64,000 bases of DNA from an uncultured virus (IMG/VR IMGVR_UViG_3300032242_002374) (lineage: Duplodnaviria > Heunggongvirae > Uroviricota > Caudoviricetes): the IMG/VR virus record IMGVR_UViG_3300032242_002374, one strand, 5' to 3'. The translations under genes were made by a program, and so were the position numbers. This document shows positions 1 through 64,000 of this stretch, piece after piece. Every line of letters starts with the position of its first letter. The first letter of the stretch is position 1. The notes under the pieces are model-generated. The model was not told the origin of the DNA. It worked only from the letters and a program-made list of their open reading frames with translations, and made no database searches.

Positions 1-44
1 ACTGCTGCTAGTGCTACTGCACCAATTATGTACTCTTTTTTCAT
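1..44 (-). CDS. 5' end of small membrane protein (truncated by window edge)
   Basis: ATG at 44 reads MKKEYIIGAVALAA, near-identical to the N-terminus of the 708..1151 protein. Confidence 0.75.
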   Translation of the reverse strand, partial: MKKEYIIGAVALAA

Positions 45-64
45 TTTTTTTAAATTATAAGTTA

Positions 65-295
65 TTAATAAACTTGACTACCATTCCCATCATAAATTGT
101 TCTAATACCTCTTCTATCTATACATTGAAAATATTTGTCGCCATCTCTTGTTTTAACAATTGATTGACTAGAACCTCTTGGGCAAGTAAACCCTGTTGCA
201 TTTGCTTTTTTAGCAGGAGTGTTGTTTTTGTAAACTAAATAGCCTACTACTGCCAATGCTCCTACTCCTAATAAAATTTGTGTTTGTTTGTTCAT
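65..295 (-). CDS. small N-terminally anchored membrane protein, putative virion component
   Basis: MNKQTQILLGVGALAVVGYLVYK signal anchor shared with 322..684 and 1595..1888; NATG motif; 2 Cys. Confidence 0.75.
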   Translation of the reverse strand: MNKQTQILLGVGALAVVGYLVYKNNTPAKKANATGFTCPRGSSQSIVKTRDGDKYFQCIDRRGIRTIYDGNGSQVY

Positions 296-321
296 TTTTT
301 TTTGTTTTAAATTATATTAAA

Positions 322-684
322 TTATTGCTCCCAAAAATCAACACTTGGTTGAAATTTAATTATTTTATTTAAAGATGCAATTGCTTTTGTTTGTGCATCA
401 TTACTAACGTTTGTTGATTCTTTTGTTGATACTACATAAGCATTATTAATTTTATTTACATTTAATTCAGCCATATTATATAATCTATGGTATATGTCAA
501 TCCAATCAGTATCAGCAAATTCTGCTAATGACATTTGCTTATCTACTTCATCAATTAATTTGTTAACTTCTGCATCTTTTGCATAAACTTTTGTAGGCGT
601 TGTTTTTTTGCTTGATTTCCAAACAAGGTAGCCTGCTAATGCCAATGCACCTACTCCTAATAAAATTTTTGTTTGTTTGTCCAT
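322..684 (-). CDS. small N-terminally anchored membrane protein
   Basis: MDKQTKILLGVGALALAGYLVWK anchor; upstream A-rich leader conserved with the 65..295 gene. Confidence 0.75.
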   Translation of the reverse strand: MDKQTKILLGVGALALAGYLVWKSSKKTTPTKVYAKDAEVNKLIDEVDKQMSLAEFADTDWIDIYHRLYNMAELNVNKINNAYVVSTKESTNVSNDAQTKAIASLNKIIKFQPSVDFWEQ

Positions 685-707
685 TTTTTTTGTTTTAAAT
701 TATTAAA

Positions 708-1151
708 TTAACAGCAAGGCTGCCTGTTTTTCCATACTTGACCTGTGAAGCCTTGAATAATAGTGTGGTTTTTACAAGTATTAGGGTCGTACTTGCAATA
801 AACTACTTGTACTGCTTCGTGTATCTCTTCACTTGTTTTTGTTCCTATATAATCCCCAGTATAATCATCGGCAGCATCTTTTATAGCTTGTAATTCGCTA
901 TTACTCATTAAACCCCCATTGATAGTGTTTATTATTCTTTTAACCGATTTTTCATCGTCCGCCAAACTTTGCATCAAAGGAATATACTTGTCTTTAAATT
1001 GTTTCATTAAAGAATTATCAACATTTGTTGTTGTACTTGCACCTATTTTTGGAGAAATAATATTTTTAGACTTTTGTGTGCTTTTCCACCAAAAATAACC
1101 ACCTACTACTGCTGCTAGTGCAACTGCACCAATTATATATTGTTTTTTCAT
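708..1151 (-). CDS. N-terminally anchored membrane protein with Cys-rich C-terminus
   Basis: Start reassigned from 1229 to ATG 1151 (MKKQYIIGAVALAAVVGGYFWW), which overlaps the stop of the upstream ORF (ATGA) and matches the paralog at 1..44. Confidence 0.75.
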   Translation of the reverse strand: MKKQYIIGAVALAAVVGGYFWWKSTQKSKNIISPKIGASTTTNVDNSLMKQFKDKYIPLMQSLADDEKSVKRIINTINGGLMSNSELQAIKDAADDYTGDYIGTKTSEEIHEAVQVVYCKYDPNTCKNHTIIQGFTGQVWKNRQPCC

Positions 1152-1303
1152 TTTTTTAAATTTTCGTATGCTGTGCCTATTAAACCTCCTGTAATTCCAA
1201 GAGCAAGGGCATATCCCATAGTCATCCAAAATCCTTTCTGATTTTTTACACCAAAGTATATGCCCACAATAGACCCAATTGTAATAAAATTAGCCTTCTG
1301 CAT
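1148..1303 (-). CDS. 51-aa two-TM glycine-zipper membrane protein (not in ORF track)
   Basis: Manual translation MQKANFITIGSIVGIYFGVKNQKGFWMTMGYALALGITGGLIGTAYENLKK; ATGA coupling to next gene; resembles 1915..2133. Confidence 0.7.
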   Translation of the reverse strand: MQKANFITIGSIVGIYFGVKNQKGFWMTMGYALALGITGGLIGTAYENLKK

Positions 1304-1412
1304 TTTTTTGACCTGCTTTCCAAGCCTTAGATGCTACCCATATTGTTGCGAATAATACCCCAAGTGATATGGCTACACCTCCTGCTGTTGTTAATAATTT
1401 TTTGCTATCCAT
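1290..1412 (-). CDS. 40-aa single-TM peptide (not in ORF track)
   Basis: MDSKKLLTTAGGVAISLGVLFATIWVASKAWKAGQKNAEG; paralog of 1424..1579. Confidence 0.75.
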   Translation of the reverse strand: MDSKKLLTTAGGVAISLGVLFATIWVASKAWKAGQKNAEG

Positions 1413-1468
1413 ACTTTTAAATTTTAAGATGTTTTTTGACCTGCTTTCCAAGCCTTAGATGCTACCCA
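1304..1468. repeat. 37-bp perfect direct repeat (1304-1340 and 1432-1468)
   Basis: ttttttgacctgctttccaagccttagatgctaccca occurs twice and encodes the shared WVASKAWKAGQK. Confidence 0.9.
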
Positions 1469-1579
1469 GATTGTTAAAAACAATACTCCTGCTGATACTG
1501 CAACCGCAGCAATAGTTTGAGTTAAACTTTGTGTATCTGTTGGAGTTGATGCAGCTCCGTCTGCTCTTCTTTTCCCCAT
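1424..1579 (-). CDS. 51-aa single-TM peptide (not in ORF track)
   Basis: MGKRRADGAASTPTDTQSLTQTIAAVAVSAGVLFLTIWVASKAWKAGQKTS; shares TIWVASKAWKAGQK with 1290..1412. Confidence 0.75.
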   Translation of the reverse strand: MGKRRADGAASTPTDTQSLTQTIAAVAVSAGVLFLTIWVASKAWKAGQKTS

Positions 1580-1594
1580 ATTTTTTTATTTTTT

Positions 1595-1888
1595 TTATTT
1601 ACAAGCACCTTTGCTTTTAGACGAATGCTCCCCATTTTTACAAGTGTATTCTGTCACCTCTGTACCATCTTGCCTTTTAAATGTTTTAACATCAGTATGG
1701 CATAGACATTCATCTTTAATATTAGTAGAATATCCACCGTCAAAAATTGTGTTCCCCATACTACCAAATTGCGATAATTTAGTATTTCTACCTGTCGCAT
1801 TTGCTTTAGGTTTATTGTTTTTGTAAACTAAATAGGCTACTACTGCTAATGCACCTACTCCTAATAAAATTTTTGTTTTTTTGTTCAT
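1595..1888 (-). CDS. N-terminally anchored membrane protein, 4 Cys
   Basis: MNKKTKILLGVGALAVVAYLVYK anchor; KANATG motif; CLC...C...C. Confidence 0.75.
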   Translation of the reverse strand: MNKKTKILLGVGALAVVAYLVYKNNKPKANATGRNTKLSQFGSMGNTIFDGGYSTNIKDECLCHTDVKTFKRQDGTEVTEYTCKNGEHSSKSKGACK

Positions 1889-1914
1889 TTTTTTTTGTTT
1901 TTGATTTTTATTAA

Positions 1915-2133
1915 TTATTTTTTAATGAAAGCCCTTGTTATTATAGCACCAACAACTCCACCTATAAATCCACTTAGTAATACATTTTTACCTTTGGAAA
2001 AACCAATTACTACACCTGTTATTGTGCCTATTCCTGTTCCAACTAAAGTACCTTTTGTAATATCTTTTACTACATCACTTGCACTTTTATTTTTAGTACC
2101 TCCAGTTATATTTAAAAATTCTTTAGCATACAT
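1915..2133 (-). CDS. glycine-zipper two-TM membrane protein
   Basis: GTLVGTGIGTITGVVIG and GFIGGVVGAII GxxxG arrays. Confidence 0.75.
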   Translation of the reverse strand: MYAKEFLNITGGTKNKSASDVVKDITKGTLVGTGIGTITGVVIGFSKGKNVLLSGFIGGVVGAIITRAFIKK

Positions 2134-2160
2134 AAATTTAATTTAAAGGTGTCACTATCG

Positions 2161-2670
2161 CTAATAAGCTGTTTCAGTTTCAGAACTACCACTATAAGGA
2201 GTATAAGGGGTCTCACTACCACTATAAGGTGTTTCAGTAATACCATAAGGAGGCTGTTCTCCATAAGGTGATTTTTCAGTACCATAAGGATTTTCAGTAC
2301 CATAAGGGTTTTCAGTACCATAAGGGTTTTTAGGGTCGTTAGGCTTGGTGTGACTTGAAGGACTTGAAGGGCTTGAGGGACTTGAAGGGTTTGAAGGATT
2401 TGGCTTAGTATTTTTAGTCTGCTGCATCAACTTCTTAATTTGCTCTTTAAGCCTATCAATTTCGCTTTGAGTTTGTGGTGTTCCCTTTCCTGTATTTTGC
2501 AATGCTTGTAATGCAGCTAATTTTTTCTTTGCTTCATCAAGTGCTGCTTTTTTATCTTTACTACCCCCACTAGTGTCACCAACTTTAGAGCCAGTAAATG
2601 CAACGGCTACACCTATACCTGCTATTAGTAATACACCAGTTAATATGGCTATTTTAGCTCCTGTTTTCAT
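2161..2670 (-). CDS. membrane-anchored protein with coiled coil and PSS / NPYGTE tandem repeats
   Basis: N-terminal TM; (PSS)n and (NPYGTE)n, with an 18-bp DNA tandem repeat near 2273-2330. Confidence 0.75.
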   Translation of the reverse strand: MKTGAKIAILTGVLLIAGIGVAVAFTGSKVGDTSGGSKDKKAALDEAKKKLAALQALQNTGKGTPQTQSEIDRLKEQIKKLMQQTKNTKPNPSNPSSPSSPSSPSSHTKPNDPKNPYGTENPYGTENPYGTEKSPYGEQPPYGITETPYSGSETPYTPYSGSSETETAY

Positions 2671-3404
2671 TAGTTAATTTTTTTCTTTTTGAAAATAAAA
2701 TATGTTGCTATACCTACGATTATAAATGCACCTGCAACTGCAATAATTTTAACAGTAGCAGAACTACCACTTTTATCTTTAGCCGTTGAAGTATCTTTTT
2801 GTGTTTCTAATTTTTGAATTTCAAGTTGTAATTTTTTTATTTCATCTGCTGATATTGCTTGAGCTGCTGCTGCTTGTGTTTCTTCTAATTTTCTTTGTTG
2901 GTCTGCTGACCAATACTGTGCTCCAGTTTGAGCTAAGCTAATAACATCTTGGAAACCAAAATTTTTATAATTACCGCCATTACAGTCTTTGCAATTAGGT
3001 ATAAAATTATTGTTTTTCACAAACATTCCATCGTTTATAACACCAGACCTTAAATCATTAGCATTTAAACTTTTTATAAGACCTTGCGATTGGTCTGCGA
3101 AATTTTTCTTCATTGTCATTAATTTTGTTAAGTCCTCTTGGAACTGTTTACTAACTTGAATAGCTTTCAAAGAATTTACGATGACATTATAAGAATCTTC
3201 TTTTGTACTTGTTGGGAATCCATTTTTATTTAAAATACCAACAACGGCATCTTTGTTTTTATTCATCAATACAGCAAAATTGTATTTAAACGATTCTACT
3301 GCTTTCTTTATATCTGTTTTGATACCATCAGCCCCAGCAAAGTTTGTATATTGCTGCGAAGCATCGTATCTTACTTTTTCAATATGTGAACGAACATCTT
3401 GCAT
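2670..3404 (-). CDS. C-terminally anchored membrane protein
   Basis: C-terminal TM followed by KKKK; coiled coil; CxxC. Confidence 0.75.
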   Translation of the reverse strand: MQDVRSHIEKVRYDASQQYTNFAGADGIKTDIKKAVESFKYNFAVLMNKNKDAVVGILNKNGFPTSTKEDSYNVIVNSLKAIQVSKQFQEDLTKLMTMKKNFADQSQGLIKSLNANDLRSGVINDGMFVKNNNFIPNCKDCNGGNYKNFGFQDVISLAQTGAQYWSADQQRKLEETQAAAAQAISADEIKKLQLEIQKLETQKDTSTAKDKSGSSATVKIIAVAGAFIIVGIATYFIFKKKKIN

Positions 3405-3886
3405 TATTTAGCTTTTTTAATATAAATAATTACACCTAATACAACTACTAAGCCTATTGCTATTGGTATGAATTTAGATATATTTTGTTTATTTTTATTT
3501 GAATTATCTACTGATTGCTTCTGTACTGAACTACCAATACCAAATGTCTTAACACAATCTAATAAAATAATTTCTTCTATGTTTTTCAAAGGTATTTCTC
3601 CTAAAAGCATATATGATGAAATTGAGTTACTTAGCTGCCCACCAAGTTTTTCAATATTATTTTTGCAGTCTAAACTTTTAACTTCTAAAAAGCAATCTAA
3701 ATAATAATCTCCATTTTTACTTTTTATACCATAATCATTTATAAATGAATTTATATTCCCATTACTTTTAGCTTTAAGATAATCCCCTAAAAACTTTACA
3801 GTAATTGCATCAGATTTTTGATATATAGGATTGTATTCTCCTTTGAATATTCCAGATTGCACATCTGTTATATATTTATCATTCAT
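3404..3886 (-). CDS. C-terminally anchored membrane protein
   Basis: C-terminal TM FIPIAIGLVVVLGVIIYI followed by KKAK. Confidence 0.7.
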   Translation of the reverse strand: MNDKYITDVQSGIFKGEYNPIYQKSDAITVKFLGDYLKAKSNGNINSFINDYGIKSKNGDYYLDCFLEVKSLDCKNNIEKLGGQLSNSISSYMLLGEIPLKNIEEIILLDCVKTFGIGSSVQKQSVDNSNKNKQNISKFIPIAIGLVVVLGVIIYIKKAK

Positions 3887-3889
3887 ATT

Positions 3890-4267
3890 TTATTTTTTTG
3901 ATAGTAATATAGTGAATGCAATCAATGCTGCACCGCCTAATATATACAAATTCGTTTTATTGACAAGCGTAGTACCTCCATCTGCGTTTTTTACAGAAGG
4001 TGGCATAGGCATAATTGCTTCTTTTAAAAGAACTTCTTGTAAAGGTTGTTGGTTAATATTATTAACTGAAAACAACTCTACTAAAGCATCTTTATCTGGA
4101 TGTAACTCCATAATATTTTTAAACGCTTCTTGCCCATTACTAGCCACACATATTTCTAAGGATTGACTTAAATCGTCAAGAGTATTTATATCGTGATAGC
4201 CATAACCTTTGCAAACTTCATAAGCTGCATCTGGGTTATTATTTGCTATATATTGGTACACATTCAT
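3890..4267 (-). CDS. C-terminally anchored membrane protein
   Basis: C-terminal TM followed by SKK; KNADGG motif upstream of the TM. Confidence 0.7.
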   Translation of the reverse strand: MNVYQYIANNNPDAAYEVCKGYGYHDINTLDDLSQSLEICVASNGQEAFKNIMELHPDKDALVELFSVNNINQQPLQEVLLKEAIMPMPPSVKNADGGTTLVNKTNLYILGGAALIAFTILLSKK

Positions 4268-4279
4268 TCGTACAATTTT

Positions 4280-4319
4280 AAAAAAAGGGGCAATGAGGTC
4301 GTGAAACCCACATCGCCCC
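4280..4319 (-). terminator. rho-independent terminator after capsid candidate
   Basis: GGGGCGATGTGG...CCTCATTGCCCC stem followed by T7 on the minus strand. Confidence 0.75.
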
Positions 4320-4345
4320 CTCTTTGGTTATTCAACTTTGTGGAA

Positions 4346-5080
4346 TTATCCAACAATGTTTGTAGGTACACCAAACAAGTTTGGATTACCATAAGATTGT
4401 GTTACTGACTGTCCAGTTAAACCAGAAGCTAAGTTCACGTTTGTAGCTGGGTAGAAATGTAAACGGAAAACTACACTTGAAGCAATAGTAGTAAATGTGA
4501 TTTTTGTGAAACCATCAATAGCATACAATTGTTTAACAGCAACAATAGTTGATTGTTGTTGGTAAGGGTCAATTGTAGGAACGATTGTTCTTAACATTTG
4601 ATTACCATTAGCATCTTGCGTGTTTAACGTAAATGTTTGAGTAATTTGGCTTGAAGAACCAGTTACACTTTCAATGTAAGTTAAACCTACGCTGAAAGGT
4701 TGGTTCATTGATTGGTACAAGAACTGTTGGTAGTTTACGTTACTGATAGCAGAGCTAATAGTAACACCACTTAAAGTTAATGAACCATTACTGAAACCTG
4801 TACTGTTGATGTAGGTATAAGCACCTAAAACATCAAAGTTACTTACTGCTGTTGCAGAAGCATTACTAATAGTAATGATGTACGGTTGTGATTGAGGTGC
4901 AGCACCTTGACCACCAGTTGCTTGTAGAGTTTGTCTTCCACTTTGAACCCCTTCAAGTCCTGTTTGAGTTACCATATTTTGGTATCTGTTACCACCATTA
5001 AATTGTGCTGGAGCATTGGTATTACCAGTCCAGTTCGCATAATTGCGTTTTGCGTTTGTGATGTAATTTCTTACTGACAT
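4346..5080 (-). CDS. putative major capsid protein (jelly-roll candidate)
   Basis: T/S/N/Q-rich with alternating beta-strand pattern and no TM; flexible ~60-aa N-terminal leader; adjacent to packaging ATPase; long leader region and own strong terminator. Fold is inferred. Confidence 0.55.
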   Translation of the reverse strand: MSVRNYITNAKRNYANWTGNTNAPAQFNGGNRYQNMVTQTGLEGVQSGRQTLQATGGQGAAPQSQPYIITISNASATAVSNFDVLGAYTYINSTGFSNGSLTLSGVTISSAISNVNYQQFLYQSMNQPFSVGLTYIESVTGSSSQITQTFTLNTQDANGNQMLRTIVPTIDPYQQQSTIVAVKQLYAIDGFTKITFTTIASSVVFRLHFYPATNVNLASGLTGQSVTQSYGNPNLFGVPTNIVG

Positions 5081-5428
5081 TTTTTTTTGTTTTAAAATTT
5101 TATGAATTAATTGATTTTTTTGTCTCCAATTAAAACATTCAATCTTTTCAGTTGCAAAACTTAAAAACGGAAAATTTAATCTTCAACGATTACTTCTTTT
5201 TTTTAATTTTTATTAGCTTATATTCTATCATCATAATTATATCCACTTTACAAAAAGTCATATAATAACTTTGAAAGAAAAAAAACTAAAAAAAATCAAG
5301 ACATTATTTCACATTTGCAGCATTCCTTGATAGCAATACAAATCGCTAAAATCTCATTTTTGCTCCTGTAAAATTCAATCAAAGAACTAATTTCAAAGTC
5401 AAATTTATAACAGATACTTACACCAAAT

Positions 5429-5457
5429 AAAAAATGGACAAATATTTATTGTCCATT
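5429..5457 (-). terminator. rho-independent terminator after ATPase
   Basis: AATGGACAA/TTGTCCATT stem with T-run on the minus strand. Confidence 0.65.
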
Positions 5458-5481
5458 GATATTATGTTGAAATTACAAAGC

Positions 5482-6297
5482 CTACTTTTTATATTTTAAA
5501 AGCCTTTGTTTTATATGTTCTTGTGCGGTTTGGTGGTTGTAAATTGCCTTGCCTTTATCATTTCTATAATGAAGCATAGGATTGATTAATTGCTTATAGT
5601 CTTTTCGCATAAAGTCATTTATAGCATTGTCAAAGTCAGCATCACTAAATCTGCCATATATCTTTCTCCTATCTATATCGGCATAACAAAAGAATCTTTC
5701 ATCTCCAACATCATATTTAGCATCTACCATACTTTCCATTATTGATAGGTACTCATACTTATCCTCAAACTTCTTTGAGTGCTTCTTTACACTTTCTGTT
5801 TGCTTATGGAAACGAATAATATTTGCGTTCTGCCAAACCTTAGAAGTAATACGACCTATGGACTGATAGTGTAATATAATATCCAACCCAATATGCCTAT
5901 TGGTACATATTGCTCCAGAAAGGTCATTTGGCATACTATCACTTATATACCTATTAACATCTTCTATAAGTAATAAACCATTCCTATATGTTTCTAATAA
6001 TATAAATAGCGTTTGTGTAATATCGTCAAGGCTCATCTTCTTAGTATAACTACCATTTGCTTCTAAGAATGGTCTTATACGCCTAATCTCGACTTGTGGG
6101 TGTATGGAAAATAAAGGAACTTGCTCTAATGATATTGGTCTGTAATTGTATTCATCGTTTACATCCATAATCAAAACACGTCTTGGGGGAGTTGTTGAAC
6201 TACCCCTAACGTATTCTTGCATCATTTTTTCAGTTGCATAGGATTTGCCAACACCTTTCATCCCTACTGCAACCATTAACTTGGCTTCTCTACCCAT
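5482..6297 (-). CDS. A32-like (FtsK-HerA superfamily) genome packaging ATPase
   Basis: Walker A GMKGVGKS, VLIMD strand, Walker B LLLIED, arginine-finger/sensor motif NRHIGLDIILHYQS; ~270 aa. Confidence 0.8.
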   Translation of the reverse strand: MGREAKLMVAVGMKGVGKSYATEKMMQEYVRGSSTTPPRRVLIMDVNDEYNYRPISLEQVPLFSIHPQVEIRRIRPFLEANGSYTKKMSLDDITQTLFILLETYRNGLLLIEDVNRYISDSMPNDLSGAICTNRHIGLDIILHYQSIGRITSKVWQNANIIRFHKQTESVKKHSKKFEDKYEYLSIMESMVDAKYDVGDERFFCYADIDRRKIYGRFSDADFDNAINDFMRKDYKQLINPMLHYRNDKGKAIYNHQTAQEHIKQRLLKYKK

Positions 6298-6501
6298 TTA
6301 TTTATCTTTTACACCATATTTAATATACTTGAACCACCACCTCTCGTGAACGAAATAAAGAAATGGCTTATATACAAGTTCTGCAACTGTGAAACTAGCA
6401 CCTACTTTAGCACTACCAGTAGCAAAAAACAATATTATAAACCCAATTGAACTACTTAAAATTCGATAGCTTATCGTTTTTAATAAATGTCGTTTTATCA
6501 T
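6298..6501 (-). CDS. DUF2061 family membrane protein
   Basis: RHLLKTISYR...YFVHERWW signature; family is usually next to cys genes. Confidence 0.8.
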   Translation of the reverse strand: MIKRHLLKTISYRILSSSIGFIILFFATGSAKVGASFTVAELVYKPFLYFVHERWWFKYIKYGVKDK

Positions 6502-6905
6502 AAACTACTTCTATTTTGTTCTCTAATCTTTGTTGCTGAAATTTCTGCTATGTCACTTGGTGGTATATGTTCTACAATATCGTAGCCAACCCCTCTGCCA
6601 AAATTTATTGAACAAATATCTGGGATAATCATAACCCTTACATTACCTAACAAAATATTTTTTTCATAATGTTTACAGATATTAACCATAACTTCTGATG
6701 CTGTGTATGGATTTTTTTCATCAGTAGGCATATCCCTTATTGCAATAAGAACTTTTTCTCCTTTATCAAGAACTTGTTTGAATAATTCTTGATGACCTAA
6801 ATGAAGGGGCTGCCAGCGACCAACAAACATATTAAATTGTCCTTCTTTTTTTTGCATTGAGCTTTTAACGTGTTCTATTTTAGACCACTCTTTAATTTCA
6901 TTCAT
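6498..6905 (-). CDS. HIGH-superfamily nucleotidyltransferase (cytidyltransferase-like)
   Basis: GRWQPLHLGH and ISATKIRE motifs. Confidence 0.85.
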   Translation of the reverse strand: MNEIKEWSKIEHVKSSMQKKEGQFNMFVGRWQPLHLGHQELFKQVLDKGEKVLIAIRDMPTDEKNPYTASEVMVNICKHYEKNILLGNVRVMIIPDICSINFGRGVGYDIVEHIPPSDIAEISATKIREQNRSSL

Positions 6906-6909
6906 TTTT

Positions 6910-7347
6910 TTAGTTTATTATTTCTTTAATTTTGCTTATACATTCATCTATACTATATGCAGAAGTATCTAATATTAAATCGCATTCTCCTTCCTCAAAA
7001 TCATTGGCAAATTTCATATTTCTACCCCTGTCTTCACTATACTTCAAATATATCTGATACAACTTGTTGGCATTTTCAGATAAGTAACTCCTAAGTTCTT
7101 GGTATGGTGTAACAAAAGAAAGTATTGGTGTAAACCCTTCTTTCTCTAAATACAAAGCCATATCAAAAGCTCCTTTAAGATTTCTTATTCTACCCTCTTT
7201 TGAGTAGTCTTTGTTTTGTGTAACATCACGCCACCTATCGCCATCAATTTTAATATAAAAACAAAAAGGTAATATTAAGTCCTCACTTAACCTATTAGCA
7301 AGTGTTGTTTTGCCTGATGCTGGTTGTCCGTATAAAAGTATTATCAT
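6910..7347 (-). CDS. cysC: adenylyl-sulfate (APS) kinase
   Basis: GQPASGKTT P-loop, IDGDRWR, DYSKEGRIRNL, SFVTPY. Confidence 0.8.
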   Translation of the reverse strand: MIILLYGQPASGKTTLANRLSEDLILPFCFYIKIDGDRWRDVTQNKDYSKEGRIRNLKGAFDMALYLEKEGFTPILSFVTPYQELRSYLSENANKLYQIYLKYSEDRGRNMKFANDFEEGECDLILDTSAYSIDECISKIKEIIN

Positions 7348-7589
7348 ATAACTGTTGCTATTAATTTATTTTCTATTGTTTCAAATTTAACATCTTTGGC
7401 TTTTACTGATATATGATACTTCACTATATCATTACCATCATCTCCTTTAACCATATCTTCTGATGTATAACAAATAGTATTTACTTCTATTTCATCCACT
7501 AAATGCTGAACATCATTGATTATTAGCCTCCATTTTTTATCACTTTTTTTGGGGTAGTTCGTGTTGAACCTTATTTTCACTTCGTGCAT
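7344..7589 (-). CDS. hypothetical protein
   Basis: ORF translationally coupled on both sides. Confidence 0.6.
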   Translation of the reverse strand: MHEVKIRFNTNYPKKSDKKWRLIINDVQHLVDEIEVNTICYTSEDMVKGDDGNDIVKYHISVKAKDVKFETIENKLIATVI

Positions 7590-8383
7590 TAATATTTGTA
7601 TTTAAAGTATTCTGAATACCATTTTGTATTTTCGTAAATATAGTCACACAATTCTTGCCCTAATAGTTCTTTTGCTTTAGATTCAATTGGTTTTATTTTA
7701 TTTTGGATAGTATGGTCTCCATATCTTCCGTGAAACTTATCATCCTCAAAAGTAACTTGTTTTATATCATCAAAATTGTGTTGGTAGTAAGGTAATTCAA
7801 GATAGTCATAAACAACCTTCATTACTTCATCTGGCTTTTTACACAATGTTTCAAACTTAATAAACAATATATTATCTGCATAACCTCTATCAATACTTTC
7901 CTTTATGTCTTTATACATTGTGCCAACTGGAATGTTATCTAACCAATATTCAACTCTATTACGCATAGTTGAGTTATCTTGCTTATCAAACTTATAAGGG
8001 AATCTTCTAAAGTTCTTTTCCATAGAAGCTACAATATCCCTCATATCCCTAACCATACATATAACTTTAGCATTTGGATATATTTCATTCAAAAATTTGT
8101 AATTTATCATCCACCTCCTTGATTTGTCAATAGCATTAGGCTTATCAGACAAAGAATAAAAATATCCTTCCATACCAAATCTGCAATAATGCAAAAAACC
8201 TTTCTTCATCTCTAACTCATCTTGTGCTTTAAAACAAACAGACGATGTGTATTCTTTTTTTGAAGTAAGCAGCAATTCAACTAATCCACTTGTAGGTGTA
8301 GCATAAATAGCAGGATTGTTCCCTAATATATTTTGCATTAAAGTGCTGCCACTTCTCGGCATACTACTATTGAAAAATATCAT
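7589..8383 (-). CDS. sulfotransferase
   Basis: 5'-PSB loop SMPRSGSTL and 3'-PB motif RDMRDIVAS. Confidence 0.85.
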   Translation of the reverse strand: MIFFNSSMPRSGSTLMQNILGNNPAIYATPTSGLVELLLTSKKEYTSSVCFKAQDELEMKKGFLHYCRFGMEGYFYSLSDKPNAIDKSRRWMINYKFLNEIYPNAKVICMVRDMRDIVASMEKNFRRFPYKFDKQDNSTMRNRVEYWLDNIPVGTMYKDIKESIDRGYADNILFIKFETLCKKPDEVMKVVYDYLELPYYQHNFDDIKQVTFEDDKFHGRYGDHTIQNKIKPIESKAKELLGQELCDYIYENTKWYSEYFKYKY

Positions 8384-8384
8384 T

Positions 8385-9275
8385 TTACTTTCTTGATGGT
8401 CTGCCTCTTTTTCTAGTAGGCATTATTATATTATCAGGTTTTATTGATGGAGTTTTAGTATTTACAAAATCCACATCTTCAAAAAGAGTTCCACTTGAAG
8501 GTGGTGGTGGTGGTGGTTCAAAACTTTCTTGTTGTACTATTGGAGGTGCTTCATACTTTTCTTCTTTATGAGGCGGAGATGGTGGTGGCACAACCCTTGC
8601 ACCAGAGCTAACAGTCGCTTCCTTAATACTATTAATCATATCATTAATAGTTCTTTTTTGTTGGAAAAACATAATAGCTTTAGTACCTAAATCTTTTGCA
8701 AAAAGGAATCCTAACTTTTGTTCATCAGTCATTCCAACTCCTCTCTTAGCAAGAACCTTTGTAAGTATTGGTGTAGTTTCTTCTTTAAATTCCTCACTCA
8801 CAACGAACATATTAGAAACTTGACTATTATATTCCTTGAAGAATTGCCCTGCTCTCATCTCTTTGCCATAATCATAACTAATCATAGCATTAAGATTGAT
8901 TTCGCCAGATTCTTGTAGCCTATCCAATTTCTTTTCAGAAACTTGAACATATTTATTAGCAGCACCGTGAATCCATTCATAACCACTCATAATCATTTCA
9001 GCAGCGTGTTGTGCCGACAACTCTGCATCTTTCTTTGAAAGAGTTTCAAATTCTGGATTAATAGGTGCAGCTTTCACCTTTTCTTTAGGAGGCTCTGCCT
9101 TCTTAAATGGTGGTGGTGAAAATCTTGGTTCGCCTATTGGCTTATTAAGGTCTTCGTTTGCTGCTGAAAATCCAGATGCAGAATAAGCCTTCTCATTTAC
9201 TGGCTCATCTAATGGATTCCAACTTATATCCTCAACATTATTTCTTTCTTCTGGCTCTAAAAAATCATTTTCCAT
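8385..9275 (-). CDS. hypothetical protein, Pro-rich, with C-terminal AT-hook
   Basis: C-terminal RKRGRPSRK. Confidence 0.6.
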   Translation of the reverse strand: MENDFLEPEERNNVEDISWNPLDEPVNEKAYSASGFSAANEDLNKPIGEPRFSPPPFKKAEPPKEKVKAAPINPEFETLSKKDAELSAQHAAEMIMSGYEWIHGAANKYVQVSEKKLDRLQESGEINLNAMISYDYGKEMRAGQFFKEYNSQVSNMFVVSEEFKEETTPILTKVLAKRGVGMTDEQKLGFLFAKDLGTKAIMFFQQKRTINDMINSIKEATVSSGARVVPPPSPPHKEEKYEAPPIVQQESFEPPPPPPSSGTLFEDVDFVNTKTPSIKPDNIIMPTRKRGRPSRK

Positions 9276-9714
9276 TTTTTTGCTTTTTCTCTGTTATTAA
9301 AATATTTATTTTCTTAAAATTACTTTCTAAATTCTTTTCAAAATCGCTTTTCGGTTTGACAGCCTTATGCTTAACATAATTGTAGTATCTATGTAAAGCA
9401 GATTCATCTTTGTTAAAAACCATTTTTAATTGCTTATAAGAATATTTAAGCTCTTCTTTGATAAAATATATAGATAACGATAGAGCCATCTTTCTCTCAT
9501 CGTTCCTTTCATTGCCATATAATAGAACATCTTTTGTAATGCCTACTTGATTGCAAGTTATCTCTAAGAAAAAGTCAATAGTATCATCGCTTAACATCAA
9601 TGACTTAGCCTTTGCATCTTGCAATATTTGACAAGTCCTTTCAATACCGATAGATTCAACGGTAGTAAAGACTTCATCCATTATTTTGCCATAAATTGAA
9701 GGCTGTGTATTCAT
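9265..9714 (-). CDS. DnaA domain IV-like helix-turn-helix protein
   Basis: ERKMAL...YFIKEELKYSYKQLKMVFNKDESAL resembles the DnaA C-terminal ARQIAMYL...S...IG..F..DHTTV pattern. Confidence 0.55.
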   Translation of the reverse strand: MNTQPSIYGKIMDEVFTTVESIGIERTCQILQDAKAKSLMLSDDTIDFFLEITCNQVGITKDVLLYGNERNDERKMALSLSIYFIKEELKYSYKQLKMVFNKDESALHRYYNYVKHKAVKPKSDFEKNLESNFKKINILITEKKQKNGK

Positions 9715-9769
9715 ATATTATGTCAATGATATTTTTATTAATGTCAAAGGTAAATAATTTTTTTAATGA

Positions 9770-10222
9770 TTATTTAATTTTTTTTATAAATAGTGGTTCT
9801 AATGCCTTACAAGCCTTAATATTTTGCTTAAACCATAGTTTATCAACAAGCCTTATCTTAACCTCTGGGTAATAAATCCCCATTCGCTTCATCTTCGTTT
9901 GTGACTTAGAATCAAGATAACCCTTAGTTTCAACATACTCTATTGAATTGTTTAGATGTGTTATCCTAAAATCTGGTAAATAAGACCTAACTCCTCTTTT
10001 TATATTATCAAAAAAAAAGCATTGCGGTTCGTGTTCCCACTCTAAAATCTTTCCTTCTTGCTTTAATTTTTGAAGAAATATTGCGTAATAGTATTCCCAA
10101 CTTGAGCGAAAATAAATAGGTTGTTTGTCAGCAATCGTAGCCCAAAATTGCTTATAAGACGTGTCTTTTAACCCCAACTTATCTTTTACCGCTTGTGGCA
10201 GTTGATTGATGTGTAAACCCAT
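9770..10222 (-). CDS. PD-(D/E)XK endonuclease
   Basis: FRSSWE...YLPDF...VETKGY. Confidence 0.8.
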   Translation of the reverse strand: MGLHINQLPQAVKDKLGLKDTSYKQFWATIADKQPIYFRSSWEYYYAIFLQKLKQEGKILEWEHEPQCFFFDNIKRGVRSYLPDFRITHLNNSIEYVETKGYLDSKSQTKMKRMGIYYPEVKIRLVDKLWFKQNIKACKALEPLFIKKIK

Positions 10223-10887
10223 TAATATTTAAAATTGATAAAGTCTTCTTCGTAAACGTATCTTATTATATCATTTGTTTCTTTTGTAAGATAATCGTTA
10301 TACTTAGCATACGAAATAGTGTTTGTATTCTTTTTTTCTAATTCTGGCAAGTAAATGCCTAATTCTTTTGATAGTATAGTAATATCTTTAGATATATCTT
10401 CTAATTTAATATAAGTAATATCTGCACCCAAATCATTCCATTGAGATTGGCTTAAATATGCTCTTGAACCGCCCCAATTTATTCCAGAATTGATGTTACT
10501 ATAAATAAATTTTGGATTACCATAAAAATTATTTAAGAAATTCTTATTAAATAAACAAGCATAAAAATGTTTTGTAAATTCTGGAAATGACATCCCTTTT
10601 ACTTTAACATCATATTTTACGTTCTTAATAATTTTAAGCTGGTGAAAATATGAAGAAACAAATCTACTTATTGGGTCTCTAACAACTTGTATTACCTTAT
10701 AATTATGCAAATCTGTTATTTGAAATAACTCTACTAACTCTGATAAGTACAAGTGTATTTTAGGTTTTTTGTATTCTGCATTAAAATCTAAAAAATCTAT
10801 GCTACTATCTAATAGACATTCTTTTATTGAATTTGAAGCCGTTTTAGGGGGCATCAAAAATATTAATTTCGCTTTTTTGCTTACCAT
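10222..10887 (-). CDS. sulfotransferase family 2 protein
   Basis: PPKTASNSI and VRDPISRFVSSY motifs. Confidence 0.85.
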   Translation of the reverse strand: MVSKKAKLIFLMPPKTASNSIKECLLDSSIDFLDFNAEYKKPKIHLYLSELVELFQITDLHNYKVIQVVRDPISRFVSSYFHQLKIIKNVKYDVKVKGMSFPEFTKHFYACLFNKNFLNNFYGNPKFIYSNINSGINWGGSRAYLSQSQWNDLGADITYIKLEDISKDITILSKELGIYLPELEKKNTNTISYAKYNDYLTKETNDIIRYVYEEDFINFKY

Positions 10888-10890
10888 TAT

Positions 10891-11418
10891 TTATTTATTT
10901 TTCCAATCAATAATAAGGTGTATTCTATCGGCTTCTCCTTCGTTTAATACACTATGTATATTCCCATTGTTATTAACCTCCCAAATTTCGCCTTCTTTTA
11001 AATTCTTTGTAACATCAGCAACGGTAAAATAACAACTTTTATTTGTTTGTATTACTATATGAATCCTTCTTGGCTCAAATATTACGCCTCTATCTAAGTG
11101 TGGCTTAATTGACTTCCCTTTTGGCAACTTAGCCAAAATAGCTCTATAAATGTAACCTTTTGGTTCATCTATTATTTTTCTCAAATGTTCCTGTAAAAAC
11201 AATAATTCTTTTTCAAAAAGTACATAATATTTTGTCTTTTCGGCTTTTTCTACATCTAATTTATCATCAAATATTATTGGGATAGTTTTTGTTTCTTTAT
11301 GAACATCAAACTTTTTTTGTCTAAAATCAAATTCATCCCAATCTAAATTATTTTCTAAAATAATCGTTTTAAAGTTGGTTACATCAATTAAACCATAATT
11401 TCTAAAACTTCGTTTCAT
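10891..11418 (-). CDS. 2OG-Fe(II) Asp/Asn beta-hydroxylase-like protein
   Basis: IKPHLD...RIHIVI...HSVLN...RIHLIID. Confidence 0.85.
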   Translation of the reverse strand: MKRSFRNYGLIDVTNFKTIILENNLDWDEFDFRQKKFDVHKETKTIPIIFDDKLDVEKAEKTKYYVLFEKELLFLQEHLRKIIDEPKGYIYRAILAKLPKGKSIKPHLDRGVIFEPRRIHIVIQTNKSCYFTVADVTKNLKEGEIWEVNNNGNIHSVLNEGEADRIHLIIDWKNK

Positions 11419-11422
11419 TGTA

Positions 11423-12058
11423 TTAAAGTTTGTATTTTCTCTTGAACTCTGGATGGTTAAGTATTACATCACCAACATAATTTGCAAAGGTGCAATCACT
11501 TGGATAATGAACTCCTAAATATACTCTTGACTTAGATATATCGTTTGCCAATTCCATAAGTTGCTTGTAGTATTTAGGATATTTGTTGCCTAATACTTCG
11601 CAGTATATTTTTGATTGTAAAGAATGTCCACTTGGATAAGAAGGGGTATCACAGAATTTACATTGATAAGGATATAAATTCATTTGGAACATATAAGAAA
11701 ACTGTAATGGTCTTATTCTTTGGTAGTTGTATTTAAGTTTAGTAATAATAGGCACAATATCATTATGCAAATCTTTTACTATGGTACTTACATCTTCATA
11801 GGGGATTCCTTTGTTTGATAGAACGTTTATAATATATTCTTCAAAATTGCTATCATACAAAAAATATCTTTTTTCTATCTCTTCGTTTGTAGATAATTCA
11901 TTTGTAGCATTTATCAATAAGGTTACTTCATCTATTGCCTCTTGAGAATTATTATCAGGATAAGGATAACTACTCAACTCTGGCAATAAACTATCTAAAT
12001 ATGTCGTTTGAGATAAGTATGGAAGATACGTTCTATTTGCATTACCGTAGCCAATCAT
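11423..12058 (-). CDS. PAP2 / haloperoxidase superfamily phosphatase
   Basis: KxxxxRxRP, PSYPSGH, SRVYLGVHYPSD. Confidence 0.85.
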   Translation of the reverse strand: MIGYGNANRTYLPYLSQTTYLDSLLPELSSYPYPDNNSQEAIDEVTLLINATNELSTNEEIEKRYFLYDSNFEEYIINVLSNKGIPYEDVSTIVKDLHNDIVPIITKLKYNYQRIRPLQFSYMFQMNLYPYQCKFCDTPSYPSGHSLQSKIYCEVLGNKYPKYYKQLMELANDISKSRVYLGVHYPSDCTFANYVGDVILNHPEFKRKYKL

Positions 12059-12071
12059 AATGTACTATTTT

Positions 12072-12200
12072 GGTAATAATATCTTAGTTTACACTAAAAT
12101 ACTTTCCTGCTTCTTTGCTCTGGCTATTGCCAACAACTCCACAGGCTCTTTTCGGCTACCCACCGATGTTTTGTTATTAAATATTGTTATTCCTTTATTT
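12072..12200 (-). ncRNA. putative omegaRNA scaffold of TnpB copy A (5' boundary uncertain)
   Basis: GAGCCTGTGGAG...GAAGCAGGAA blocks and terminal hairpin shared with copy C, overlapping the tnpB 3' end. Confidence 0.55.
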
Positions 12201-13285
12201 TTGATATTGATAGCTGCATTAAAATCTCTATCGTGTGTTGTTCCACAATTATCACAAGTCCATTCACGATGCTGCAACTTCAATTCTTTATTGATTGCCC
12301 CACAAATATTACACTCTTTACTGCTTGGCTCAAACCTCCCTATTTTTATTAAGTTAATTCCCTGCCACTTGCATTTATAACCTAATATCTCATAGAACTT
12401 ACCCAATGAAACATCGCTTATTGATTGTGCTAATTTGTGGTTTTTCAACATCCCAACTACATTCAAATCTTCTATACATATTGAAGAAACAGCTTGGTTA
12501 TCGCTCGTTAAGTTATGTGTAACCTTATGAATGTAATCGAGGCGTTGATTTGTTATTCTTTCGTGTAAACTTGATACACGCTTATTTGCTTTTTTTCTGT
12601 TATTGCTACGTTTTACTTTTCTTGATGCTCTACGCTGCAAACATTTTAATCTTCTTAATCTGCCTTTTAATTTTCTGTTAGCTTCAAATGTTCTGCCATC
12701 ACTGCTAACTACGAATGATTTTATGCCAGTATCTATTCCTATTGTTGTAGCAGAATTTATTTGCTGCAATTGCTTTTCAACATCATTTGTTTCAACTAAA
12801 ATAGATGCAAAATACTTTTTAGTATGAGTTCTGCTAATTGTTACTGTTTTTATTTTACCTTCAAAAGCCCTACTTAATCTTATCGGGATATTAGATATTT
12901 TGGGTATTGATAGTGTTGATGTTTCAAAATCTACTTTTTGATTTGTCCCTATCAAACTACTTCCAAAAGACTGTGTACTATTTTTACTTTTAAACTTTGG
13001 GTAGCCTCTACCATTAAAGAAATTTTTAAACGCAACATCAATCTTTTTTACAGACGCTTGTAATGCTTGACTATCTACACTTTTTATCCAGCCAAAACCT
13101 TTTTTCAAATCTACTAATTGATAACATAAATCAAAAGACGATAAACTCTTCCCTTGCGTTTTATAAGCATACATCTTTATTTCTAATGCCAAATTATACA
13201 CCAACCTGCATACGGATATAGAATGGTCTATTTTAGCCATTTGTTCCTTAGTCGGATATATCCTATATTTGTATGCTTTTATCAA
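12089..13285 (-). CDS. tnpB: RNA-guided endonuclease TnpB
   Basis: KAYKYRIYP N-terminus, RuvC GIDTG / IEDL / DRDFNAA, CxxC...CxxC zinc finger. Confidence 0.95.
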   Translation of the reverse strand: MIKAYKYRIYPTKEQMAKIDHSISVCRLVYNLALEIKMYAYKTQGKSLSSFDLCYQLVDLKKGFGWIKSVDSQALQASVKKIDVAFKNFFNGRGYPKFKSKNSTQSFGSSLIGTNQKVDFETSTLSIPKISNIPIRLSRAFEGKIKTVTISRTHTKKYFASILVETNDVEKQLQQINSATTIGIDTGIKSFVVSSDGRTFEANRKLKGRLRRLKCLQRRASRKVKRSNNRKKANKRVSSLHERITNQRLDYIHKVTHNLTSDNQAVSSICIEDLNVVGMLKNHKLAQSISDVSLGKFYEILGYKCKWQGINLIKIGRFEPSSKECNICGAINKELKLQHREWTCDNCGTTHDRDFNAAINIKNKGITIFNNKTSVGSRKEPVELLAIARAKKQESILV

Positions 13286-13325
13286 AGTGTAAAGTTATAT
13301 ATTATTGCCACTATTTTTATTTTCT

Positions 13326-13691
13326 CTAAATATAAAAACCTTGCGTGTTAACGCCATTAGCACTAACTTTATTTTCTTGTTCTTTCGCTGTAAACTCTGA
13401 AAGTTTTATAGTAAGGTCGTCAATTTGATTTTGCATATTTGCTATCTCTGGCTTCACTACCTTAAAATTATATCTAAAATATGATATAGTATATACAAGG
13501 GCAGTCACACCAAGTAAACTAATGCCTATCTCTACCCAATTAAGCCCTTTTAGTATATCAGTAAAGCTATCGCCACCACCTCCTCCTCCATCAGAAATTG
13601 TTGGTGATGTATATGTTGGTGCAGGTGTAGCTGAAACTGGTGCAGCAGGTGCAGCAATAGCAGGTGTGGTTGAAACTTCTATGTTATCCAT
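13326..13691 (-). CDS. membrane protein with central TM and coiled coil
   Basis: Pro/Ala-rich N-terminus, ISDGGGG, TM segment. Confidence 0.7.
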   Translation of the reverse strand: MDNIEVSTTPAIAAPAAPVSATPAPTYTSPTISDGGGGGGDSFTDILKGLNWVEIGISLLGVTALVYTISYFRYNFKVVKPEIANMQNQIDDLTIKLSEFTAKEQENKVSANGVNTQGFYI

Positions 13692-14074
13692 TACTCTAAT
13701 ATTTTAATTAAAACTATAACTCCAATCCCAGCTAATGCCAAGTTAATAAGTGTATTATCTTTTACTTTAGGTGGAACTGTTAAATCTTGTGCATTTATAG
13801 GAGCATCTACTGTTTTAATAGGTGTTGGGTCTATTGTAGTTGTAGTTGTTGTACTATTGCAACCTTGTGGCAATGTAGTTGAAGGAAAAAATTGAGGTTC
13901 ATTAGCCCACATAGGCTGATAGTTCGCTCTGCATTTATTTGCTTCTGTATAAAATATATCCTTTTGCTGTGGTATCGTCAAATTTAGATTATCAGCAAAG
14001 GTTGTATAGTTATATGTTGATATGTCGGCAAAGCCAACTTTTGTTGCATTTGGTGCGTATGTCAATAAACTCAT
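13691..14074 (-). CDS. C-terminally anchored membrane protein
   Basis: Thr-rich linker and C-terminal TM. Confidence 0.7.
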   Translation of the reverse strand: MSLLTYAPNATKVGFADISTYNYTTFADNLNLTIPQQKDIFYTEANKCRANYQPMWANEPQFFPSTTLPQGCNSTTTTTTIDPTPIKTVDAPINAQDLTVPPKVKDNTLINLALAGIGVIVLIKILE

Positions 14075-14089
14075 AGTAATTGTTTTATA

Positions 14090-14950
14090 TTATTTGCCCA
14101 TTTCTTTCCAAGCTCTTGCTACTGCTGATTTCCACGCTTCCCCATCTTTTCGTGTAGCTTTTGCGTGAGCAATTACTTCTTTCATCTTGTTTGTTTGTGG
14201 GTTAGCTTTCTTAGTGCCAGTAACCTTTTTGCCTTCTTTTTTTATCATAATAGATTTTCTTTTTGTTTTTTCATCTTTAGGGATAATAACATAAGAAGGT
14301 TTTATTACTTCTTGAACAATCCCATTCCTTACAACCAGTTTATCGTCTTTGAAAATATTTTTTGTTTCGCCATTAATTTCTGCGTGTACTTGTCCGTTTG
14401 GTTCTATCCAAATATTACCTGCTAGACTTTGTAATTTTGCCCCATTTTTACCATCAAATTCTAAAACAGTTTCACCTATTTTATTTGACATTTTCCCACC
14501 GTCAGACATTTCACCACCTTTGGCAAAGTTACTTGTTACTTTGTATATTTTATCAAATCCAACTGTTTTAGGGCTTTCATTTTTGCTATGCAATTCAATA
14601 CCGTAGTTTGTATATAGTTCAACACTTTCAATACCTTTTGTATTAGCCGTTTCAGCCATTTCTCTTGCATCTTCTTTGTCAATCATATATTTGCTTTCAT
14701 CTTCAACAAAAGCAACCACAATAGCTTTATTACCTTTTCTGCCAACATAGTAATCTATTCCACTCTTTTTAGTAGAATAGTTTAAATCGCTATTTGTTTT
14801 TGCACCCATAGCTTTTAAGTATTCTAAAGGGCTTTTATGTTCGCTATGTAATGTCCCACTTATACCACCACCTTTGGCATACTTCTTATCTTCTGTAAAG
14901 GCACTTACTAAAAAACCTCCTCCTACTAAACCTAATATTAATGGTAACAT
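14090..14950 (-). CDS. membrane-anchored multi-module protein with xxGG linkers
   Basis: N-terminal TM; YAKGG, FAKGG, MSDGG; basic C-terminus; possible degenerate restriction-endonuclease-like module. Confidence 0.65.
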   Translation of the reverse strand: MLPLILGLVGGGFLVSAFTEDKKYAKGGGISGTLHSEHKSPLEYLKAMGAKTNSDLNYSTKKSGIDYYVGRKGNKAIVVAFVEDESKYMIDKEDAREMAETANTKGIESVELYTNYGIELHSKNESPKTVGFDKIYKVTSNFAKGGEMSDGGKMSNKIGETVLEFDGKNGAKLQSLAGNIWIEPNGQVHAEINGETKNIFKDDKLVVRNGIVQEVIKPSYVIIPKDEKTKRKSIMIKKEGKKVTGTKKANPQTNKMKEVIAHAKATRKDGEAWKSAVARAWKEMGK

Positions 14951-14979
14951 ATTATAATTATTATTTTTTCACAAATTTA

Positions 14980-15228
14980 TTACTTTTTTTGGTATTCTAA
15001 TACTTCAAAAATTTCCTCTTCATTTTCATCATCATAAAACAAGATGTAACAATCAGTATCTAACCTTGAAAAGTTCTCTTTGTTAAATACAAGAATAGCC
15101 TTTAACACATCCTTAGTAGCACTATCAACAAGTATATTTTTTTCATCTTCATTAACATCGTATTTCAACTCTCCGTACTGTGTTGTAATGCTTTGTACTT
15201 TCTCTATAAATCTTTTAATATAATTCAT
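14980..15228 (-). CDS. hypothetical protein
   Basis: ORF preceded by TAAATTTG promoter-like box. Confidence 0.55.
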   Translation of the reverse strand: MNYIKRFIEKVQSITTQYGELKYDVNEDEKNILVDSATKDVLKAILVFNKENFSRLDTDCYILFYDDENEEEIFEVLEYQKK

Positions 15229-15237
15229 ATCACAAAT

Positions 15238-16020
15238 TTAGTGTAAATATTTATTTATTAAAGTATTTGCTTCTTTTGGCGTTAAATATTTATTTGATAA
15301 TTGATAATTACCTTTTAAAAAATCCAATTGACTTTCGTATATGTAATTTGCATAAGCTAATGGGACATAACTACTAATCCTATTTTGAGTAATCCTATTT
15401 TTAGCCCCCCAAACACCATTATTTAACCCAACTAACCAATATTGGTCTAAAGCATTGTTTGGGTTTAAAAGTTCAAGATAAAGTACATCGTATGGTTGCC
15501 CAGTTAGTACATCCTTATTATCGGCTATATGCTTCTTTTCATTTACATAATTGTAATACTTATTCAATAAATCAAAAAATATATTTGCTTCGCTTTCTTT
15601 TGGAATATTCCTATTTGTGTCTTTGTAAATTATGCCTTTTCTTGGTAGAGAGAACCTATCATTTTTGCCTAACAAATATCTATTGCCTATTGGAATACTT
15701 CTTAATTCATCTCTAGTTAAAGTTATTTGTTTACTCTTTTTTTTATTTTGAGCCAATGCTATTTTATAGTCTTCCCAACCACTCCAAGTAAATGGATATT
15801 TTAAACCATTTTTGTATAAATATTTTTGTGTAGAATCATTGCTTAAAGATGGAGTTGTAGTTGACCAATAACTTGATGGCTCTTGAATTATAATATCTTC
15901 TTTAGGTGTGGTAGCAGTAGCATTTAATTTCTTACCATTTTTAAAATGCTTATACACAAAAAATCCTACTATACCAAGTACAGTAGTTATTCCCAAAGCA
16001 TTCAATATTTTTTTACTCAT
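15238..16020 (-). CDS. N-terminally anchored membrane protein
   Basis: Signal anchor ILNALGITTVLGIVGFFVYK. Confidence 0.7.
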   Translation of the reverse strand: MSKKILNALGITTVLGIVGFFVYKHFKNGKKLNATATTPKEDIIIQEPSSYWSTTTPSLSNDSTQKYLYKNGLKYPFTWSGWEDYKIALAQNKKKSKQITLTRDELRSIPIGNRYLLGKNDRFSLPRKGIIYKDTNRNIPKESEANIFFDLLNKYYNYVNEKKHIADNKDVLTGQPYDVLYLELLNPNNALDQYWLVGLNNGVWGAKNRITQNRISSYVPLAYANYIYESQLDFLKGNYQLSNKYLTPKEANTLINKYLH

Positions 16021-16406
16021 TTATTTTGCGATTTTAATGCTGCTAATTCTTTATCTTTTTTTACGTTTTTCATTGCTACCCCTATTACAAGACCACCACC
16101 TAATATACCTAATAAAATTTTAGAATTTGAAGAAAACTTGTTCTTATTTAATGCTAACATTGTAAGTAACACTATACCATAATACGAAGCGGTAATTGTA
16201 TAATAATTCAACACGTCCCTTGTCCAATATTGCTCTGGGGTTATTTTACCCTCTTCTAATTCTTGTTTCCATTTTTGCTGCAAGGAAAAGTATAAACCAT
16301 CCGCAACAGTAGGTATTGCATTTGCCAACATAGCTGCACCCAATGCAGTATATATTAAAGCGTTTCCATTGCCTTCGCTAATTACCTTATTTATACCTAA
16401 TTCCAT
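16017..16406 (-). CDS. multi-TM membrane protein
   Basis: Three hydrophobic segments. Confidence 0.7.
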   Translation of the reverse strand: MELGINKVISEGNGNALIYTALGAAMLANAIPTVADGLYFSLQQKWKQELEEGKITPEQYWTRDVLNYYTITASYYGIVLLTMLALNKNKFSSNSKILLGILGGGLVIGVAMKNVKKDKELAALKSQNK

Positions 16407-16500
16407 TGAAAATATTTTTTTAAATCAATTACTTCATACATTTGCAATTAGCCCTCTTACACTTGTAGCTTGTTTTATAACTTATGCTCTTGTTTGGGGG

Positions 16501-16761
16501 TTATTTTTTTGCCATAGCGTACCCAAGCAACCCAGCTCCAATAAATATAAAAAATAAAGGCAAGTATTGCATAGAAACGGTAGTCTTAGGACAAACTGAT
16601 TTCCCATTATAATACTTAGCATCTAACTTACCTTGATTATGTAAGGTAACAAATTCTGTAAAGGAATAACCTTTATTCCCTTTTGTTTTTTCTTTTTGGC
16701 TTCTTTTCCAAAGCTGACTTATAGTTGTACAACTCATTTCCTTACTTTTTAAGATACTCAA
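16501..16761 (-). CDS. C-terminally anchored small membrane protein
   Basis: C-terminal TM followed by AKK; start may be ATG 16737. Confidence 0.65.
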   Translation of the reverse strand: MSILKSKEMSCTTISQLWKRSQKEKTKGNKGYSFTEFVTLHNQGKLDAKYYNGKSVCPKTTVSMQYLPLFFIFIGAGLLGYAMAKK

Positions 16762-17119
16762 CTACCATCCCTTTTTTTAGTAATTGTATTCTATCGTAAT
16801 TATTTTCACCAGAAAGATTAGTGCTACCCAATTGAATAGACCAATCTCCAGCAAGATAATAGTTGCTATCGCCAAAAACTTGAACTGTCTTACCTTGAAA
16901 TTTAAACTCTAAAATACCTTGTTTAAAATCAACAGAAACAACTTCTACTTTAGGTTTCCAAATATTATTAAGATAAAAAGTATATCCACCAGCAATAACT
17001 GTAATTGCACCAATTATTGCGGCTGCTTTTATAATAATTTCGTTAGTCTTTGTAAGTCTAACTTTTACATTTTGAACGTCTAACATATTACTTATTGTTT
17101 TTGAAAATATTAACTGCAC
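16742..17119 (-). CDS. membrane-anchored beta-rich protein
   Basis: Single TM followed by a beta-strand-rich domain; start may be ATG 17086. Confidence 0.65.
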   Translation of the reverse strand: MQLIFSKTISNMLDVQNVKVRLTKTNEIIIKAAAIIGAITVIAGGYTFYLNNIWKPKVEVVSVDFKQGILEFKFQGKTVQVFGDSNYYLAGDWSIQLGSTNLSGENNYDRIQLLKKGMVVEYLKK

Positions 17120-17693
17120 CCCAAGTTAAAGCCAACGCACTTATACCTACAACTGCAAACCAAACACCATTTCTTTTTTTCTTAACTACTTCAACTCTAT
17201 TAAACTCTTGAGGGTCTTCTTGTTGTTGTTGTGGCTGTGTCTGTTGCTGCTGTGATTTTTGTTGAGCAATTGGTTTTTGAACAATTATAGGTTGCTCTTC
17301 AATTTCTTTTTTTATGTCTTCTAACTTTTCTTTTACAGAAACATTATTAACTTTAGGAGCAAGTTGTACAACTTTAGTGGCTGTGGCAGGAGTTTCTTTA
17401 GGATTCTGTTTATTAGCCATTCTTGTTGCAATAGCTTTGCTCATATTTTCTTCTCTTCTTCTTTGCAATTCTGGATTAAACTTTAAAACCTTTTCGGTTA
17501 TTTGTTTATCTACTGTTTGCAACTCTTTTTTAGCATCTTCGATAAGTGCTAGTTCTTCTACTCCCAATTCTTCGCTTTCTGCATTTGTAATTTTTAAGTA
17601 ATCTGCTTCGAGCTTAGTAATTTGACCTTGCAAAGATTTTGATAGATTCTCTACATTGATACCTCTTTCTTGTAACGCATTTTTGTAATTCAT
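17088..17693 (-). CDS. tail-anchored coiled-coil protein (paralog of 17712..18152)
   Basis: Shared L...I...L.K.I...I N-terminus, coiled coil and C-terminal TM. Confidence 0.75.
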   Translation of the reverse strand: MNYKNALQERGINVENLSKSLQGQITKLEADYLKITNAESEELGVEELALIEDAKKELQTVDKQITEKVLKFNPELQRRREENMSKAIATRMANKQNPKETPATATKVVQLAPKVNNVSVKEKLEDIKKEIEEQPIIVQKPIAQQKSQQQQTQPQQQQEDPQEFNRVEVVKKKRNGVWFAVVGISALALTWGAVNIFKNNK

Positions 17694-17711
17694 ATATTTT
17701 CTCTTTTAATT

Positions 17712-18152
17712 TTACTTGTTTCTTAAATATTTTGCTGCAATACCACCAGTCAATATAACTAATCCTAATCCTAAAAGAAGCCCACCAATACCAGTTTTCT
17801 TTTCAGGTTGTGGCGTTGGTTCGGTTTGTGGCGTTGGTGGCGTTTGTACCTCTGCTTTAGCCTTTTTGCCCTCTTGCATTTTTCTTGCTCTCTCTTGGTT
17901 CATAGGTATATTTGTAATGTACTTATCAACCTCTGAACAAATATCATTTTCAAGAACACTCAATCCATCTTTTAGTTCTTTCAAATCGTTATCAAACTCT
18001 TCAAGGTCTTCGCTTGAAATTTGACTTCTATCTGATTCTAACTGTTTAATTTCACCATCAACTTCTTTGTACTCATTGATTTTAGCGGTAATTTTTTTAC
18101 CCAATTTGCTTTCTTCAATGTTGTTTTGTTGTAATTTAGCTAACCATTTCAT
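17712..18152 (-). CDS. tail-anchored coiled-coil protein
   Basis: Same architecture as 17088..17693. Confidence 0.75.
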   Translation of the reverse strand: MKWLAKLQQNNIEESKLGKKITAKINEYKEVDGEIKQLESDRSQISSEDLEEFDNDLKELKDGLSVLENDICSEVDKYITNIPMNQERARKMQEGKKAKAEVQTPPTPQTEPTPQPEKKTGIGGLLLGLGLVILTGGIAAKYLRNK

Positions 18153-18164
18153 ATTTTATGTATT

Positions 18165-20981
18165 TTATTTATTTTTACTAATTCTTTCATTCCATTTAGC
18201 AGTACGAGAACCTACGATTCTTTTTGCTGCTTGTTCGGCTTCTTTTGGGGAATATGTTTTACCATAATCCTTTTGAACCTTTGGTGATACTTTTTTTGTT
18301 TTCAGCAAAGATGCTTTAACTGCTTTAACTTTATCTGAGAATTTTACTTTGCCTCCCATAGCCATTGTAGGCTGGAATAATTCTTTTATTTCATCTTTTG
18401 TAAAATAAGCTATTTTTTCTTTAGGTTTTGATAGTTTCTTACCCAAAGTTGAGTGTGTTTCTATTTGTTTAACTTTCCAGCCTTTATTAGTTGGCTCTAT
18501 AAGTTCAATAGTAATGTAATCATAGTGTTTATGTTTCATTACTTCACCACCCATAGCCATTTCACCACATTTTTCTTTCATCTCGTGTTCACCTAACTTA
18601 GCTATACTTTTAGAAACATACTCCCAATAATAAGGAGTAACTTCCCTTGCTATTTCATCTGCACTATAAAATGTAGGTAAGTTATCAATAACTAATAACC
18701 CTTTTTCTTTTGAATATTTTACAGTAGTATGCTTATCAATACCTTTTTCTTTTAAATATTCTTTTACCTTTTTAGTCATTGAAAGAGAACTCATTTCGCC
18801 CCCCTTCTCCATTTTACTAACAGTTTCTTTAAAACTTTCTTTTGGGTTTTCAATACCTAAAGACTTCAATGTAACCTCTGCTACTACTTTATAGTTTTTG
18901 TCTCCATCGTAGTCGCTTAATGCTTCGTTAGCATCTTCTCTAAATTCCCAGCCACTTATCGCTTTTTTGTTTTTCAAATCAACTATAAAGTATTTGTAAG
19001 CATCTACTTCTTTGTTGTATTGCTTTTGAGAACGAGATAAACCACCACCTTTAGCATATTCTTTTTCTTTTATAACAAATGGAATATCATTTTCTTGTCT
19101 TTCATTTGCTTCATAAAAAGTTTCTACATTATGCCAATTAGGTACTTTAAAAATTCTACTTGAACCACCGTAATTTTTATTTGGGTACAATGAAATACCT
19201 TTTACCCCATCTCTAATAACAATTTCGCCAGATTCTTCTTTGGGATTATTGCTATAATCAAAAGAATGATAAACAGCAGGAGTGCCTACTTTAAACTTAT
19301 CTGAAATTTCACCACCTTTAGCCATCATTTCACCACCCATAGCCATTTTACCATTAAATAATTCATTGATAATTTCTTTTGCTATATTATTAGTTAAAGG
19401 CTCATAAATGTTAAATATGCCATATTCCTTGATTTCTTTTTTTTCTGATATTTTATTATTAAAATAAACCATTTTACCATTATCAGAGAACCCAAGATTT
19501 ACGCCCCCCTCTTCGTCAGCTTTAGCTTCATAAGGATTTATATTTTTATACCCACCAATATCAACTTTTTTATTTGGCATAGAAATTGGATACCCACCAT
19601 ATCCACTTTCTCCATACACAACCATTTTTTTGCTTCTTTCTCTTATTTTATTCCAAAGTAAATCTATTGCATTTTCAATACCACCACCTTTAGCATACCC
19701 TTTACCTAAATAAGCATCAGCCCAATGCTCCATATACATATACAAAGCATCCCTACCCTTGTTGCCTCTTTGTTTTAACTGTTTTTTAAACATTTGATTG
19801 TTCTTATAAACAGTATTTGCTTTTTGTTCAAGATGTTTTTCAAGTTTAGCAATAGTTTCATCTGCTTTTTTAATCAATTCTGGTTGGTCTTGCTTAGGTA
19901 CTTTATTTTTTTCAAAATACTTATACATTGCTACATTTTCTGCAATCATACCAACTATAATAGGCGTATCTTTTTCAATAGTGCCACCTTTTTCATATTG
20001 CCCTGCTGTAACGTGATATTCTAATTCAACGTGAATAGTATCATTAAGTTTGTCAAAATCTTTTTCTTTATACTCTTCTGCTTTTGCTCTACCAACGTGG
20101 TCTAGTAAAAAATGACTTCTTTGTGTAGTAGTCCATTCGTCCCATACTTGCTCTGCTGTTTTACCAGCATATTGATTTTTTATTTCCCCACCATCTTCAA
20201 ATTTTGCTCCATCTAAGTAGTGAGTAATATCACTAAGGTCTGTTGATGCTCTTTCTATTTTACCAACAACCCACGCCTCTATTGGTGTTTTATCAGTAAT
20301 AATATTTGAAAGTTCTTTTGCGTGATGTTCAACTGCTTTTAATTGGCTTTGCAGCATCTCATTGTTAGAATTGGCTATTTCACCACCATCTTCCATTTTA
20401 TGACACCCACAATCAGTTGTGCCACCAGTTGCAAATTTTTGTTTAAAACCACCTGTTGCTACTTCTACTCTATCTGCATCATAATAGTTAATATCATTCC
20501 CAGTAAATGATGTAGTTGCTGTATCTATATAACTTTTGCCAATACGTTTAAAAAACTCGCTATCGTCATTGTTTATATTAGAACTTGCCCAGCCACATTT
20601 ATTCCAATGTTTAACCATTTCTGAAATCCTATCACTTACTTCGCCACCTTCTTCAAACTTTTCACCACCTCTTAGCCTTAAATACAATATTTGTGCATTC
20701 ATAGGCTGAAAGAACTTATCACGTTCCAAATGTAATTCAAACGGAGGCACTTTAATAGTCTCTAAGTCATTCCTACTTACGCTACCTATTTCTACATCAA
20801 ACAAATCTATAATAGCCCAAATATAATCTGGGTCTTGTGGGTCTGAATTAAGTAGATACCACGTTCCATTTGAATATGGGTTAAATATTTTAGCAACGAC
20901 CTCTTGTTTAGAGAGGTCGCCACCAAATTTATATTGTTCAAATAATTTTTTGTCTATGTCTGCTGTAAACAACTTTGCCAT
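18165..20981 (-). CDS. polyvalent protein with N-terminal DUF2958 and about 12 xxGG-delimited modules
   Basis: KIFNPYSNGTWY...EIGSVS...LERDKFF (DUF2958); repeated FEEGG/MEDGG/YAKGG/MAMGG. Confidence 0.75.
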   Translation of the reverse strand: MAKLFTADIDKKLFEQYKFGGDLSKQEVVAKIFNPYSNGTWYLLNSDPQDPDYIWAIIDLFDVEIGSVSRNDLETIKVPPFELHLERDKFFQPMNAQILYLRLRGGEKFEEGGEVSDRISEMVKHWNKCGWASSNINNDDSEFFKRIGKSYIDTATTSFTGNDINYYDADRVEVATGGFKQKFATGGTTDCGCHKMEDGGEIANSNNEMLQSQLKAVEHHAKELSNIITDKTPIEAWVVGKIERASTDLSDITHYLDGAKFEDGGEIKNQYAGKTAEQVWDEWTTTQRSHFLLDHVGRAKAEEYKEKDFDKLNDTIHVELEYHVTAGQYEKGGTIEKDTPIIVGMIAENVAMYKYFEKNKVPKQDQPELIKKADETIAKLEKHLEQKANTVYKNNQMFKKQLKQRGNKGRDALYMYMEHWADAYLGKGYAKGGGIENAIDLLWNKIRERSKKMVVYGESGYGGYPISMPNKKVDIGGYKNINPYEAKADEEGGVNLGFSDNGKMVYFNNKISEKKEIKEYGIFNIYEPLTNNIAKEIINELFNGKMAMGGEMMAKGGEISDKFKVGTPAVYHSFDYSNNPKEESGEIVIRDGVKGISLYPNKNYGGSSRIFKVPNWHNVETFYEANERQENDIPFVIKEKEYAKGGGLSRSQKQYNKEVDAYKYFIVDLKNKKAISGWEFREDANEALSDYDGDKNYKVVAEVTLKSLGIENPKESFKETVSKMEKGGEMSSLSMTKKVKEYLKEKGIDKHTTVKYSKEKGLLVIDNLPTFYSADEIAREVTPYYWEYVSKSIAKLGEHEMKEKCGEMAMGGEVMKHKHYDYITIELIEPTNKGWKVKQIETHSTLGKKLSKPKEKIAYFTKDEIKELFQPTMAMGGKVKFSDKVKAVKASLLKTKKVSPKVQKDYGKTYSPKEAEQAAKRIVGSRTAKWNERISKNK

Positions 20982-20992
20982 TAATTTATATT

Positions 20993-22807
20993 TTAATTGT
21001 TATTTCTGTGCATTTCGCCACCACCCTCATACTTACCCTCACCATAAGTCATACGAGGAGATGCTTTACGCACATAATCTTTTTCCCACTCTTGTTGAGA
21101 TGTATATTTTCTATCTCTTGCAATTGCTGAATTTGGTCTGTTATGCTTGAACATACCACCACTCTTAAAATGACCATCTTTAGCTTGCAACAAAACATCT
21201 TTAAGATTTGCCATAGTATATTCTATATCGCCATCACGTTCCAATATTTCTATTGCAGTATGTTTTACAGATTCAATTTCTTTTTTATTGTGCATATTTG
21301 TTAATGCTCCAATAGTATCATCTGTAACAATTGAATGCAAAGCATATTCAAGACCATTTTTACCTAAAGTACCACCGTGTTCAAGGCTTTGATACTTGCG
21401 AGAAGGGTGTTTATCAGATTTATCTGCTCTATTTTCAAAAGCAACATAATCAGGATATTGCTTTCTCATTTTTTCGCTTGGTGAATGACTTAATGATGCT
21501 CTATTGATAATGCCATCTTCTACTGCACTATCTTTCCATCTCCAACCACTTGGCTTTGCAAATCTATCTGCATCTAAGCTACCACCTTTAGCCATCATTC
21601 CATTAGAAACAACTTCTAACACATCTTGTGATAAATAATGAATACCCCCAGCAATTTCTACTTGAACTAATTGTTCATCATCCATAAGCTCTGTCATCAC
21701 AACTCCAACTGTGCCTACTTCAATATTTTCATCACCACCTATGTCTTCTGTTGACATAAATACAGTAGTTTTAACTTGGCTACCTTCTTTAAACATTGAA
21801 CTATAACCACCACCTTGAAGACCCAACATCTCTCTTAATTCTTCTTCTGTCGCTTCTTTTTCTTGAACAAGTTGCACATAAAATGAATAATTCGCACTAT
21901 ACAATTTCATTTCATCTTCTTTCCACAATTCTATTTCACTATCTGTTGCTGGAACATTAGCTTCATCTACTAACATTGAAGTTGACATAACACCATCTTG
22001 TATATCAAAATCTTCTTTGCTTACATCTTTATATAAAATGTTTGTAGAGATGTATCTTATTAAGTCATCTACAAACTCAAATGTTTTATGCACTTTGCCA
22101 TCAAAGCTATTAAGATGGCTGCCTTCTCCCTCTTCGTAATTATCTTCGTACACATCGGCAACCCAATATTTCAAATTTACTTTGTAATGATGTTCACCAC
22201 TAACATCGCCACCCTCTTCTAATCTTGGGTACTTTTTAGGGTTTCTATCAGTTCTGTTCTCACGATTTTCGTAATATACATTACCTTGTTTTGAAATTCT
22301 TTTACCTGCTGGTAATGCAGCCCTTTGAGCATCTTTTTCAAGGTCGCCTTTTGATGTAGAAATATGTTGTTTTTTACGATATTTCATAGCAATTTTTCTT
22401 GCTCTATCTATTGCAGCACTTGAAGTCTTTTTAGCTTTAGGCTCTATAACTTTTTTTGGAGCAACTGCTTTAGCTTTAGCCGTTTTAACAATATTTACTG
22501 GCTTTTTAGGTTCTGCTTGTTTAACCTTTTCTTTTAGCTTATGTAAAATCTTGCTTGTTTTTTTAACAATCTCTTTGCTTTGCTTTACTTCTTTAACAAC
22601 TTCCTTTTTAGCTTCTTGCTTTTTTTCAACAGTAGGTGAAGGTTTAGCTGCTGCTTTTTCAGCATCTTCTAGTTCCTTTAGTTGCTTTTGTGCATCTTCA
22701 AGTTGAGCCTTTACTTTTCCTTTAAAACTTTCTGGTAATGCAGGGTTATTAAGACCGTCTTCCAACTTCTTTATGTTATCTTCTAATTGTGTTTTTGTAA
22801 CAGACAT
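20993..22807 (-). CDS. polyvalent protein with Lys/Ala-rich region and xxGG-delimited modules
   Basis: Histone-H1-like K/A region; LEEGG, MAKGG, LEHGG, FKSGG, YEGGG; duplicated D..R.A.P.G.R...ENR motif. Confidence 0.7.
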   Translation of the reverse strand: MSVTKTQLEDNIKKLEDGLNNPALPESFKGKVKAQLEDAQKQLKELEDAEKAAAKPSPTVEKKQEAKKEVVKEVKQSKEIVKKTSKILHKLKEKVKQAEPKKPVNIVKTAKAKAVAPKKVIEPKAKKTSSAAIDRARKIAMKYRKKQHISTSKGDLEKDAQRAALPAGKRISKQGNVYYENRENRTDRNPKKYPRLEEGGDVSGEHHYKVNLKYWVADVYEDNYEEGEGSHLNSFDGKVHKTFEFVDDLIRYISTNILYKDVSKEDFDIQDGVMSTSMLVDEANVPATDSEIELWKEDEMKLYSANYSFYVQLVQEKEATEEELREMLGLQGGGYSSMFKEGSQVKTTVFMSTEDIGGDENIEVGTVGVVMTELMDDEQLVQVEIAGGIHYLSQDVLEVVSNGMMAKGGSLDADRFAKPSGWRWKDSAVEDGIINRASLSHSPSEKMRKQYPDYVAFENRADKSDKHPSRKYQSLEHGGTLGKNGLEYALHSIVTDDTIGALTNMHNKKEIESVKHTAIEILERDGDIEYTMANLKDVLLQAKDGHFKSGGMFKHNRPNSAIARDRKYTSQQEWEKDYVRKASPRMTYGEGKYEGGGEMHRNNN

Positions 22808-22851
22808 AAAACATTTTTTGTAAAATTATGAAAAATTATTTATTTATTAAA

Positions 22852-25800
22852 TTATATTAGTAATTTAAGTGTTTCGATTGCTCTTTTAGCGTCATCGTCA
22901 CCCATTTGTGCTAATATTTCCAACGTATCTATTGCTCTTTTAATATCGTCAACACTTGGCTCTGCTGCTGGGGTTGGGGTTGGAACTGGTTCGACTTCAT
23001 CAACCTTAATCCATATACCATCATTAATTAGTTTAGTTATTTTATCAATATCTGTGGGAATGGTTTGATTATCACTATTTTCTTTTATCAACACAGTATC
23101 ATTATCTATAAAACTTTCTACACTAAAGATTGTTGTGTATATAACTCCATTTCTTTTTAATTTAAACTTGTCCCCTATTGCAAGATTAATATTTCTTGGT
23201 TCTGGTTTCGCAGCAAACACTTTATCAAAGTAAGAAATCACATCTTGCTTAGTACCTTTAACGATAATCATATTTCTAAAATCAGATATTGACATTTCGC
23301 CAATTATCTTATCAGGATTTTCTTTAAAGTATTCATCACCTATTGTATTTAGCATAGGCTTAACTTTTGCAGTTACAGAACTTGGTGGCATAGGCTTAGG
23401 CTCTACCCTTGTTGGAATAGGGTCTGCCTTTACAATATCAGCACTTGCAACAATCTTAGCCACATCAACATCTTTGTATGGTATAGCACATTTGCTAGTA
23501 TCTACTTCGCCCATTTTATAATCCAATTGAACATTTGTTTTTTCTGTAAAATAAGCTGCTAGTTTACTATCTTCTTTTGATAATTTATTTTCTTCATCCA
23601 ATTCAATACGAGCTTCGCCTTCAAGTTTGCTTTTAAACTCTTCGGTAGCTCTTACAGTAATTGTTTTATATCCTCTTGTAACTACAAAATTTGATTCTAT
23701 ACTAATCAATTTATCATTAACCTTTTGCTCATACTTAATCAATGTAGCATCTAGCTCGTCTGAACTTGATGTTAATGACAATCCTTCTGGATTCAATATA
23801 AATTTCTCTGCAAAAAAGCACTCTGAATAAATTGCTGATAACTCGTAAATACTTTCATAGTCTCCTGTGTCCCAATAATTCTTTGCTCTATTAGAAATAC
23901 CAATATCTAAGAAAATATTATCATTTAACAGTCTTTTTGAATTTTCTATACCTAATTTATCACATAATCTCTTAAACTTATCTTCGTCATTATAATCAAT
24001 ATTAAGATTATAAGTTCTGCGTTTAAATGAACCACCAAATATATTTATCAAATCTACTATTTGATTAGATTCTAATGCTTTTAAAACATTAACACTTAAA
24101 TCTTCATAATAATCAATCAATGTACCAATACGTTCTTTTCTTGCCTTTAAATAAGCATCAGAATCTTTATCAATTGATTTTAACAATAATTTTAAGTCTG
24201 CCTTATTTTGGTCAATTACTTCTTTTACTTTTGATAATCTTGAGGTGAAATAATCAACAAAAAACTTATACCTATCACCAACCTTTATTGCTTCTCTCAA
24301 TGAAGTGTATTCATCATTTATTTTATCATATTCGTTGGTTTCTTTTCTTTCAAGCATTTCGGCTCTAATCCTAGCTATCTCCCTTGCATCGTCTAATATT
24401 AACTCTTTCTGTTTTTCAGGTGTTATTTGAACATCTAAACTACCAGTAGTAGATAAACCATCGTCTTCCCAAATATCAGTCAACCTTGATTCTTTTTCTT
24501 CGTATTTTTGATAAATAAAGCTATCTAATGTTCTTGATACAAGTGGAGTAATAACTCTAGCATAAGCATATTTATTTCCTTGTCTGTGTATTCTACCCTC
24601 TAACTGTTTAATATCTGTACTATTCCAAGTAGGTGTTAAGATAAATAATGTTGCTGAATTAACTTGTAAGTTTAACCCCTCTTTAATAGTATCAGTACCT
24701 AAAATAACTTTAACTCGACCTTTATTGAATAAGTCCCCAACTCTTTCTCTTCTATCGGCTTCTTTATCACTATCAGCACTACCTTCTATTATTTCAACTT
24801 CGTCAAAAGTGATTGTAGTCTTTTTGTCATCATCTTCGTCAATATCAACTTTTAAGTTACTTTTGAAATTGCATATATGGTTTAATGCTTCTTTGAATGG
24901 TTGCAATAAATTAACACCTAACCCAACATAAATTAAAAAAGAACTAACCTTGTCTCCTTTGTTTTGTTGATAGTCAAGCATTAACTTAATACAATCAATA
25001 GTAAATCTTATTTTAGGCGAAAATTGGTACAACTCTTTCCATTCTTCATTTGAAACAAAATCTAACTTTAATGGGCTATTGCAAAACGGTGATAAAGCAG
25101 AACTTTTTGATGCCGATAATATTTTACCAGCTACCCCTAGTTTATTTTGAGCCATTTGTGTATAAGCCCACTTTACCCTAAAATCTTCTAAGTAAGGTTC
25201 TGTTTCTGGGTACTTCATTAAGAACTCTTCGTAATTAACTTTTTTACCAACTAAAACATCTCTTTGTAATTCTTGTAAAGGACTTTGCTTCAACATCAAT
25301 TTTATATCCTTATTTGGATAACGAATGATGCAAGGTCTTTCTATACCAGCTTGTTTTGGATTATTTCTATATATGAATGTATTGCTAAGTATTTTATACA
25401 AAATAGGCTTGTTCTTGTAACTCTTCATTACAGTATCAGATACTATCTTATTGCTTTGATTTACTTTGTATTCTTGTGTCTCATTAAAGAACTGTTCAAC
25501 AAATCCTACGATTTTATAAACATTGTTTTTTACTAATTCAGAATAGTTTAAGAAAATCAACATAGTATAAACTTCCAAAGGACTATTACTAAAAGGAGTA
25601 GCTGTTAAAAAGCCAATTCTGCCTTTAATTTTCTGTATGTATTGAGTAATATAAAAAGCTCTTAAACTTCTATCGGAAGGACTGCCTTTAAACCCAGATT
25701 TAACTCTGTTTGTTTTGTCTGCTGAAACACCAGAAAATAAGTTTTTTAACCTATGTGCTTCGTCAAAGTAGATACTATCAAACCCTAGTTCCATAATATC

Positions 25801-27408
25801 AATTTCTGCTGCCTTATCAACCTTATTTAACTTAGCAATTAAGCTCGTTATTTTTTTAGAACTTTCTCTAAAAGATTCATCGTCTTTATTGGCTTGGTCT
25901 AATAAATCCTTCCACCTTGCTATAATAAACATTCTTGTACTTTCGTCAGAAATATACATTTTTTGTAAGGCTTCATAGCTACCTAAAATAATTCCTTTAT
26001 CTATTTTTTTAATAGCATCAGTCTTTCTAATAATAGATTGGTTAAGGTTTTGAATATTGAAAAAATCAAACCCACAATCTGTCAAGATACCATAATTACG
26101 CTCCCAGCCTTTTTGCTCTTGAAATGATGTTACGTTGCCATCGCTCCAAAAGCCAAATAGTTCTTTTTGCCAATTTTTCATAACAGGCTTTGGAACTATC
26201 ATTAATGGTTTCTTAATAGTACCAGTACCCATTAAGTAAGATAGAATACTTATTTGCAACCCCGTCTTTCCAAAACCAACGGTTAGTGCCAAACAATAAT
26301 TATTTCTTGAAATAGCAAACTTAAAAGCATCTACTTGAACAGGCTTTAGTACGAAGTCACTTGTCTTAAATTTGCTTGAATGCTTGAACCCAACAGGTAT
26401 CTTGGTTGTATTTACAATGATACTCCTATTATAAGTTTCATTAACTTTCTTATTAATTACTTTAACAGTATCACTATCTAAAATATTAGTAAGGAAATCA
26501 CTAAACAATCTATCACACTCTAATTTTGAATCCGATACTTCTTTATCTGCTGCTTCTTTTGCTGCTTTTTTTTCTTCGTCAGAACCTCCATAAGACCCTC
26601 TTGAAACTCTATCATTATCCCTTATAATTCTATTCATAAAAACATCTTTTGAAACAAGTTCAAAATCTGAATTTTTAAGAGTATAAATATGTTGTTCAAA
26701 TGCTGCTGTTACAGATATTTCATTTTCACCATTAACAGGGATAGTTTTAGTCTCCCTTGCAATTTCTCCAAAAGGGTTTAACCTATATCTTTTGTCCTTT
26801 ATTGGGTGGTCAACACGCATACTGACATAGGTTGACAATATGTTTTCGTGATAATCGTAAATGTCTTGACCAAAATTTGAAATAATATGTTCTTTGTCTT
26901 TGATTAAAGAAGACCTTAATGTGTCATAATCTGTATTACTATAAACGTGCAATGGCAAGAACATCCCATCTAAATACATCAATGATTTAGACTTAACTAA
27001 GGCTTCTAATTCTTTTGTTGAAACTTCATACTTATCATTTATGTTCAATTCTCCTTTGTCAACTAAGCATAAAGAGTTGTCAAAACGCCTAATAGCTACA
27101 TAGGTTTTGCCATCATAATAATTTTCAAATCTTGTAACCTTGCCTACTTCATCCCCAGCTTGAAATTTACCAATAACTTCATATTGCTGATTTAGATAAT
27201 CAACATCAACTTTAGCAGTTGCTACATTTTTATTGGTATTAGGAATAAAATACTTTTCAAAACCTGTCATTGGAATACCAAGCGTTCTATTATACCAAAC
27301 AAACCCCTTAATATCATTATCTGATAAATCTGGGGTGTATTTTTTTATAGAATCTTCTACTGATAAAACCTTAAAGCCACCTTCAGATATAACTATTTCT
27401 TTTGCCAT
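22852..27408 (-). CDS. DarB-like SNF2/SF2 helicase
   Basis: Motif I VGFGKT, motif II DEAHRLKN, motif III TATPFSNS, motif V EGLNLQ, motif VI QLEGRIHRQGN. Confidence 0.85.
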   Translation of the reverse strand: MAKEIVISEGGFKVLSVEDSIKKYTPDLSDNDIKGFVWYNRTLGIPMTGFEKYFIPNTNKNVATAKVDVDYLNQQYEVIGKFQAGDEVGKVTRFENYYDGKTYVAIRRFDNSLCLVDKGELNINDKYEVSTKELEALVKSKSLMYLDGMFLPLHVYSNTDYDTLRSSLIKDKEHIISNFGQDIYDYHENILSTYVSMRVDHPIKDKRYRLNPFGEIARETKTIPVNGENEISVTAAFEQHIYTLKNSDFELVSKDVFMNRIIRDNDRVSRGSYGGSDEEKKAAKEAADKEVSDSKLECDRLFSDFLTNILDSDTVKVINKKVNETYNRSIIVNTTKIPVGFKHSSKFKTSDFVLKPVQVDAFKFAISRNNYCLALTVGFGKTGLQISILSYLMGTGTIKKPLMIVPKPVMKNWQKELFGFWSDGNVTSFQEQKGWERNYGILTDCGFDFFNIQNLNQSIIRKTDAIKKIDKGIILGSYEALQKMYISDESTRMFIIARWKDLLDQANKDDESFRESSKKITSLIAKLNKVDKAAEIDIMELGFDSIYFDEAHRLKNLFSGVSADKTNRVKSGFKGSPSDRSLRAFYITQYIQKIKGRIGFLTATPFSNSPLEVYTMLIFLNYSELVKNNVYKIVGFVEQFFNETQEYKVNQSNKIVSDTVMKSYKNKPILYKILSNTFIYRNNPKQAGIERPCIIRYPNKDIKLMLKQSPLQELQRDVLVGKKVNYEEFLMKYPETEPYLEDFRVKWAYTQMAQNKLGVAGKILSASKSSALSPFCNSPLKLDFVSNEEWKELYQFSPKIRFTIDCIKLMLDYQQNKGDKVSSFLIYVGLGVNLLQPFKEALNHICNFKSNLKVDIDEDDDKKTTITFDEVEIIEGSADSDKEADRRERVGDLFNKGRVKVILGTDTIKEGLNLQVNSATLFILTPTWNSTDIKQLEGRIHRQGNKYAYARVITPLVSRTLDSFIYQKYEEKESRLTDIWEDDGLSTTGSLDVQITPEKQKELILDDAREIARIRAEMLERKETNEYDKINDEYTSLREAIKVGDRYKFFVDYFTSRLSKVKEVIDQNKADLKLLLKSIDKDSDAYLKARKERIGTLIDYYEDLSVNVLKALESNQIVDLINIFGGSFKRRTYNLNIDYNDEDKFKRLCDKLGIENSKRLLNDNIFLDIGISNRAKNYWDTGDYESIYELSAIYSECFFAEKFILNPEGLSLTSSSDELDATLIKYEQKVNDKLISIESNFVVTRGYKTITVRATEEFKSKLEGEARIELDEENKLSKEDSKLAAYFTEKTNVQLDYKMGEVDTSKCAIPYKDVDVAKIVASADIVKADPIPTRVEPKPMPPSSVTAKVKPMLNTIGDEYFKENPDKIIGEMSISDFRNMIIVKGTKQDVISYFDKVFAAKPEPRNINLAIGDKFKLKRNGVIYTTIFSVESFIDNDTVLIKENSDNQTIPTDIDKITKLINDGIWIKVDEVEPVPTPTPAAEPSVDDIKRAIDTLEILAQMGDDDAKRAIETLKLLI

Positions 27409-27415
27409 TTGTTAA

Positions 27416-28450
27416 TTAAAATTTTTTGAATACTACAATGTCGGTAGCTATGCTTGTGTCCCTGTTTTCTCCTTTGAATATGTTATTTGGCAATCTGTAA
27501 GAATCAATTAGTTCGCCATATTTAGCAATCATTTCTTTTTGCTTATTATACATATTGCCATTATTCAACCATAAAGAATTTATTATGAATACACAAAGCC
27601 CACCTTTTTTTAATTGCTGCAAAGCTAACATAATAAAAAATCCTTCATACCTTACTTGTGCATCTTTATCGAACAAATAAGAATAAGGACTTTCGTGAGA
27701 GCCATAAGGAGGATTCCCTATAAACAAATCAAATTCTGTTTTCTGAAATGATTCATTTATAATGATGCCATCTCTTTTAAATACCTTGTTGTCTTTTGCA
27801 AATTCATATTCAAAGTTATGGTCTATTAGTGTAGCGTTAGGATATTTTTCTTTTACAAAGTCAAAGTTTGGTTTAAATATCTCAAATCCAAACAAATCTT
27901 CTTCCTTAATACCATTTGCAATTAATACATCAAAGAACACGCCTTTACCAAATGAAGGCTCACATACTTTGCCACTAGTAAATCCGTGTTTTACTGCTAA
28001 CAAATACATAATTTCAGCAACCCAAAGTGGCGTAAAAAATTCATCAAGCGATTGTCTTTTTTCTTTAAAGTCCTTAGCAGCATCTTTTGGTTCTGGTTCA
28101 GGTTGTGGAGCTGGTGTAGGTTCTGACATTATTTTCTTTACCTTTTCTTTTACCTCTTTTTTTTCTTTAACTTCTTTTTCTTCTTTACTTTCGTTAGGTA
28201 AATTTGTTTTCTCTTGCTCTACGTTATTGCTAACATAAATGCCATAATTATTCTTTTGTAGATACTCCATCAACTCTCTATTCTTTGCTACAATAAATTG
28301 AGCCAATGCTTGTTTTTTAGCACTATCTGGACTTTCTGAAAATATCTTTTGCGAACCATCAATTAGCTTTATTAATTCTTTTATGTTTTTAGGCAATTTT
28401 TCAGCTTGTGCTTCATCAATCCCTAAGTATGTAAGTAGTTTACTTTGCAT
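27416..28450 (-). CDS. N6-adenine DNA methyltransferase (DarB/N12-class)
   Basis: EFFTP, CEPSFGKG, IGNPPYG, RLPNNIF...TDIVVFKK. Confidence 0.9.
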   Translation of the reverse strand: MQSKLLTYLGIDEAQAEKLPKNIKELIKLIDGSQKIFSESPDSAKKQALAQFIVAKNRELMEYLQKNNYGIYVSNNVEQEKTNLPNESKEEKEVKEKKEVKEKVKKIMSEPTPAPQPEPEPKDAAKDFKEKRQSLDEFFTPLWVAEIMYLLAVKHGFTSGKVCEPSFGKGVFFDVLIANGIKEEDLFGFEIFKPNFDFVKEKYPNATLIDHNFEYEFAKDNKVFKRDGIIINESFQKTEFDLFIGNPPYGSHESPYSYLFDKDAQVRYEGFFIMLALQQLKKGGLCVFIINSLWLNNGNMYNKQKEMIAKYGELIDSYRLPNNIFKGENRDTSIATDIVVFKKF

Positions 28451-28772
28451 CCCAATTAAATTTTGTTAATGTTTGAATATATGAAATAATTTCGTTGCTA
28501 TCCATAAAAACATCTGGCATCATATCCATTTCATAAAATTTGCCATTTGGTTCTATCAAAAAGTTTATTATTTCTGTTTGAGGTATTAAGTAATCATCAA
28601 GCCCAGTTATCTTAGACCATATAACTACAATATTGTCATCTTGCTCATTTGCTTCATTTTTCAAAGTCGTAAAGCTACAATAAGTATTTGTATCATAGCC
28701 AACATATTGACTGCAATTTTTAGTGTATTGCTCGTGCAATGATGATACCGTTTTTTTTTGCTCTATTGTCAT
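28440..28772 (-). CDS. hypothetical protein
   Basis: Overlapping ORF in operon. Confidence 0.6.
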   Translation of the reverse strand: MTIEQKKTVSSLHEQYTKNCSQYVGYDTNTYCSFTTLKNEANEQDDNIVVIWSKITGLDDYLIPQTEIINFLIEPNGKFYEMDMMPDVFMDSNEIISYIQTLTKFNWDAK

Positions 28773-30085
28773 TTTGATAATCTTGAAATTTGACTTATTA
28801 CTGTGTTATAAGCATCTTCGGCTTGTTCTCTTGACAATGCTATTGGGATAACAATTTTAGTATTAGGTCTTGTTGCTGCATCTCTATCAGATTGACTTGT
28901 TTGCTTAGATAAATACTCCATATAAGCATCTTTTACTTGTGATGTATCTGTAATTGGAATTGCAACCCCTTTTTGCATATCAGTTCCCCAAGCACTATCA
29001 TACTGCATAGCTAATTTTAACTTAAAATTTTCAACCCTATAAAACCTTGCATCAGATGAAAGTATTGCAACTTGGTTAATATCTAAATTTTGATTTTCAT
29101 TTTTTATATTTACAAAAGAAAAGTTCTTTTTACCTATACCTTGTAAACGCCCCCTAACACTTTTATACATTTCTCCATCGTAAGAAGCTAATATTCTATA
29201 ATTAACATTTGACTTAGATAATTTTTCACAAATAGAAATTATAGCAATAGAATTGTAAAATATTTCAGATGCAGTTTTTTTAGAAGAAAAAGAAGGTAAT
29301 ACTATCAAATCTATTCTTGGCAAAGGATTTTTAGCCTTTTCTATGTTTATAAAACACTTTTTGAATGTCGTTGTAAACATAGGTTTTCCATTAGAACCTA
29401 TCTTTTGCCTTTGCTCTACTTGGTGTCTTGGTATTTCTTCTTGCTTTGGATAAAAATACAAATAAGCATTAGCACTACCTAAAGGCTGTTCCACTATTTC
29501 TAAGTCTTTCTTATCAACCAATCTCCCCAAAATATTACTATAAAATCCACCTTTACTTTCGTTGTATTTTACTTCGTGTCTTGGAATGTATTTTTGCCCT
29601 ATAAAATAAAAATTCTTGTTTTCGCTTACAACAAAATTACCATCTATTGTTGTTTTGAATAGTGGAGAATAATACTCATACACTTTTATCAAACCTAAAG
29701 ATGCTAAGTCATACGAAAATATACCAACTTCTTTTTCGGTAAAATGAATACGTTTTACTTGGTCTATATCAATTACATCAGCTTTAGCAATTTTACTTCT
29801 TAAAATCTCAACTTCTTGCTCTAATTCTTGTATTTTAATGTAGTTATTAATTGGATTTAAAACCCAACTTGTATCAATAGTTCCATACCAATTAATACCT
29901 TGATTTCTTACTAAATTGTCAGCACTATTTTTGGCATTTTGTGCATTTATATAATCTTCAGTAGCATTATAAGCAGTACCCCTCAAAGGTATTTTTGAAA
30001 TTACCTCTTCTGAAAATTTCTGCATATCTGTAATACTATCAAAGTAATAGACTACTTTATTGTTATTTATAATTTCTTTACGCAT
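28769..30085 (-). CDS. vWA-like partner of MoxR ATPase (degenerate MIDAS)
   Basis: Directly downstream of AAA+ gene; beta-alpha pattern IDLIVLPSFSS...AIISICEKL. Confidence 0.5.
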   Translation of the reverse strand: MRKEIINNNKVVYYFDSITDMQKFSEEVISKIPLRGTAYNATEDYINAQNAKNSADNLVRNQGINWYGTIDTSWVLNPINNYIKIQELEQEVEILRSKIAKADVIDIDQVKRIHFTEKEVGIFSYDLASLGLIKVYEYYSPLFKTTIDGNFVVSENKNFYFIGQKYIPRHEVKYNESKGGFYSNILGRLVDKKDLEIVEQPLGSANAYLYFYPKQEEIPRHQVEQRQKIGSNGKPMFTTTFKKCFINIEKAKNPLPRIDLIVLPSFSSKKTASEIFYNSIAIISICEKLSKSNVNYRILASYDGEMYKSVRGRLQGIGKKNFSFVNIKNENQNLDINQVAILSSDARFYRVENFKLKLAMQYDSAWGTDMQKGVAIPITDTSQVKDAYMEYLSKQTSQSDRDAATRPNTKIVIPIALSREQAEDAYNTVISQISRLSK

Positions 30086-32540
30086 TTACTTTAAAATAGT
30101 CTGCTACAAAAAGTTGTTTGTATTTTTCTAATTGTGTACTTGCATTTTCAGAAACTACACTTGTTAGTGTTTGCACAATTTTACCATCAATAACTTTTTT
30201 AATGCAGCCAGATACTTCTTTTTGTATGAAAGCAGTAGTTAAGCCTGTATTTTTTATAATATTAGCTTGTGTAGCATCATTGTTAAAAGCAATCATAAAA
30301 CTATCAAATGCTTTGTCTAATGTTTTGCCCTCATTTAATATTTTAGCACCTTCACTTTCTGCAATCTTACGAACTAACTGAAACTCGAATGCTACTCTAA
30401 ATGCAGTTAATGTACGATAACTAACAACAGCCAACTCATCAAGTCCTAAATCTTTTAAAACAGTTCTTAACCCTTTTGCTTGTGGCTTAGTGGTTTTGTT
30501 TTTGATAGCATCCATATACTCATAGTAGTTACCTACAAGCATATCGTATAAGAATTGGAAACGGCAAAATTGCTCGTCTAATGCTTTTGACGGCATTACT
30601 TTATACACACTACCACTAAATCTATCTAGCAATGATAAATCTTGTTGATTGTTTGCACGATACTCTGGTGGCGGGGCTTCATTTGGATAAATGTTACCAG
30701 TAGCAATAACAGCAAAGTCGTTGCTTCTTGGTATTGGTGGCATATCTGGGTTTGCCGAATTTATTGATGGGTTTTGATTAGTTTTAGAAGACTTTGCCAA
30801 AGCATCATTAAACAAACCTGCTGTGTTAGGGTCTAAACGAGGCATTTCATCTAAAATCAATATTTTACCATCTCTCCACGCTTGTATTAACTTGCCATCT
30901 TTGTAGCCTTCAATACTTTGCCCACCAATTACTTCAATTGGCGAAGTGTATTGAGAACAATTTATTACAGTATATTCTCTTTTTAGCTTTTTTGTAACTA
31001 ATTCAGCAAGGTAAGTATTGTGCGTTACAATGTAATTATCTGTAATATACAAATGTGATGGATTTGTTACAGAAATACATCTAACAGGCATTTCGCCTAT
31101 ATAATAAACTTCATCAATAAATCTTTTTACCTTATACTTTGTAGGCTTTTTATATTTCTCTAATTTAGAGCCTAAGCTAAATGGAATAATTTCGTCAGGG
31201 AAAACACAAGTTATTCTATAATTTAAAGCACCCTCTCTTTTTTCGCCATTGTGAGTATAAACAGGGACTCTACTTTTTATTTTAGCTGTTCCTCCTAGAC
31301 TTCTTACTAATTCGCAATAATCTTCTGATAGTTGATAGCTTGATGTAGAAAACTCAAAATTAAAGTCGCCATAATAAGCATCGGTATCATTTAATCCTTG
31401 TAAAAGTAATGTTCTATTTTCTATGCTATCATATAAATAATCTTTTGGTATAAATTTATTAATTGATTTATGACCTGCCAATCCTAATGTATGAATCTCT
31501 TCACCAAAAATGTTAGCTGTTTTTGCACTTTTTCTTGCAATTGAATAAGTCAAACATCTATCATCACAATTTACTTTGTTTAATTGCAGGTCTTCGTGTA
31601 TTTCAAGACTATCAAAAAGTTCTTGAGATGGATTGGTTATTGATATTGTTTCTGTTGTAACACAGCCATCCCCTAAAATAACACCCATCAAGTATGGACT
31701 AATTATGTGTTTTTTAGCTTCAAATTGTATTGGCTTATTGACATCTATAAAAGCATTTGCTAAACCTGTTTTAGTTTTTATATTAGCCATAAATTCTTTC
31801 AAAGGAAGAACTTTACCTTTTCTTTTTTTACCCCTATCATTTCTTGTGTATATTTTCCACAAATGTTCATCACAAGTCTCTGCAAACGAGCCATCATTCA
31901 TAAAAACTCTATAAGTAGGCTTTACGCCTCTATCATAAACTCCATTTATTTCATAAAGTTTACCATCTTCGCCAAATACTTTATCGCCAACTTTTACATC
32001 TGCAAAAGTTATCCATCCATTATTTGAAAGTATTTTAGATGTTAATGGTTGAGCTTTACCCAGTCCAGCACCACCAATTAAATACACGTTATTCCCTGCT
32101 AAAACATCATCTAAAATGTCATAGAAAAAAGGTATTTGCTCTTCTTGCTTAGTTACTTCAACCTTTACTCCACCAAAATTGGGGAACTCTAAAATTATCG
32201 TTTGGTTTTTCTTAATTTCATCAATCACATCTTTACTTAAATCGTCAAGATTGATTTTTTTATTTTGGAAATACTCATTGATTAATTTATTTACTTGGTC
32301 GCTGTCAACACCACTATTAGGTGTTTCTTTCATAAATGCCGAAAGCATAGCTAATGTTTCGTCAGCATTAAATGATGCTTCTTCATCAACTGTTGCTACT
32401 TCATTACTTTCAATGGTTTGTAACTCGGTTTCAAGGCTTTGTATTCTTTCAAAAACAGATTCTTTAAATTCAGGGTCTATAATATCAATAGATTCTCTCA
32501 AATCTTTTAAGTCTGAAATGATTTCTTCTTTTCTTGTCAT
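30078..32540 (-). CDS. MoxR/CobS-like AAA+ ATPase, intein-containing
   Basis: Walker A GGAGLGK[intein]T, Walker B LILDEM, IATGN, DLSLLDRF. Confidence 0.85.
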   Translation of the reverse strand: MTRKEEIISDLKDLRESIDIIDPEFKESVFERIQSLETELQTIESNEVATVDEEASFNADETLAMLSAFMKETPNSGVDSDQVNKLINEYFQNKKINLDDLSKDVIDEIKKNQTIILEFPNFGGVKVEVTKQEEQIPFFYDILDDVLAGNNVYLIGGAGLGKAQPLTSKILSNNGWITFADVKVGDKVFGEDGKLYEINGVYDRGVKPTYRVFMNDGSFAETCDEHLWKIYTRNDRGKKRKGKVLPLKEFMANIKTKTGLANAFIDVNKPIQFEAKKHIISPYLMGVILGDGCVTTETISITNPSQELFDSLEIHEDLQLNKVNCDDRCLTYSIARKSAKTANIFGEEIHTLGLAGHKSINKFIPKDYLYDSIENRTLLLQGLNDTDAYYGDFNFEFSTSSYQLSEDYCELVRSLGGTAKIKSRVPVYTHNGEKREGALNYRITCVFPDEIIPFSLGSKLEKYKKPTKYKVKRFIDEVYYIGEMPVRCISVTNPSHLYITDNYIVTHNTYLAELVTKKLKREYTVINCSQYTSPIEVIGGQSIEGYKDGKLIQAWRDGKILILDEMPRLDPNTAGLFNDALAKSSKTNQNPSINSANPDMPPIPRSNDFAVIATGNIYPNEAPPPEYRANNQQDLSLLDRFSGSVYKVMPSKALDEQFCRFQFLYDMLVGNYYEYMDAIKNKTTKPQAKGLRTVLKDLGLDELAVVSYRTLTAFRVAFEFQLVRKIAESEGAKILNEGKTLDKAFDSFMIAFNNDATQANIIKNTGLTTAFIQKEVSGCIKKVIDGKIVQTLTSVVSENASTQLEKYKQLFVADYFKVNA
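31017..32054 (-). mobile_element. class 3 intein (346 aa) with LAGLIDADG homing endonuclease, inserted in the P-loop
   Basis: Starts AQPL, block B CDEHLW, block F VRCISV, ends VTHN before T; MGVILGDG and LLQGLNDTD motifs. Confidence 0.9.
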
Positions 32541-32542
32541 TT

Positions 32543-34129
32543 TTATTTTTTTAATAGTATTTGTAAAACTTTTATTTTTTTTGCTGCTAATTCATCACCA
32601 TATTTTGCTAAAACAGATAATGCTTTTATCTTCATTTCAATTACTTCGGCTGTGATAGCTTGTTCTTTATCAAAAATAGAAAATAATGTTGGGAACACTT
32701 CTTTAATTCTTTGTAACCTTGAAGATTCTGTTGTATAATTAGGGAAACGTTTTACATCATAATTTAATAAACAAAAATAATTCACAATTTTATAAAACTC
32801 TTCTTTTGTAAGTTCCATCCCCTCTTTACCCAAATTATTAAATAAATTATTGGCTTTTTGATATTCAGCATCATTTGTAGGCTTGTTATAAAATAGTGCA
32901 TCAAAAAAACAAGACACTAATTCTTGGTAAGCCCATAAGTTACTCCACATATTAGGGTTTGCATCAGTAACACCAACATCCCATCTATCAGCAAAAACTT
33001 CGTTACCTGCAACATCATATACAAATTTCCATTCTACATAATGTTTGTCATAACCACGCTTTTCTAAGTCACCAATATTATCCGCAATGAATTTAGTAGC
33101 TTGTTTGAATGACTTAAATGTTCTTGGCAATAGTTCAACATATTCTGGTAACCCTTCTGAATCTTTAATAGTAAAGAAATCTAATTTAGGATTGTCTGGA
33201 ATAGATTTGTAAGATTCATTAACAACAAATTCTTTATTGCCTTTTTTCTCAAACTCACTTAACAAATAATTCCATTGGTCAGCATTCATCAAATACTTTA
33301 ATGACATACGTTCAGCAAACATATTATAGTCATTGCTTAGGTCAAAATCTTCTTGATTTTCACGGTAAACAATATCAAATGCTGTTGCTGGTGATTTATC
33401 AGTTAAATTTTGTTTGCTTAATGTAGTAGTAGAAGTAGATGGCGTTGTAGCCACATAATATTTTCCTATTACTTCATACAATTTATTTATTATTTGAGTA
33501 TAATTATCTTTTTTAGATAAATCCCCCCAATGTTGAAATGATTGTGTTTTAGGCGACCACTTAAATCCTGTTTCTGTATATACTTCGCCTCTAATTTCAT
33601 TCCATTGGTCTTTATTAGCTGCAACCGATTTATCTTTTACAAAATTGTAAACAATTCTGCCATCGTCAAGAGTTTTATTGTATAAAGTCCAACCATTATT
33701 ATAAGAAATAGTATCACCCCATTCCCAGCCTTTACCTCTATTGCTACTAACACTTTTAGTAGTAGGTTCAGTAACAGTAAAAGGTTTATCCCATTTGCCA
33801 ACTTCTATGTTCAAATAGAAATTTTTAACCCTATGGTTGTCTCCTCTTTCGTAACTTGTTTGATACTCTTTAGCAATTTCATAAATATTTTTTACTACAT
33901 CAACCCCCTTGCTTGTTAAGCCAGTTATTTCATTGATGTAATATGTGTTTATTTGCTTGGTATTAACATTTTTTTCGATAAAAGGATAAAAGTCTGCTCC
34001 TAACCAATAAATATATAAGCTATCTGTCATACCTCTTTCGGAAGTAACAGAAAAGTTATAATTAGGATATTTTTTGTATAACCTATCCTTTACTTTTTTT
34101 GAAACATCTTTTATATCGTAATTACCCAT
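32543..34129 (-). CDS. polyvalent protein with LPD29-like and LPD25-like domains
   Basis: KKVKDRL.KKYP..NFSV...SLYIYW (LPD29-like); DSEG...GYDK...DRWDVG (LPD25-like). Confidence 0.6.
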   Translation of the reverse strand: MGNYDIKDVSKKVKDRLYKKYPNYNFSVTSERGMTDSLYIYWLGADFYPFIEKNVNTKQINTYYINEITGLTSKGVDVVKNIYEIAKEYQTSYERGDNHRVKNFYLNIEVGKWDKPFTVTEPTTKSVSSNRGKGWEWGDTISYNNGWTLYNKTLDDGRIVYNFVKDKSVAANKDQWNEIRGEVYTETGFKWSPKTQSFQHWGDLSKKDNYTQIINKLYEVIGKYYVATTPSTSTTTLSKQNLTDKSPATAFDIVYRENQEDFDLSNDYNMFAERMSLKYLMNADQWNYLLSEFEKKGNKEFVVNESYKSIPDNPKLDFFTIKDSEGLPEYVELLPRTFKSFKQATKFIADNIGDLEKRGYDKHYVEWKFVYDVAGNEVFADRWDVGVTDANPNMWSNLWAYQELVSCFFDALFYNKPTNDAEYQKANNLFNNLGKEGMELTKEEFYKIVNYFCLLNYDVKRFPNYTTESSRLQRIKEVFPTLFSIFDKEQAITAEVIEMKIKALSVLAKYGDELAAKKIKVLQILLKK

Positions 34130-37100
34130 ATACTCTATTTATAAAATCATTAACGTAATCAACCGCATCATTTACTTTTTCAGAAACAAAATTATGTGTT
34201 TTTTGTGGAATATTGCCACCAGAAGCAAAAGATACTCCACCATTTGATACGTTCATATCACTTGCAATTTCTCTTGTAGTCATCATTTTCCCATTGTACT
34301 CATATTTTTTATCGCTTGAAACTGCACCTCTTGTTAAAATAACTTCACCCCCAGAATATTCTATCGGATTACCTTTCCCATCATTTTTAACAGATGCCCC
34401 TTTTTCTAATTTTTCTTCTATCTCGCCACCCATTTTAAATGACTTACCTCCACCTTCTACGTTCAAATGTGAAAGTATTTCTCTGTTAGTCATTTTTTTA
34501 CCATTAAATTCTTTTAATGTAGAATCTGAAACTGCTTTTGAATTTAACTGTATTTCTTCTCCCTCAACTTCAATTCTTTCACCAGTTGCTTTGTTAATAC
34601 CATCTATACCACCCTCACTATGCCTTTTGCCAACAAATATGCCACCTAAATCGCCATCATTGTGTGCAATCAATTTTCCATCTTTTTTACCTAATAAGAA
34701 CCCCCCAGCATCCATTTTAGTATCTAAACCCATTTTATTTCGTAGCGAAAATGCTCGGCTTTGATTTTGTGCATCTATAACAATATCTGTTTCTTTTACA
34801 TCTCCACCCTCTTCAAATCTTATATCTTTATTCATAGGGTCAAAATTTATATTTCTGCCATCTGCTAATTTAACTTGACTTGCATCGAAAATAGTCCACG
34901 CTTTTGTAAATTGTGCTGGGTTGTTTTCGTCATAATTAGTTGGGTCAAACTCTTCACTATACCTTACACCATCATACCCATTAACTATAAGAAAGGTTTT
35001 AAATGTTTTGTTGTAATCTTTTGCCATAATATTCCAAAAAAGAAAACTTCTATCTTGAAAAGTATCTTCAAAATACTTTTCTAATTGGCTTTTAGTAGCT
35101 TTTAGATAATCATTAAAAACAGCTTCATCTATTACACTACCCTCTTTGTCAGCATATATTTTTTTTGTTAAAGTTAATATCCAACCATCTTTGTTTTTTC
35201 TAATCTGCTCAAATTCGCTACCTAATGCAAAGAATGGATTGTTTATTTTTATAAATGCTTTATACAATAATGCTTTTGCATCACCCCTAAGTAATCTTTG
35301 TGAAATACTTGGAACAAAATTTTGAGAATATTGTATATTGTCAGCAAAATAAGCATAAGGTCTTCCTTCTTGATTTTTTGCCATTGCATCAAACTCAAAA
35401 AACTCTTTCATAGCACTACTACCGTGATATACTACAAGTGGCTCTAATGTTATTAAATTTATAACCTTAGAAACATTTTTATAGTGCTTTTCAAAATTGG
35501 TTCGTTTGTCTGCTAAAAAGTTTTTTGCAGCAAGTTCCCAATCACCGAAATATTTTTTAAATTCAGTTGTCCTTACTAAAACTTGTTGCACATATTGAAG
35601 CATAGTATAAGCCCCAGTTGGTGTTGGGAATGTATAAATACTATCTACTTCTGCACCATTGCTGTAACTTCTTTTTATACTGCCATAATATTTGTCAATG
35701 TCTTTTGGTTGCTCCATAATTTCTAATTTTTCATAATAGTCAATCATTTCGTCAAGATGCTGCAAAGCAATTGTTTTTTGCACATCTAGCGAATTGCTAT
35801 GTTCCGATTCAATTTTTATTCCCTTTTCAAGTTGCTCATTTGCATATTGCAAAGATACATTTTTTTCTTTGGCTATTTGTTTTATGGTTTTGTGAGGCTT
35901 GAAAAGACTACCTTTGGCGTATTCTTTATTGTCATATTCTAATATTTCAATAGGAACATTAAGCCCATTACTTTTGATAATTTCTATTACACCTTTAACA
36001 TCTCTACCTTCTTTTATTTGCTTTAAAAAAGAACCACTATCAATAGCATCTTGAACTAATTTTTTTGATAACGCTTTTTTGGGTGTGTCTAACTTACCTT
36101 GAAATTGCTCTGCTATTGTATAATTTGTAGCATCATTTTTTGAAACTAATAAAAAAGGGTACAATCTTTTTTCACTTCTTAATTGGCTATTATTTTCAAC
36201 TATAACCCTATCAGAATCTTCTGCTAATTTTTGTAATCTTCTTATTATTTTTTGGTCTGAACGAACATTATCGCCTAATATAACAGCTAATTTTACTACA
36301 TTATCTGTTATTGATAATAGTCCTATTGTTTCGCTTGTTTTAGCATCAAAAACACTTCCATTTACAAAAAGTAAGCTATAAATATTATCGTCATATACAT
36401 CAATAGTTTCTATTTGTTGCTGACTGAATTTTTGTCCTTTATTATTTCCACCAGTAAATTCAAAATCCCAATCTGAAACTTCTCCACCTTTGGCATAATT
36501 GTTCAAAGCACTTTTAATTTCTTGAATAAAGTTATTTTTTTGAATACTGTTTACTTTTTGGCTATCTTTAAAATCAAATCTATCCATAAGTTCTAATAAA
36601 CCAATTGTTCCATAAGTACCAAATTTAGTTTCCCTTACATTTTCTGCCCACATATCAAAGTCTTTTTCATTTTTTATGCTATTCCATTGATTGAAAAGAT
36701 TATTTATTACAACGCCATTGCCTTCATTTAAAACAACTTCAATCATTCCACCTTTAGCATACCTTATATCAGCGTTGTTTGCATCGAATGTTGTGTTTGT
36801 GCCATCGGCAAGTTTTATGTTTTGAGGAGTTTCATTAAAAACCAAAAATGATGTCCCTACATAATCTAGCCAATCATCAGTTTTTTGCATCAATTCAAGA
36901 ACATTATCGGCTCTTATCCCATCTACCTTTTCAACTCCAAATTTACCATCTCTAAGAAACTCAATAGCATCATTACCATTTGCCCATTTATAACCTGCAT
37001 CTACTTGTAAATTATTATACCCATCCTTATTTGTACCTAATTTAGCATCAAATTGTTTTATTTTTCTAATGTTTAGGAATACTGGATATACCTTGCTATA

Positions 37101-39176
37101 CCATTTATCTATTTCTTTTTCAATTTCATTAAACTCCCTATTACTCTTTACATTTTCTTGTAATTTTTCAAGTTTAGCTATTTCTTTAATTCGCTGTTCA
37201 TCGGCTTCTTTAGTATATTTACTTGAATTTCTATATAACTCTGCAACGTTTTTATTTGTAGTAAAAAATATGCCATATTCTTTTAAACCAGAACTTTGTC
37301 TTTTAGATTGCCTAATATCAAAAATGTTTATACCACCATACCTACTTCCGTGATACACTACCATTGGCTCTCCATTAGAATCTACAACTTTTGAAACATC
37401 TTTTGATAAATTTTCTAAGGTAATTTCATCAATACCAGAATCATTAATTTTTGCATAAGCTAATTTCTCCCAGTCGCCAAAAAATGCTTTGAATTGTGGT
37501 GTGCGAACAAGTTTATACTGCTCTGGTGTTAAGTTACTCGGCTTACCATTAGGTGCAAGTAATTCTAAACTACCACCTTGCTCAAAATTATTTTCTTTAC
37601 CTAAAAACTTATTCATATCATATTTTACAACCCTATTATCTTTTGTTTCAACTTCTACATACCCTTTTTCATAATCACTACTTAAATAAATAACATCTCC
37701 AATTTGTGAATAAGAATGAGTTATTTTATCGCCTTTTTTATAATTAGCAAATGGGTCTGTATTGTTTAATAAATGTATTATAGCATCAGTTGAATAATAT
37801 GTTAAGTTCAAATCAATAGAACTACCTAAATTATTACTTTTTGACTTTTCATCAAACTTTGATATATGGTCACTTAGTCTAATTCTATCATAATACCCAT
37901 TCCCACCATACCAAGAATTTGTATTTTTACTTTTTGTAAATTTTATACCAGTTTGTTTTGATATTTCTAAAATTTCATTTTCAAAAACACTTTCTATTGT
38001 TCCACCATCGTCATAACTCTTAACACTATAACCCAATTCATTTATTAAATCATCGTCTTGCTTGTACTTACCAGATTTGCTTTTGCCGTGAATTATTTTG
38101 TACATAAAAGCATTTAGCCTTGTCAATCCCCAAGCAACTCTACTATTTGGCTTACCACCACTTATTGTAGGTCTATGTGTTGAAGAATATGCACCCATAC
38201 CTCTGCGAACAACAGCTTTTGCACTTGCTAATGTAATTTTCTTGTTAGGGTGTTGCTTATTATGTTCTCTTACTTTCTCATTTATTGAAAGTAATGTTTT
38301 AGCATCGAATTTTATTTCTTTAGCACTTTCTGTATCTTTTGAAGAGCCTTTAGCATTTACATTGCTTCCATATACTTTGTCTTCTTTTGGTGCAGGAGTT
38401 TGCGAAATTGTACCACCACTTTCATACTTTTCAGGATTATGCCCCCAAATAAGCAAAGAAGTGTGCTTTCGAGTTTTGTTCCCTTTATCGTCATACAACC
38501 CACCTTTATTGCCACTCATTCTGCTTATAAATGATATTTGTCGTTTTGCCCACTCACACATTTTAGGTGTCCAATTTTTATGTGGTATATCTTTCATTTT
38601 CATTATCCACCTTGCACTCTCACGCCCACTATGTATTCCTAATTCATTTGCTTTGCTGCTACTTAAACCAGCTTTTTTGCCTTCTTCGCTATTGTAAAAG
38701 TTATCTAATTCACTTTTACTCATATTTACTAATGACTTCCATTTTTTGTAGGTTTCTTCGTGGTCTGAAATTTTACCGCCTTCTGCAAATTCATTTTTTA
38801 TTTCTTCTTTTTTTACAAACTCACTAAAATTTGCTTTTGCTAAAACGTAAGGTTTTCTTTTCCATAACCAATCAGGTATTTGATTATTTAATAAAGTCCA
38901 AGTACAAGTTGCAACATAGCCCCAATGGTCTGATATTCTATAAACATCATTCCCATCTATTACATATTGAGAATACAATCCAAAAGCATTGGGTGATTTT
39001 TTAAAAATTGTGCCATCTTGTTTCTTTAATTCATTAAATTTATCCCAAGCCTTATCGCCTACATTCTGTATATGCCAACCACATTTTGTATTTAAGTAAA
39101 AATTATCTTTATTTATTTTATTATAAATTTCGCCTCCATCCCTATTGAATGATGCTATTGTTTTATACATTATCAA
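34122..39176 (-). CDS. 1684-aa polyvalent protein: DUF3140-like, DUF5824-like, two ART-PolyVal ADP-ribosyltransferase domains, DUF5661-like
   Basis: LVNMSKSEL...SLLIWGHNP; VRRGMGAY...WGLTRLNAF; two VRT..FK..FGDWE...P.VVYHGS...KLADG.N..FD....DIR domains; GIKIESEH...IALQHL.E..DYY. Confidence 0.75.
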   Translation of the reverse strand: MIMYKTIASFNRDGGEIYNKINKDNFYLNTKCGWHIQNVGDKAWDKFNELKKQDGTIFKKSPNAFGLYSQYVIDGNDVYRISDHWGYVATCTWTLLNNQIPDWLWKRKPYVLAKANFSEFVKKEEIKNEFAEGGKISDHEETYKKWKSLVNMSKSELDNFYNSEEGKKAGLSSSKANELGIHSGRESARWIMKMKDIPHKNWTPKMCEWAKRQISFISRMSGNKGGLYDDKGNKTRKHTSLLIWGHNPEKYESGGTISQTPAPKEDKVYGSNVNAKGSSKDTESAKEIKFDAKTLLSINEKVREHNKQHPNKKITLASAKAVVRRGMGAYSSTHRPTISGGKPNSRVAWGLTRLNAFMYKIIHGKSKSGKYKQDDDLINELGYSVKSYDDGGTIESVFENEILEISKQTGIKFTKSKNTNSWYGGNGYYDRIRLSDHISKFDEKSKSNNLGSSIDLNLTYYSTDAIIHLLNNTDPFANYKKGDKITHSYSQIGDVIYLSSDYEKGYVEVETKDNRVVKYDMNKFLGKENNFEQGGSLELLAPNGKPSNLTPEQYKLVRTPQFKAFFGDWEKLAYAKINDSGIDEITLENLSKDVSKVVDSNGEPMVVYHGSRYGGINIFDIRQSKRQSSGLKEYGIFFTTNKNVAELYRNSSKYTKEADEQRIKEIAKLEKLQENVKSNREFNEIEKEIDKWYSKVYPVFLNIRKIKQFDAKLGTNKDGYNNLQVDAGYKWANGNDAIEFLRDGKFGVEKVDGIRADNVLELMQKTDDWLDYVGTSFLVFNETPQNIKLADGTNTTFDANNADIRYAKGGMIEVVLNEGNGVVINNLFNQWNSIKNEKDFDMWAENVRETKFGTYGTIGLLELMDRFDFKDSQKVNSIQKNNFIQEIKSALNNYAKGGEVSDWDFEFTGGNNKGQKFSQQQIETIDVYDDNIYSLLFVNGSVFDAKTSETIGLLSITDNVVKLAVILGDNVRSDQKIIRRLQKLAEDSDRVIVENNSQLRSEKRLYPFLLVSKNDATNYTIAEQFQGKLDTPKKALSKKLVQDAIDSGSFLKQIKEGRDVKGVIEIIKSNGLNVPIEILEYDNKEYAKGSLFKPHKTIKQIAKEKNVSLQYANEQLEKGIKIESEHSNSLDVQKTIALQHLDEMIDYYEKLEIMEQPKDIDKYYGSIKRSYSNGAEVDSIYTFPTPTGAYTMLQYVQQVLVRTTEFKKYFGDWELAAKNFLADKRTNFEKHYKNVSKVINLITLEPLVVYHGSSAMKEFFEFDAMAKNQEGRPYAYFADNIQYSQNFVPSISQRLLRGDAKALLYKAFIKINNPFFALGSEFEQIRKNKDGWILTLTKKIYADKEGSVIDEAVFNDYLKATKSQLEKYFEDTFQDRSFLFWNIMAKDYNKTFKTFLIVNGYDGVRYSEEFDPTNYDENNPAQFTKAWTIFDASQVKLADGRNINFDPMNKDIRFEEGGDVKETDIVIDAQNQSRAFSLRNKMGLDTKMDAGGFLLGKKDGKLIAHNDGDLGGIFVGKRHSEGGIDGINKATGERIEVEGEEIQLNSKAVSDSTLKEFNGKKMTNREILSHLNVEGGGKSFKMGGEIEEKLEKGASVKNDGKGNPIEYSGGEVILTRGAVSSDKKYEYNGKMMTTREIASDMNVSNGGVSFASGGNIPQKTHNFVSEKVNDAVDYVNDFINRVYG

Positions 39177-39229
39177 ATATTTTTTGTCAAATTTATAACA
39201 TTTGCCTATTTTCGTAAAAAATTTTTAAG

Positions 39230-39343
39230 ATGCAAGACTTTTTAACTATAACTAGCAGCAAATTTTTAGGAGGTGCTAATGTTCATAACGTAATCAAAAT
39301 AACACTTGTAGGGATGATTGCTTACAAGGTATTTAAGAAATAA
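39230..39343 (+). CDS. 37-aa membrane peptide (not in ORF track)
   Basis: MQDFLTITSSKFLGGANVHNVIKITLVGMIAYKVFKK. Confidence 0.75.
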   Translation: MQDFLTITSSKFLGGANVHNVIKITLVGMIAYKVFKK

Positions 39344-39369
39344 TTTATTCACTCAAAAAAACAAAAAAA

Positions 39370-39480
39370 ATGGATTTATTTAATATCAACAGCCCAAAGT
39401 TCTTAGGTGGCACTAACGTACATAATGTTATCATTATTGCTGGTTTAGCTGCTATTACTTGGAAGCTGTACAAGAAATAG
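39370..39480 (+). CDS. 36-aa membrane peptide, paralog of 39230..39343 (not in ORF track)
   Basis: MDLFNINSPKFLGGTNVHNVIIIAGLAAITWKLYKK; A-rich leader. Confidence 0.75.
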   Translation: MDLFNINSPKFLGGTNVHNVIIIAGLAAITWKLYKK

Positions 39481-39507
39481 TTTTCATAAGGTAGGTTTTC
39501 ATTTGTT

Positions 39508-39541
39508 ATTAGCTCCAATTTCTATTGGGGCTAATTTTTTT
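39508..39541 (+). terminator. rho-independent terminator
   Basis: ATTAGCTCCAAT/ATTGGGGCTAAT stem followed by T-run. Confidence 0.8.
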
Positions 39542-39589
39542 AAAAATAAATTAAAATTTTAATCTTTTTTTGTTGTATCAAAATACATT

Positions 39590-39599
39590 ATATATTTGT
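39590..39599 (+). promoter_or_regulatory. Bacteroidota-type -7 promoter box
   Basis: TATATTTG preceded by TTG about 20 nt upstream; similar boxes on the minus strand near 9745, 14972, 15233, 39188, 41667, 44447, 50755, 55537, 57788 and 63319. Confidence 0.6.
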
Positions 39600-39617
39600 G
39601 TAACAAAAGCAAATTAT

Positions 39618-40142
39618 ATGCAAAAATTGATTGAAATTTTAAAATCAGAAACAGAAACATTAAGAGTTCAGTATCTCGAAAAAACAAAAGAATGGGCTAC
39701 TAATTACTATAATGTTTGCAAACAAAGAAAGAACTGGAAAGAAGTACAATGGTGTAAGTTTTTTGGATTAACTCCAGAGATTAAAAACCAAAATACAAAT
39801 ATGCAATTATTAGGTTATCCAAAAGGGTTTTACAATACAGAAAAATCAAGAGAACTTCATAGATACCAAAATGAAATTCATAGAACATTAACACTTGGTT
39901 TAGAAAAGTACATTGAAAAAGAATTAAAATATGCAGAAATGCACTATGAAAGTAGCATTATTAAGTTAGCTGATAGAATAGACAAAAAAGGACTTAAACA
40001 AGATAAAATAACTGTTGTTACATCACACATAGGAGTAAACATAAATACAACCTTAACAGATGGCGAAAAGACAGTAAGAGAATTTACTATAATAGCAGAG
40101 GGAGAAATACAAAGACCTCATTACAGATATTTAATTAAATAA
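39618..40142 (+). CDS. hypothetical phage protein
   Basis: Start moved to ATG 39618 downstream of the promoter box; C-terminal AEGEIQRPHYRYL. Confidence 0.7.
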   Translation: MQKLIEILKSETETLRVQYLEKTKEWATNYYNVCKQRKNWKEVQWCKFFGLTPEIKNQNTNMQLLGYPKGFYNTEKSRELHRYQNEIHRTLTLGLEKYIEKELKYAEMHYESSIIKLADRIDKKGLKQDKITVVTSHIGVNINTTLTDGEKTVREFTIIAEGEIQRPHYRYLIK

Positions 40143-40186
40143 AATACCCAACTAAACAAGAAGCAGAAACTAAAAAGGCTGCTTTT

Positions 40187-40363
40187 TTATTCTATAATTA
40201 TTACCTCGCTTTTATGTATAGGGAATATTTCTTTTTTGCCCTTAACGATTAGCATATCCCCTCTTTCATTAGTCACATTTAAGACTTCGCCTTTCAAAGC
40301 ATATATGGTTCTATTTTTACCTGTGCTTGAAACATCATTTTTTATTTTTATTTTCTTTATCAT
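40187..40363 (-). CDS. 58-aa SH3-like hypothetical protein (not in ORF track)
   Basis: MIKKIKIKNDVSSTGKNRTIYALKGEVLNVTNERGDMLIVKGKKEIFPIHKSEVIIIE. Confidence 0.55.
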   Translation of the reverse strand: MIKKIKIKNDVSSTGKNRTIYALKGEVLNVTNERGDMLIVKGKKEIFPIHKSEVIIIE

Positions 40364-40425
40364 ATTTTTCCCATCCTTTTACAGTTCCAAAATTCACGTT
40401 ATTAAATTTATATTCAAATGTTACT

Positions 40426-41658
40426 TTACGCAACAAATGATGTTAAAATATATTTATTTACTAAACTATTTCTTGTTGAAACGTTTATTTTCTTTGGGGC
40501 TAACGCAGCCCTCATTACTGAATTAGAAATTTGCATTTCGTTTCCAGATACACTTAAACCCAATCTCGCTATGTTCAAACTACCATTGCAGTCTGCATTA
40601 ATTAGTTTACCTTCTGCTGTTACAAACAACCCACGTTTTTTACGTTTACCAACGTATTTATCGTGCTTTTGTATAGGCTCTAAATCTAATGCTGAACACT
40701 TGCTTGTATAGGCTTCTTGCGTTACTAAAACTTCTATTCCTACCAACAAGCCTTTGTACTGTATTTTTTCTATTAAAGAACTATGTGGTATGCTTACGAA
40801 GTTTCTATTTGTTTTTTTACCCAAGTTTACATCTTGCTTCCAATTTTTATTGTTGCCAATAATTACTTTTGTTACGTTTTCATTTTCTGCTTGTTTTATT
40901 ATTTTGTTTGAAATTTGATGAATATAGTTTTCAACCTTATTGTTTCTGCTACTGGTTAGTCTATTTATTCTTTTACTTAAATAACTGCCTTGTGGTAACA
41001 ATGATTGTAATTGTGATTTACGCTTATTATAAAAATGGTTGATTGATTTTAATGGTTTACCATTATAAATTGTACCAGTTTCTTTTGTTGTGCAAGTAGC
41101 TAAATTATTTAATCCTAAATCAATTCCCATCCAATTGCCGTTATACGCTTGTAATTGCTTTTCTTGCTTTTCATAAACAACTTCTACTGTAAAGTGGTTG
41201 CTGTTAGGAATAATCCTTACTTGACATACATTATCAACCTTAGTTTTTAATGGCTCTAAATTAGTCATCTTTGGAAAATAAACAAAGCCATCTTTTAACT
41301 TAATTTGTTGATTAGTAAAACTAACTATTGATGTTTCTTTTTTGTACTTTGGTAATTTAGGACGACCCAAAAACTTGCTTGGGTTCTTAGCATACTCTTT
41401 TCTTGCTTTCTGCCAACTTTTAATGTTTTTAAAAAGAAGTTTTATAACTTGTTGCGATGTTTGTGCTGGTAATGATTTATAATTTTCTTCGTTATATTCA
41501 GCAAATAATCCTGTTAATTCAAACTCTGTAAAATACTTAATATTCCCAAAAATAGATTGCCTCCAATAGTACAAACTTTGATTGTAAAGATTTTTAGCCT
41601 TTACGCAAAGTTCGTGATATTGCTCACCTTTTAAAATATGTCGTTCTACTAATTGCAT
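40426..41658 (-). CDS. tnpB: TnpB of a distinct clade (copy B), no adjacent transposase
   Basis: MQLVERHI N-terminus, GIDLGLNN, displaced RuvC-II Glu (QEAYTSK), INADCNG; degenerate zinc finger. Confidence 0.9.
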   Translation of the reverse strand: MQLVERHILKGEQYHELCVKAKNLYNQSLYYWRQSIFGNIKYFTEFELTGLFAEYNEENYKSLPAQTSQQVIKLLFKNIKSWQKARKEYAKNPSKFLGRPKLPKYKKETSIVSFTNQQIKLKDGFVYFPKMTNLEPLKTKVDNVCQVRIIPNSNHFTVEVVYEKQEKQLQAYNGNWMGIDLGLNNLATCTTKETGTIYNGKPLKSINHFYNKRKSQLQSLLPQGSYLSKRINRLTSSRNNKVENYIHQISNKIIKQAENENVTKVIIGNNKNWKQDVNLGKKTNRNFVSIPHSSLIEKIQYKGLLVGIEVLVTQEAYTSKCSALDLEPIQKHDKYVGKRKKRGLFVTAEGKLINADCNGSLNIARLGLSVSGNEMQISNSVMRAALAPKKINVSTRNSLVNKYILTSFVA

Positions 41659-41676
41659 TTATATTACAAAATTATA

Positions 41677-41913
41677 CTATTTGAAACTTTTGATAGCATT
41701 TTTAACTACCATATCTAATCCCAATAACTCGACCATCCAACCACCATACTACTGGCTTTCACAAGGGGTAATTGGCGCAGTCCATTTTCCTTGCAGTGAT
41801 TTACCAACCTTAAATGGATAGTAAGTAGGGTAAGCATACGCAGTCTTGCCATTTTCATCTATAACTTGCGCCAATTCATCTGGAGGTGCAATATCAACAG
41901 AAATCCAATCCAT
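41677..41913 (-). pseudogene. small MDWISV-type (DUF551-like) gene with in-frame TAG
   Basis: MDWISVD...CESQ*YGGWMVELL...; TAG at 41749-41751. Confidence 0.45.
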
Positions 41914-42125
41914 TACATTTTTTTTAGTAGTAAGTATTTAGTTCGTTCTTTTAGTATTATGCCTTTTTCATTCAACAAATTGACTACTCCTAAATGCAAC
42001 CCTAGTATTGGTGTTTTTAAAATTGGAATATCTTGGTGTAAATTTATTTCGCCTACGATTGAATATCCATCTTTAATATGGTCTTGTGCTTCTACTATAA
42101 AATAGTTTTCGTTTAATTGTATCAT
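41913..42125 (-). CDS. hypothetical protein
   Basis: Coupled ORF. Confidence 0.55.
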   Translation of the reverse strand: MIQLNENYFIVEAQDHIKDGYSIVGEINLHQDIPILKTPILGLHLGVVNLLNEKGIILKERTKYLLLKKM

Positions 42126-42461
42126 TAAAATAATTTTAACTGTTGTGCAATATCTTTAACGTCTTGCTCAAAGCCATCATCAACCATACTATCGTATTGT
42201 GTACTTGAAATCCTACCCGCCTTGCCTTTGGCGTTTTAGCCACTTTTTACCCCTTAGTTCTGGTATGTATTGCTGCACATAGCGAAACCCTCTATCAATG
42301 TCAAAGATTAGCTTTGCAGTAGTTAAAATATCTTTGCCGTAATCTTCTCTATAATAGTTTTGGACTATGTACTCTACTGTTGCCCACCTATCGTCTCTAT
42401 AATCCTTTTGCTCGGTAAACAAATTGATAATTTCTTCTAATAGTATTTTTCTAACGTACAT
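42125..42461 (-). pseudogene. hypothetical gene with apparent one-base frameshift
   Basis: Removing one G at ...CAAGGCGGGTAGG extends the frame through ISSTQY...QQLKLF to a TAATG junction with the next gene. Confidence 0.45.
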
Positions 42462-42463
42462 AG

Positions 42464-43693
42464 CTAAAATATTTTAAAGTATTCAATCCAATGCTTACAA
42501 ACATCTTTCCAATGAAGTTTATTAACCCAATTGTAAGCGTTTTCTATTTTATCTAAGTATTGCTTATCTGATTTTGTAGAAGCCGTTGCTACTTCTAACA
42601 TCTTTTCGGCTATTTCGTAAATATCGCTTTGTTGCCTTATAACATTATCATTAACATTACAGCAAGGGTATTGGCATTCAAGCATCCAAGCCCTTTTGCC
42701 ATAATCACTCATTTCGATTAATGATGTGTTATATGAAGCTATAATTGGTTTTTTACAAGCTGCTGCTTCTGAAAAGCATAGTTCCCAGCCACCACCTAAC
42801 ATAGTTGTAATGTAGCAGTCAGAGGCATTGTATATTTTATTAAGTGTTTCAATGTCGCACATTTGCTCCTCAAATTCTTTTGGGAGTAGTTTGTAATCAA
42901 TATCTTCAACTAAATCAGTTTGAAGCATTATACCTCTCAAGTCCCATCCCATAGGGTCTTTAGGGTGGCAATGCAAATATAAAAATGGTTCTGGCAAATT
43001 TTTATCCCAAATTTCTTTTGCTTCTATAAAACCAAAAATGGTATTAGGTATATCCTTTCTTGGTTGGTTTCTGTTTATATTTATAATGATAAACTTATCG
43101 GCATTAACTCCAAAGTATTGTTTGCGAAATTCACTTGCATCAATTGGATAGAAGTGTTTAGGATTGTTTCCGTGTGGTACTACTTTTAATTTTGGTCTTA
43201 GTTCTGGTCTAAATCGTAATACCTCATTTCTCCCAAATTCTGTATATGTTACAAGCAAATCAAAAAACTCTAAGTTCCTTGTTAGTTCTTTAATTATTTT
43301 GCAATCAACTGGGAAGTAAAATATAGACTTAAAACTCTTTCTATTTTCCTCTTTCTTTTCTTTTTTGATGTGCTGCATTACTTCTATAAATGGCACTATA
43401 ACTCCTAAGTCTTGGCAAATAAATATACCATCATACTCGTTGCTTTCTTTCAGCATTTTTAAGAAGAAAAATCTGCCATAGTCGTCTGAATTAACATCGG
43501 TTGTTTTTGCTGGGCATACAAACACATTTTCACTTTCATAATAAGGCTCACCAAAGTAGTTTATGGCTACAATATCCAATTGTACGGAGCTGCCAAAATG
43601 CTTTGTAATTTCACTAACTATATTCTTGCTTACTGTTCCAAATCCTGTTCGAGCAACATAGTCGAACAAGCATAGTATTTTTTTTTGTTTCAC
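42464..43693 (-). CDS. GT-B (family 4-like) glycosyltransferase
   Basis: TGFG N-terminus, VPHG, NRNQPRKD, IYNASD...EAAAC. Confidence 0.85.
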   Translation of the reverse strand: MKQKKILCLFDYVARTGFGTVSKNIVSEITKHFGSSVQLDIVAINYFGEPYYESENVFVCPAKTTDVNSDDYGRFFFLKMLKESNEYDGIFICQDLGVIVPFIEVMQHIKKEKKEENRKSFKSIFYFPVDCKIIKELTRNLEFFDLLVTYTEFGRNEVLRFRPELRPKLKVVPHGNNPKHFYPIDASEFRKQYFGVNADKFIIININRNQPRKDIPNTIFGFIEAKEIWDKNLPEPFLYLHCHPKDPMGWDLRGIMLQTDLVEDIDYKLLPKEFEEQMCDIETLNKIYNASDCYITTMLGGGWELCFSEAAACKKPIIASYNTSLIEMSDYGKRAWMLECQYPCCNVNDNVIRQQSDIYEIAEKMLEVATASTKSDKQYLDKIENAYNWVNKLHWKDVCKHWIEYFKIF

Positions 43694-43778
43694 CTTTAAT
43701 TATTTACTAATTTATAAAATACTTTTTTAATTATGTATTTTGAAATTTCCCAAGTTATTATCACAACAGCTACATTCA

Positions 43779-44192
43779 TTAGAGAACTATTTTTACGAGT
43801 AAAGCAATAAAAGCTATTTGAGATATTGTTGTTTTGGTTTTACTCCATTTAAGGCTTTTCCTTGTATCATTTAATTGCCTATTTACAATATCATATTTTA
43901 TTGAATCGTTAAATATTTGTTCAAAAGATAGTTTTAGCTGCTTATCTTTCAACAAAATAACGCTATCCCTATTTTTTACTATATTACCAGATATTTCAAG
44001 ACTTTTAACCAAAACTTTATTGGTAGTATCACATTCATCGAGCTTGTTTAAATCAATGGCAATCTTCTTAGCTACTGATTTTGGAATACATACCAAACTA
44101 TCATTTACCTTTGTTGTATCTTTCTGTGAGAATACTTTCAAGTTGATGAACAGAAGAACTGTTAATAATGCTATCTTTTTTATGCTTCTCAT
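43779..44192 (-). CDS. secreted/membrane coiled-coil protein, possible spanin-like subunit
   Basis: Signal peptide, coiled coil, overlaps upstream TM coiled-coil gene. Confidence 0.45.
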   Translation of the reverse strand: MRSIKKIALLTVLLFINLKVFSQKDTTKVNDSLVCIPKSVAKKIAIDLNKLDECDTTNKVLVKSLEISGNIVKNRDSVILLKDKQLKLSFEQIFNDSIKYDIVNRQLNDTRKSLKWSKTKTTISQIAFIALLVKIVL

Positions 44193-44442
44193 TTTTAATT
44201 CTTTTTAATTCAGCTATATTGTTGTTTAAATCTTGCTTTAATAAATCATTGTACCCATTTAAGTCTTCAATGTCTTTATAAAACATATTAATGCTATCTT
44301 GCTTTATTTTGTTAAGATGAGTAAGAGAATCTATTTTATGCGTGTCTTCTATTGTTTTTATAACTTCTTTAACTCCTTTTTTCTGTAATACAAGTAATAA
44401 AACAAGAATAGCTATTATTAATATTAAAATTGTGTTTTTCAT
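44101..44442 (-). CDS. N-terminal TM coiled-coil protein, possible i-spanin-like
   Basis: TM followed by a long coiled coil. Confidence 0.45.
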   Translation of the reverse strand: MKNTILILIIAILVLLLVLQKKGVKEVIKTIEDTHKIDSLTHLNKIKQDSINMFYKDIEDLNGYNDLLKQDLNNNIAELKRIKNEKHKKDSIINSSSVHQLESILTERYNKGK

Positions 44443-44462
44443 TGCACAAATGTAATTATTTT

Positions 44463-44600
44463 GGCAATAATATATTAGTTTACACTAAAATATTTTTCCT
44501 GCTTCATAGTCCCAACTAACGTCAGCAACTCCACAGGCTCAACTCGGATGCCCTCCGATGTTTTTGTTATTAAATTTTGTTTGTCTAACCCAAAACGTTT
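44463..44600 (-). ncRNA. putative omegaRNA scaffold of TnpB copy C (5' boundary uncertain)
   Basis: GAGCCTGTGGAG...GAAGCAGGAA...TATTTTAGTGTAAACTAA conserved with copy A. Confidence 0.55.
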
Positions 44601-45668
44601 TATGTTTTGTGCTGCCAAAATATCCCTATTGTGAGTAACACCACAAGACTTGCAAGTCCATTCTCTATCAGATAGTTTTAATTCAGCATTTTTAAAACCA
44701 CAAGTACAAAGTTTACTACTTGGCTCAAAACGACCTATTTCTACATAATTACAACCATTCCATTCACTTTTGTACTTTAAATAATTAAAAAATGTAGCCC
44801 AGCTTACAGAACTTATGCTTTTTGCTAAATTGTGGTTTTTAAGCATACCTTCTACATTCAAATTCTCAACAATAATCGTTTGGTTTTCACGGACTATTTT
44901 TGTAGAAAGTTTATGTAAAAAATCATTCCTTAAATTTGATATTCTGTAATGAAGTTTTGCTACTTTTTTATTTGATTTTTTTCTGTTTGCAGAACCTTTT
45001 TGTTTTCTTGATGAACGCCTTTGCATTACAGAAAGTCTTTTTTGTAAACCTTCGTAATACTTAGGGTTTTGTATTTTATCCCCAGTAGATAAAGTTGCAA
45101 AATCTTTTATGCCAACATCTATACCTATTGCGGTGCTTTCGTTAATACTTTTTTTAATAGGGATTAAATCAGCCGTTTCAACTAAAATAGATGCAAAATG
45201 GTAACCAACTGCATTTCTACTTACGGTTACAGTTTTTATTTTACCTTCAAAAATCCTGCTTAAAAATAAATTACAATATCCAATTTTAGGAAATCTAATT
45301 TTACTATTTTCAAAATCTATTTTAACCCCTTGCGTAAATTGACAAGACTGCTTACTATTATGTTTTGATTTAAACTTTGGGAATCCCTTTTTGTCTCTAA
45401 AAAACTTCGTGTATGCTTTATCTAAATTTTGAACCGAACAACAAAGGGTTTGGTGGTCAACTTCTGATAGCCATTCTTTTTCTTTTTTATGAATAACTAC
45501 CAATTTACACAAATCAAATTGAGATAATGATTTCTTTTCTGTTTGATACGATTTTGTTTTCAAATCTAAGCAATAATTATAAATATACCTTGAACAACCA
45601 AAAGACTTATTCATAAAGTCTTTTTGCTTATTATTCAAATTTAATTTATACTTATATGCTTTTAACAT
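44475..45668 (-). CDS. tnpB: RNA-guided endonuclease TnpB
   Basis: Start at ATG 45668 (MLKAYKY); GIDVG / VENL / NRDILAA RuvC motifs; zinc finger. Confidence 0.95.
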   Translation of the reverse strand: MLKAYKYKLNLNNKQKDFMNKSFGCSRYIYNYCLDLKTKSYQTEKKSLSQFDLCKLVVIHKKEKEWLSEVDHQTLCCSVQNLDKAYTKFFRDKKGFPKFKSKHNSKQSCQFTQGVKIDFENSKIRFPKIGYCNLFLSRIFEGKIKTVTVSRNAVGYHFASILVETADLIPIKKSINESTAIGIDVGIKDFATLSTGDKIQNPKYYEGLQKRLSVMQRRSSRKQKGSANRKKSNKKVAKLHYRISNLRNDFLHKLSTKIVRENQTIIVENLNVEGMLKNHNLAKSISSVSWATFFNYLKYKSEWNGCNYVEIGRFEPSSKLCTCGFKNAELKLSDREWTCKSCGVTHNRDILAAQNIKRFGLDKQNLITKTSEGIRVEPVELLTLVGTMKQEKYFSVN

Positions 45669-45738
45669 TATGCGAATATATACAATAAAACAAATTAATG
45701 GCAAAATCCTTTAAGTGTAAAATTATATATTATTGCCA

Positions 45739-45900
45739 TTATTTTTTGATTAAATGGTTGCATACACTTTTTCTTACTATACTATACTTGCCACAATGAG
45801 TGCATTTAATCTGCTTTTCTAATTCTTTATCAGAAAAGTTAATTGTTATCTTTATTCCGCAGCCACTACAAAGAAACCATTTAGATATAACTTCTTTCAT
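45739..45900 (-). CDS. 53-aa zinc-ribbon protein (not in ORF track)
   Basis: MKEVISKWFLCSGCG...KCTHCGK; stop codon lies inside the 8-bp TSD. Confidence 0.65.
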   Translation of the reverse strand: MKEVISKWFLCSGCGIKITINFSDKELEKQIKCTHCGKYSIVRKSVCNHLIKK

Positions 45901-46529
45901 TAATCTATATTTAATTCTTGCTTAGGAGGAACACTTTTAACAATATACGTTATTTCGTTATAACCTGCATAATGATATTTGGCATTTGATTTTAACATAT
46001 TATCTATCAATTCCCAATCGTGACCATAATTAGCACTATGAGGTGGCATCATTTTTAAAAAATCTGTTTTAACAATGATTTCGCTGTGACCTATATGACC
46101 ATTTTGTAAATTGGAAATTCTTGGTGCGTTATAAGGCTCTACATAACTATTGTAATAAACAAAATCATATTCGGTATTTTCTATACCAGATAAGTAATTT
46201 TCAAAGTGATTATTTTTTATAACATCGTCATTAGATAGAAATATAAAATATTTCCCATTTGCACGTTGAATGTTTTGATTTATTATAGCATATCCACAAC
46301 CACCTTTATTTTCAAAGTTGTTTGATATTTTTAGATTGTTCCCTTTAGCATTTGCATCTTTAACGTAATCACTAAAAGTATTGCTAAAAATAAAATCTTT
46401 CATTACAGAACAGCCATCTCCAACAACCAATGCTTCCCAGCCATTTATGTTTTGATTGCAAATACATTCGATAGCTCTTATAGTTCTTTGTGGTCTGCCA
46501 TAACAAGGCATTGATACAGTTAGTCTCAT
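45900..46529 (-). CDS. glycosyltransferase family 2
   Basis: TVSMPCYGR, VVGDG, FLSNDD, GHDW. Confidence 0.85.
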   Translation of the reverse strand: MRLTVSMPCYGRPQRTIRAIECICNQNINGWEALVVGDGCSVMKDFIFSNTFSDYVKDANAKGNNLKISNNFENKGGCGYAIINQNIQRANGKYFIFLSNDDVIKNNHFENYLSGIENTEYDFVYYNSYVEPYNAPRISNLQNGHIGHSEIIVKTDFLKMMPPHSANYGHDWELIDNMLKSNAKYHYAGYNEITYIVKSVPPKQELNID

Positions 46530-46532
46530 TAG

Positions 46533-47219
46533 TTAGTATTTAATCCAATCAGTTTTGGTTGAGGGCTTGTGTCCGTGCATTATTGAATACGATACTTTAG
46601 GGATATGGTTTTGAATATCATCATACTCAACACCTAAACTAGCTGCTAAAGCATTATTTTCAACAAAGTACATATTTAAGTTATCATTTTGAAATATGCA
46701 AGTATATCCAAATTTTTCTGCCATTTTAACCCCAGCATCAAATGAAAAACCATAAAAGTCATCATCACCCCAAAGATGCTCTGGATTATATTTTATAGAT
46801 ACACTATTACCTTCTCCCCAAATAGGATTAAATTCTGAAATAATAACTCTTGGCTTATACTTTGATAATACTTCTTCAATAATATAAATATCATTCCCAT
46901 CAAGGTCTATACAAAACAAATCAAATGTTAAAGGCAACTTATATTTTTTCAACAATTTCAATATATTTTCTTTGTATATAAAATGTTGCTTAACTTCTTC
47001 ATTACCGTGATTGTCTCCATCTATCAATAAAGCATTATAGCCTTGTTCTATAAAATACCTTGTGTTAGACAAATGAAACCCATCCCAAGCTCCTAACTCT
47101 AATATCATTTTATCTTGACCCACATTATTTAGTATGTGTTCTAAATAACATTCTTCGTTACATTGGCTATATTTTTTCCATACTGGTATTTTGTATAGCT
47201 CATTAATCCAATTGCTCAT
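46533..47219 (-). CDS. FkbM-like SAM methyltransferase
   Basis: YSQ..E, ELGAWDG..SNT, IDLDGND. Confidence 0.8.
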   Translation of the reverse strand: MSNWINELYKIPVWKKYSQCNEECYLEHILNNVGQDKMILELGAWDGFHLSNTRYFIEQGYNALLIDGDNHGNEEVKQHFIYKENILKLLKKYKLPLTFDLFCIDLDGNDIYIIEEVLSKYKPRVIISEFNPIWGEGNSVSIKYNPEHLWGDDDFYGFSFDAGVKMAEKFGYTCIFQNDNLNMYFVENNALAASLGVEYDDIQNHIPKVSYSIMHGHKPSTKTDWIKY

Positions 47220-47222
47220 TAT

Positions 47223-47846
47223 TTATTTTTTTGGTGTTATGTAAATTACGCCTCTTTTTATTTCAGTAGATGTTGCATCTGAATTGTAGTAATAATCATA
47301 GCAATCAACACCATAAATATCTTCAATATAAGGCTTAATATTTTCGTATGATATATCTACTCCATTGTAACTATCAAATCCTAAATTCGGCTCATTTGGC
47401 ACTTTACAATCGTGAATCACAATTATAGGTTTAAGTCCACTTTCTTTGATTATTTTAAGCTCGTCAAACAAAGGTAGTTCTTGCCAATGAGAATCAATAT
47501 ACGTCAATATATTACCTTCACACATTTGCAGCATTACTGGTAAAAAGTTGATACTACTTCCCAAGAAAGATGTTACATTTTTATTGTAGTCATTTATTCT
47601 TTTTAATGCTATATCCCTAAATTCTGCATTAATCTCTACTGTAAAAACGTTTTCAAAATTTTGTGCCATCCACTTTGTACTTCCCCCCACGCAAGTTCCT
47701 AATTCGATAACGTTTTTTATATTGAGTTTGTCTCGCAACCAAATAAACTCATTGGCAATGTTGAAATCTCCATTAAATTCCGAAGCCTGTTTAGGCATTA
47801 ATACTTTTTCATTAAGTAATAATTCATCGTACATATTTGTATTCAT
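47223..47846 (-). CDS. class I SAM-dependent methyltransferase
   Basis: IELGTCVGGST, TVEI, IDSH, VIHD. Confidence 0.8.
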   Translation of the reverse strand: MNTNMYDELLLNEKVLMPKQASEFNGDFNIANEFIWLRDKLNIKNVIELGTCVGGSTKWMAQNFENVFTVEINAEFRDIALKRINDYNKNVTSFLGSSINFLPVMLQMCEGNILTYIDSHWQELPLFDELKIIKESGLKPIIVIHDCKVPNEPNLGFDSYNGVDISYENIKPYIEDIYGVDCYDYYYNSDATSTEIKRGVIYITPKK

Positions 47847-47855
47847 TATTTTATA

Positions 47856-48452
47856 TTAATCAATTTTTGTTGCAAATTTAAAGATAAAACCACCGTGAGT
47901 ATTTCTCTTACCATAGCAAACACTAGATATTTTACTAGAAGATAATTTTAAATAATCTGCTGCAATTGATATTGCTGCGAATCTGTTTTTTATTTCACCA
48001 CTTTTACTGATTTGCACAACTGGCTTCCATAAAGATGGTACAATATAACCTTTTCTTACTTTGCGTACATCAATAAACCTATTTTTTAATAAACCAATCT
48101 TTTTAGCGTGTGCCATATTTTCTTTTGGAGAAGCCCATTCTAAATTTTCTACCCTATTATCGTCTTTTATTCCATTGATGTGATTAACTTCTTTTTTATT
48201 AAACTCATTTAGTATGAAAGTTATAGCAACTAATCTATGAACAAATATGTGTTTATATTTTTTATTTACTTGTAATTTTACCCTAAGATAACCTTGTTTA
48301 TTTTTTATAAGTGATAAATTTTTAGCAACCCCTACGGCTCTGTAATTTAATCCTTTAACATTACCAAGATTAGAAACTAAATAATAATCTCGATAGCCAT
48401 CAAAAGCAATAGGCTGCCAATATTCTACATCATTATCGTAAATATTCGCCAT
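47856..48452 (-). CDS. NUMOD4-HNH-NUMOD1 homing endonuclease
   Basis: YLVSNLGNVK, VHRLVA, VNHINGIKDDNRVENLEW, C-terminal NUMOD1. Confidence 0.9.
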   Translation of the reverse strand: MANIYDNDVEYWQPIAFDGYRDYYLVSNLGNVKGLNYRAVGVAKNLSLIKNKQGYLRVKLQVNKKYKHIFVHRLVAITFILNEFNKKEVNHINGIKDDNRVENLEWASPKENMAHAKKIGLLKNRFIDVRKVRKGYIVPSLWKPVVQISKSGEIKNRFAAISIAADYLKLSSSKISSVCYGKRNTHGGFIFKFATKID

Positions 48453-48568
48453 TAACCTATTAATTTATTTTGCAAAATTTTTTTGTGCTGGATATAAGTA
48501 AACATAAATCAAACTTTCGTCAATATCGCTTTCTTTTTTTACTACATATTCAACTTGTCTTACAGTTC

Positions 48569-49528
48569 TCATTTGTATTTTTTTATAAGTTCTAAAAATT
48601 CTTTAATTCTAAAATCCCAATTAGCATTTTTTTGTACAAAGTCACATCCTTGATTTGCAATAATATCTCTTTCTTTTTTATGCTCTAGGTAGTAATAACA
48701 CTTAGCAATTAGGTCTGGTATATCACTCCACACTACAAAATGCTTTTTATCTTCAAAATCCAAGTCGAAATCTTTGTATGCGTGCGATAGCACAAAAGCA
48801 CCAGATGCCATTTCTCTAAATAACCTATCACTACTATAACGTGAATAATCAAAATGGCTGCAATTGATTGCTATTGCACAAGTCCTATAAATTTCAGCTT
48901 CATCTGTATTGTTTACATTTTCATATTCAGCATTAAAAAGAGGTTTCCAGTTACCACCATACAAATTAAATTTGTCTCCAAACTCATATTTAAGCGATTC
49001 TATCATTTGTTTACGAAGTCCTGTTAATGGGAAATCTAATTGAGGATAATAGTTCGCACAAAATACTATATTATCGTGGCATTCTTTTGGGTCGCTAAAT
49101 TTAAAGCTATCTAATTTTGTATTGTAATAAATATGGTCGTAACCTATTTGCAAATAATCAGATTTTAAGCCAAGATTACGCATCTTTTCTACATCTGTCA
49201 TATTGGTAAATAGGGTAACAAAATATTCCCCCAACTGTATATACCAATCAATATTTCTTCTTACATCCCCAGTCCAATTAAACCCAATACTATTTTCACT
49301 TATTACTTTTGCTGCTTCTTCACTTATAATATTTGGTTGTTGTATTTGCAAAAATACTGCATCGTATTTATTTTGAATAACTTCATTTATTATTGAATAA
49401 TTCAAAACATCTATTGGCATTTGTTCCCACCAGATAGTTGTAACTTCTGAAAAGTTATCAGTAAATGCTTTTGTTATTGTATAATGAGGATGCTCCTCTC
49501 CATTCATTGCTATTCGTAGTATTTTCAC
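48569..49528 (-). CDS. CgeB-like GT-B glycosyltransferase
   Basis: WTGD, IAINCS, SDRLFREMASG, IANQG. Confidence 0.8.
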   Translation of the reverse strand: MKILRIAMNGEEHPHYTITKAFTDNFSEVTTIWWEQMPIDVLNYSIINEVIQNKYDAVFLQIQQPNIISEEAAKVISENSIGFNWTGDVRRNIDWYIQLGEYFVTLFTNMTDVEKMRNLGLKSDYLQIGYDHIYYNTKLDSFKFSDPKECHDNIVFCANYYPQLDFPLTGLRKQMIESLKYEFGDKFNLYGGNWKPLFNAEYENVNNTDEAEIYRTCAIAINCSHFDYSRYSSDRLFREMASGAFVLSHAYKDFDLDFEDKKHFVVWSDIPDLIAKCYYYLEHKKERDIIANQGCDFVQKNANWDFRIKEFLELIKKYK

Positions 49529-49537
49529 GTTTATTTT

Positions 49538-50173
49538 TTAATAGGTAGTTGGTAATAGTAAATAAGGTGGTGGTACTTTTTCATAATCATCGCCCTGATT
49601 CCAATATCTTATGTTTGAACTATGATAATGAAAGGTCTTTATAGTTTTACTTGGATTGATTACATTGTAGCCAGATTGTTGTAATTCGTATGCTAGTCTA
49701 TTGTCTATACCTGCAACACCAAGATTCATTTCAAATGGAGTTCTAATTTTAGGAGAACCATAGAATATCCAAGTGTCCTGCGAATCTGTTCTATCAAATA
49801 ATATTGAAGTGCCATCATTTGAATAGTCCCATCTACTCAAAGCTAAACAAGTATTAGCATCTAAACCATAATTTTTTATTTGCTGCAAATCTTCAAAAAA
49901 TATATCGGTGTTTGCTAAAATGTTTATATCGTTAGAAAATTTAGGTTGCGACATTATTTTAAAAAAATAATTTATTGTTGGTCTATCAACTCCAACGTGC
50001 AGTTCTACGTTATTAATACCAACAATATTTACAGATGGCAAATCAGAAGGATGTATGAGAATATTGATACTATCAAACCCAGCATTGATATTTTTTTGCA
50101 AACAAAATTCTAACTCTTGTTGCCTTTCTTTACTACCTTGAGTGTAATAGTTTATGAATAGGTTAGTTTTCAT
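49538..50173 (-). CDS. GT-A-like glycosyltransferase
   Basis: LANTDIFF, ALSRW, SQDTWIF, GIDNRLA, HYH. Confidence 0.6.
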   Translation of the reverse strand: MKTNLFINYYTQGSKERQQELEFCLQKNINAGFDSINILIHPSDLPSVNIVGINNVELHVGVDRPTINYFFKIMSQPKFSNDINILANTDIFFEDLQQIKNYGLDANTCLALSRWDYSNDGTSILFDRTDSQDTWIFYGSPKIRTPFEMNLGVAGIDNRLAYELQQSGYNVINPSKTIKTFHYHSSNIRYWNQGDDYEKVPPPYLLLPTTY

Positions 50174-50348
50174 TCATTTTTTTATTTTCTTGATACAGAA
50201 AAAAAAGTCCTAGAGAATATGTTATAATTATGTAAGGATATTTAAACCAATAATCATTACTATTTTTATCTTCCATAAATATCCCGAGAATACATAAGAA
50301 TGATGTTAATAGTGATATAATAAATATATTTTTCATTGTTTATTTTTG

Positions 50349-50419
50349 AAGCAATATTTGGGGTCGAACCAAAACAAGCAGTACCAAAAACTGCGGTGCT
50401 ACCATTACACCATATTGCC
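50349..50419 (-). tRNA. tRNA-Gln (TTG)
   Basis: GGCAATA acceptor, D-arm GTGTAATGGTAGCAC, anticodon arm GCAGT-TTTTGGT-ACTGC, T-arm TTTGG-TTCGACC-CCAAA; no encoded CCA. Confidence 0.9.
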
Positions 50420-50430
50420 TGAATTGCTAA

Positions 50431-50736
50431 TTATGGTTTTACGATTTCTTTAAATGGTTTGCCATCCTTTTCAATGTTCCAGCACTTCAATGTATTTATA
50501 ACTCCTTCTGTGCCATCTTTACGATTGAATGATTTGCCCTTGATGTCTATGTAAATAGTAACATAATCTCCAACTTTGTAATTGTCAATCATCTTACAAT
50601 CATCTTTCCATAATTCTAATTGAAAGGTATTTGCAAACTTTTCTGCAAGTTCTTGAATCCAGAAAATACGTTTGTCAAAGTTGTTGTATGTTTCAGTTTG
50701 AAACACTTGTTTAATTTTGCCTTGTAGCTTTGTCAT
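50431..50736 (-). CDS. DUF3127 OB-fold (SSB-like) protein
   Basis: LQGKIK...KR.F.I...FQLEL..D.C...GD.V.I.IDIKG...NTLKCWNIE; start moved to MTKLQG. Confidence 0.8.
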   Translation of the reverse strand: MTKLQGKIKQVFQTETYNNFDKRIFWIQELAEKFANTFQLELWKDDCKMIDNYKVGDYVTIYIDIKGKSFNRKDGTEGVINTLKCWNIEKDGKPFKEIVKP

Positions 50737-50785
50737 TGTTATTTTTTTTGTGTGCAAATATATATGTAATTGTTTTTATGTGCAA

Positions 50786-51568
50786 TTATCTTGGATGAAT
50801 TATTTCTTTTGTTTCTATTTGTTTTTTAAATATTGATTTTAAAAATACTTGTATGTATTTTAAGTTTGTTTTACCAAATCCTTGTTTCTTAAATCTTCTA
50901 GCGGAGGTTTTAATTGTTAAATTAGTATCAAAGTATATTTTACCATATTTAATTAAATTGAGAGCCATATCGGTATCATCTCCATAAAATGTTAAGTCTT
51001 CATTCAAAGGGAATAGATATTCCTTTAAAACAAATACATTCCCCCCTAATATAATACCCCCTATTTTAAAAAATTGCAAAGTGTATGAAATATACTTATA
51101 TAAGAATTGCTGTATAAATAAGGAAACATTTCTTCTAATAAAATTAGTATCATCATAAAAATTCATAGCTCCAGTAACAGCAACAGCATTTTCTTTTTTT
51201 AAAGAACTGAATCCATTTCTTATCCAATTATAATTTACTATACAATCTGCATCTAAAAAAGCTATTATATCCCCAGAAGATATTTTCCTTCCACATTCTC
51301 TCGCAGCAGATGTACCTTGTTTTTTTTCAGTTACTAATTTAAAGTCTATATTTCTTACTTTGCAATAGTAAATATCTGATAGTGGATTATAATAGAATTT
51401 TGATTGATTTGTAAAAAAAGAAATTAATCTTAATTTAGTATTATCTGTTGAATAGTTATCTACTATAATAACTTCATAGTTATCGTAGCTTTGGCAAGAA
51501 AGAGAAGAAATTGCTTTAAAAATATACTTCTGTTCGTTATACGCTGGTATTATTACTGATACTTTCAT
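50786..51568 (-). CDS. glycosyltransferase family 2
   Basis: VSVIIPAYNE, IVDN.STD, FLDAD, GDDTD, TSARR. Confidence 0.9.
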   Translation of the reverse strand: MKVSVIIPAYNEQKYIFKAISSLSCQSYDNYEVIIVDNYSTDNTKLRLISFFTNQSKFYYNPLSDIYYCKVRNIDFKLVTEKKQGTSAARECGRKISSGDIIAFLDADCIVNYNWIRNGFSSLKKENAVAVTGAMNFYDDTNFIRRNVSLFIQQFLYKYISYTLQFFKIGGIILGGNVFVLKEYLFPLNEDLTFYGDDTDMALNLIKYGKIYFDTNLTIKTSARRFKKQGFGKTNLKYIQVFLKSIFKKQIETKEIIHPR

Positions 51569-51899
51569 TATTAAGTCTAGTTTTGCCAGAAGGTAATACC
51601 ATTATAATATTATCTTCTTTGTTATTTAATGTGTTATTGTCTCTGTGATTAACAACTAAGCTACTATTTAAAAAATCATCCCCATATTTTTGATATGCAG
51701 CTAATTGGTGTACATATATTTCCACCCTTTTGCTTTCGTATCTGATGCCAAAAGAATAGTAAGCTAATTTGTCGGTTTTTTTCTTATAGTGCAAAAATAG
51801 TTTTCTAGGAGTATTTTTTTCTCTATAATAGACATTGCCATCTTTTACCCTATACCCATTTTCATAAGCAAATATAATCGCCTTTTTCTTCTCTGTCAT
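51537..51899 (-). CDS. HNH endonuclease-like protein
   Basis: YVHQLAAY...VNHRDNNTLNN..DNI. Confidence 0.7.
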   Translation of the reverse strand: MTEKKKAIIFAYENGYRVKDGNVYYREKNTPRKLFLHYKKKTDKLAYYSFGIRYESKRVEIYVHQLAAYQKYGDDFLNSSLVVNHRDNNTLNNKEDNIIMVLPSGKTRLNNESISNNTSV

Positions 51900-54456
51900 T
51901 TTTTTGTGCTTTTATTTGATGTTGACAATTTGAGCTATTAAAATTGTTTCTTATGTTTGAACCATATCTATCCAAATATCGTAAACATTTGTTCTTCTTT
52001 CTGCAATCAGCATTAAAGCATCTTGAATAGTCTTTAGGTAGTGTCGTAAGGAATAGCATATTATTATTGATAGGATTATTGTTTTCATTTTTTAAATGTT
52101 ATTGTATCATTTGGTTGAAACTTTTTTGTAAAAAAATCATCAACTAGCATTTCTTGTACACTATCAGTTAATGGTTTATAAATCTTTAAATAGTTATTAA
52201 AAACCGTAGAGTGATTAGATATTACTACCCATCCTTCATATCTTGATAAATTATTTTGTACTTGAGGACGACCACACCCAATAAAAAACATAGATGTAGC
52301 AATTAGTAGTGTTGTTAGTGTTCTTTTCATATTTATTTTTTAATTGTATTATACCATTCAATTGCTTTACCAAGTTCTTCAAATGCTTTAAGAGGTGTTT
52401 CATTTTCTAATATAGCATCTGTTATATTTTTAATAGGATAATTATATAAACCACACTCCTTATTAAACTTAAACCATACTGGCATTAATTCATTATAATT
52501 TGAATAATACTCCAAAACACCTTTTACTTTATCTTCTATATATATAGAATCAATATCAAGATAATAATGGGGATAATAACATTGATGTTTAGGATTTTCC
52601 CATTTTTCATAGTATTTATACCCCATAAATTCAGCCATTAATACTGAATACTTATTAATTTCTTCTTGTGTCATTTTATAATATTAAGTTAATGTATTCT
52701 TCGTGACTAATTGTATAACCTTTTAACATTCCATTTATACCATCTTGTCTTGCACAACTAATTACTTTTTCAAGTTCTTCCTTACTTAAAACATACTTGT
52801 TTGTTTCTTCTTTTAGCCAATGGGTTGGGTAATTATCTTCTTCATCACCTGTGTTAAAATTAGTTGGATATTCAAAATACGCTAAATTCATTCTTGGTAT
52901 TAATGTTGAACTACCTCTATTTTCTAAAATAAAAACAGCAGTCTTATCTTGAGGCAATTCATCATTTACACTTACAGGTACAAATACCTTATCTGTCATT
53001 GTTAGTTTCATTGTTTTCTTTTAAAAAGTTTCTTACATCTTTAAACACAGATTCTAATTCACCAATTTTAACAATTTCTTTTTTATGTTTTATTAGAAAT
53101 TCAGCAAATTCTTTTTGTGTTCTAGTTAATGGTGGATGCTTTGTTTGTGCTGCCCATTTTAAAAATGTTTCACTATTCATTGTTTAATAGTTTGATTTAC
53201 TTAATAAACACATTATGATAGCTGCTCCTGCCATTAATATTGTAAACACTACACATAATATTGTTTCTTGTTTTTCATCTTCTGCTGGTGACATAATTAA
53301 TCATTGTTTAATAGTTTTAATATAATAATCAAATAATTCAGATAACGATAAGTATTTGTAATGTCCTTTAACATCGTACATTATTTCATTCCCTCTTATT
53401 GATATTGATTAATTGTCTTTGAATGACAAAAATCCATTTAATATATTTATAATTAATCATTTAATAGTTTTAATACACAATAATTCTTTGTTAAATCTAT
53501 TCCTTTATGTTGTAGAAATGAGTTCCAGCTTTCTAATGGGAAGATAAAAGTATAATGTCTTTCTTGGGTATAATCTTTAAAACACATAGTATCTTCTCTA
53601 CCTTCTGACCATTCTATAAAATCCATTACTTGTTCATCAGTTAATGTAGATGTAGTTCCTATTATTTCATATTTATTATTAGGTAAAGGATAAGTCCTAT
53701 AATTAGCACTTATCCTTTCTTTCCCAACTCTATAAAATAGAAAAGTATCTGCTAATGTATCAGCAATTTCAAAATCATAAGCATCTAAAAGAACTTCAAT
53801 TAGGAGTAATGTATCTCCTTTATGTGTTTTTAATGTTTGCATTTGGTTGGTTTTTATTACAAAAATAAGATTTGCCAGTACAATAATACCCACAATGAGA
53901 ACAATAATCTTCATTATCAAATATTGATAATATCCATTTAATTAGTTTTTTCATAACGAATTTATTTCTTGCGTTTGGCGGTCAGTTGGATTAATACGTT
54001 CAGCAATATTCCCATTTATTGCATTGATAAATACACTTCTAAAAAAATCGTAATTCATTACTTCACCTTCGCCTTTGCCAATTTCACCTTTTAATATTTT
54101 ATCAATGAGCCAATATTTTTCAGCCCATTGCATAACTTCTTATCCTACTGATAATTTTTGTTCCATAATGTTTATTATTAATTGTTTGTGTTTACTTCTG
54201 TGTTAAGGAACTCTCCTATATTTTCATAGCCAAATGTCCCATAATCATTTATTTTAAACGGTGTTTTTGCTGCATCCCAACAATATTTTAAAATAGGAGT
54301 AGCAGATGTAAGTTTTGATTTCTTTATTTCTTGTAATTGGTCTAATCTACCTGATACATAAAAATCATCTCCACTTTCATTTAATAATTTAGATAATTTT
54401 TCAATTTCTTCATCCAACCAATTTTCATCTATTGTTTTTATTTCGTTGTATTTCAT
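51862..54456 (-). other. cluster of small hypothetical phage genes (51862..52059 Cys-rich, 52085..52330 lipoprotein-like, 52333..52674, 52676..53011, 52989..53180, 53453..53920, 54178..54456)
   Basis: Tightly packed co-directional ORFs; 52085..52330 has a lipobox-like FIGC. Confidence 0.6.
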
Positions 54457-54483
54457 TTTTTTAGTTTTAAATACCCATTATTT

Positions 54484-54623
54484 AGAGTTGATGCAATAGG
54501 ATTTGAACCTATAAGATTAGACCATTTCGTGTTTAACCGCTAATCCCCACGTTTCAGCCATTCTATACACTTCTTTTAGCTTACTATGCAGTATGTTTAC
54601 CAGTTTCATCATACACCAACTCT
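54484..54623 (-). ncRNA. tRNA-like element with intact D and T arms and an enlarged central region
   Basis: Acceptor AGAGTTGGTGTA/TGCATCAACTCT, D-arm ATGAAACTGGTAAACAT, T-arm ATAGG-TTCAAAT-CCTAT; about 80 nt between the arms. Confidence 0.6.
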
Positions 54624-54653
54624 TATAATAATGAGTTTTACTATCCTTTAAAG

Positions 54654-55268
54654 TCACCTATTATAAGGCTTTTTAAACTTTTCTCTTTTAGGTTCACCGC
54701 CCCACATATTTATATAAAGCTGTTTATTATTTTTCCCTAATTCTTGCAGTTCTGGCATTTTCTCCATCGTTTTACAATTATTATAAATGAATGGATTTAA
54801 TGCAGGAGCTGCTATCATAGTAACTCCGCTTAGTTTCATTCTATATTCGTAAGAACTATCTTCATAATAAGCTGGAAAAAAACATTCGTCAAAACGACCT
54901 ACTTTGTTGTATATCTTTTTAGAAATAATAAATGCACACCAATCTGGAGTTGCTCTAATCAAATTATTCCCTCTAATATTTATCATCATCTCTATATCCA
55001 ATGATGTTTTGCGTAAATAAATATCATCATTTAGTATGAGTGCGTAATCTAATTGTTCAAATATTTTATCGCATAATACATTCCAAGATGCTGCAACGCC
55101 AATATTTTGTTTATTGGCAATAACTTCTATATTGGCAAAACTTTGTATTCCTTGATTGCCATTATCAATAACGTATATTTTTTCTTTAAAGTCCCTGCTA
55201 TACATTTTCAATGATGGCAGTAATAAGTCGGCTCTATTAAGAGTTGGTATTCCTATTGCGAATTTCAT
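54654..55268 (-). CDS. glycosyltransferase family 2
   Basis: IGIPTLNR, VIDNG, GVAASWN, LNDD, FDE.F.PAYYED. Confidence 0.85.
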   Translation of the reverse strand: MKFAIGIPTLNRADLLLPSLKMYSRDFKEKIYVIDNGNQGIQSFANIEVIANKQNIGVAASWNVLCDKIFEQLDYALILNDDIYLRKTSLDIEMMINIRGNNLIRATPDWCAFIISKKIYNKVGRFDECFFPAYYEDSSYEYRMKLSGVTMIAAPALNPFIYNNCKTMEKMPELQELGKNNKQLYINMWGGEPKREKFKKPYNR

Positions 55269-55519
55269 ATAATAGAAAATATTATTCTTTCGTTTAATCT
55301 AAAGTTTAATGGGGCTGAATTAATACTTGTTGCTTGCTTTATTTTAAAAGATAATTTTTCTTTTTCCAAAGCGTAAGTCACTTTTGGTAATTCTTCTTCT
55401 GTATATAAACAAGTTTCTTTAAACCTATATGTTGTATGTATGGTATCGTTAATTACTGATAAATACTGATTTTTTTCATATCCTACTGTGTGTAGAAAAA
55501 ATAATTTTAGATTGTTCAT
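55265..55519 (-). CDS. hypothetical protein
   Basis: Start moved to MNNLKL downstream of TATATTTG box. Confidence 0.55.
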   Translation of the reverse strand: MNNLKLFFLHTVGYEKNQYLSVINDTIHTTYRFKETCLYTEEELPKVTYALEKEKLSFKIKQATSINSAPLNFRLNERIIFSII

Positions 55520-55576
55520 TTTAATTGTTTTTTTTGCAAATATATAATAAATTGTATAATAGTACAAATATTTTAA

Positions 55577-55936
55577 TTACTCTATTATTTCGCCACCTTC
55601 GCCAATAGTGAATCCAGTATCATCATCTATTATTGTATCATTAATCTCAAAAAGGTTTCTTTCATTCATAGGTCTTGGAGCTTCTTCTATTAAATAAACT
55701 TGTCTGAAATAAACATCGGTGTACCATTTACCATTCCAAATTTTAGATTTCATATAAATGTTAGCCTTTATTTTATCTTTAGGTTTTAGCTTCATTTCAA
55801 AAATCTTGTCTTTCCAATATCCAAATAAGGATATAGCAACAGGAACTATTTTATCATTCATTTTTTTGCGTAAAATAATTTGTGCTACCTTATCACTTAC
55901 TACAACTATATCATATATTCTGCCGACAATTACCAT
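55577..55936 (-). CDS. OB-fold single-stranded DNA-binding protein
   Basis: IVGRI...SKIWNGKWYTDV with acidic tail. Confidence 0.65.
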   Translation of the reverse strand: MVIVGRIYDIVVVSDKVAQIILRKKMNDKIVPVAISLFGYWKDKIFEMKLKPKDKIKANIYMKSKIWNGKWYTDVYFRQVYLIEEAPRPMNERNLFEINDTIIDDDTGFTIGEGGEIIE

Positions 55937-56754
55937 AACTCTGGTGTTATTAAATTTAATATTTCATCAACGTTTTCAAATCTACTAAAAAAGTCCATTA
56001 CACACCATACTTTACAATACCTTTCTTTTTGCTTATTTTCGTCTTTTTCTGTAAATTTTAAAAAGCCACCATTCGCTCTGTCTTGTATTAATTTATGGTT
56101 TGCCCATTCGGTTGCTTTGTAAGATGTTTTTTTATCAAATGTAAATTTGAAAAGTTCCTTATTATTTGCAAAAAATTCATAAGATAAACTTAGCAAATCC
56201 GTGAACTCCCCTTTTTGTTTCCACTCATTCCATAATCCTTTTATTATTATCTTTTGGTTTTCCGCTTTCTGCTCTTTAGTTGGCTCTTTACTTTTTGCAT
56301 CCTCTTCTAATTTAGCTTTATCTCTACGCATAATGGCATCAGCTAATTTTGGCTTTTTATAATTTACATAAGCATTTAATACTTGAGATATAAATAATGG
56401 AGAAAGCATACCATAAAATTGTATATCAGTATCATATTTTTGCATAATGAATAAGTTAAAAGCTAACTCATATTCTTTAGTAGTTAGTCCACCATAATTA
56501 TTATGCACAAATTGTGTTGCTATAACAAGTTCTTCTTTATTGTTATAATCTTTAGGAACTCCTAAAAGCATTCTTGTTTTAGAAATATATTCTAATAAAT
56601 CTGGCGTTGCCATATTAGATATTATTATGCCATTTGAAACTGCTATGGCAACTTCTTTTTCATTTGGTTCTGTCGTAAAGTCCGACAAGCACTTTTGCAT
56701 CTGCGATTGTACTTGCAAATTTTGCGAAGTTGGTATCTGTTTTTGTAATTCCAT
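55930..56754 (-). CDS. hypothetical replication-associated protein
   Basis: Between initiator-like and SSB-like genes. Confidence 0.5.
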   Translation of the reverse strand: MELQKQIPTSQNLQVQSQMQKCLSDFTTEPNEKEVAIAVSNGIIISNMATPDLLEYISKTRMLLGVPKDYNNKEELVIATQFVHNNYGGLTTKEYELAFNLFIMQKYDTDIQFYGMLSPLFISQVLNAYVNYKKPKLADAIMRRDKAKLEEDAKSKEPTKEQKAENQKIIIKGLWNEWKQKGEFTDLLSLSYEFFANNKELFKFTFDKKTSYKATEWANHKLIQDRANGGFLKFTEKDENKQKERYCKVWCVMDFFSRFENVDEILNLITPELW

Positions 56755-57226
56755 TTAAGTAATTTTCAAATTTAGTTTTGCAAAATAGAGTAATAGGTCG
56801 TAAATAAATTTCATCTTTAGTACCTATCCATTGTTCTGTTTTTTTATCTATGACTATTTTAAAATCGGATGTTGTATATCCGTCTTTTATCCTTGCATAG
56901 ATAAGTTCTTTATTTTTACCCTTAGCTTGAAATGTCGTTCCTGCTTTTTTATTAAGGTAATCAATAATACTTTGTACTACCTTTAGTTTATTTTCGTCTT
57001 CTTTCTCTATTATTTCAAAATCTTGCCGAAGGAGCTGTATGCCAAATTCATATACTTCTTTAATTTCACAGACTTTAGGGAAAGCCTTTATTTGTTTCTC
57101 TACAAAATCTTTATTATGAATTTCATCCACAAAGTTAGATAACCAATAAAACCATATTCGGCTATACAGCTTATCCTTTTCGGCAATTCTTTTAAAAAAT
57201 ATTTCTGGAATGACGATATTTCGCAT
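56660..57226 (-). CDS. phage replication initiator-like protein (phg_2220_C domain)
   Basis: IIDYLNKKAG...ARIKDGYT..DFK.VIDKK...YLRP.TLF...KFENYLN. Confidence 0.8.
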   Translation of the reverse strand: MRNIVIPEIFFKRIAEKDKLYSRIWFYWLSNFVDEIHNKDFVEKQIKAFPKVCEIKEVYEFGIQLLRQDFEIIEKEDENKLKVVQSIIDYLNKKAGTTFQAKGKNKELIYARIKDGYTTSDFKIVIDKKTEQWIGTKDEIYLRPITLFCKTKFENYLNGITKTDTNFAKFASTIADAKVLVGLYDRTK

Positions 57227-57429
57227 TACGCTATGATTTCATCTACTGTAACATCTAATGATGTTGCAATAATTCTTGCAGTTTCAAGTGTATAGTTTGT
57301 CTTTACGCCACAAACGATTCTTGATAAGTTTGCTTTATCAAAATCTATGTTGTGTTTTTCTTTAATTGTTCTAATCAAATCTGATTGGAGCATCTTTTTT
57401 TCTATTAGTAATTGCTGGAGTTTTGTCAT
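57226..57429 (-). CDS. XRE-family HTH regulator
   Basis: LLIEKKM.QSDL...ANLSRIV.G...TA.IIA..LDV.VDEI. Confidence 0.8.
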   Translation of the reverse strand: MTKLQQLLIEKKMLQSDLIRTIKEKHNIDFDKANLSRIVCGVKTNYTLETARIIATSLDVTVDEIIA

Positions 57430-57431
57430 TT

Positions 57432-59557
57432 TTAAAATGTAATGTTTATGTTTAAGTTATCGAAATCTATGTGTACTGTTTCTGGCTGCATCATTTGATA
57501 TGTGGATATACCAAATTTAGCGATATTACTATGTAGGCATTGAATTTTCCATTTATCTGTCGTTGCAGCAAATGTTACCTTATGAGCTACTTTATAATCA
57601 ACGTAATTATGCTTATATGTAAACGAGCCTTTTACTTCTTTTGGTATTATTTGTAATTGGGCTTGATATTCTCTTTTATCAATATCAACATCCCATTCTA
57701 CATATATATCCATTTCTGTATTAATTATTTCTATCTTGGCTTTTCTTATATAGCAAGTTGCTTCTAAAATTTTCGTAATCATTTTTGCAAATATATAATG
57801 TTGATAACTAATACAACGAATTAATTTTCCAGCAATCACAATTTGAACACATTTCATTTCTATTTTCTGTTGGGCAATACTTTAAATCTACTTTTAGGTA
57901 TATCATTTGTTTTACAATTTCGTAGTGCTTATTCAAGTCATTCCTTAGTTGAGTAGTTTCAGATGTATAAAACTTTATTAATGGATTTTTTTGCTCTATT
58001 GTTTTTGCTTTCTTTTCTAAGGCTTTAATCTTAGTCTTTATGCTCCTTACTTGAGGTTTCATTTTGTTTAGTGTGTTAGTTGATTTCTATTTTGTCGCCA
58101 CCATCGTAATTGTTTAAAAAATTATTGTTTTCATCAATAGAATCTTCCCAAGCTGCAAAAATAATTGTCTTAATAGGTTTAATAAATTCTAATTGAGTAT
58201 AGGCTGGATATTGAGTTATTTTCTCTCTAATATGGTCTAACATATTTTTCATTCCTTTAAAATCATCTTCTATAATTTGAAGATATTTACCTTGTGTTTC
58301 TAAGTCCATAGTTTTTTTTAAAATTGTTATAGAAAAAATATTTAATATTTTAATCAGAAGTAATAAATACTTTTACTGTGTCACTATTTGAATAGAAGTT
58401 AACAAATTCAACAGTCATACTTGTTTCATCATCTTCGCCTATAAAATCATCTTCCAAAGAAGATATATTAATCCAATCACCTATTCTCGGAATTGCTGGT
58501 AATTCGATTTCACATTCTTTATCATTATCGGTATTATAAAGCAATAATTTTATCATATCTATTAGGGTGTTTTAATTGTTATAAAATCTCCTTCGGTATT
58601 TATTGTTAGACTAAAGGTTTCTTTACAATCGCATTTAACTTTTGTAATCCAGCTTTTATTTTTATTGATTCTGTTGCAATACTTATCATCATCATCTACA
58701 AATTCTTTATTGCAATGAGGACAACTAAATTTTGTATTTGCAAAATCTATGAAGCCATTTGGTATTTGAAATCCTATCATTATTTAATATATTGTGTTTC
58801 TAAGTTATTATCTCCTAAATGATGTCTTGGATAGGCAAGTATAAATTCTATTGGTCTCCAAACATCTTTTTTGATAAATCTTTTTAAAGTTTTTATTTTA
58901 CCATTATGATTCAAAGTGGTTGTTACAGAATGTTCTAATACATTGAATGTATAAAAAATATACCCATCTATTGTTAGTAATGTGCTTTTCTTTTTGAACG
59001 ACACTTGCTCATTACTTTCATCAATTAAATTCCATCTACGGTGTCCTGCAACAACCTTTATTCTTGTTAGCCTTTGTTGATTTGTTGATGATGAAAATTT
59101 AAAAGCCATAAATTTTATATAATCGCTGTTAAATATTTATGGATTTCATTTACTCGTACATATTCATTAACATCTTCATAAGAAGAAAAAAGAATCATAT
59201 TAAAATCACTATCTGAAACCAATAAGTGTGAAGGTTCTCCATCGCACTCTTGTTGTAGTATTTGAATTATTATTATTCTCATATTTTATATTTTAACGAT
59301 TCTTGTACTTCATCAACAACCCAATTTTGTTTCCTATCTATTGGTATTGTGTAGTTAATTCCTTTTTGTACTATTTTACATACACGATAGTATTTAGGTT
59401 GGTCTAAAAGAAATAATAAGGAATAACCCCTAAGACTATTTTCTGGGCAGTATTCACCAAATGATGATAGGCTTAGTATTTCGCCAACTTGTTCCATATC
59501 ATTTGTTGGTTTAATTACTTCAAATTCCAAAATGGCTGTATAACGTTCTTTTTTCAT
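57432..59557 (-). other. cluster of small hypothetical genes (57432..57782, 57808..58062, 58076..58309, 58350..58556, 58562..58780 zinc-ribbon, 58780..59109, 59279..59557)
   Basis: Co-directional packed ORFs; 58562..58780 has CPHC...CDC. Confidence 0.6.
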
Positions 59558-59595
59558 TTTTTCTTGATTTTTTGATAACGTATTATTTATTTTAC

Positions 59596-59982
59596 TTAAT
59601 CGTGTATGTTCCCTATGACTTCAAAATTATCATTAACATTTAGGTCTAAATCAAATGAATAATATACATCACTTGGGAAATTATAATTAAATGCAACGTA
59701 CTTATAATTATCAAAAACTATAACAAAACCTTTTTCTTCTGGCTCTGTTGCTAATTTGTTTAATATAATATCTCCTTCAAATATTTTTACGGTATTCTTA
59801 CCATTTTTAGAAGTATATTGACATACAGTAGATGGGTTCACTTCAAACCAATCTGGAGAATTAAGTGGGAAATCTTCTGTTCTTGGGAATATAAATACAC
59901 TTCCGTCTATATGGTTTAAATCACCAGTAATCCATTCGTGTGGGCTATGTTTTCTTTTAGCCTTAAAAATAATTTCACGCAT
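59596..59982 (-). CDS. YopX family protein
   Basis: MREIIFKAK...W..G...QYT...IFEGDI...EVIGNIHD. Confidence 0.85.
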   Translation of the reverse strand: MREIIFKAKRKHSPHEWITGDLNHIDGSVFIFPRTEDFPLNSPDWFEVNPSTVCQYTSKNGKNTVKIFEGDIILNKLATEPEEKGFVIVFDNYKYVAFNYNFPSDVYYSFDLDLNVNDNFEVIGNIHD

Positions 59983-59994
59983 AGTTTTATGTTT

Positions 59995-60333
59995 TTATGA
60001 TTCCTTTAAACTTAATCCCATTGATGTAAGCGTTTGTTCAATTTCCCTTAAAGATAAAATCCCCATCCATCTAATATTTAAAATATCTTTTTTGGTACAA
60101 TTAACCAAATCAGATACTAAATCTATTTTAACAGAACGTAAACAATTAGATGTACGAACTGTAAAGTCGAGTTCTTCTATTGATGTATTAAATATTTCAT
60201 CTTTATCTTTATTTTCATTTAATTTTTTGATAGCAGTATTTGTCATAAAGTTCAATATGTCATCAGGTATAGTATTTTTATTATCCATTTTTCTTATTTT
60301 ACCATAAACATCCCAAATGTCTTTTTTTGTCAT
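59995..60333 (-). CDS. RNA polymerase alpha C-terminal domain-containing protein
   Basis: SIEELDFTVRTSNCL...I..V.DLV...DIL.IR.MG..SL.EI...L..MGL. Confidence 0.85.
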   Translation of the reverse strand: MTKKDIWDVYGKIRKMDNKNTIPDDILNFMTNTAIKKLNENKDKDEIFNTSIEELDFTVRTSNCLRSVKIDLVSDLVNCTKKDILNIRWMGILSLREIEQTLTSMGLSLKES

Positions 60334-60728
60334 TTTACTAATTTTTTAGTAGTTAATAATATCAATGCTATTAAAGCACTAGAAACAAATATTCCTTTTA
60401 TATATGGTGCATACTTATCAGCAAACAATTCCTTTTCTGCATCTTCATAAGAAAATATGTCTTTGCCATTTTCTTTATTTACTGAATTATGTATATCAAC
60501 AGTCCACCTAAATAAAGACTTCTTATTTTCGAGTGCAGGTGGATGTTGTTTAAACTTCTTTTCATAGTTGTACGCACAATTAGGGCAAGGCAGTACATCT
60601 TTCAACGATTCAAAGAATTTGTAATAATCAATTTTATCTTGTTCGGTTGGGGCTTCTGGATATGACAACGCAACAAAGTGTATAAATCGCCAAGCCTCCT
60701 TACCCCATATCAAAGGACTATACCCCAT
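60330..60728 (-). CDS. Erv1/Alr FAD-linked sulfhydryl oxidase with C-terminal TM
   Basis: P.IWG...W.FIH, LPCPNC, W..DIHNSVN. Confidence 0.9.
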   Translation of the reverse strand: MGYSPLIWGKEAWRFIHFVALSYPEAPTEQDKIDYYKFFESLKDVLPCPNCAYNYEKKFKQHPPALENKKSLFRWTVDIHNSVNKENGKDIFSYEDAEKELFADKYAPYIKGIFVSSALIALILLTTKKLVK

Positions 60729-61292
60729 CTGTATTTTTTTTACTTTCTATAATTTGAATTTCAAAATTCGCTACTGTGCCAGAAACCCAATCTTCTGTTA
60801 CTTGTTCATCAAAAGCGTTATTTCTAAATTCTTCGCTTTCAAAAGAAATAGGTAGCTGCATTCTCCCTACACCTAATAATGGTATAAACGGAATGTTTAC
60901 GACTAAAAAGTGTTTAGAGCTATCTTCATCAAATGCTTTAGTTATGAAGACATCTATTTCTCCACCTACTTTAGAAATAGTTTTAAATGTTTTTGTGATG
61001 TTGTTGTTTGCGAGTAATGTCGTTTGCATATTATTTGTTTAATTTTTTAATCTCTTTTTATTTCTGACAATTCCATATCTGACAACCAACGAAACAAAAA
61101 TTCTCTTGACCATTTTATTGGAGCATAAAAAACGGCTGATAGATTATCATAACTTTTGTAATCAACAGTTACTTCCCATTTTTCTTTACCTTGAATAAAA
61201 TCTTGATATACACAATCATAGGTTGCCATATTTGTTTCAAACTTGAAACTTGGTTGTTGATGTTTATTTGTCATTTGATTTTGAATTTTCAA
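60718..61292 (-). other. two hypothetical genes (60718..61029, 61047..61292)
   Basis: Packed ORFs. Confidence 0.55.
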
Positions 61293-61806
61293 TAGAATTA
61301 TTTATTATAAAAGAAATAGTACCTTTACTTTTAATTCCAGTTTCTGTCATTATCTGTTTATAAGATAAACCTTCCTTGTGCATATTTATTATTTTTTCGT
61401 GGTCGTGTTTCTTTGGGGATGCTTTTGTAGCAGCAGCTATACGAACCTCTTCTTTTTTTGACATTTGAGCCTCTGAAAGTGTTCCTATGCAGATATTGTC
61501 TTCACTAAAATTTTTCAAATCTCCGTCTTTGTGATAAACAAACTTATCATTTTCAAATATTTCGTTTCCAAATTTTTTGTAGCCAACAAACCTAGCAACA
61601 TTTACTTTACCATTTTGCCACTTACCATTTTTAACACCTGTCCTTACAGAGAACGATAAACGCCCATTATCTTCTTGTTGTATTGCTCTTGGCTTACCAC
61701 TAAAGGGTGATATTACTTCTCCGTTAATAACTTTATAGCCCTTTTCGTGTGCTATAATAATAGAATTGTTTCTTGATGAAAATTCTTTTTTCATATTATA
61801 ATTCAA
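61264..61806 (-). CDS. degenerate HNH endonuclease with C-terminal HTH
   Basis: V.RFVGYKKFG...HKDGD.KN...DNI.IGT; related to 51537..51899. Confidence 0.65.
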   Translation of the reverse strand: MNYNMKKEFSSRNNSIIIAHEKGYKVINGEVISPFSGKPRAIQQEDNGRLSFSVRTGVKNGKWQNGKVNVARFVGYKKFGNEIFENDKFVYHKDGDLKNFSEDNICIGTLSEAQMSKKEEVRIAAATKASPKKHDHEKIINMHKEGLSYKQIMTETGIKSKGTISFIINNSIENSKSNDK

Positions 61807-62501
61807 TTTTTAGTTCTTCATTCATTCTAAAATAAAATATGTTTTGTAGATGATGCAAACCAGTAACTTCAATTTGACTTACATACTCTATCCAAATATC
61901 ATTGATGTAATTTACTTGCAACCCTCTTAAATTAAAACTTGGAAAACATTTGAAATTTAGTTTTTGTAAGCCACCAAACTTCAATAGCAATTCTTCTGAT
62001 AGTGGTATATAATTATAAATACCCCTATGATGATAAATAGCTTCTAACACTTGAAATGTTACTTCTACCATTCTATTATGTTCGTTATAAACATAATTAC
62101 CAATCCTTAAATCTTTATAATTTACCATATTTCTCATTGTAGTATTTTTCTGCTGCGATAGTTGCATCTTCAATAGTGATATAATTTTCGCCAATTAGAT
62201 AGGCAAATACAAAAGCATCAATTATATTTTTCTTTTGAAGAGCCATAGGCTCACCTTTACTATCAAAAGTTTCTTCAAACCATTCGTCAACATCACATAA
62301 GGCTATAATTTCTACACCTCTTTTATCCATAGCCTCTACTCCAGCATCGTATGATTTATAGATACATTGTTTTTCGTATGGCAATAATGATTCAGCATCT
62401 TTTATAATTTCGCTTATTACGTTTCTTACAGTATCATCTTCATTATTTGCATAATTACTATACTGTGAAATTAATTTTTGTATTTGTAAAGGTGTTTGCA
62501 T
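61796..62501 (-). other. two hypothetical phage genes (61796..62194, 62115..62501)
   Basis: DLRIGNYV...IPLSEELLLKFG...LHHLQN and EK.CI..SY..G...AEKYYNE.Y patterns common in Bacteroidota phage small proteins. Confidence 0.6.
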
Positions 62502-62890
62502 TAGTTTAAATATTTAAAAGTAAAGTCTTTGTGTTTTCTATTACCATTTGCACAATGGCAAATATGAGAACGACTTATTTGTAAATAGATTGATGCTTCT
62601 CCCAAAGAATCGTATATTTCGGTATTGCCATAAGTATCAGTAACTAGAACTTTTTTTTCAAGCCCCCTTTTAGCAATAGGCTTCGCAATTTTTTGCAATA
62701 TTTCATTAGCATAGTCTGTATCTTCATAAGCAAATGAAACGCCTTTAACTTGTCTATAAGTACCTTTCAAAACTTTGAATATGCTTGTGACATCTTTTAT
62801 ATTCAAATGAATAGAAGCATCTGTTAGGCTTTCATAAGAAAACCATTTTTTAGTCTTAATTACATAAGCTACAATAGGTCTCTTAGTCAT
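62501..62890 (-). CDS. tandem NUMOD1 DNA-binding domain protein
   Basis: Two Y.SL..AS..L.I repeats. Confidence 0.7.
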   Translation of the reverse strand: MTKRPIVAYVIKTKKWFSYESLTDASIHLNIKDVTSIFKVLKGTYRQVKGVSFAYEDTDYANEILQKIAKPIAKRGLEKKVLVTDTYGNTEIYDSLGEASIYLQISRSHICHCANGNRKHKDFTFKYLN

Positions 62891-63300
62891 TAGCTTAGTT
62901 TAATACATTCACCCAATTCAATATATACATAATTAATCAAAAAAGTACCATCTGGGTGGAATGTAACATCGTTCTCTATTTTCCAATCTGTGTTGGTACT
63001 ATCAATAGATATAGAACCACTAATAGTATTGTTAGAATATTCTTTACCCCCAGACTTAATTAAGGCTTCTTTATCCGAATCTGTCAATTCCTCGCAATCA
63101 ACTTCCCAATCTATATTGCTAGTTATCTTTTTTATAAAACAATCAATAGACTTTATTCCCCATTCTTTTAGATTAAGATTCAATTCGTATTCTATTGTTA
63201 CGCTTGTTTTGTCAACATAAATATCAATAAAATTGCTAACGTTTAAGAACTTATTTATTCTGTAAACTTCTGCATCATCAACTGTTATTTTAAAATTCAT
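62890..63300 (-). CDS. hypothetical protein
   Basis: ORF downstream of promoter-like box near 63319. Confidence 0.6.
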   Translation of the reverse strand: MNFKITVDDAEVYRINKFLNVSNFIDIYVDKTSVTIEYELNLNLKEWGIKSIDCFIKKITSNIDWEVDCEELTDSDKEALIKSGGKEYSNNTISGSISIDSTNTDWKIENDVTFHPDGTFLINYVYIELGECIKLS

Positions 63301-63457
63301 ATTTATTTATTTGTTGCACAAAAATACAATGCTTTTTAATACAAACAAAATTTATTTTTTAAAATGGTATAAAATTATTTAGCTTTTCCCACATCCATAT
63401 TAAAAGTGTTGATTTTATTGATAATCCAGAAGATGTTCCACATATATACGTTAGCTG

Positions 63458-63736
63458 CTATACTACTTGCCTAAAATTTTTAAATAAATTTTTTGGTCTT
63501 TTTTGAATTTCTACTCCTTTACTTCCATTATCCCAATAGAAATAAACATATTGGTTAGTTCTTTTATTTATCTGAACATCCCAATCAATATATGGTTCAA
63601 GCGATGTATCAACAGCATCAAATGAGATAGTAGCTAAAGTTATTTTATGATTTTTTACAATCTTAGATGATTGTAAATTATTGTATGGTGGTTTATTTCT
63701 ACCATCATAATATTTTTCAACATTAATTATTTCCAT
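63458..63736 (-). CDS. hypothetical protein
   Basis: ORF track. Confidence 0.5.
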   Translation of the reverse strand: MEIINVEKYYDGRNKPPYNNLQSSKIVKNHKITLATISFDAVDTSLEPYIDWDVQINKRTNQYVYFYWDNGSKGVEIQKRPKNLFKNFRQVV

Positions 63737-64000
63737 AATTTTTATTTTGACAATTACTAATTTATTTACCGTACAGCAGCCAACATTAGGTTTGGCGTTA
63801 TGGTGGGGCTTGATGAATCCGCTATCATCTGTAAATCATTATTCATCATTTGTACATTTTGCTATTCGGCAGTTGGAAGTCTATTTCCCCAACTGCTTCA
63901 ATACTTTTTCGTTGCACGTTACTTTAGGACACAACGCTAATTCATACATAGCCAAAAGAATTTTACTGTTATATCGAATTCCATTTTGCAATAAATATGT

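What the first reader, a model, noticed from the sequence alone, without database searches (positions are those of the whole stretch)
34122..39176. Polyvalent protein whose domain boundaries are marked by a [YFML]xxGG motif: candidate viral polyprotein
Seen: FAEGG, YESGG, YDDGG, FEQGG, YAKGG (twice), YAKGS, YSNGA, FEEGG, MDAGG, FKMGG, LEKGA and FASGG, usually followed by x-[IVLM]. They fall between recognisable domains (before and after DUF3140-like, after DUF5824-like, on both sides of each ART domain, before DUF5661-like). Known: adenovirus protease and ASFV pS273R (Ulp1-like clan) cleave virion precursors after Gly-Gly. Inference: a bacterial virus packages an effector arsenal as polyproteins released by di-Gly cleavage. 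The motif could instead be a packaging tag or a DNA microhomology (TATGCyAAAGGTGG) for module shuffling. No protease is visible in this window.
Basis: partly seen in the sequence, partly recalled or inferred. Interest (0 to 1): 0.85.

Follow-up and report, generated by a model that had tools for sequence, protein, structure and literature searches.

The report
Viral polyprotein with built-in candidate cutter
An undescribed group of apparently tailless bacterial viruses strings swappable enzyme modules into one long protein, with a short repeated signal at every joint; the signal is probably a cut site, and a small domain inside the same protein, related to the tips of phage tail-ruler proteins, is the best candidate for the enzyme that cuts it, although no cut has been observed.

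Summary
[YFM]xxGG occurs 10 times (1.1 expected) in this 1684-aa protein and in three neighbouring proteins. It is enriched in 119 of 119 homologues, almost absent inside modules, and marks where relatives swap modules. It is selected as peptide, not as a fixed DNA site.

The Ulp1/adenain reading is not supported: neither family was found in 38 related virus records. Instead the protein ends in a small domain with near-invariant His/Glu/Glu/Asn ('HEG'), present in 15 of 15 near-complete relatives. It is homologous to the C-terminal domain of Bacteroidota tape-measure proteins and, more weakly, to crAss cargo protein 1 and lambda gpH.

T5's mass-spectrometry-mapped tape-measure cut is R|AEGG, and the resolved crAss001 gp45 domain starts at N|AFGG. 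So the cut probably falls after the Y/F/M residue, three bonds before the end of the Gly-Gly, and HEG is the candidate protease (about 45%).

No cut, packaging or binding was shown, and HEG-T5 homology did not exceed shuffled controls. If right, it names a new peptidase family and makes the unexplained cleavage of lambda gpH testable.

The parts
34122..39176 (-). 1684-aa polyvalent polyprotein with 13 motif sites
38787..39176 (-). Module residues 1-130, unknown; ends at F130|AEGG
38424..38786 (-). Module 131-251, DUF3140-like; 81 homologue hits
38013..38423 (-). Module 252-388, DUF5824-like through homologues; 89 hits
37584..38012 (-). Module 389-531, rare (2 hits); replaced by another module in the 95%-identical relative P0004
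36759..37583 (-). Module 532-806, ART-PolyVal ADP-ribosyltransferase 1
   Evidence: E 6.5e-14
35919..36758 (-). Modules 807-894 and 895-1086, unknown, rare (6 and 4 hits)
35664..35918 (-). Module 1087-1171, DUF5661
   Evidence: E 1.1e-12
34815..35663 (-). Module 1172-1454, ART-PolyVal ADP-ribosyltransferase 2
   Evidence: E 2.4e-13
34437..34712 (-). HEG unit 1 (1489-1580), intact: H1519, E1536, E1538, E1541, N1572; candidate protease
34227..34406 (-). HEG unit 2 (1591-1650), degenerate, lacks the His; packs on unit 1 in the model (pTM 0.81)
18165..20981 (-). 938-aa protein, 13 strict motifs, DUF2958 module, no HEG hit noted; predicted trans substrate
20993..22807 (-). 604-aa protein, 3 strict motifs (6 allowing L); predicted trans substrate
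14090..14950 (-). 286-aa protein, N-terminal hydrophobic segment, 3 strict motifs, basic tail
30078..32540 (-). AAA_5 (MoxR-like) ATPase with LAGLIDADG insert; a homologue lies within 6 kb of the HEG gene in 17 of 35 related loci
28769..30085 (-). DUF7192 protein, probable vWA-like partner of the AAA ATPase (inference); near the HEG gene in 10 of 35 loci
5482..6297 (-). P-loop ATPase, probable FtsK/HerA-type packaging ATPase (weak HerA hits; one PHROG hit labelled terminase)
4346..5080 (-). Conserved beta-sandwich protein, candidate single jelly-roll capsid protein (low-confidence model)

Best explanation
The gene encodes a virion cargo polyprotein: anti-host modules (two ADP-ribosyltransferases, DUF3140, DUF5824-like, DUF5661 and unknowns) joined by the signal [K/R]-[Y/F/M]-[E/A/K]-x-G-G-x-[I/V/L]. 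SHOWN: the signal marks module borders and exchange points, and is conserved as peptide. SHOWN: nearly every such polyprotein carries one intact His/Glu/Glu/Asn (HEG) domain, homologous to the C-terminal domain of Bacteroidota tape-measure proteins. INFERRED: the chain is cut after the Y/F/M residue (X|A-x-G-G, with GG at P3'-P4'), as mapped in T5 pb2. INFERRED: HEG is the protease. It binds the x-x-G-G-x-hydrophobic stretch as a beta-strand and hydrolyses the bond before it with the universally kept Glu (E1541) and a neighbouring Glu/Gln, possibly with a metal on H1519/E1536. It acts in cis on its own chain and in trans on the three other motif-bearing proteins. INFERRED: cutting occurs in the maturing particle or on entry and frees folded modules of 10-33 kDa. 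Recombination within the motif's codons then swaps whole modules without breaking processing.
For: Motif enriched in 119 of 119 homologues, 1270 vs 129 expected. Only 7 motifs in 71,383 residues of module cores, 0.1 vs 6.5 per 1000 overall. Module homologues, searched with the motif letters removed, are flanked by a motif or terminus on the left in 515 of 676 and on the right in 593 of 676 hits (null 107); 76 module orders in 119 proteins. 23 of 28 junctions in 8 close relatives lie at the motif, 12.7% expected. HEG is in 104 of 119 homologues and 15 of 15 near-complete related genomes. 243 of 252 HEG proteins keep a unit with H,E,[EQ],E; in 60 multi-unit proteins the first unit is intact in 51 and the second in 1. 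HEG vs Bacteroidota tape-measure C-termini: 99%. T5 pb2 is cut after R1127 (PMC10038345), which is R|AEGG directly before G-E-H-G-T-E. crAss001 gp45 portal-bound density starts at residue 425 (PMC10172136), which is N|AFGG. These viruses show no terminase (0 of 5) and G003 shows no portal by Pfam, so portal binding is unlikely to be what the polar residues are kept for.
Against: No cut, virion presence or catalysis was observed. HEG-T5 homology is by pattern only: scores did not exceed column-shuffled controls (15-28 of 40 shuffles as high). Links to lambda gpH and gp45 beat 40 of 40 shuffles, but with hhalign probability of only 4-32%. The structural match to gp45 is rank 1 but Z 2.7, and Pfam PF25725 does not match HEG. 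The HEG model resembles no known protease. 15 of 119 homologues lack HEG yet keep 5-13 motifs, so trans action or another enzyme is needed. The crAss001 authors read gp45 as one continuous chain and mention no cleavage. A lambda cut at F733 gives 12.5 kDa, against about 14 kDa reported.
Confidence: 0.45

Rival explanations
1. The motif is an uncut docking strand. HEG, or another virion protein, binds the copies by beta-strand addition to load or fold cargo in the particle, as gp45's domain docks on the crAss portal.
For: The gp45 domain is seen bound to the portal. In the HEG model the GG-x-hydrophobic stretches form ordered strands. One HEG locus per genome in most records would suit an anchor.
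Against: A tag need not sit at every module border or avoid module cores. Catalytic-type residues are kept in one unit and lost in the second. T5 is cut at the like motif.
Confidence: 0.2
2. The motif is cut, but by another enzyme: the PPPDE/LRAT-like cysteine protein found in some relatives (PPPDE peptidases cut after di-Gly; recalled), a host protease, or an unrecognised viral protease.
For: Complete relative G003 encodes a His/Cys protein matching Peptidase_C97, E 4e-7. 15 of 119 homologues lack HEG. About 41 kb of the window's own 105.6-kb contig was not available.
Against: That gene is in only 14 of 38 records and 8 of 15 near-complete ones, two with an internal TGA. Its NCEHF motif and C-terminal hydrophobic helix fit an LRAT-like lipid enzyme as well. 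HEG is in 15 of 15.
Confidence: 0.2
3. The motif is only a linker or recombination scar: a short shared DNA sequence through which modules are shuffled, with no role in the protein.
For: Junctions in close relatives start at the hydrophobic residue or end just after GG. The first Gly codon is GGT in 24 of 29 window sites.
Against: The codon bias equals that of non-motif GG pairs (46 of 66; p=0.21). Y, F, M and L interchange, and I/V/L is kept two residues after GG (1.5 bits), which is protein-level selection. The same motif brackets the domain in tape-measure proteins, where no shuffling is evident.
Confidence: 0.1
4. A clan-CE (Ulp1/adenain/pS273R-type) protease cuts after Gly-Gly.
For: Di-Gly is invariant. 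The virus looks tailless, with terminal repeats in 4 of 38 records, like the lineages that use such proteases (recalled).
Against: PF02902 was found in 0 of 38 records with a working control and PF00770 in 0 of 38 with a silent control. Neither appeared in the Pfam scan of 88 G003 proteins. The hydrophobic residue sits three places before GG, not two as in adenain sites (recalled).
Confidence: 0.05

Closest known systems
Polyvalent proteins of phages and conjugative elements (Iyer et al. 2017, PMC5512222; passages read)
   Same: Many effector domains in one chain, ART-PolyVal domains, shuffled architectures, proposed virion delivery and autoproteolytic release.
   Different: There the proposed enzyme is a zincin MPTase and most carriers use portal-terminase packaging. 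Here there is no MPTase hit in Pfam, a defined junction motif, a different candidate enzyme and apparently no terminase.
Tape-measure protein C-terminal processing: T5 pb2 (PMC10038345) and lambda gpH (PMC12617516); passages read
   Same: X|A-x-G-G-x-hydrophobic directly before a small domain with [E/H]-x-G-(x)-E; T5 is cut exactly there. For lambda the paper states that the site and the catalysis are unknown.
   Different: One cut in a structural ruler versus about 13 sites between effector modules. Homology to HEG is clear only for Bacteroidota tape-measure proteins, weak for lambda and not shown for T5.
crAss001 cargo protein 1 gp45, Pfam PF25725 (PMC10172136; abstract, passages, section 15 read)
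   Same: Virion cargo with several x-A-x-G-G motifs and one domain bearing GGSHE...VEQGEV, bracketed by motifs at 424 and 559.
   Different: Podovirus with a portal; the domain has large insertions; no effector modules; no cleavage reported.
Adenain, ASFV pS273R, Ulp1 (clan CE; features recalled)
   Same: Gly-Gly signal in virion precursors.
   Different: No such protease found; spacing differs; the predicted cut lies before, not after, the glycines.

Membership tests
Polyvalent proteins (Iyer 2017) | 2-15 diverse domains in one chain, including characteristic domains such as ART-PolyVal | tested here: met
Polyvalent proteins (Iyer 2017) | Encoded by a phage or mobile element | tested here: met
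   Homologous genes in IMG/VR virus records with conserved capsid-candidate and ATPase genes
Polyvalent proteins (Iyer 2017) | Packaged in the virion and delivered to the host | not testable with these tools
   No cultured member; inferred from ART modules and an ArdA module in a motif-bearing G003 protein
Clan CE di-Gly polyprotein processing | Ulp1-type (C48) protease gene in the virus | tested here: not met
   0 of 38 records, 0 of 15 near-complete; control rang. The window's own remaining contig was not searchable
Clan CE di-Gly polyprotein processing | Adenain (C5) protease gene | tested here: inconclusive
   0 of 38 records, but the control was silent
Clan CE di-Gly polyprotein processing | Cut immediately after Gly-Gly | not testable with these tools
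   The analogous T5 site is cut before A-x-G-G
Bacteroidota tape-measure C-terminal domain (unnamed) | Profile homology over GxxHxxGG...ExEGGE...LSxINxxGGGVxF | tested here: met
   hhalign 99.2-99.3%; HMM E 9e-11 and 3e-9 among 11 sequences
crAss cargo protein 1 domain (PF25725) | Pfam match above cut-off | tested here: not met
   No hit for P0002, nor among the 25 of 37 families shown for the 50 alignment members; gp45 itself hits at 9e-68
crAss cargo protein 1 domain (PF25725) | Same fold or remote homology | tested here: inconclusive
   Rank 1 of 48,161 chains but Z 2.7, rmsd 4.6, 75 aligned; ESM score 0.90; hhalign above 40 of 40 shuffles, probability 13%; crAssphage LMMB C1 91%
T5 pb2C-type cleaved domain | Statistical homology to HEG | tested here: inconclusive
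   Not above shuffled controls; pattern R-A-x-G-G ... G-E-x-G-x-E kept in 5 of 5 genuine T5-family tape-measure proteins aligned
Jelly-roll, FtsK/HerA-packaging viruses (Varidnaviria-like) | Vertical jelly-roll major capsid protein | tested here: inconclusive
   Model pLDDT 35; top four matches are viral jelly rolls, Z 6.6-7.6, rmsd 3.2-3.6
Jelly-roll, FtsK/HerA-packaging viruses (Varidnaviria-like) | FtsK/HerA packaging ATPase and no terminase | tested here: inconclusive
   HerA hits weak; one PHROG hit labelled terminase; Terminase_6N in 0 of 5 records, control rang

The most novel reading that the evidence does not exclude
HEG defines an unrecognised family of small glutamate-dependent peptidases that read their site on the prime side (X|A-x-G-G). 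One family would then cut lambda gpH, T5 pb2 and crAss gp45. A tailless, linear-genome lineage of bacterial viruses has taken it over from tailed phages and multiplied its site into a plug-in system for mixing anti-host enzymes, cutting several gene products in cis and in trans.
Probability: 0.35. Interest if true: 0.95.

Novelty: new variant of a known kind. Interest (0 to 1): 0.8.

Why it matters
How lambda gpH is cleaved, and where, is still stated as unknown in a 2025 paper (PMC12617516). This analysis gives a site (F733|A734) and candidate catalytic residues that single point mutants in laboratory phages can test. It also offers a simpler reading of why parts of crAss gp45 sit on both sides of the portal. 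For the virus itself, it describes a modular effector platform in an apparently undescribed lineage with genomes of 70-100 kb, and a possible new sequence-specific protease of about 85 residues.

Tried and rejected
Complex prediction of HEG (residues 29-161 of P0002) with a motif peptide (880-912): verdict 'no answer', score 0.01; used neither for nor against.

Foldseek of the HEG model against PDB gave no match at E<=0.001; the VIA second look gave none at Z>=2. BFVD gave only E>=0.02 matches to large uncultured-phage proteins. PDB sequence searches with P0002 and A1 were empty.

T5-family profile building was low in diversity. A cyanophage S-RIM14 hit was spurious and was dropped in the rerun, which still did not beat the null. 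The capsid-candidate model was built from only 6 sequences and is poor. The PPPDE/LRAT-like gene was rejected as the general enzyme, and a fixed DNA site was rejected. No own genome was available.

Literature searches found no listed paper whose title or abstract describes this motif or domain as a cleavage system or this virus group. Only listings were seen, and for only 25 of 111, 40 of 115 and 25 of 600 papers were listed; most subscription journals are not held. Paper supplements were not opened: the T5 mass data (figs S5G, S8C) and the gp45 peptide map may bear on the cut-site claims.
Full report
Observation. The 1684-aa ORF at 34122-39176 (-) carries all 13 motifs named. The strict form [YFM]xxGG occurs 10 times against 1.07 expected, and 0 of 2000 shuffles reached that. 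Three other ORFs in the window share it (13, 3 and 3 strict copies); the helicase, AAA, LPD29 and vWA-like neighbours are not enriched. Pfam confirms two ART-PolyVal domains, DUF5661 and a borderline DUF3140, each between two motifs. The DUF5824 call holds through 3 of 3 homologues checked.

The motif is a module border. A homologue search found 762 proteins, of which the best 120 were listed. In the 119 that are not the window's own, the motif occurs 1270 times against 129 expected, and all 119 are enriched. Searching with modules stripped of their motif letters, homologous modules are flanked by a motif or terminus on the left in 515 of 676 hits and on the right in 593 of 676, against 107 for random positions. 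Unit 2 of the C-terminal domain is the exception (left 5 of 83). Module cores hold 7 motifs in 71,383 residues, and the 119 proteins show 76 module orders. In 8 close relatives, 23 of 28 internal junctions fall within -6 to +10 residues of a motif (12.7% expected), several exactly at the aromatic residue or just after GG. The extended consensus is [K/R]-[Y/F/M]-[E/A/K]-x-G-G-x-[I/V/L]. Codons vary, and the GGT preference does not differ from non-motif GG pairs, so selection is on the peptide, while crossovers use the site.

A conserved polar domain inside the protein. Residues 1488-1657 hold two copies of an 85-residue unit, GG-x-L-V-G-K-x-H-x-E-G-G-I ... E-V-E-G-G-E-V-I-I ... L-S-x-I-N-x-x-G-G-G-V-x-F-A-x-G-G, here called HEG. 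It has 797 relatives at 50% clustering. It is in 104 of 119 homologues, mostly at one end, in 27 of 38 related virus records, and in 15 of 15 that are at least 90% complete. In 35 IMG/VR loci its host ORF has 217 motifs against 25 expected. H1519, E1536, E1541 and N1572 are invariant in a 50-sequence alignment. 243 of 252 proteins keep one unit with all acidic and His positions; where units are doubled, the second is nearly always degenerate. The model is confident (pLDDT 85, pTM 0.81) and matches no known protease. Its top match among 48,161 chains is the crAss001 gp45 domain at a weak Z 2.7, and the same family appeared by language-model features.

Relatives with experimental data. HEG hits tape-measure C-termini of Elizabethkingia and Cellulophaga phages and crAssphage cargo protein 1; profile comparison gives 99% and 91%. 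Links to the lambda gpH family and gp45 exceed 40 of 40 column shuffles but have low probability. The link to the T5 family does not exceed shuffles. In all these proteins the domain begins with X-A-x-G-G. T5 pb2 is cut after R1127 by mass spectrometry (PMC10038345, passages), and the T5 sequence there reads R|AEGGMM, followed by G-E-H-G-T-E-V-V. The portal-bound part of crAss001 gp45 is resolved from residue 425 to 552 (PMC10172136); residue 425 is the A of N|AFGG, and the next motif is at F559. None of the six gp45 segments named in that paper spans a motif site, which is weak support, as they are short, and the authors assume a continuous chain. Lambda gpH loses a peptide of about 14 kDa by an unknown enzyme at an unknown site (PMC12617516, passages); a cut at F733|ATGG gives 79.8 and 12.5 kDa. 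Other tape-measure structures also point to cleavage without naming an enzyme (PMC11972413, PMC10713586; passages). PMC11945409 (passages) did not mention cleavage.

Other enzymes. Ulp1-type proteases were found in 0 of 38 records with a working control, and adenain in 0 of 38 with a silent control. A PPPDE/LRAT-like protein in complete relative G003 is in only 8 of 15 near-complete records. The rest of the window's own 105.6-kb contig could not be searched.

The virus. A conserved beta-sandwich gene found 64 related loci in records up to 102 kb; 4 of the 38 records examined have inverted terminal repeats. G003 (72.5 kb, complete) shows no terminase, portal or HK97 capsid among 88 proteins scanned by Pfam, and Terminase_6N is absent from 5 of 5 records. 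The low-confidence capsid model best matches viral jelly rolls. With a HerA-like ATPase and many small membrane proteins, this suggests a tailless, membrane-containing virus. A Bacteroidota host is an inference from 30% GC and the nearest HEG relatives. The DJR survey PMC5894146 (passages) showed no such group in the passages seen.

Mechanism and verdict. Most likely the polyprotein is packaged and cut after each Y/F/M by its own HEG domain, releasing modules of 10-33 kDa. The three HEG-less proteins would be cut in trans. Polyvalent proteins and their proposed self-processing are known (PMC5512222, passages), and one is found in phi24B virions (bioRxiv 2026.04.10.717836, passages). The defined motif, the prime-side cut and the candidate enzyme were not found in the searches made. 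An earlier AI note on another genome also matched a like motif to the T5 site; I saw it after my own check, and it is not independent evidence. Nothing here shows a cut: about 70% that the motif is cleaved, and 45% for the full model.

Noticed in passing
window 1595-5080 and relatives L001, L003, L005, L014-L016: A second motif, N-[A/F/W/M]-x-G (NADG, NATG, NFAG, NWTG), recurs in the capsid candidate's N-terminal arm and in small membrane proteins: 22 observed vs 4.0 expected in small ORFs of relatives. It may be a separate maturation site.
   Followed up: partly
window 32543-32640 and 22852-22950: The LPD29 protein and the SNF2 helicase end in similar helical tails (I/K-x-x-L-x-x-L-A-x-x-G-D-x-x-A-x-K/R-x-I-x-x-L-x-x-L-L/I), seen by eye. 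This may be a second packaging tag on motif-free cargo.
   Followed up: no
window 12089-13285, 40426-41658, 44475-45704: Three IS200/IS605 TnpB-like genes in one virus window.
   Followed up: no
window 30078-32540: AAA_5 ATPase interrupted by a LAGLIDADG-bearing insert, probably an intein; the G003 homologue is 455 aa and has no such hit.
   Followed up: no
window 6498-11418 and 42464-55268: Two sulfotransferases, a 2OG-hydroxylase-like gene, a PAP2 phosphatase and several glycosyltransferases; G003 has an APS kinase homologue. This suggests sulfated or glycosylated virion or DNA modification.
   Followed up: no
window 22852-28450: Adjacent N6-methyltransferase and SNF2 helicase, resembling a split DarB-type anti-restriction pair (name recalled); neither is enriched for the motif.
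   Followed up: no
L016:6136-6609 (G003): PPPDE/LRAT-like His-Cys protein with a C-terminal hydrophobic helix, next to a capsid-candidate paralogue; in 14 of 38 records, two with an internal TGA.
   Followed up: partly
L014:3161-5926 (G003): ArdA anti-restriction domain inside a protein with 8 motifs.
   Followed up: no
L109:11988-14516 (crAss001 gp45): Motif sites at 206, 260, 329, 424 and 559 separate the tail-barrel segment from the portal-bound segment, so cleavage could replace the proposed 420-angstrom bridge.
   Followed up: partly
window 36747-36770 and 34803-34826: Both ART modules end in D-I-R-[Y/F], whose aromatic residue is the first residue of the motif.
   Followed up: no

What the first reader, a model, noticed from the sequence alone, without database searches (positions are those of the whole stretch)
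44455..45745. Second independent TIR/TSD TnpB element with the same ends (copy C)
Seen: a 1275-bp unit with 22/24 TIRs nearly identical to copy A and a different 8-bp duplication (ATTATTTT), while its TnpB is clearly diverged from copy A. Two divergent TnpBs sharing ends, each with its own TSD, make coincidence unlikely and indicate an element family. Both targets fit AyTATTTT and are intergenic: this one overlaps the stop codon of a zinc-ribbon gene and abuts a TACATTTG promoter box.
Basis: seen in the sequence. Interest (0 to 1): 0.85.

Follow-up and report, generated by a model that had tools for sequence, protein, structure and literature searches.

The report
TnpB cassette with IS1595-type ends
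A 1.3-kb jumping element in a phage genome carries only an RNA-guided nuclease gene (tnpB) and its guide-RNA fold, but has the inverted ends and 8-base target duplication of an unrelated cut-and-paste transposon family (IS1595), so it most likely borrows that family's enzyme to move; arrangements of this kind are already in print.

Summary
Copy C spans 44463-45737 (1275 bp). It has 22/24 terminal inverted repeats (TIRs) and a perfect 8-bp duplication, ATTATTTT. Its only gene is a tnpB that looks intact. Copy A (12072-13309, duplication ACTATTTT) has nearly the same ends (23/24 and 22/24), but only 49% protein identity and 56% interior DNA identity.

The ends are IS1595-family ends. In metagenome contigs the same 24-bp TIR flanks DDE_Tnp_IS1595 transposase genes; one is 24/24 identical to copy C's left end. 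Bacteroidota IS1595 elements have GGYRATTATATAC-type TIRs with 8-bp duplications. Neither the window nor five related phage contigs encode such a transposase. I therefore read copy C as a non-autonomous cassette moved in trans.

A relative gives direct proof of insertion: 86 of 88 contigs carry the empty site with one copy of the 8-mer, and 2 carry the element with two.

The tnpB 3' end holds a covarying guide-RNA scaffold. One of its hairpin loops pairs with the last 4-6 bases of the right TIR, so the guide would start at or just after the duplication.

TnpBs in DDE-type elements, including solo ones, are in print (Altae-Tran 2023). This scan has noted IS1595-type cassettes before on other DNA. 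I rate it a new member of a known kind.

The parts
44455..44462 (.). 8-bp target-site duplication, copy next to the right end (ATTATTTT on +; AAAATAAT on the tnpB strand). It would be the first 8 nt of the guide, or the tail of the scaffold.
   Evidence: identical 8-mer at 45738-45745
44463..44486 (-). Right-end TIR (RE). It overlaps the last tnpB codons and the 3' end of the predicted omegaRNA scaffold. Its outermost bases (RNA ...UGCC) pair with a scaffold hairpin loop.
44475..45668 (-). tnpB, 397 aa from the ATG. HTH, RuvC D-E-D and TNB/zinc-finger regions are present; the first zinc knuckle reads CxC instead of CxxC.
   Evidence: ISDra2 TnpB 8bf8, E 3e-73
44498..44558 (-). Covarying omegaRNA-like helices: hairpin 44544-44558 with loop GGGCA, and a nested stem 44498-44537.
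   Evidence: 18 pairs, 14 with compensatory changes in 17 sequences; coordinates
45714..45737 (-). Left-end TIR (LE), GGCAATAATATATAATTTTACACT on the tnpB strand. It is 24/24 identical to the TIR next to an IS1595 transposase gene in metagenome locus L123.
45738..45745 (.). 8-bp target-site duplication, copy next to the left end. It contains the stop codon (45739-45741) of the upstream 53-aa zinc-ribbon-like ORF.
12064..13317 (-). Copy A, the comparator: duplication ACTATTTT (12064-12071 and 13310-13317), TIRs 12072-12095 and 13286-13309, tnpB 12089-13285.

Best explanation
Copy C is a non-autonomous member of the IS1595 family of DDE transposons. The transposase gene is replaced by a TnpB-omegaRNA module.

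Insertion (inferred from anatomy and relatives). An IS1595-family transposase encoded elsewhere, most likely in the host cell, bound the two 24-bp GG-type TIRs. It inserted the cassette into an AT-rich 8-mer in the roughly 16-nt spacer between two phage genes, and the staggered cut was filled in to give the ATTATTTT duplication.

The cargo (shown in silico only). tnpB looks catalytically intact. Its 3' end encodes a conserved, covarying RNA scaffold that runs to the very tip of the right TIR, and the last 4-6 bases pair with a hairpin loop as a pseudoknot. The guide is therefore read from the flanking phage DNA, starting at or just after the duplicated 8-mer.

Function (inferred by analogy with IS200/IS605 TnpB and Fanzor). 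The TnpB-omegaRNA complex cuts phage genomes that still carry the empty site. Recombination with an occupied genome then copies the cassette in. This would keep and spread it among co-infecting phages that have no transposase of their own.

The confidence given is for the identity of the element (IS1595-type cassette with TnpB cargo, moved in trans). The homing step alone I put at about 0.3-0.4.
For: - Anatomy: TIRs 22/24 and a perfect 8-bp duplication. Copy A has near-identical ends (23/24, 22/24) but 56% interior identity and a different 8-mer.
- The same TIR marks IS1595 elements. Of 57 metagenome loci found with the TIR pattern, 16 loci (13 contigs) encode an IS1595-type transposase and 0 encode TnpB.
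- L144 is a complete 1324-bp IS with the TIR at both ends and a 305-aa ORF (read with TGA=W) matching DDE_Tnp_IS1595 at 2.7e-39.
- L123's TIR equals copy C's LE 24/24. L129 and L152 equal copy A's LE 24/24. Similarity stops after about 24-27 bp.
- In a sample of 301 Bacteroidota genomes, 54 hold PF12762. Their elements have GGTGATTATATAC-, GGCGATTATATAC- and GGTAACGATATACGAATTTACACC-type TIRs with 8/8 duplications: L157, L179, and L168, L173, L175 after a one-base shift.
- Literature: IS1595 members are usually flanked by 8-bp TSDs (PMC8101967, passages). ISEc69 makes 8-bp AT-rich duplications experimentally (PMC7835479, passages).
- No PF12762 hit in the window or in 5 related phage contigs.
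- Insertion shown in a relative. For L034, 86 of 88 contigs with its left flank continue straight into its right flank with one TTACAATA. Two carry the element with TTACAATA on both sides.
- omegaRNA: 14 of 18 consensus pairs have compensatory changes. In 16 of 17 sequences a hairpin loop has 4 or more nt complementary to the element's last bases. Three variants covary: GGCA/UGCC, GGUA/UACC and GGUG/CACC. The loop follows the RE even where LE and RE differ. Control windows reach this in 388 of 2720 cases.
- TnpB: Pfam domains, D-E-D columns invariant, ISDra2 TnpB E 3e-73.
- Print precedent: DDE-associated TnpBs all have inverted terminal repeats, and solo TnpBs have matching ends (PMC10691335, section 9 read).
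Against: - No empty site, polymorphism or donor transposase was found for copy C itself. The phage has no close relative in the collections. Reads gave only the occupied form.
- Only 3 of 20 viral loci with both ends have a perfect duplication. L027, L029 and L061 reach 7/8 only in a register shifted by one base, read by eye. The others have unrelated flanks. At the L035/L036 site the right flank is not contiguous with the 12 element-free alleles.
- The IS1595 copies with the identical TIR come from organisms reading TGA as W, which this phage's host is not. A scan of one genome per species with the TIR pattern gave 14 hits that all look like chance. A compatible transposase in the real host is therefore assumed.
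- In the TnpB tree, TIR-bearing rows are not one clean clade: L001 and L072 sit apart and the backbone is weak.
- Copy C's first zinc knuckle is CxC, not CxxC.
- The occupied allele of L034 is rare (2 of 88), so efficient homing is not evident.
- No conserved TAM could be read from the left flanks.
- Expression, cleavage and transposition are all untested.
Confidence: 0.78

Rival explanations
1. Relic or domesticated cassette. The element arrived once by IS1595-type transposition but is now immobile in this phage. TnpB serves the phage, for example by cutting competing phages or host DNA or by acting as an RNA-guided regulator, rather than serving the element.
For: No transposase in the window or in 5 related phage contigs. 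tnpB is co-oriented with all phage genes and sits in a tiny intergenic gap. Copy C's zinc knuckle is CxC. Many relatives lack duplications.
Against: Both TIRs and both duplication copies are intact in A and in C. The ends are far better conserved than the interior, 94% against 56%, which points to continuing selection by a transposase. The D-E-D triad is intact. The scaffold-to-terminus pairing is kept.
Confidence: 0.12
2. Ordinary IS200/IS605 (IS1341-type) TnpB element moved by a Y1 TnpA as single-stranded DNA. The inverted ends and the repeated 8-mers are incidental.
For: The protein is a close relative of IS200/IS605 TnpBs (ISDra2, E 3e-73). Many relatives at 30-54% identity have palindromic hairpin-like ends rather than TIRs.
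Against: IS200/IS605 elements have neither TIRs nor TSDs (PMC13565253, passage). Here the TIRs are 22/24, and they are identical to the TIRs of IS1595 transposase-bearing elements. Two copies have perfect 8-mers. A relative's empty site shows a true 8-bp duplication. No Y1 transposase family was hit in the window.
Confidence: 0.04
3. TnpB itself, an RNase H-fold/RuvC protein, acts as the transposase on the TIRs.
For: No other transposase is present in the element or the window.
Against: The same TIRs flank a dedicated DDE_Tnp_IS1595 gene, with no TnpB, in 13 contigs. MITE-sized pairs exist with no gene at all: L126, L145, L113, L150. [quoted passage not shown]
Confidence: 0.02
4. Assembly artefact: the duplications or junctions were created by mis-assembly of repeated ends.
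For: Two copies with near-identical 24-bp ends lie in one contig. Metagenome assemblies can mis-join repeats.
Against: A second assembly (Logan contig, 59.6 kb, depth 57) covers 43900-46300 with 0 differences, though possibly from the same reads. The interiors of A and C are only 56% alike, so there is little to mis-join. The same architecture recurs in unrelated contigs.
Confidence: 0.01

Closest known systems
DDE-transposase-associated TnpB branches (DDE-1 to DDE-6) and solo TnpBs with matching ends, Altae-Tran et al. 2023 PNAS (PMC10691335; section 9 and passages read, SI not seen)
   Same: TnpB sits inside a transposon with inverted terminal repeats. The tnpB 3' end lies close to the transposon end (here 12 nt). 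A solo TnpB has ends near-identical to those of transposase-bearing elements, which implies mobilisation in trans.
   Different: The DDE families named are IS630 in the paper's main text, and ISL2, IS630 and IS1031 in the 2026 review (PMC13565253, passage). 'IS1595' has 0 occurrences in the paper's main text. Whether one of the six branches is this one may be in the SI, which I could not see. Here the carriers are phage genomes and no copy with both genes was found.
IS1595 family insertion sequences (ISEc69; ISNwi1-like group, the group name being recalled from ISfinder)
   Same: TIRs of about 24 bp with terminal GG, and 8-bp AT-rich target duplications. Identical TIRs flank DDE_Tnp_IS1595 genes. 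Passenger genes occur in family members: KilA-N in L177 and P63C in L132 and L151.
   Different: Copy C has no transposase gene, so it is not autonomous. Its passenger is an RNA-guided nuclease whose RNA overlaps the right TIR.
ISDra2 TnpB-omegaRNA (IS200/IS605 family; PDB 8bf8, 8exa, 8h1j)
   Same: Full-length homology (E 3e-73). The RuvC triad is present. The omegaRNA is encoded in and after the tnpB 3' end, with a structured scaffold that ends at the element's right boundary.
   Different: ISDra2 has subterminal hairpins, no TIRs and no TSD, inserts next to TTGAT, and is moved by a Y1 TnpA (review passage). Copy C has TIRs and an 8-bp duplication, and no conserved left-flank motif could be read.
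Fanzor and Fanzor2* in eukaryotic TIR transposons (Yoon et al. 2023 NAR, PMC10711439; figure legends and passages read)
   Same: A TnpB-type nuclease was captured by cut-and-paste transposons with TIRs and TSDs. The guide-RNA scaffold is adapted to the bases that the transposase recognises, and the TSD lies at the scaffold/guide junction.
   Different: Those are eukaryotic or giant-virus elements of other superfamilies. Here a prokaryotic TnpB close to ISDra2 sits in a phage. Whether the TSD belongs to the scaffold or to the guide is not known.

Membership tests
TnpB (RNA-guided nuclease of IS200/IS605-type elements) | Domain architecture: HTH, OrfB_IS605 (RuvC) and TNB/zinc ribbon | tested here: met
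   PF12323 1.3e-14, PF01385 5.2e-31, PF07282 4.9e-19. ISDra2 TnpB E 3e-73 over residues 3-363.
TnpB (RNA-guided nuclease of IS200/IS605-type elements) | RuvC catalytic D-E-D triad | tested here: met
   D in IGIDVG and D in NRD are invariant columns, and E in VENLN/IEDLN aligns. The alignment shows the same three positions.
TnpB (RNA-guided nuclease of IS200/IS605-type elements) | C4 zinc finger between RuvC-II and RuvC-III | tested here: inconclusive
   copy C reads LCTCG ... CKSCG (CxC + CxxC), whereas copy A reads CNICG ... CDNCG. The effect is unknown.
TnpB (RNA-guided nuclease of IS200/IS605-type elements) | omegaRNA scaffold at the 3' end reaching the element boundary | tested here: met
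   14 of 18 pairs have compensatory changes; loop-to-terminus pairing in 16 of 17 sequences. In silico only; no Rfam family matched.
TnpB (RNA-guided nuclease of IS200/IS605-type elements) | TAM-dependent RNA-guided DNA cleavage | not testable with these tools
   No assay was possible, and no RNA run is listed as holding the stretch.
IS200/IS605 family element (IS1341 type) | No TIRs and no TSD; subterminal hairpins; specific 4-5 nt target at the left end | tested here: not met
   TIRs 22/24 and an 8-bp duplication. Definition from the PMC13565253 passage.
IS1595 family (as a non-autonomous derivative) | TIRs with terminal GG, shared with elements that encode DDE_Tnp_IS1595 | tested here: met
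   (24/24 identity with L123). for Bacteroidota IS1595 TIRs.
IS1595 family (as a non-autonomous derivative) | 8-bp, AT-rich target-site duplication | tested here: met
   Empty versus occupied site in relative L034. Literature.
IS1595 family (as a non-autonomous derivative) | Encodes a DDE_Tnp_IS1595 transposase with an N-terminal zinc ribbon | tested here: not met
   None in the element or the window. Hence 'non-autonomous derivative', not a full member.
IS1595 family (as a non-autonomous derivative) | Mobilisation by an IS1595 transposase | not testable with these tools
   Needs a transposition assay. No transposase from the phage's host is known.
DDE-associated TnpB branches (Altae-Tran 2023) | Inverted terminal repeats; tnpB 3' end within 250 bp of the end; solo copies with ends matching transposase-bearing elements | tested here: met
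   (section 9 of the paper).
DDE-associated TnpB branches (Altae-Tran 2023) | Placement in one of the named branches DDE-1 to DDE-6 | not tested
   The branch sequences are in the SI, which I did not see.

The most novel reading that the evidence does not exclude
The cassette is a two-engine selfish element. A borrowed host IS1595 transposase seeds it into AT-rich gene spacers of phages. Thereafter the TnpB-omegaRNA acts as an RNA-guided homing endonuclease against the empty phage allele. Its scaffold is locked by a pseudoknot to the very bases the transposase recognises, and its guide begins with the duplicated 8-mer. The element therefore spreads through phage populations with no transposase of its own. 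The near-identical ends on two TnpBs only 49% alike show that the transposase, not descent, fixes the ends.
Probability: 0.3. Interest if true: 0.6.

Novelty: new member of a known kind. Interest (0 to 1): 0.4.

Why it matters
TnpB is usually described as a partner of the scarless Y1 and serine transposases. TnpBs in DDE-type elements are reported as rare. This family shows, with an empty-site proof and RNA covariation, how a TnpB guide RNA can be fitted onto the terminal repeat of a cut-and-paste transposon that makes target duplications. That is a prokaryotic parallel to Fanzor elements. It also shows that such cassettes are common cargo in phage genomes. It raises one testable question: does the guide start in the duplicated 8-mer, or after it?

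Tried and rejected
- Whole genome: none is held for the window.
- Close relatives of the phage, to find an empty site for copy C: none by megablast in 'phages'; none with the flanking GT2 protein in viral contigs.
- Sequencing runs: no RNA holder is listed. Only one full DNA holder exists and it may be the source. X2 to X4 gave short unrelated pieces. No contig joins across the element.
- Rfam: no omegaRNA family matched. Three weak hits below the gathering score look like chance.
- TIR pattern in viral contigs: 4 stretches. Only L001 lies next to a tnpB; the other three lie in or between unrelated ORFs.
- TIR pattern in one genome per species: 14 hits, with no TnpB by tblastn and no transposase among the 21 ORFs scanned out of 56 listed. 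I treat these as chance.
- PF12762 in four bacterial genomes reached through those hits: 0 of 4.
- Empty sites for L020 and L023: only their own contigs matched.
- L034 against GenBank phages: one hit, phage csAssE-Sib, where the region holds tRNAs and a Ro60-like gene instead. This is a variable spot, not a clean empty site. L020 had no match.
- An element with both an IS1595 transposase and TnpB: none in 80 viral, 57 metagenome or 30+29 Bacteroidota loci.
- Promoter claim: TANNTTTG is not clearly enriched upstream of genes. It occurs before 10 of 69 starts; the spaced pattern gives 4 matches against 2.2 expected.
- Single clade of TIR-bearing TnpBs: not resolved. My regex labels missed some TIR-bearing rows (L015, L016, L042, L043 by eye), and I did not run an AU test.
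Full report
**1. What is there**

Between 44455 and 45745 the sequence reads ATTATTTT, then GGCAATAATATATTAGTTTACACT, then the element interior, then AGTGTAAAATTATATATTATTGCC, then ATTATTTT. The two 24-mers are inverted repeats that agree at 22 of 24 positions. The unit between the duplications is 1275 bp (44463-45737).

Its only long ORF runs on the minus strand, like every other gene of the window. It spans 44475-45668 counted from the ATG. It matches HTH_OrfB_IS605, OrfB_IS605 and Cas12f1-like_TNB, and ISDra2 TnpB over its full length (E 3e-73). The RuvC D, E and D positions are conserved. The first zinc knuckle is CxC instead of CxxC.

The TIR pattern occurs only four times in the window: this pair and copy A's pair at 12072-12095 and 13286-13309. 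Shuffles give 0.22 on average, and none of 100 reaches four. Copy A is flanked by ACTATTTT on both sides.

A and C are 49% identical as proteins and 56% as interior DNA (703/1247). Their ends agree at 23/24 and 22/24.

The right duplication copy contains the stop codon of the upstream 53-aa zinc-ribbon-like ORF. The left copy lies 12 nt before the ATG of the next gene. Copy A likewise sits in a gap of about 21 nt between two genes.

The window looks like a large phage. It has a polyvalent protein, SNF2 helicase, glycosyl- and sulfotransferases, and several HNH/LAGLIDADG endonucleases. It has no transposase of any family.

**2. The ends are IS1595-family ends**

I recalled that ISfinder lists 8-bp repeats and 'ggnnatTAT'-type ends for one IS1595 group, and I tested that lead.

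A scan of metagenome contigs with the TIR pattern gave 57 loci.
- None encodes a TnpB relative.
- 16 loci from 13 contigs encode an IS1595-type transposase.
- L144 is a complete 1324-bp element with the TIR at both ends. Read with TGA=W, it has a 305-aa ORF that matches DDE_Tnp_IS1595 at 2.7e-39.
- The TIR beside L123's transposase gene is identical, 24 of 24, to copy C's left TIR.
- L129 and L152 carry copy A's left TIR, 24 of 24.
- Beyond about 24-27 bp the sequences are unrelated.
- MITE-sized pairs with no gene also exist. One of them, L126, has the perfect duplication CTCAAGAG.

In a sample of 301 Bacteroidota genomes, 54 hold the transposase family. Their elements have GGTGATTATATAC-, GGCGATTATATAC-, GGTAATTATACGC- and GGTAACGATATACGAATTTACACC-type TIRs with 8-bp duplications. 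Some carry passenger genes such as KilA-N. None carries tnpB.

Papers agree on the family's properties. IS1595 members are usually flanked by 8-bp TSDs and have a zinc-finger plus DDE_Tnp_IS1595 transposase (PMC8101967, passages). ISEc69 makes 8-bp AT-rich duplications in an assay (PMC7835479, passages).

**3. The TnpB family with such ends**

Viral contigs hold many relatives at 40-55% identity: 452 confirmed, of which the best 80 were kept.
- A strict motif finds a GG-type end in 29 of the 80 loci, and both ends in 15. By eye a few more have diverged versions.
- Of 20 loci for which I set both ends, 3 have a perfect 8-bp duplication: L020 TGACTAAT, L023 TAACTTAA and L034 TTACAATA. The null frequency is 0.0001.
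- L027, L029 and L061 scored 0-1 of 8 in the register I gave the script. They are 7/8 when the left end is set one base inward, which I read by eye.
- The remaining loci have unrelated flanks.

L034 gives a direct test.
- Its left flank plus TTACAATA occurs in 88 viral contigs.
- 86 continue straight into L034's right flank, so they carry a single TTACAATA.
- 2 hold the element with TTACAATA on both sides.
- This is a true 8-bp target-site duplication in this family.

At a site without a duplication (L035/L036), 12 of 18 contigs lack the element. Their sequence after the left flank differs from the right flank of the occupied form, so a rearrangement accompanies that copy.

In a quick tree of 78 TnpBs, 29 of 31 motif-labelled rows, together with copies A and C, fall in one group of 38 (SH-aLRT 83). 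L001 and L072 sit apart and the backbone is weak. A single capture is therefore neither shown nor excluded.

A and C are not sisters in that tree, yet they have the most similar ends. This fits ends held constant by one transposase.

Bacteroidota chromosomes in the sample mostly hold hairpin-ended relatives. One genome is an exception: it has a distant TnpB lineage (25% identity) with GGGAATTATATAC TIRs and the duplication AAATTATA.

**4. The guide RNA**

An alignment of the last 200 nt of 17 elements gives two conserved structures with 18 pairs. Fourteen of the pairs have compensatory changes. In copy C they lie at 44498-44558.

The loop of the first hairpin is complementary to the last 4-6 bases of the element in 16 of 17 sequences.
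- Three variants covary: GGCA with UGCC (copy C), GGUA with UACC (copy A and six others: L001, L025, L031, L009 and L006 at 4 nt or more, L072 at 3 nt only) and GGUG with CACC (the gut-phage group).
- The loop follows the right end even where the left and right ends differ.
- Control 8-mers elsewhere in the same sequences reach 4 nt of complementarity in 14% of windows.

This resembles the scaffold pseudoknot described for TnpB and Fanzor guide RNAs, and their adaptation to transposase-recognised bases (PMC10711439, figure legends). It places the end of the scaffold at the tip of the right TIR.

The guide would then begin with the 8-mer: AAAATAAT followed by TACATTTGTGCAATG for copy C. Alternatively, as reported for eukaryotic TIR transposons, the 8-mer is part of the scaffold and its left copy serves as the TAM (PMC10711439 legend; PMC13565253 passage). 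I cannot tell which. The left flanks show no conserved motif beyond A-richness.

**5. Mechanism**

- Shown: the anatomy; identity of the ends with IS1595 elements; a true duplication on insertion in a relative; RNA covariation.
- Inferred: mobilisation in trans by a host IS1595 transposase; an active TnpB-omegaRNA; homing against the empty phage allele.
- Against strong homing: the L034 insertion is rare (2 of 88).
- Against a known donor: the IS1595 copies with the identical TIR read TGA as W, unlike this phage, and no bacterial genome with this exact TIR was found.

**6. Comparison and novelty**

TnpBs inside DDE-type elements with inverted terminal repeats are in print, as are solo TnpBs with ends matching transposase-bearing elements (PMC10691335, section 9 read).

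The families named there and in a 2026 review are IS630, ISL2 and IS1031 (PMC13565253, passage). IS1595 is not in the paper's main text, and I could not see its supplements.

Earlier notes of this scan describe IS1595-type TnpB cassettes, and a scaffold ending at the TIR tip, in other genomes. I reached the same reading from my own calls before I looked at them.

I file copy C as a new member of a known kind. It is a clear and well-supported example, of moderate interest.

Noticed in passing
window 40426-41658 (-): A third TnpB gene (410 aa; OrfB_IS605 7e-23), only 21% identical to copy C. It has none of the GG-type TIRs and no obvious duplication, so it belongs to a different element type.
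   Followed up: partly
window 30078-32540, 47856-48452, 51537-51899, 62501-62890 (all -): Other selfish-endonuclease signatures: a LAGLIDADG_3 stretch inside an AAA_5 protein (a possible intein) and three HNH/NUMOD homing-endonuclease-like ORFs.
   Followed up: no
L144 (299-1622), L115, L123 and others: The IS1595 copies that share the window's TIR need TGA=W to give an open transposase frame. There are 6 TGA codons in L144, and one falls at a W conserved in L115. The same IS lineage therefore lives in organisms with another genetic code.
   Followed up: partly
L001 492-1732: A tnpB with the right TIR and ATAGATAA on both sides of the element, but no recognisable left TIR. Chance repeat or a remodelled left end; unexplained.
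   Followed up: no
L011 about 2380-2402: The right end of another copy (...TATATAATCACC) lies 8 bp before this element's left TIR. This points to tandem or nested insertions. The tnpB here has a stop at codon 80.
   Followed up: no
L035 / L036 left junction; L277-L294: The same insertion exists with and without 4 extra bases (AAGT) between flank and left TIR: 5 contigs with, 1 without. Element-free alleles also read AAGT there.
   Followed up: partly
L014, L017, L028, L030 right flanks: In gut-phage relatives an ATG lies within 1-5 nt of the right TIR, and may be the next gene's start codon. In the window, copies A and C also lie 5 and 12 nt before a start codon.
   Followed up: no
L304, L311, L326 (genome G309): A Bacteroidota genome holds at least four or five cassettes of a distant TnpB lineage (25% identity) with GGGAATTATATAC TIRs and the duplication AAATTATA. 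It also holds IS1595 transposase genes with GGGAACTATATAC- and GGCAGTTATATAC-like motifs beside them.
   Followed up: partly
L177 470-1399; L132, L151; L128: Other passengers next to the same kind of TIR: a KilA-N protein together with the transposase (L177), P63C-domain proteins, and an Abi_2 protein. For the last two only one end was seen.
   Followed up: partly
L008, L012, L013, L014, L018, L038, L045: These tnpB genes stop at codon 372, but the downstream RNA region stays similar enough that tblastn reads through the stop. The C-terminal roughly 20 aa of the window copies overlie the guide-RNA scaffold.
   Followed up: partly
window 6498-11418 (-): A cluster of sulfotransferases, an APS-kinase-like and a cytidylyltransferase-like gene, and an Asp/Asn hydroxylase-like gene. 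Several glycosyltransferases flank copy C.
   Followed up: no
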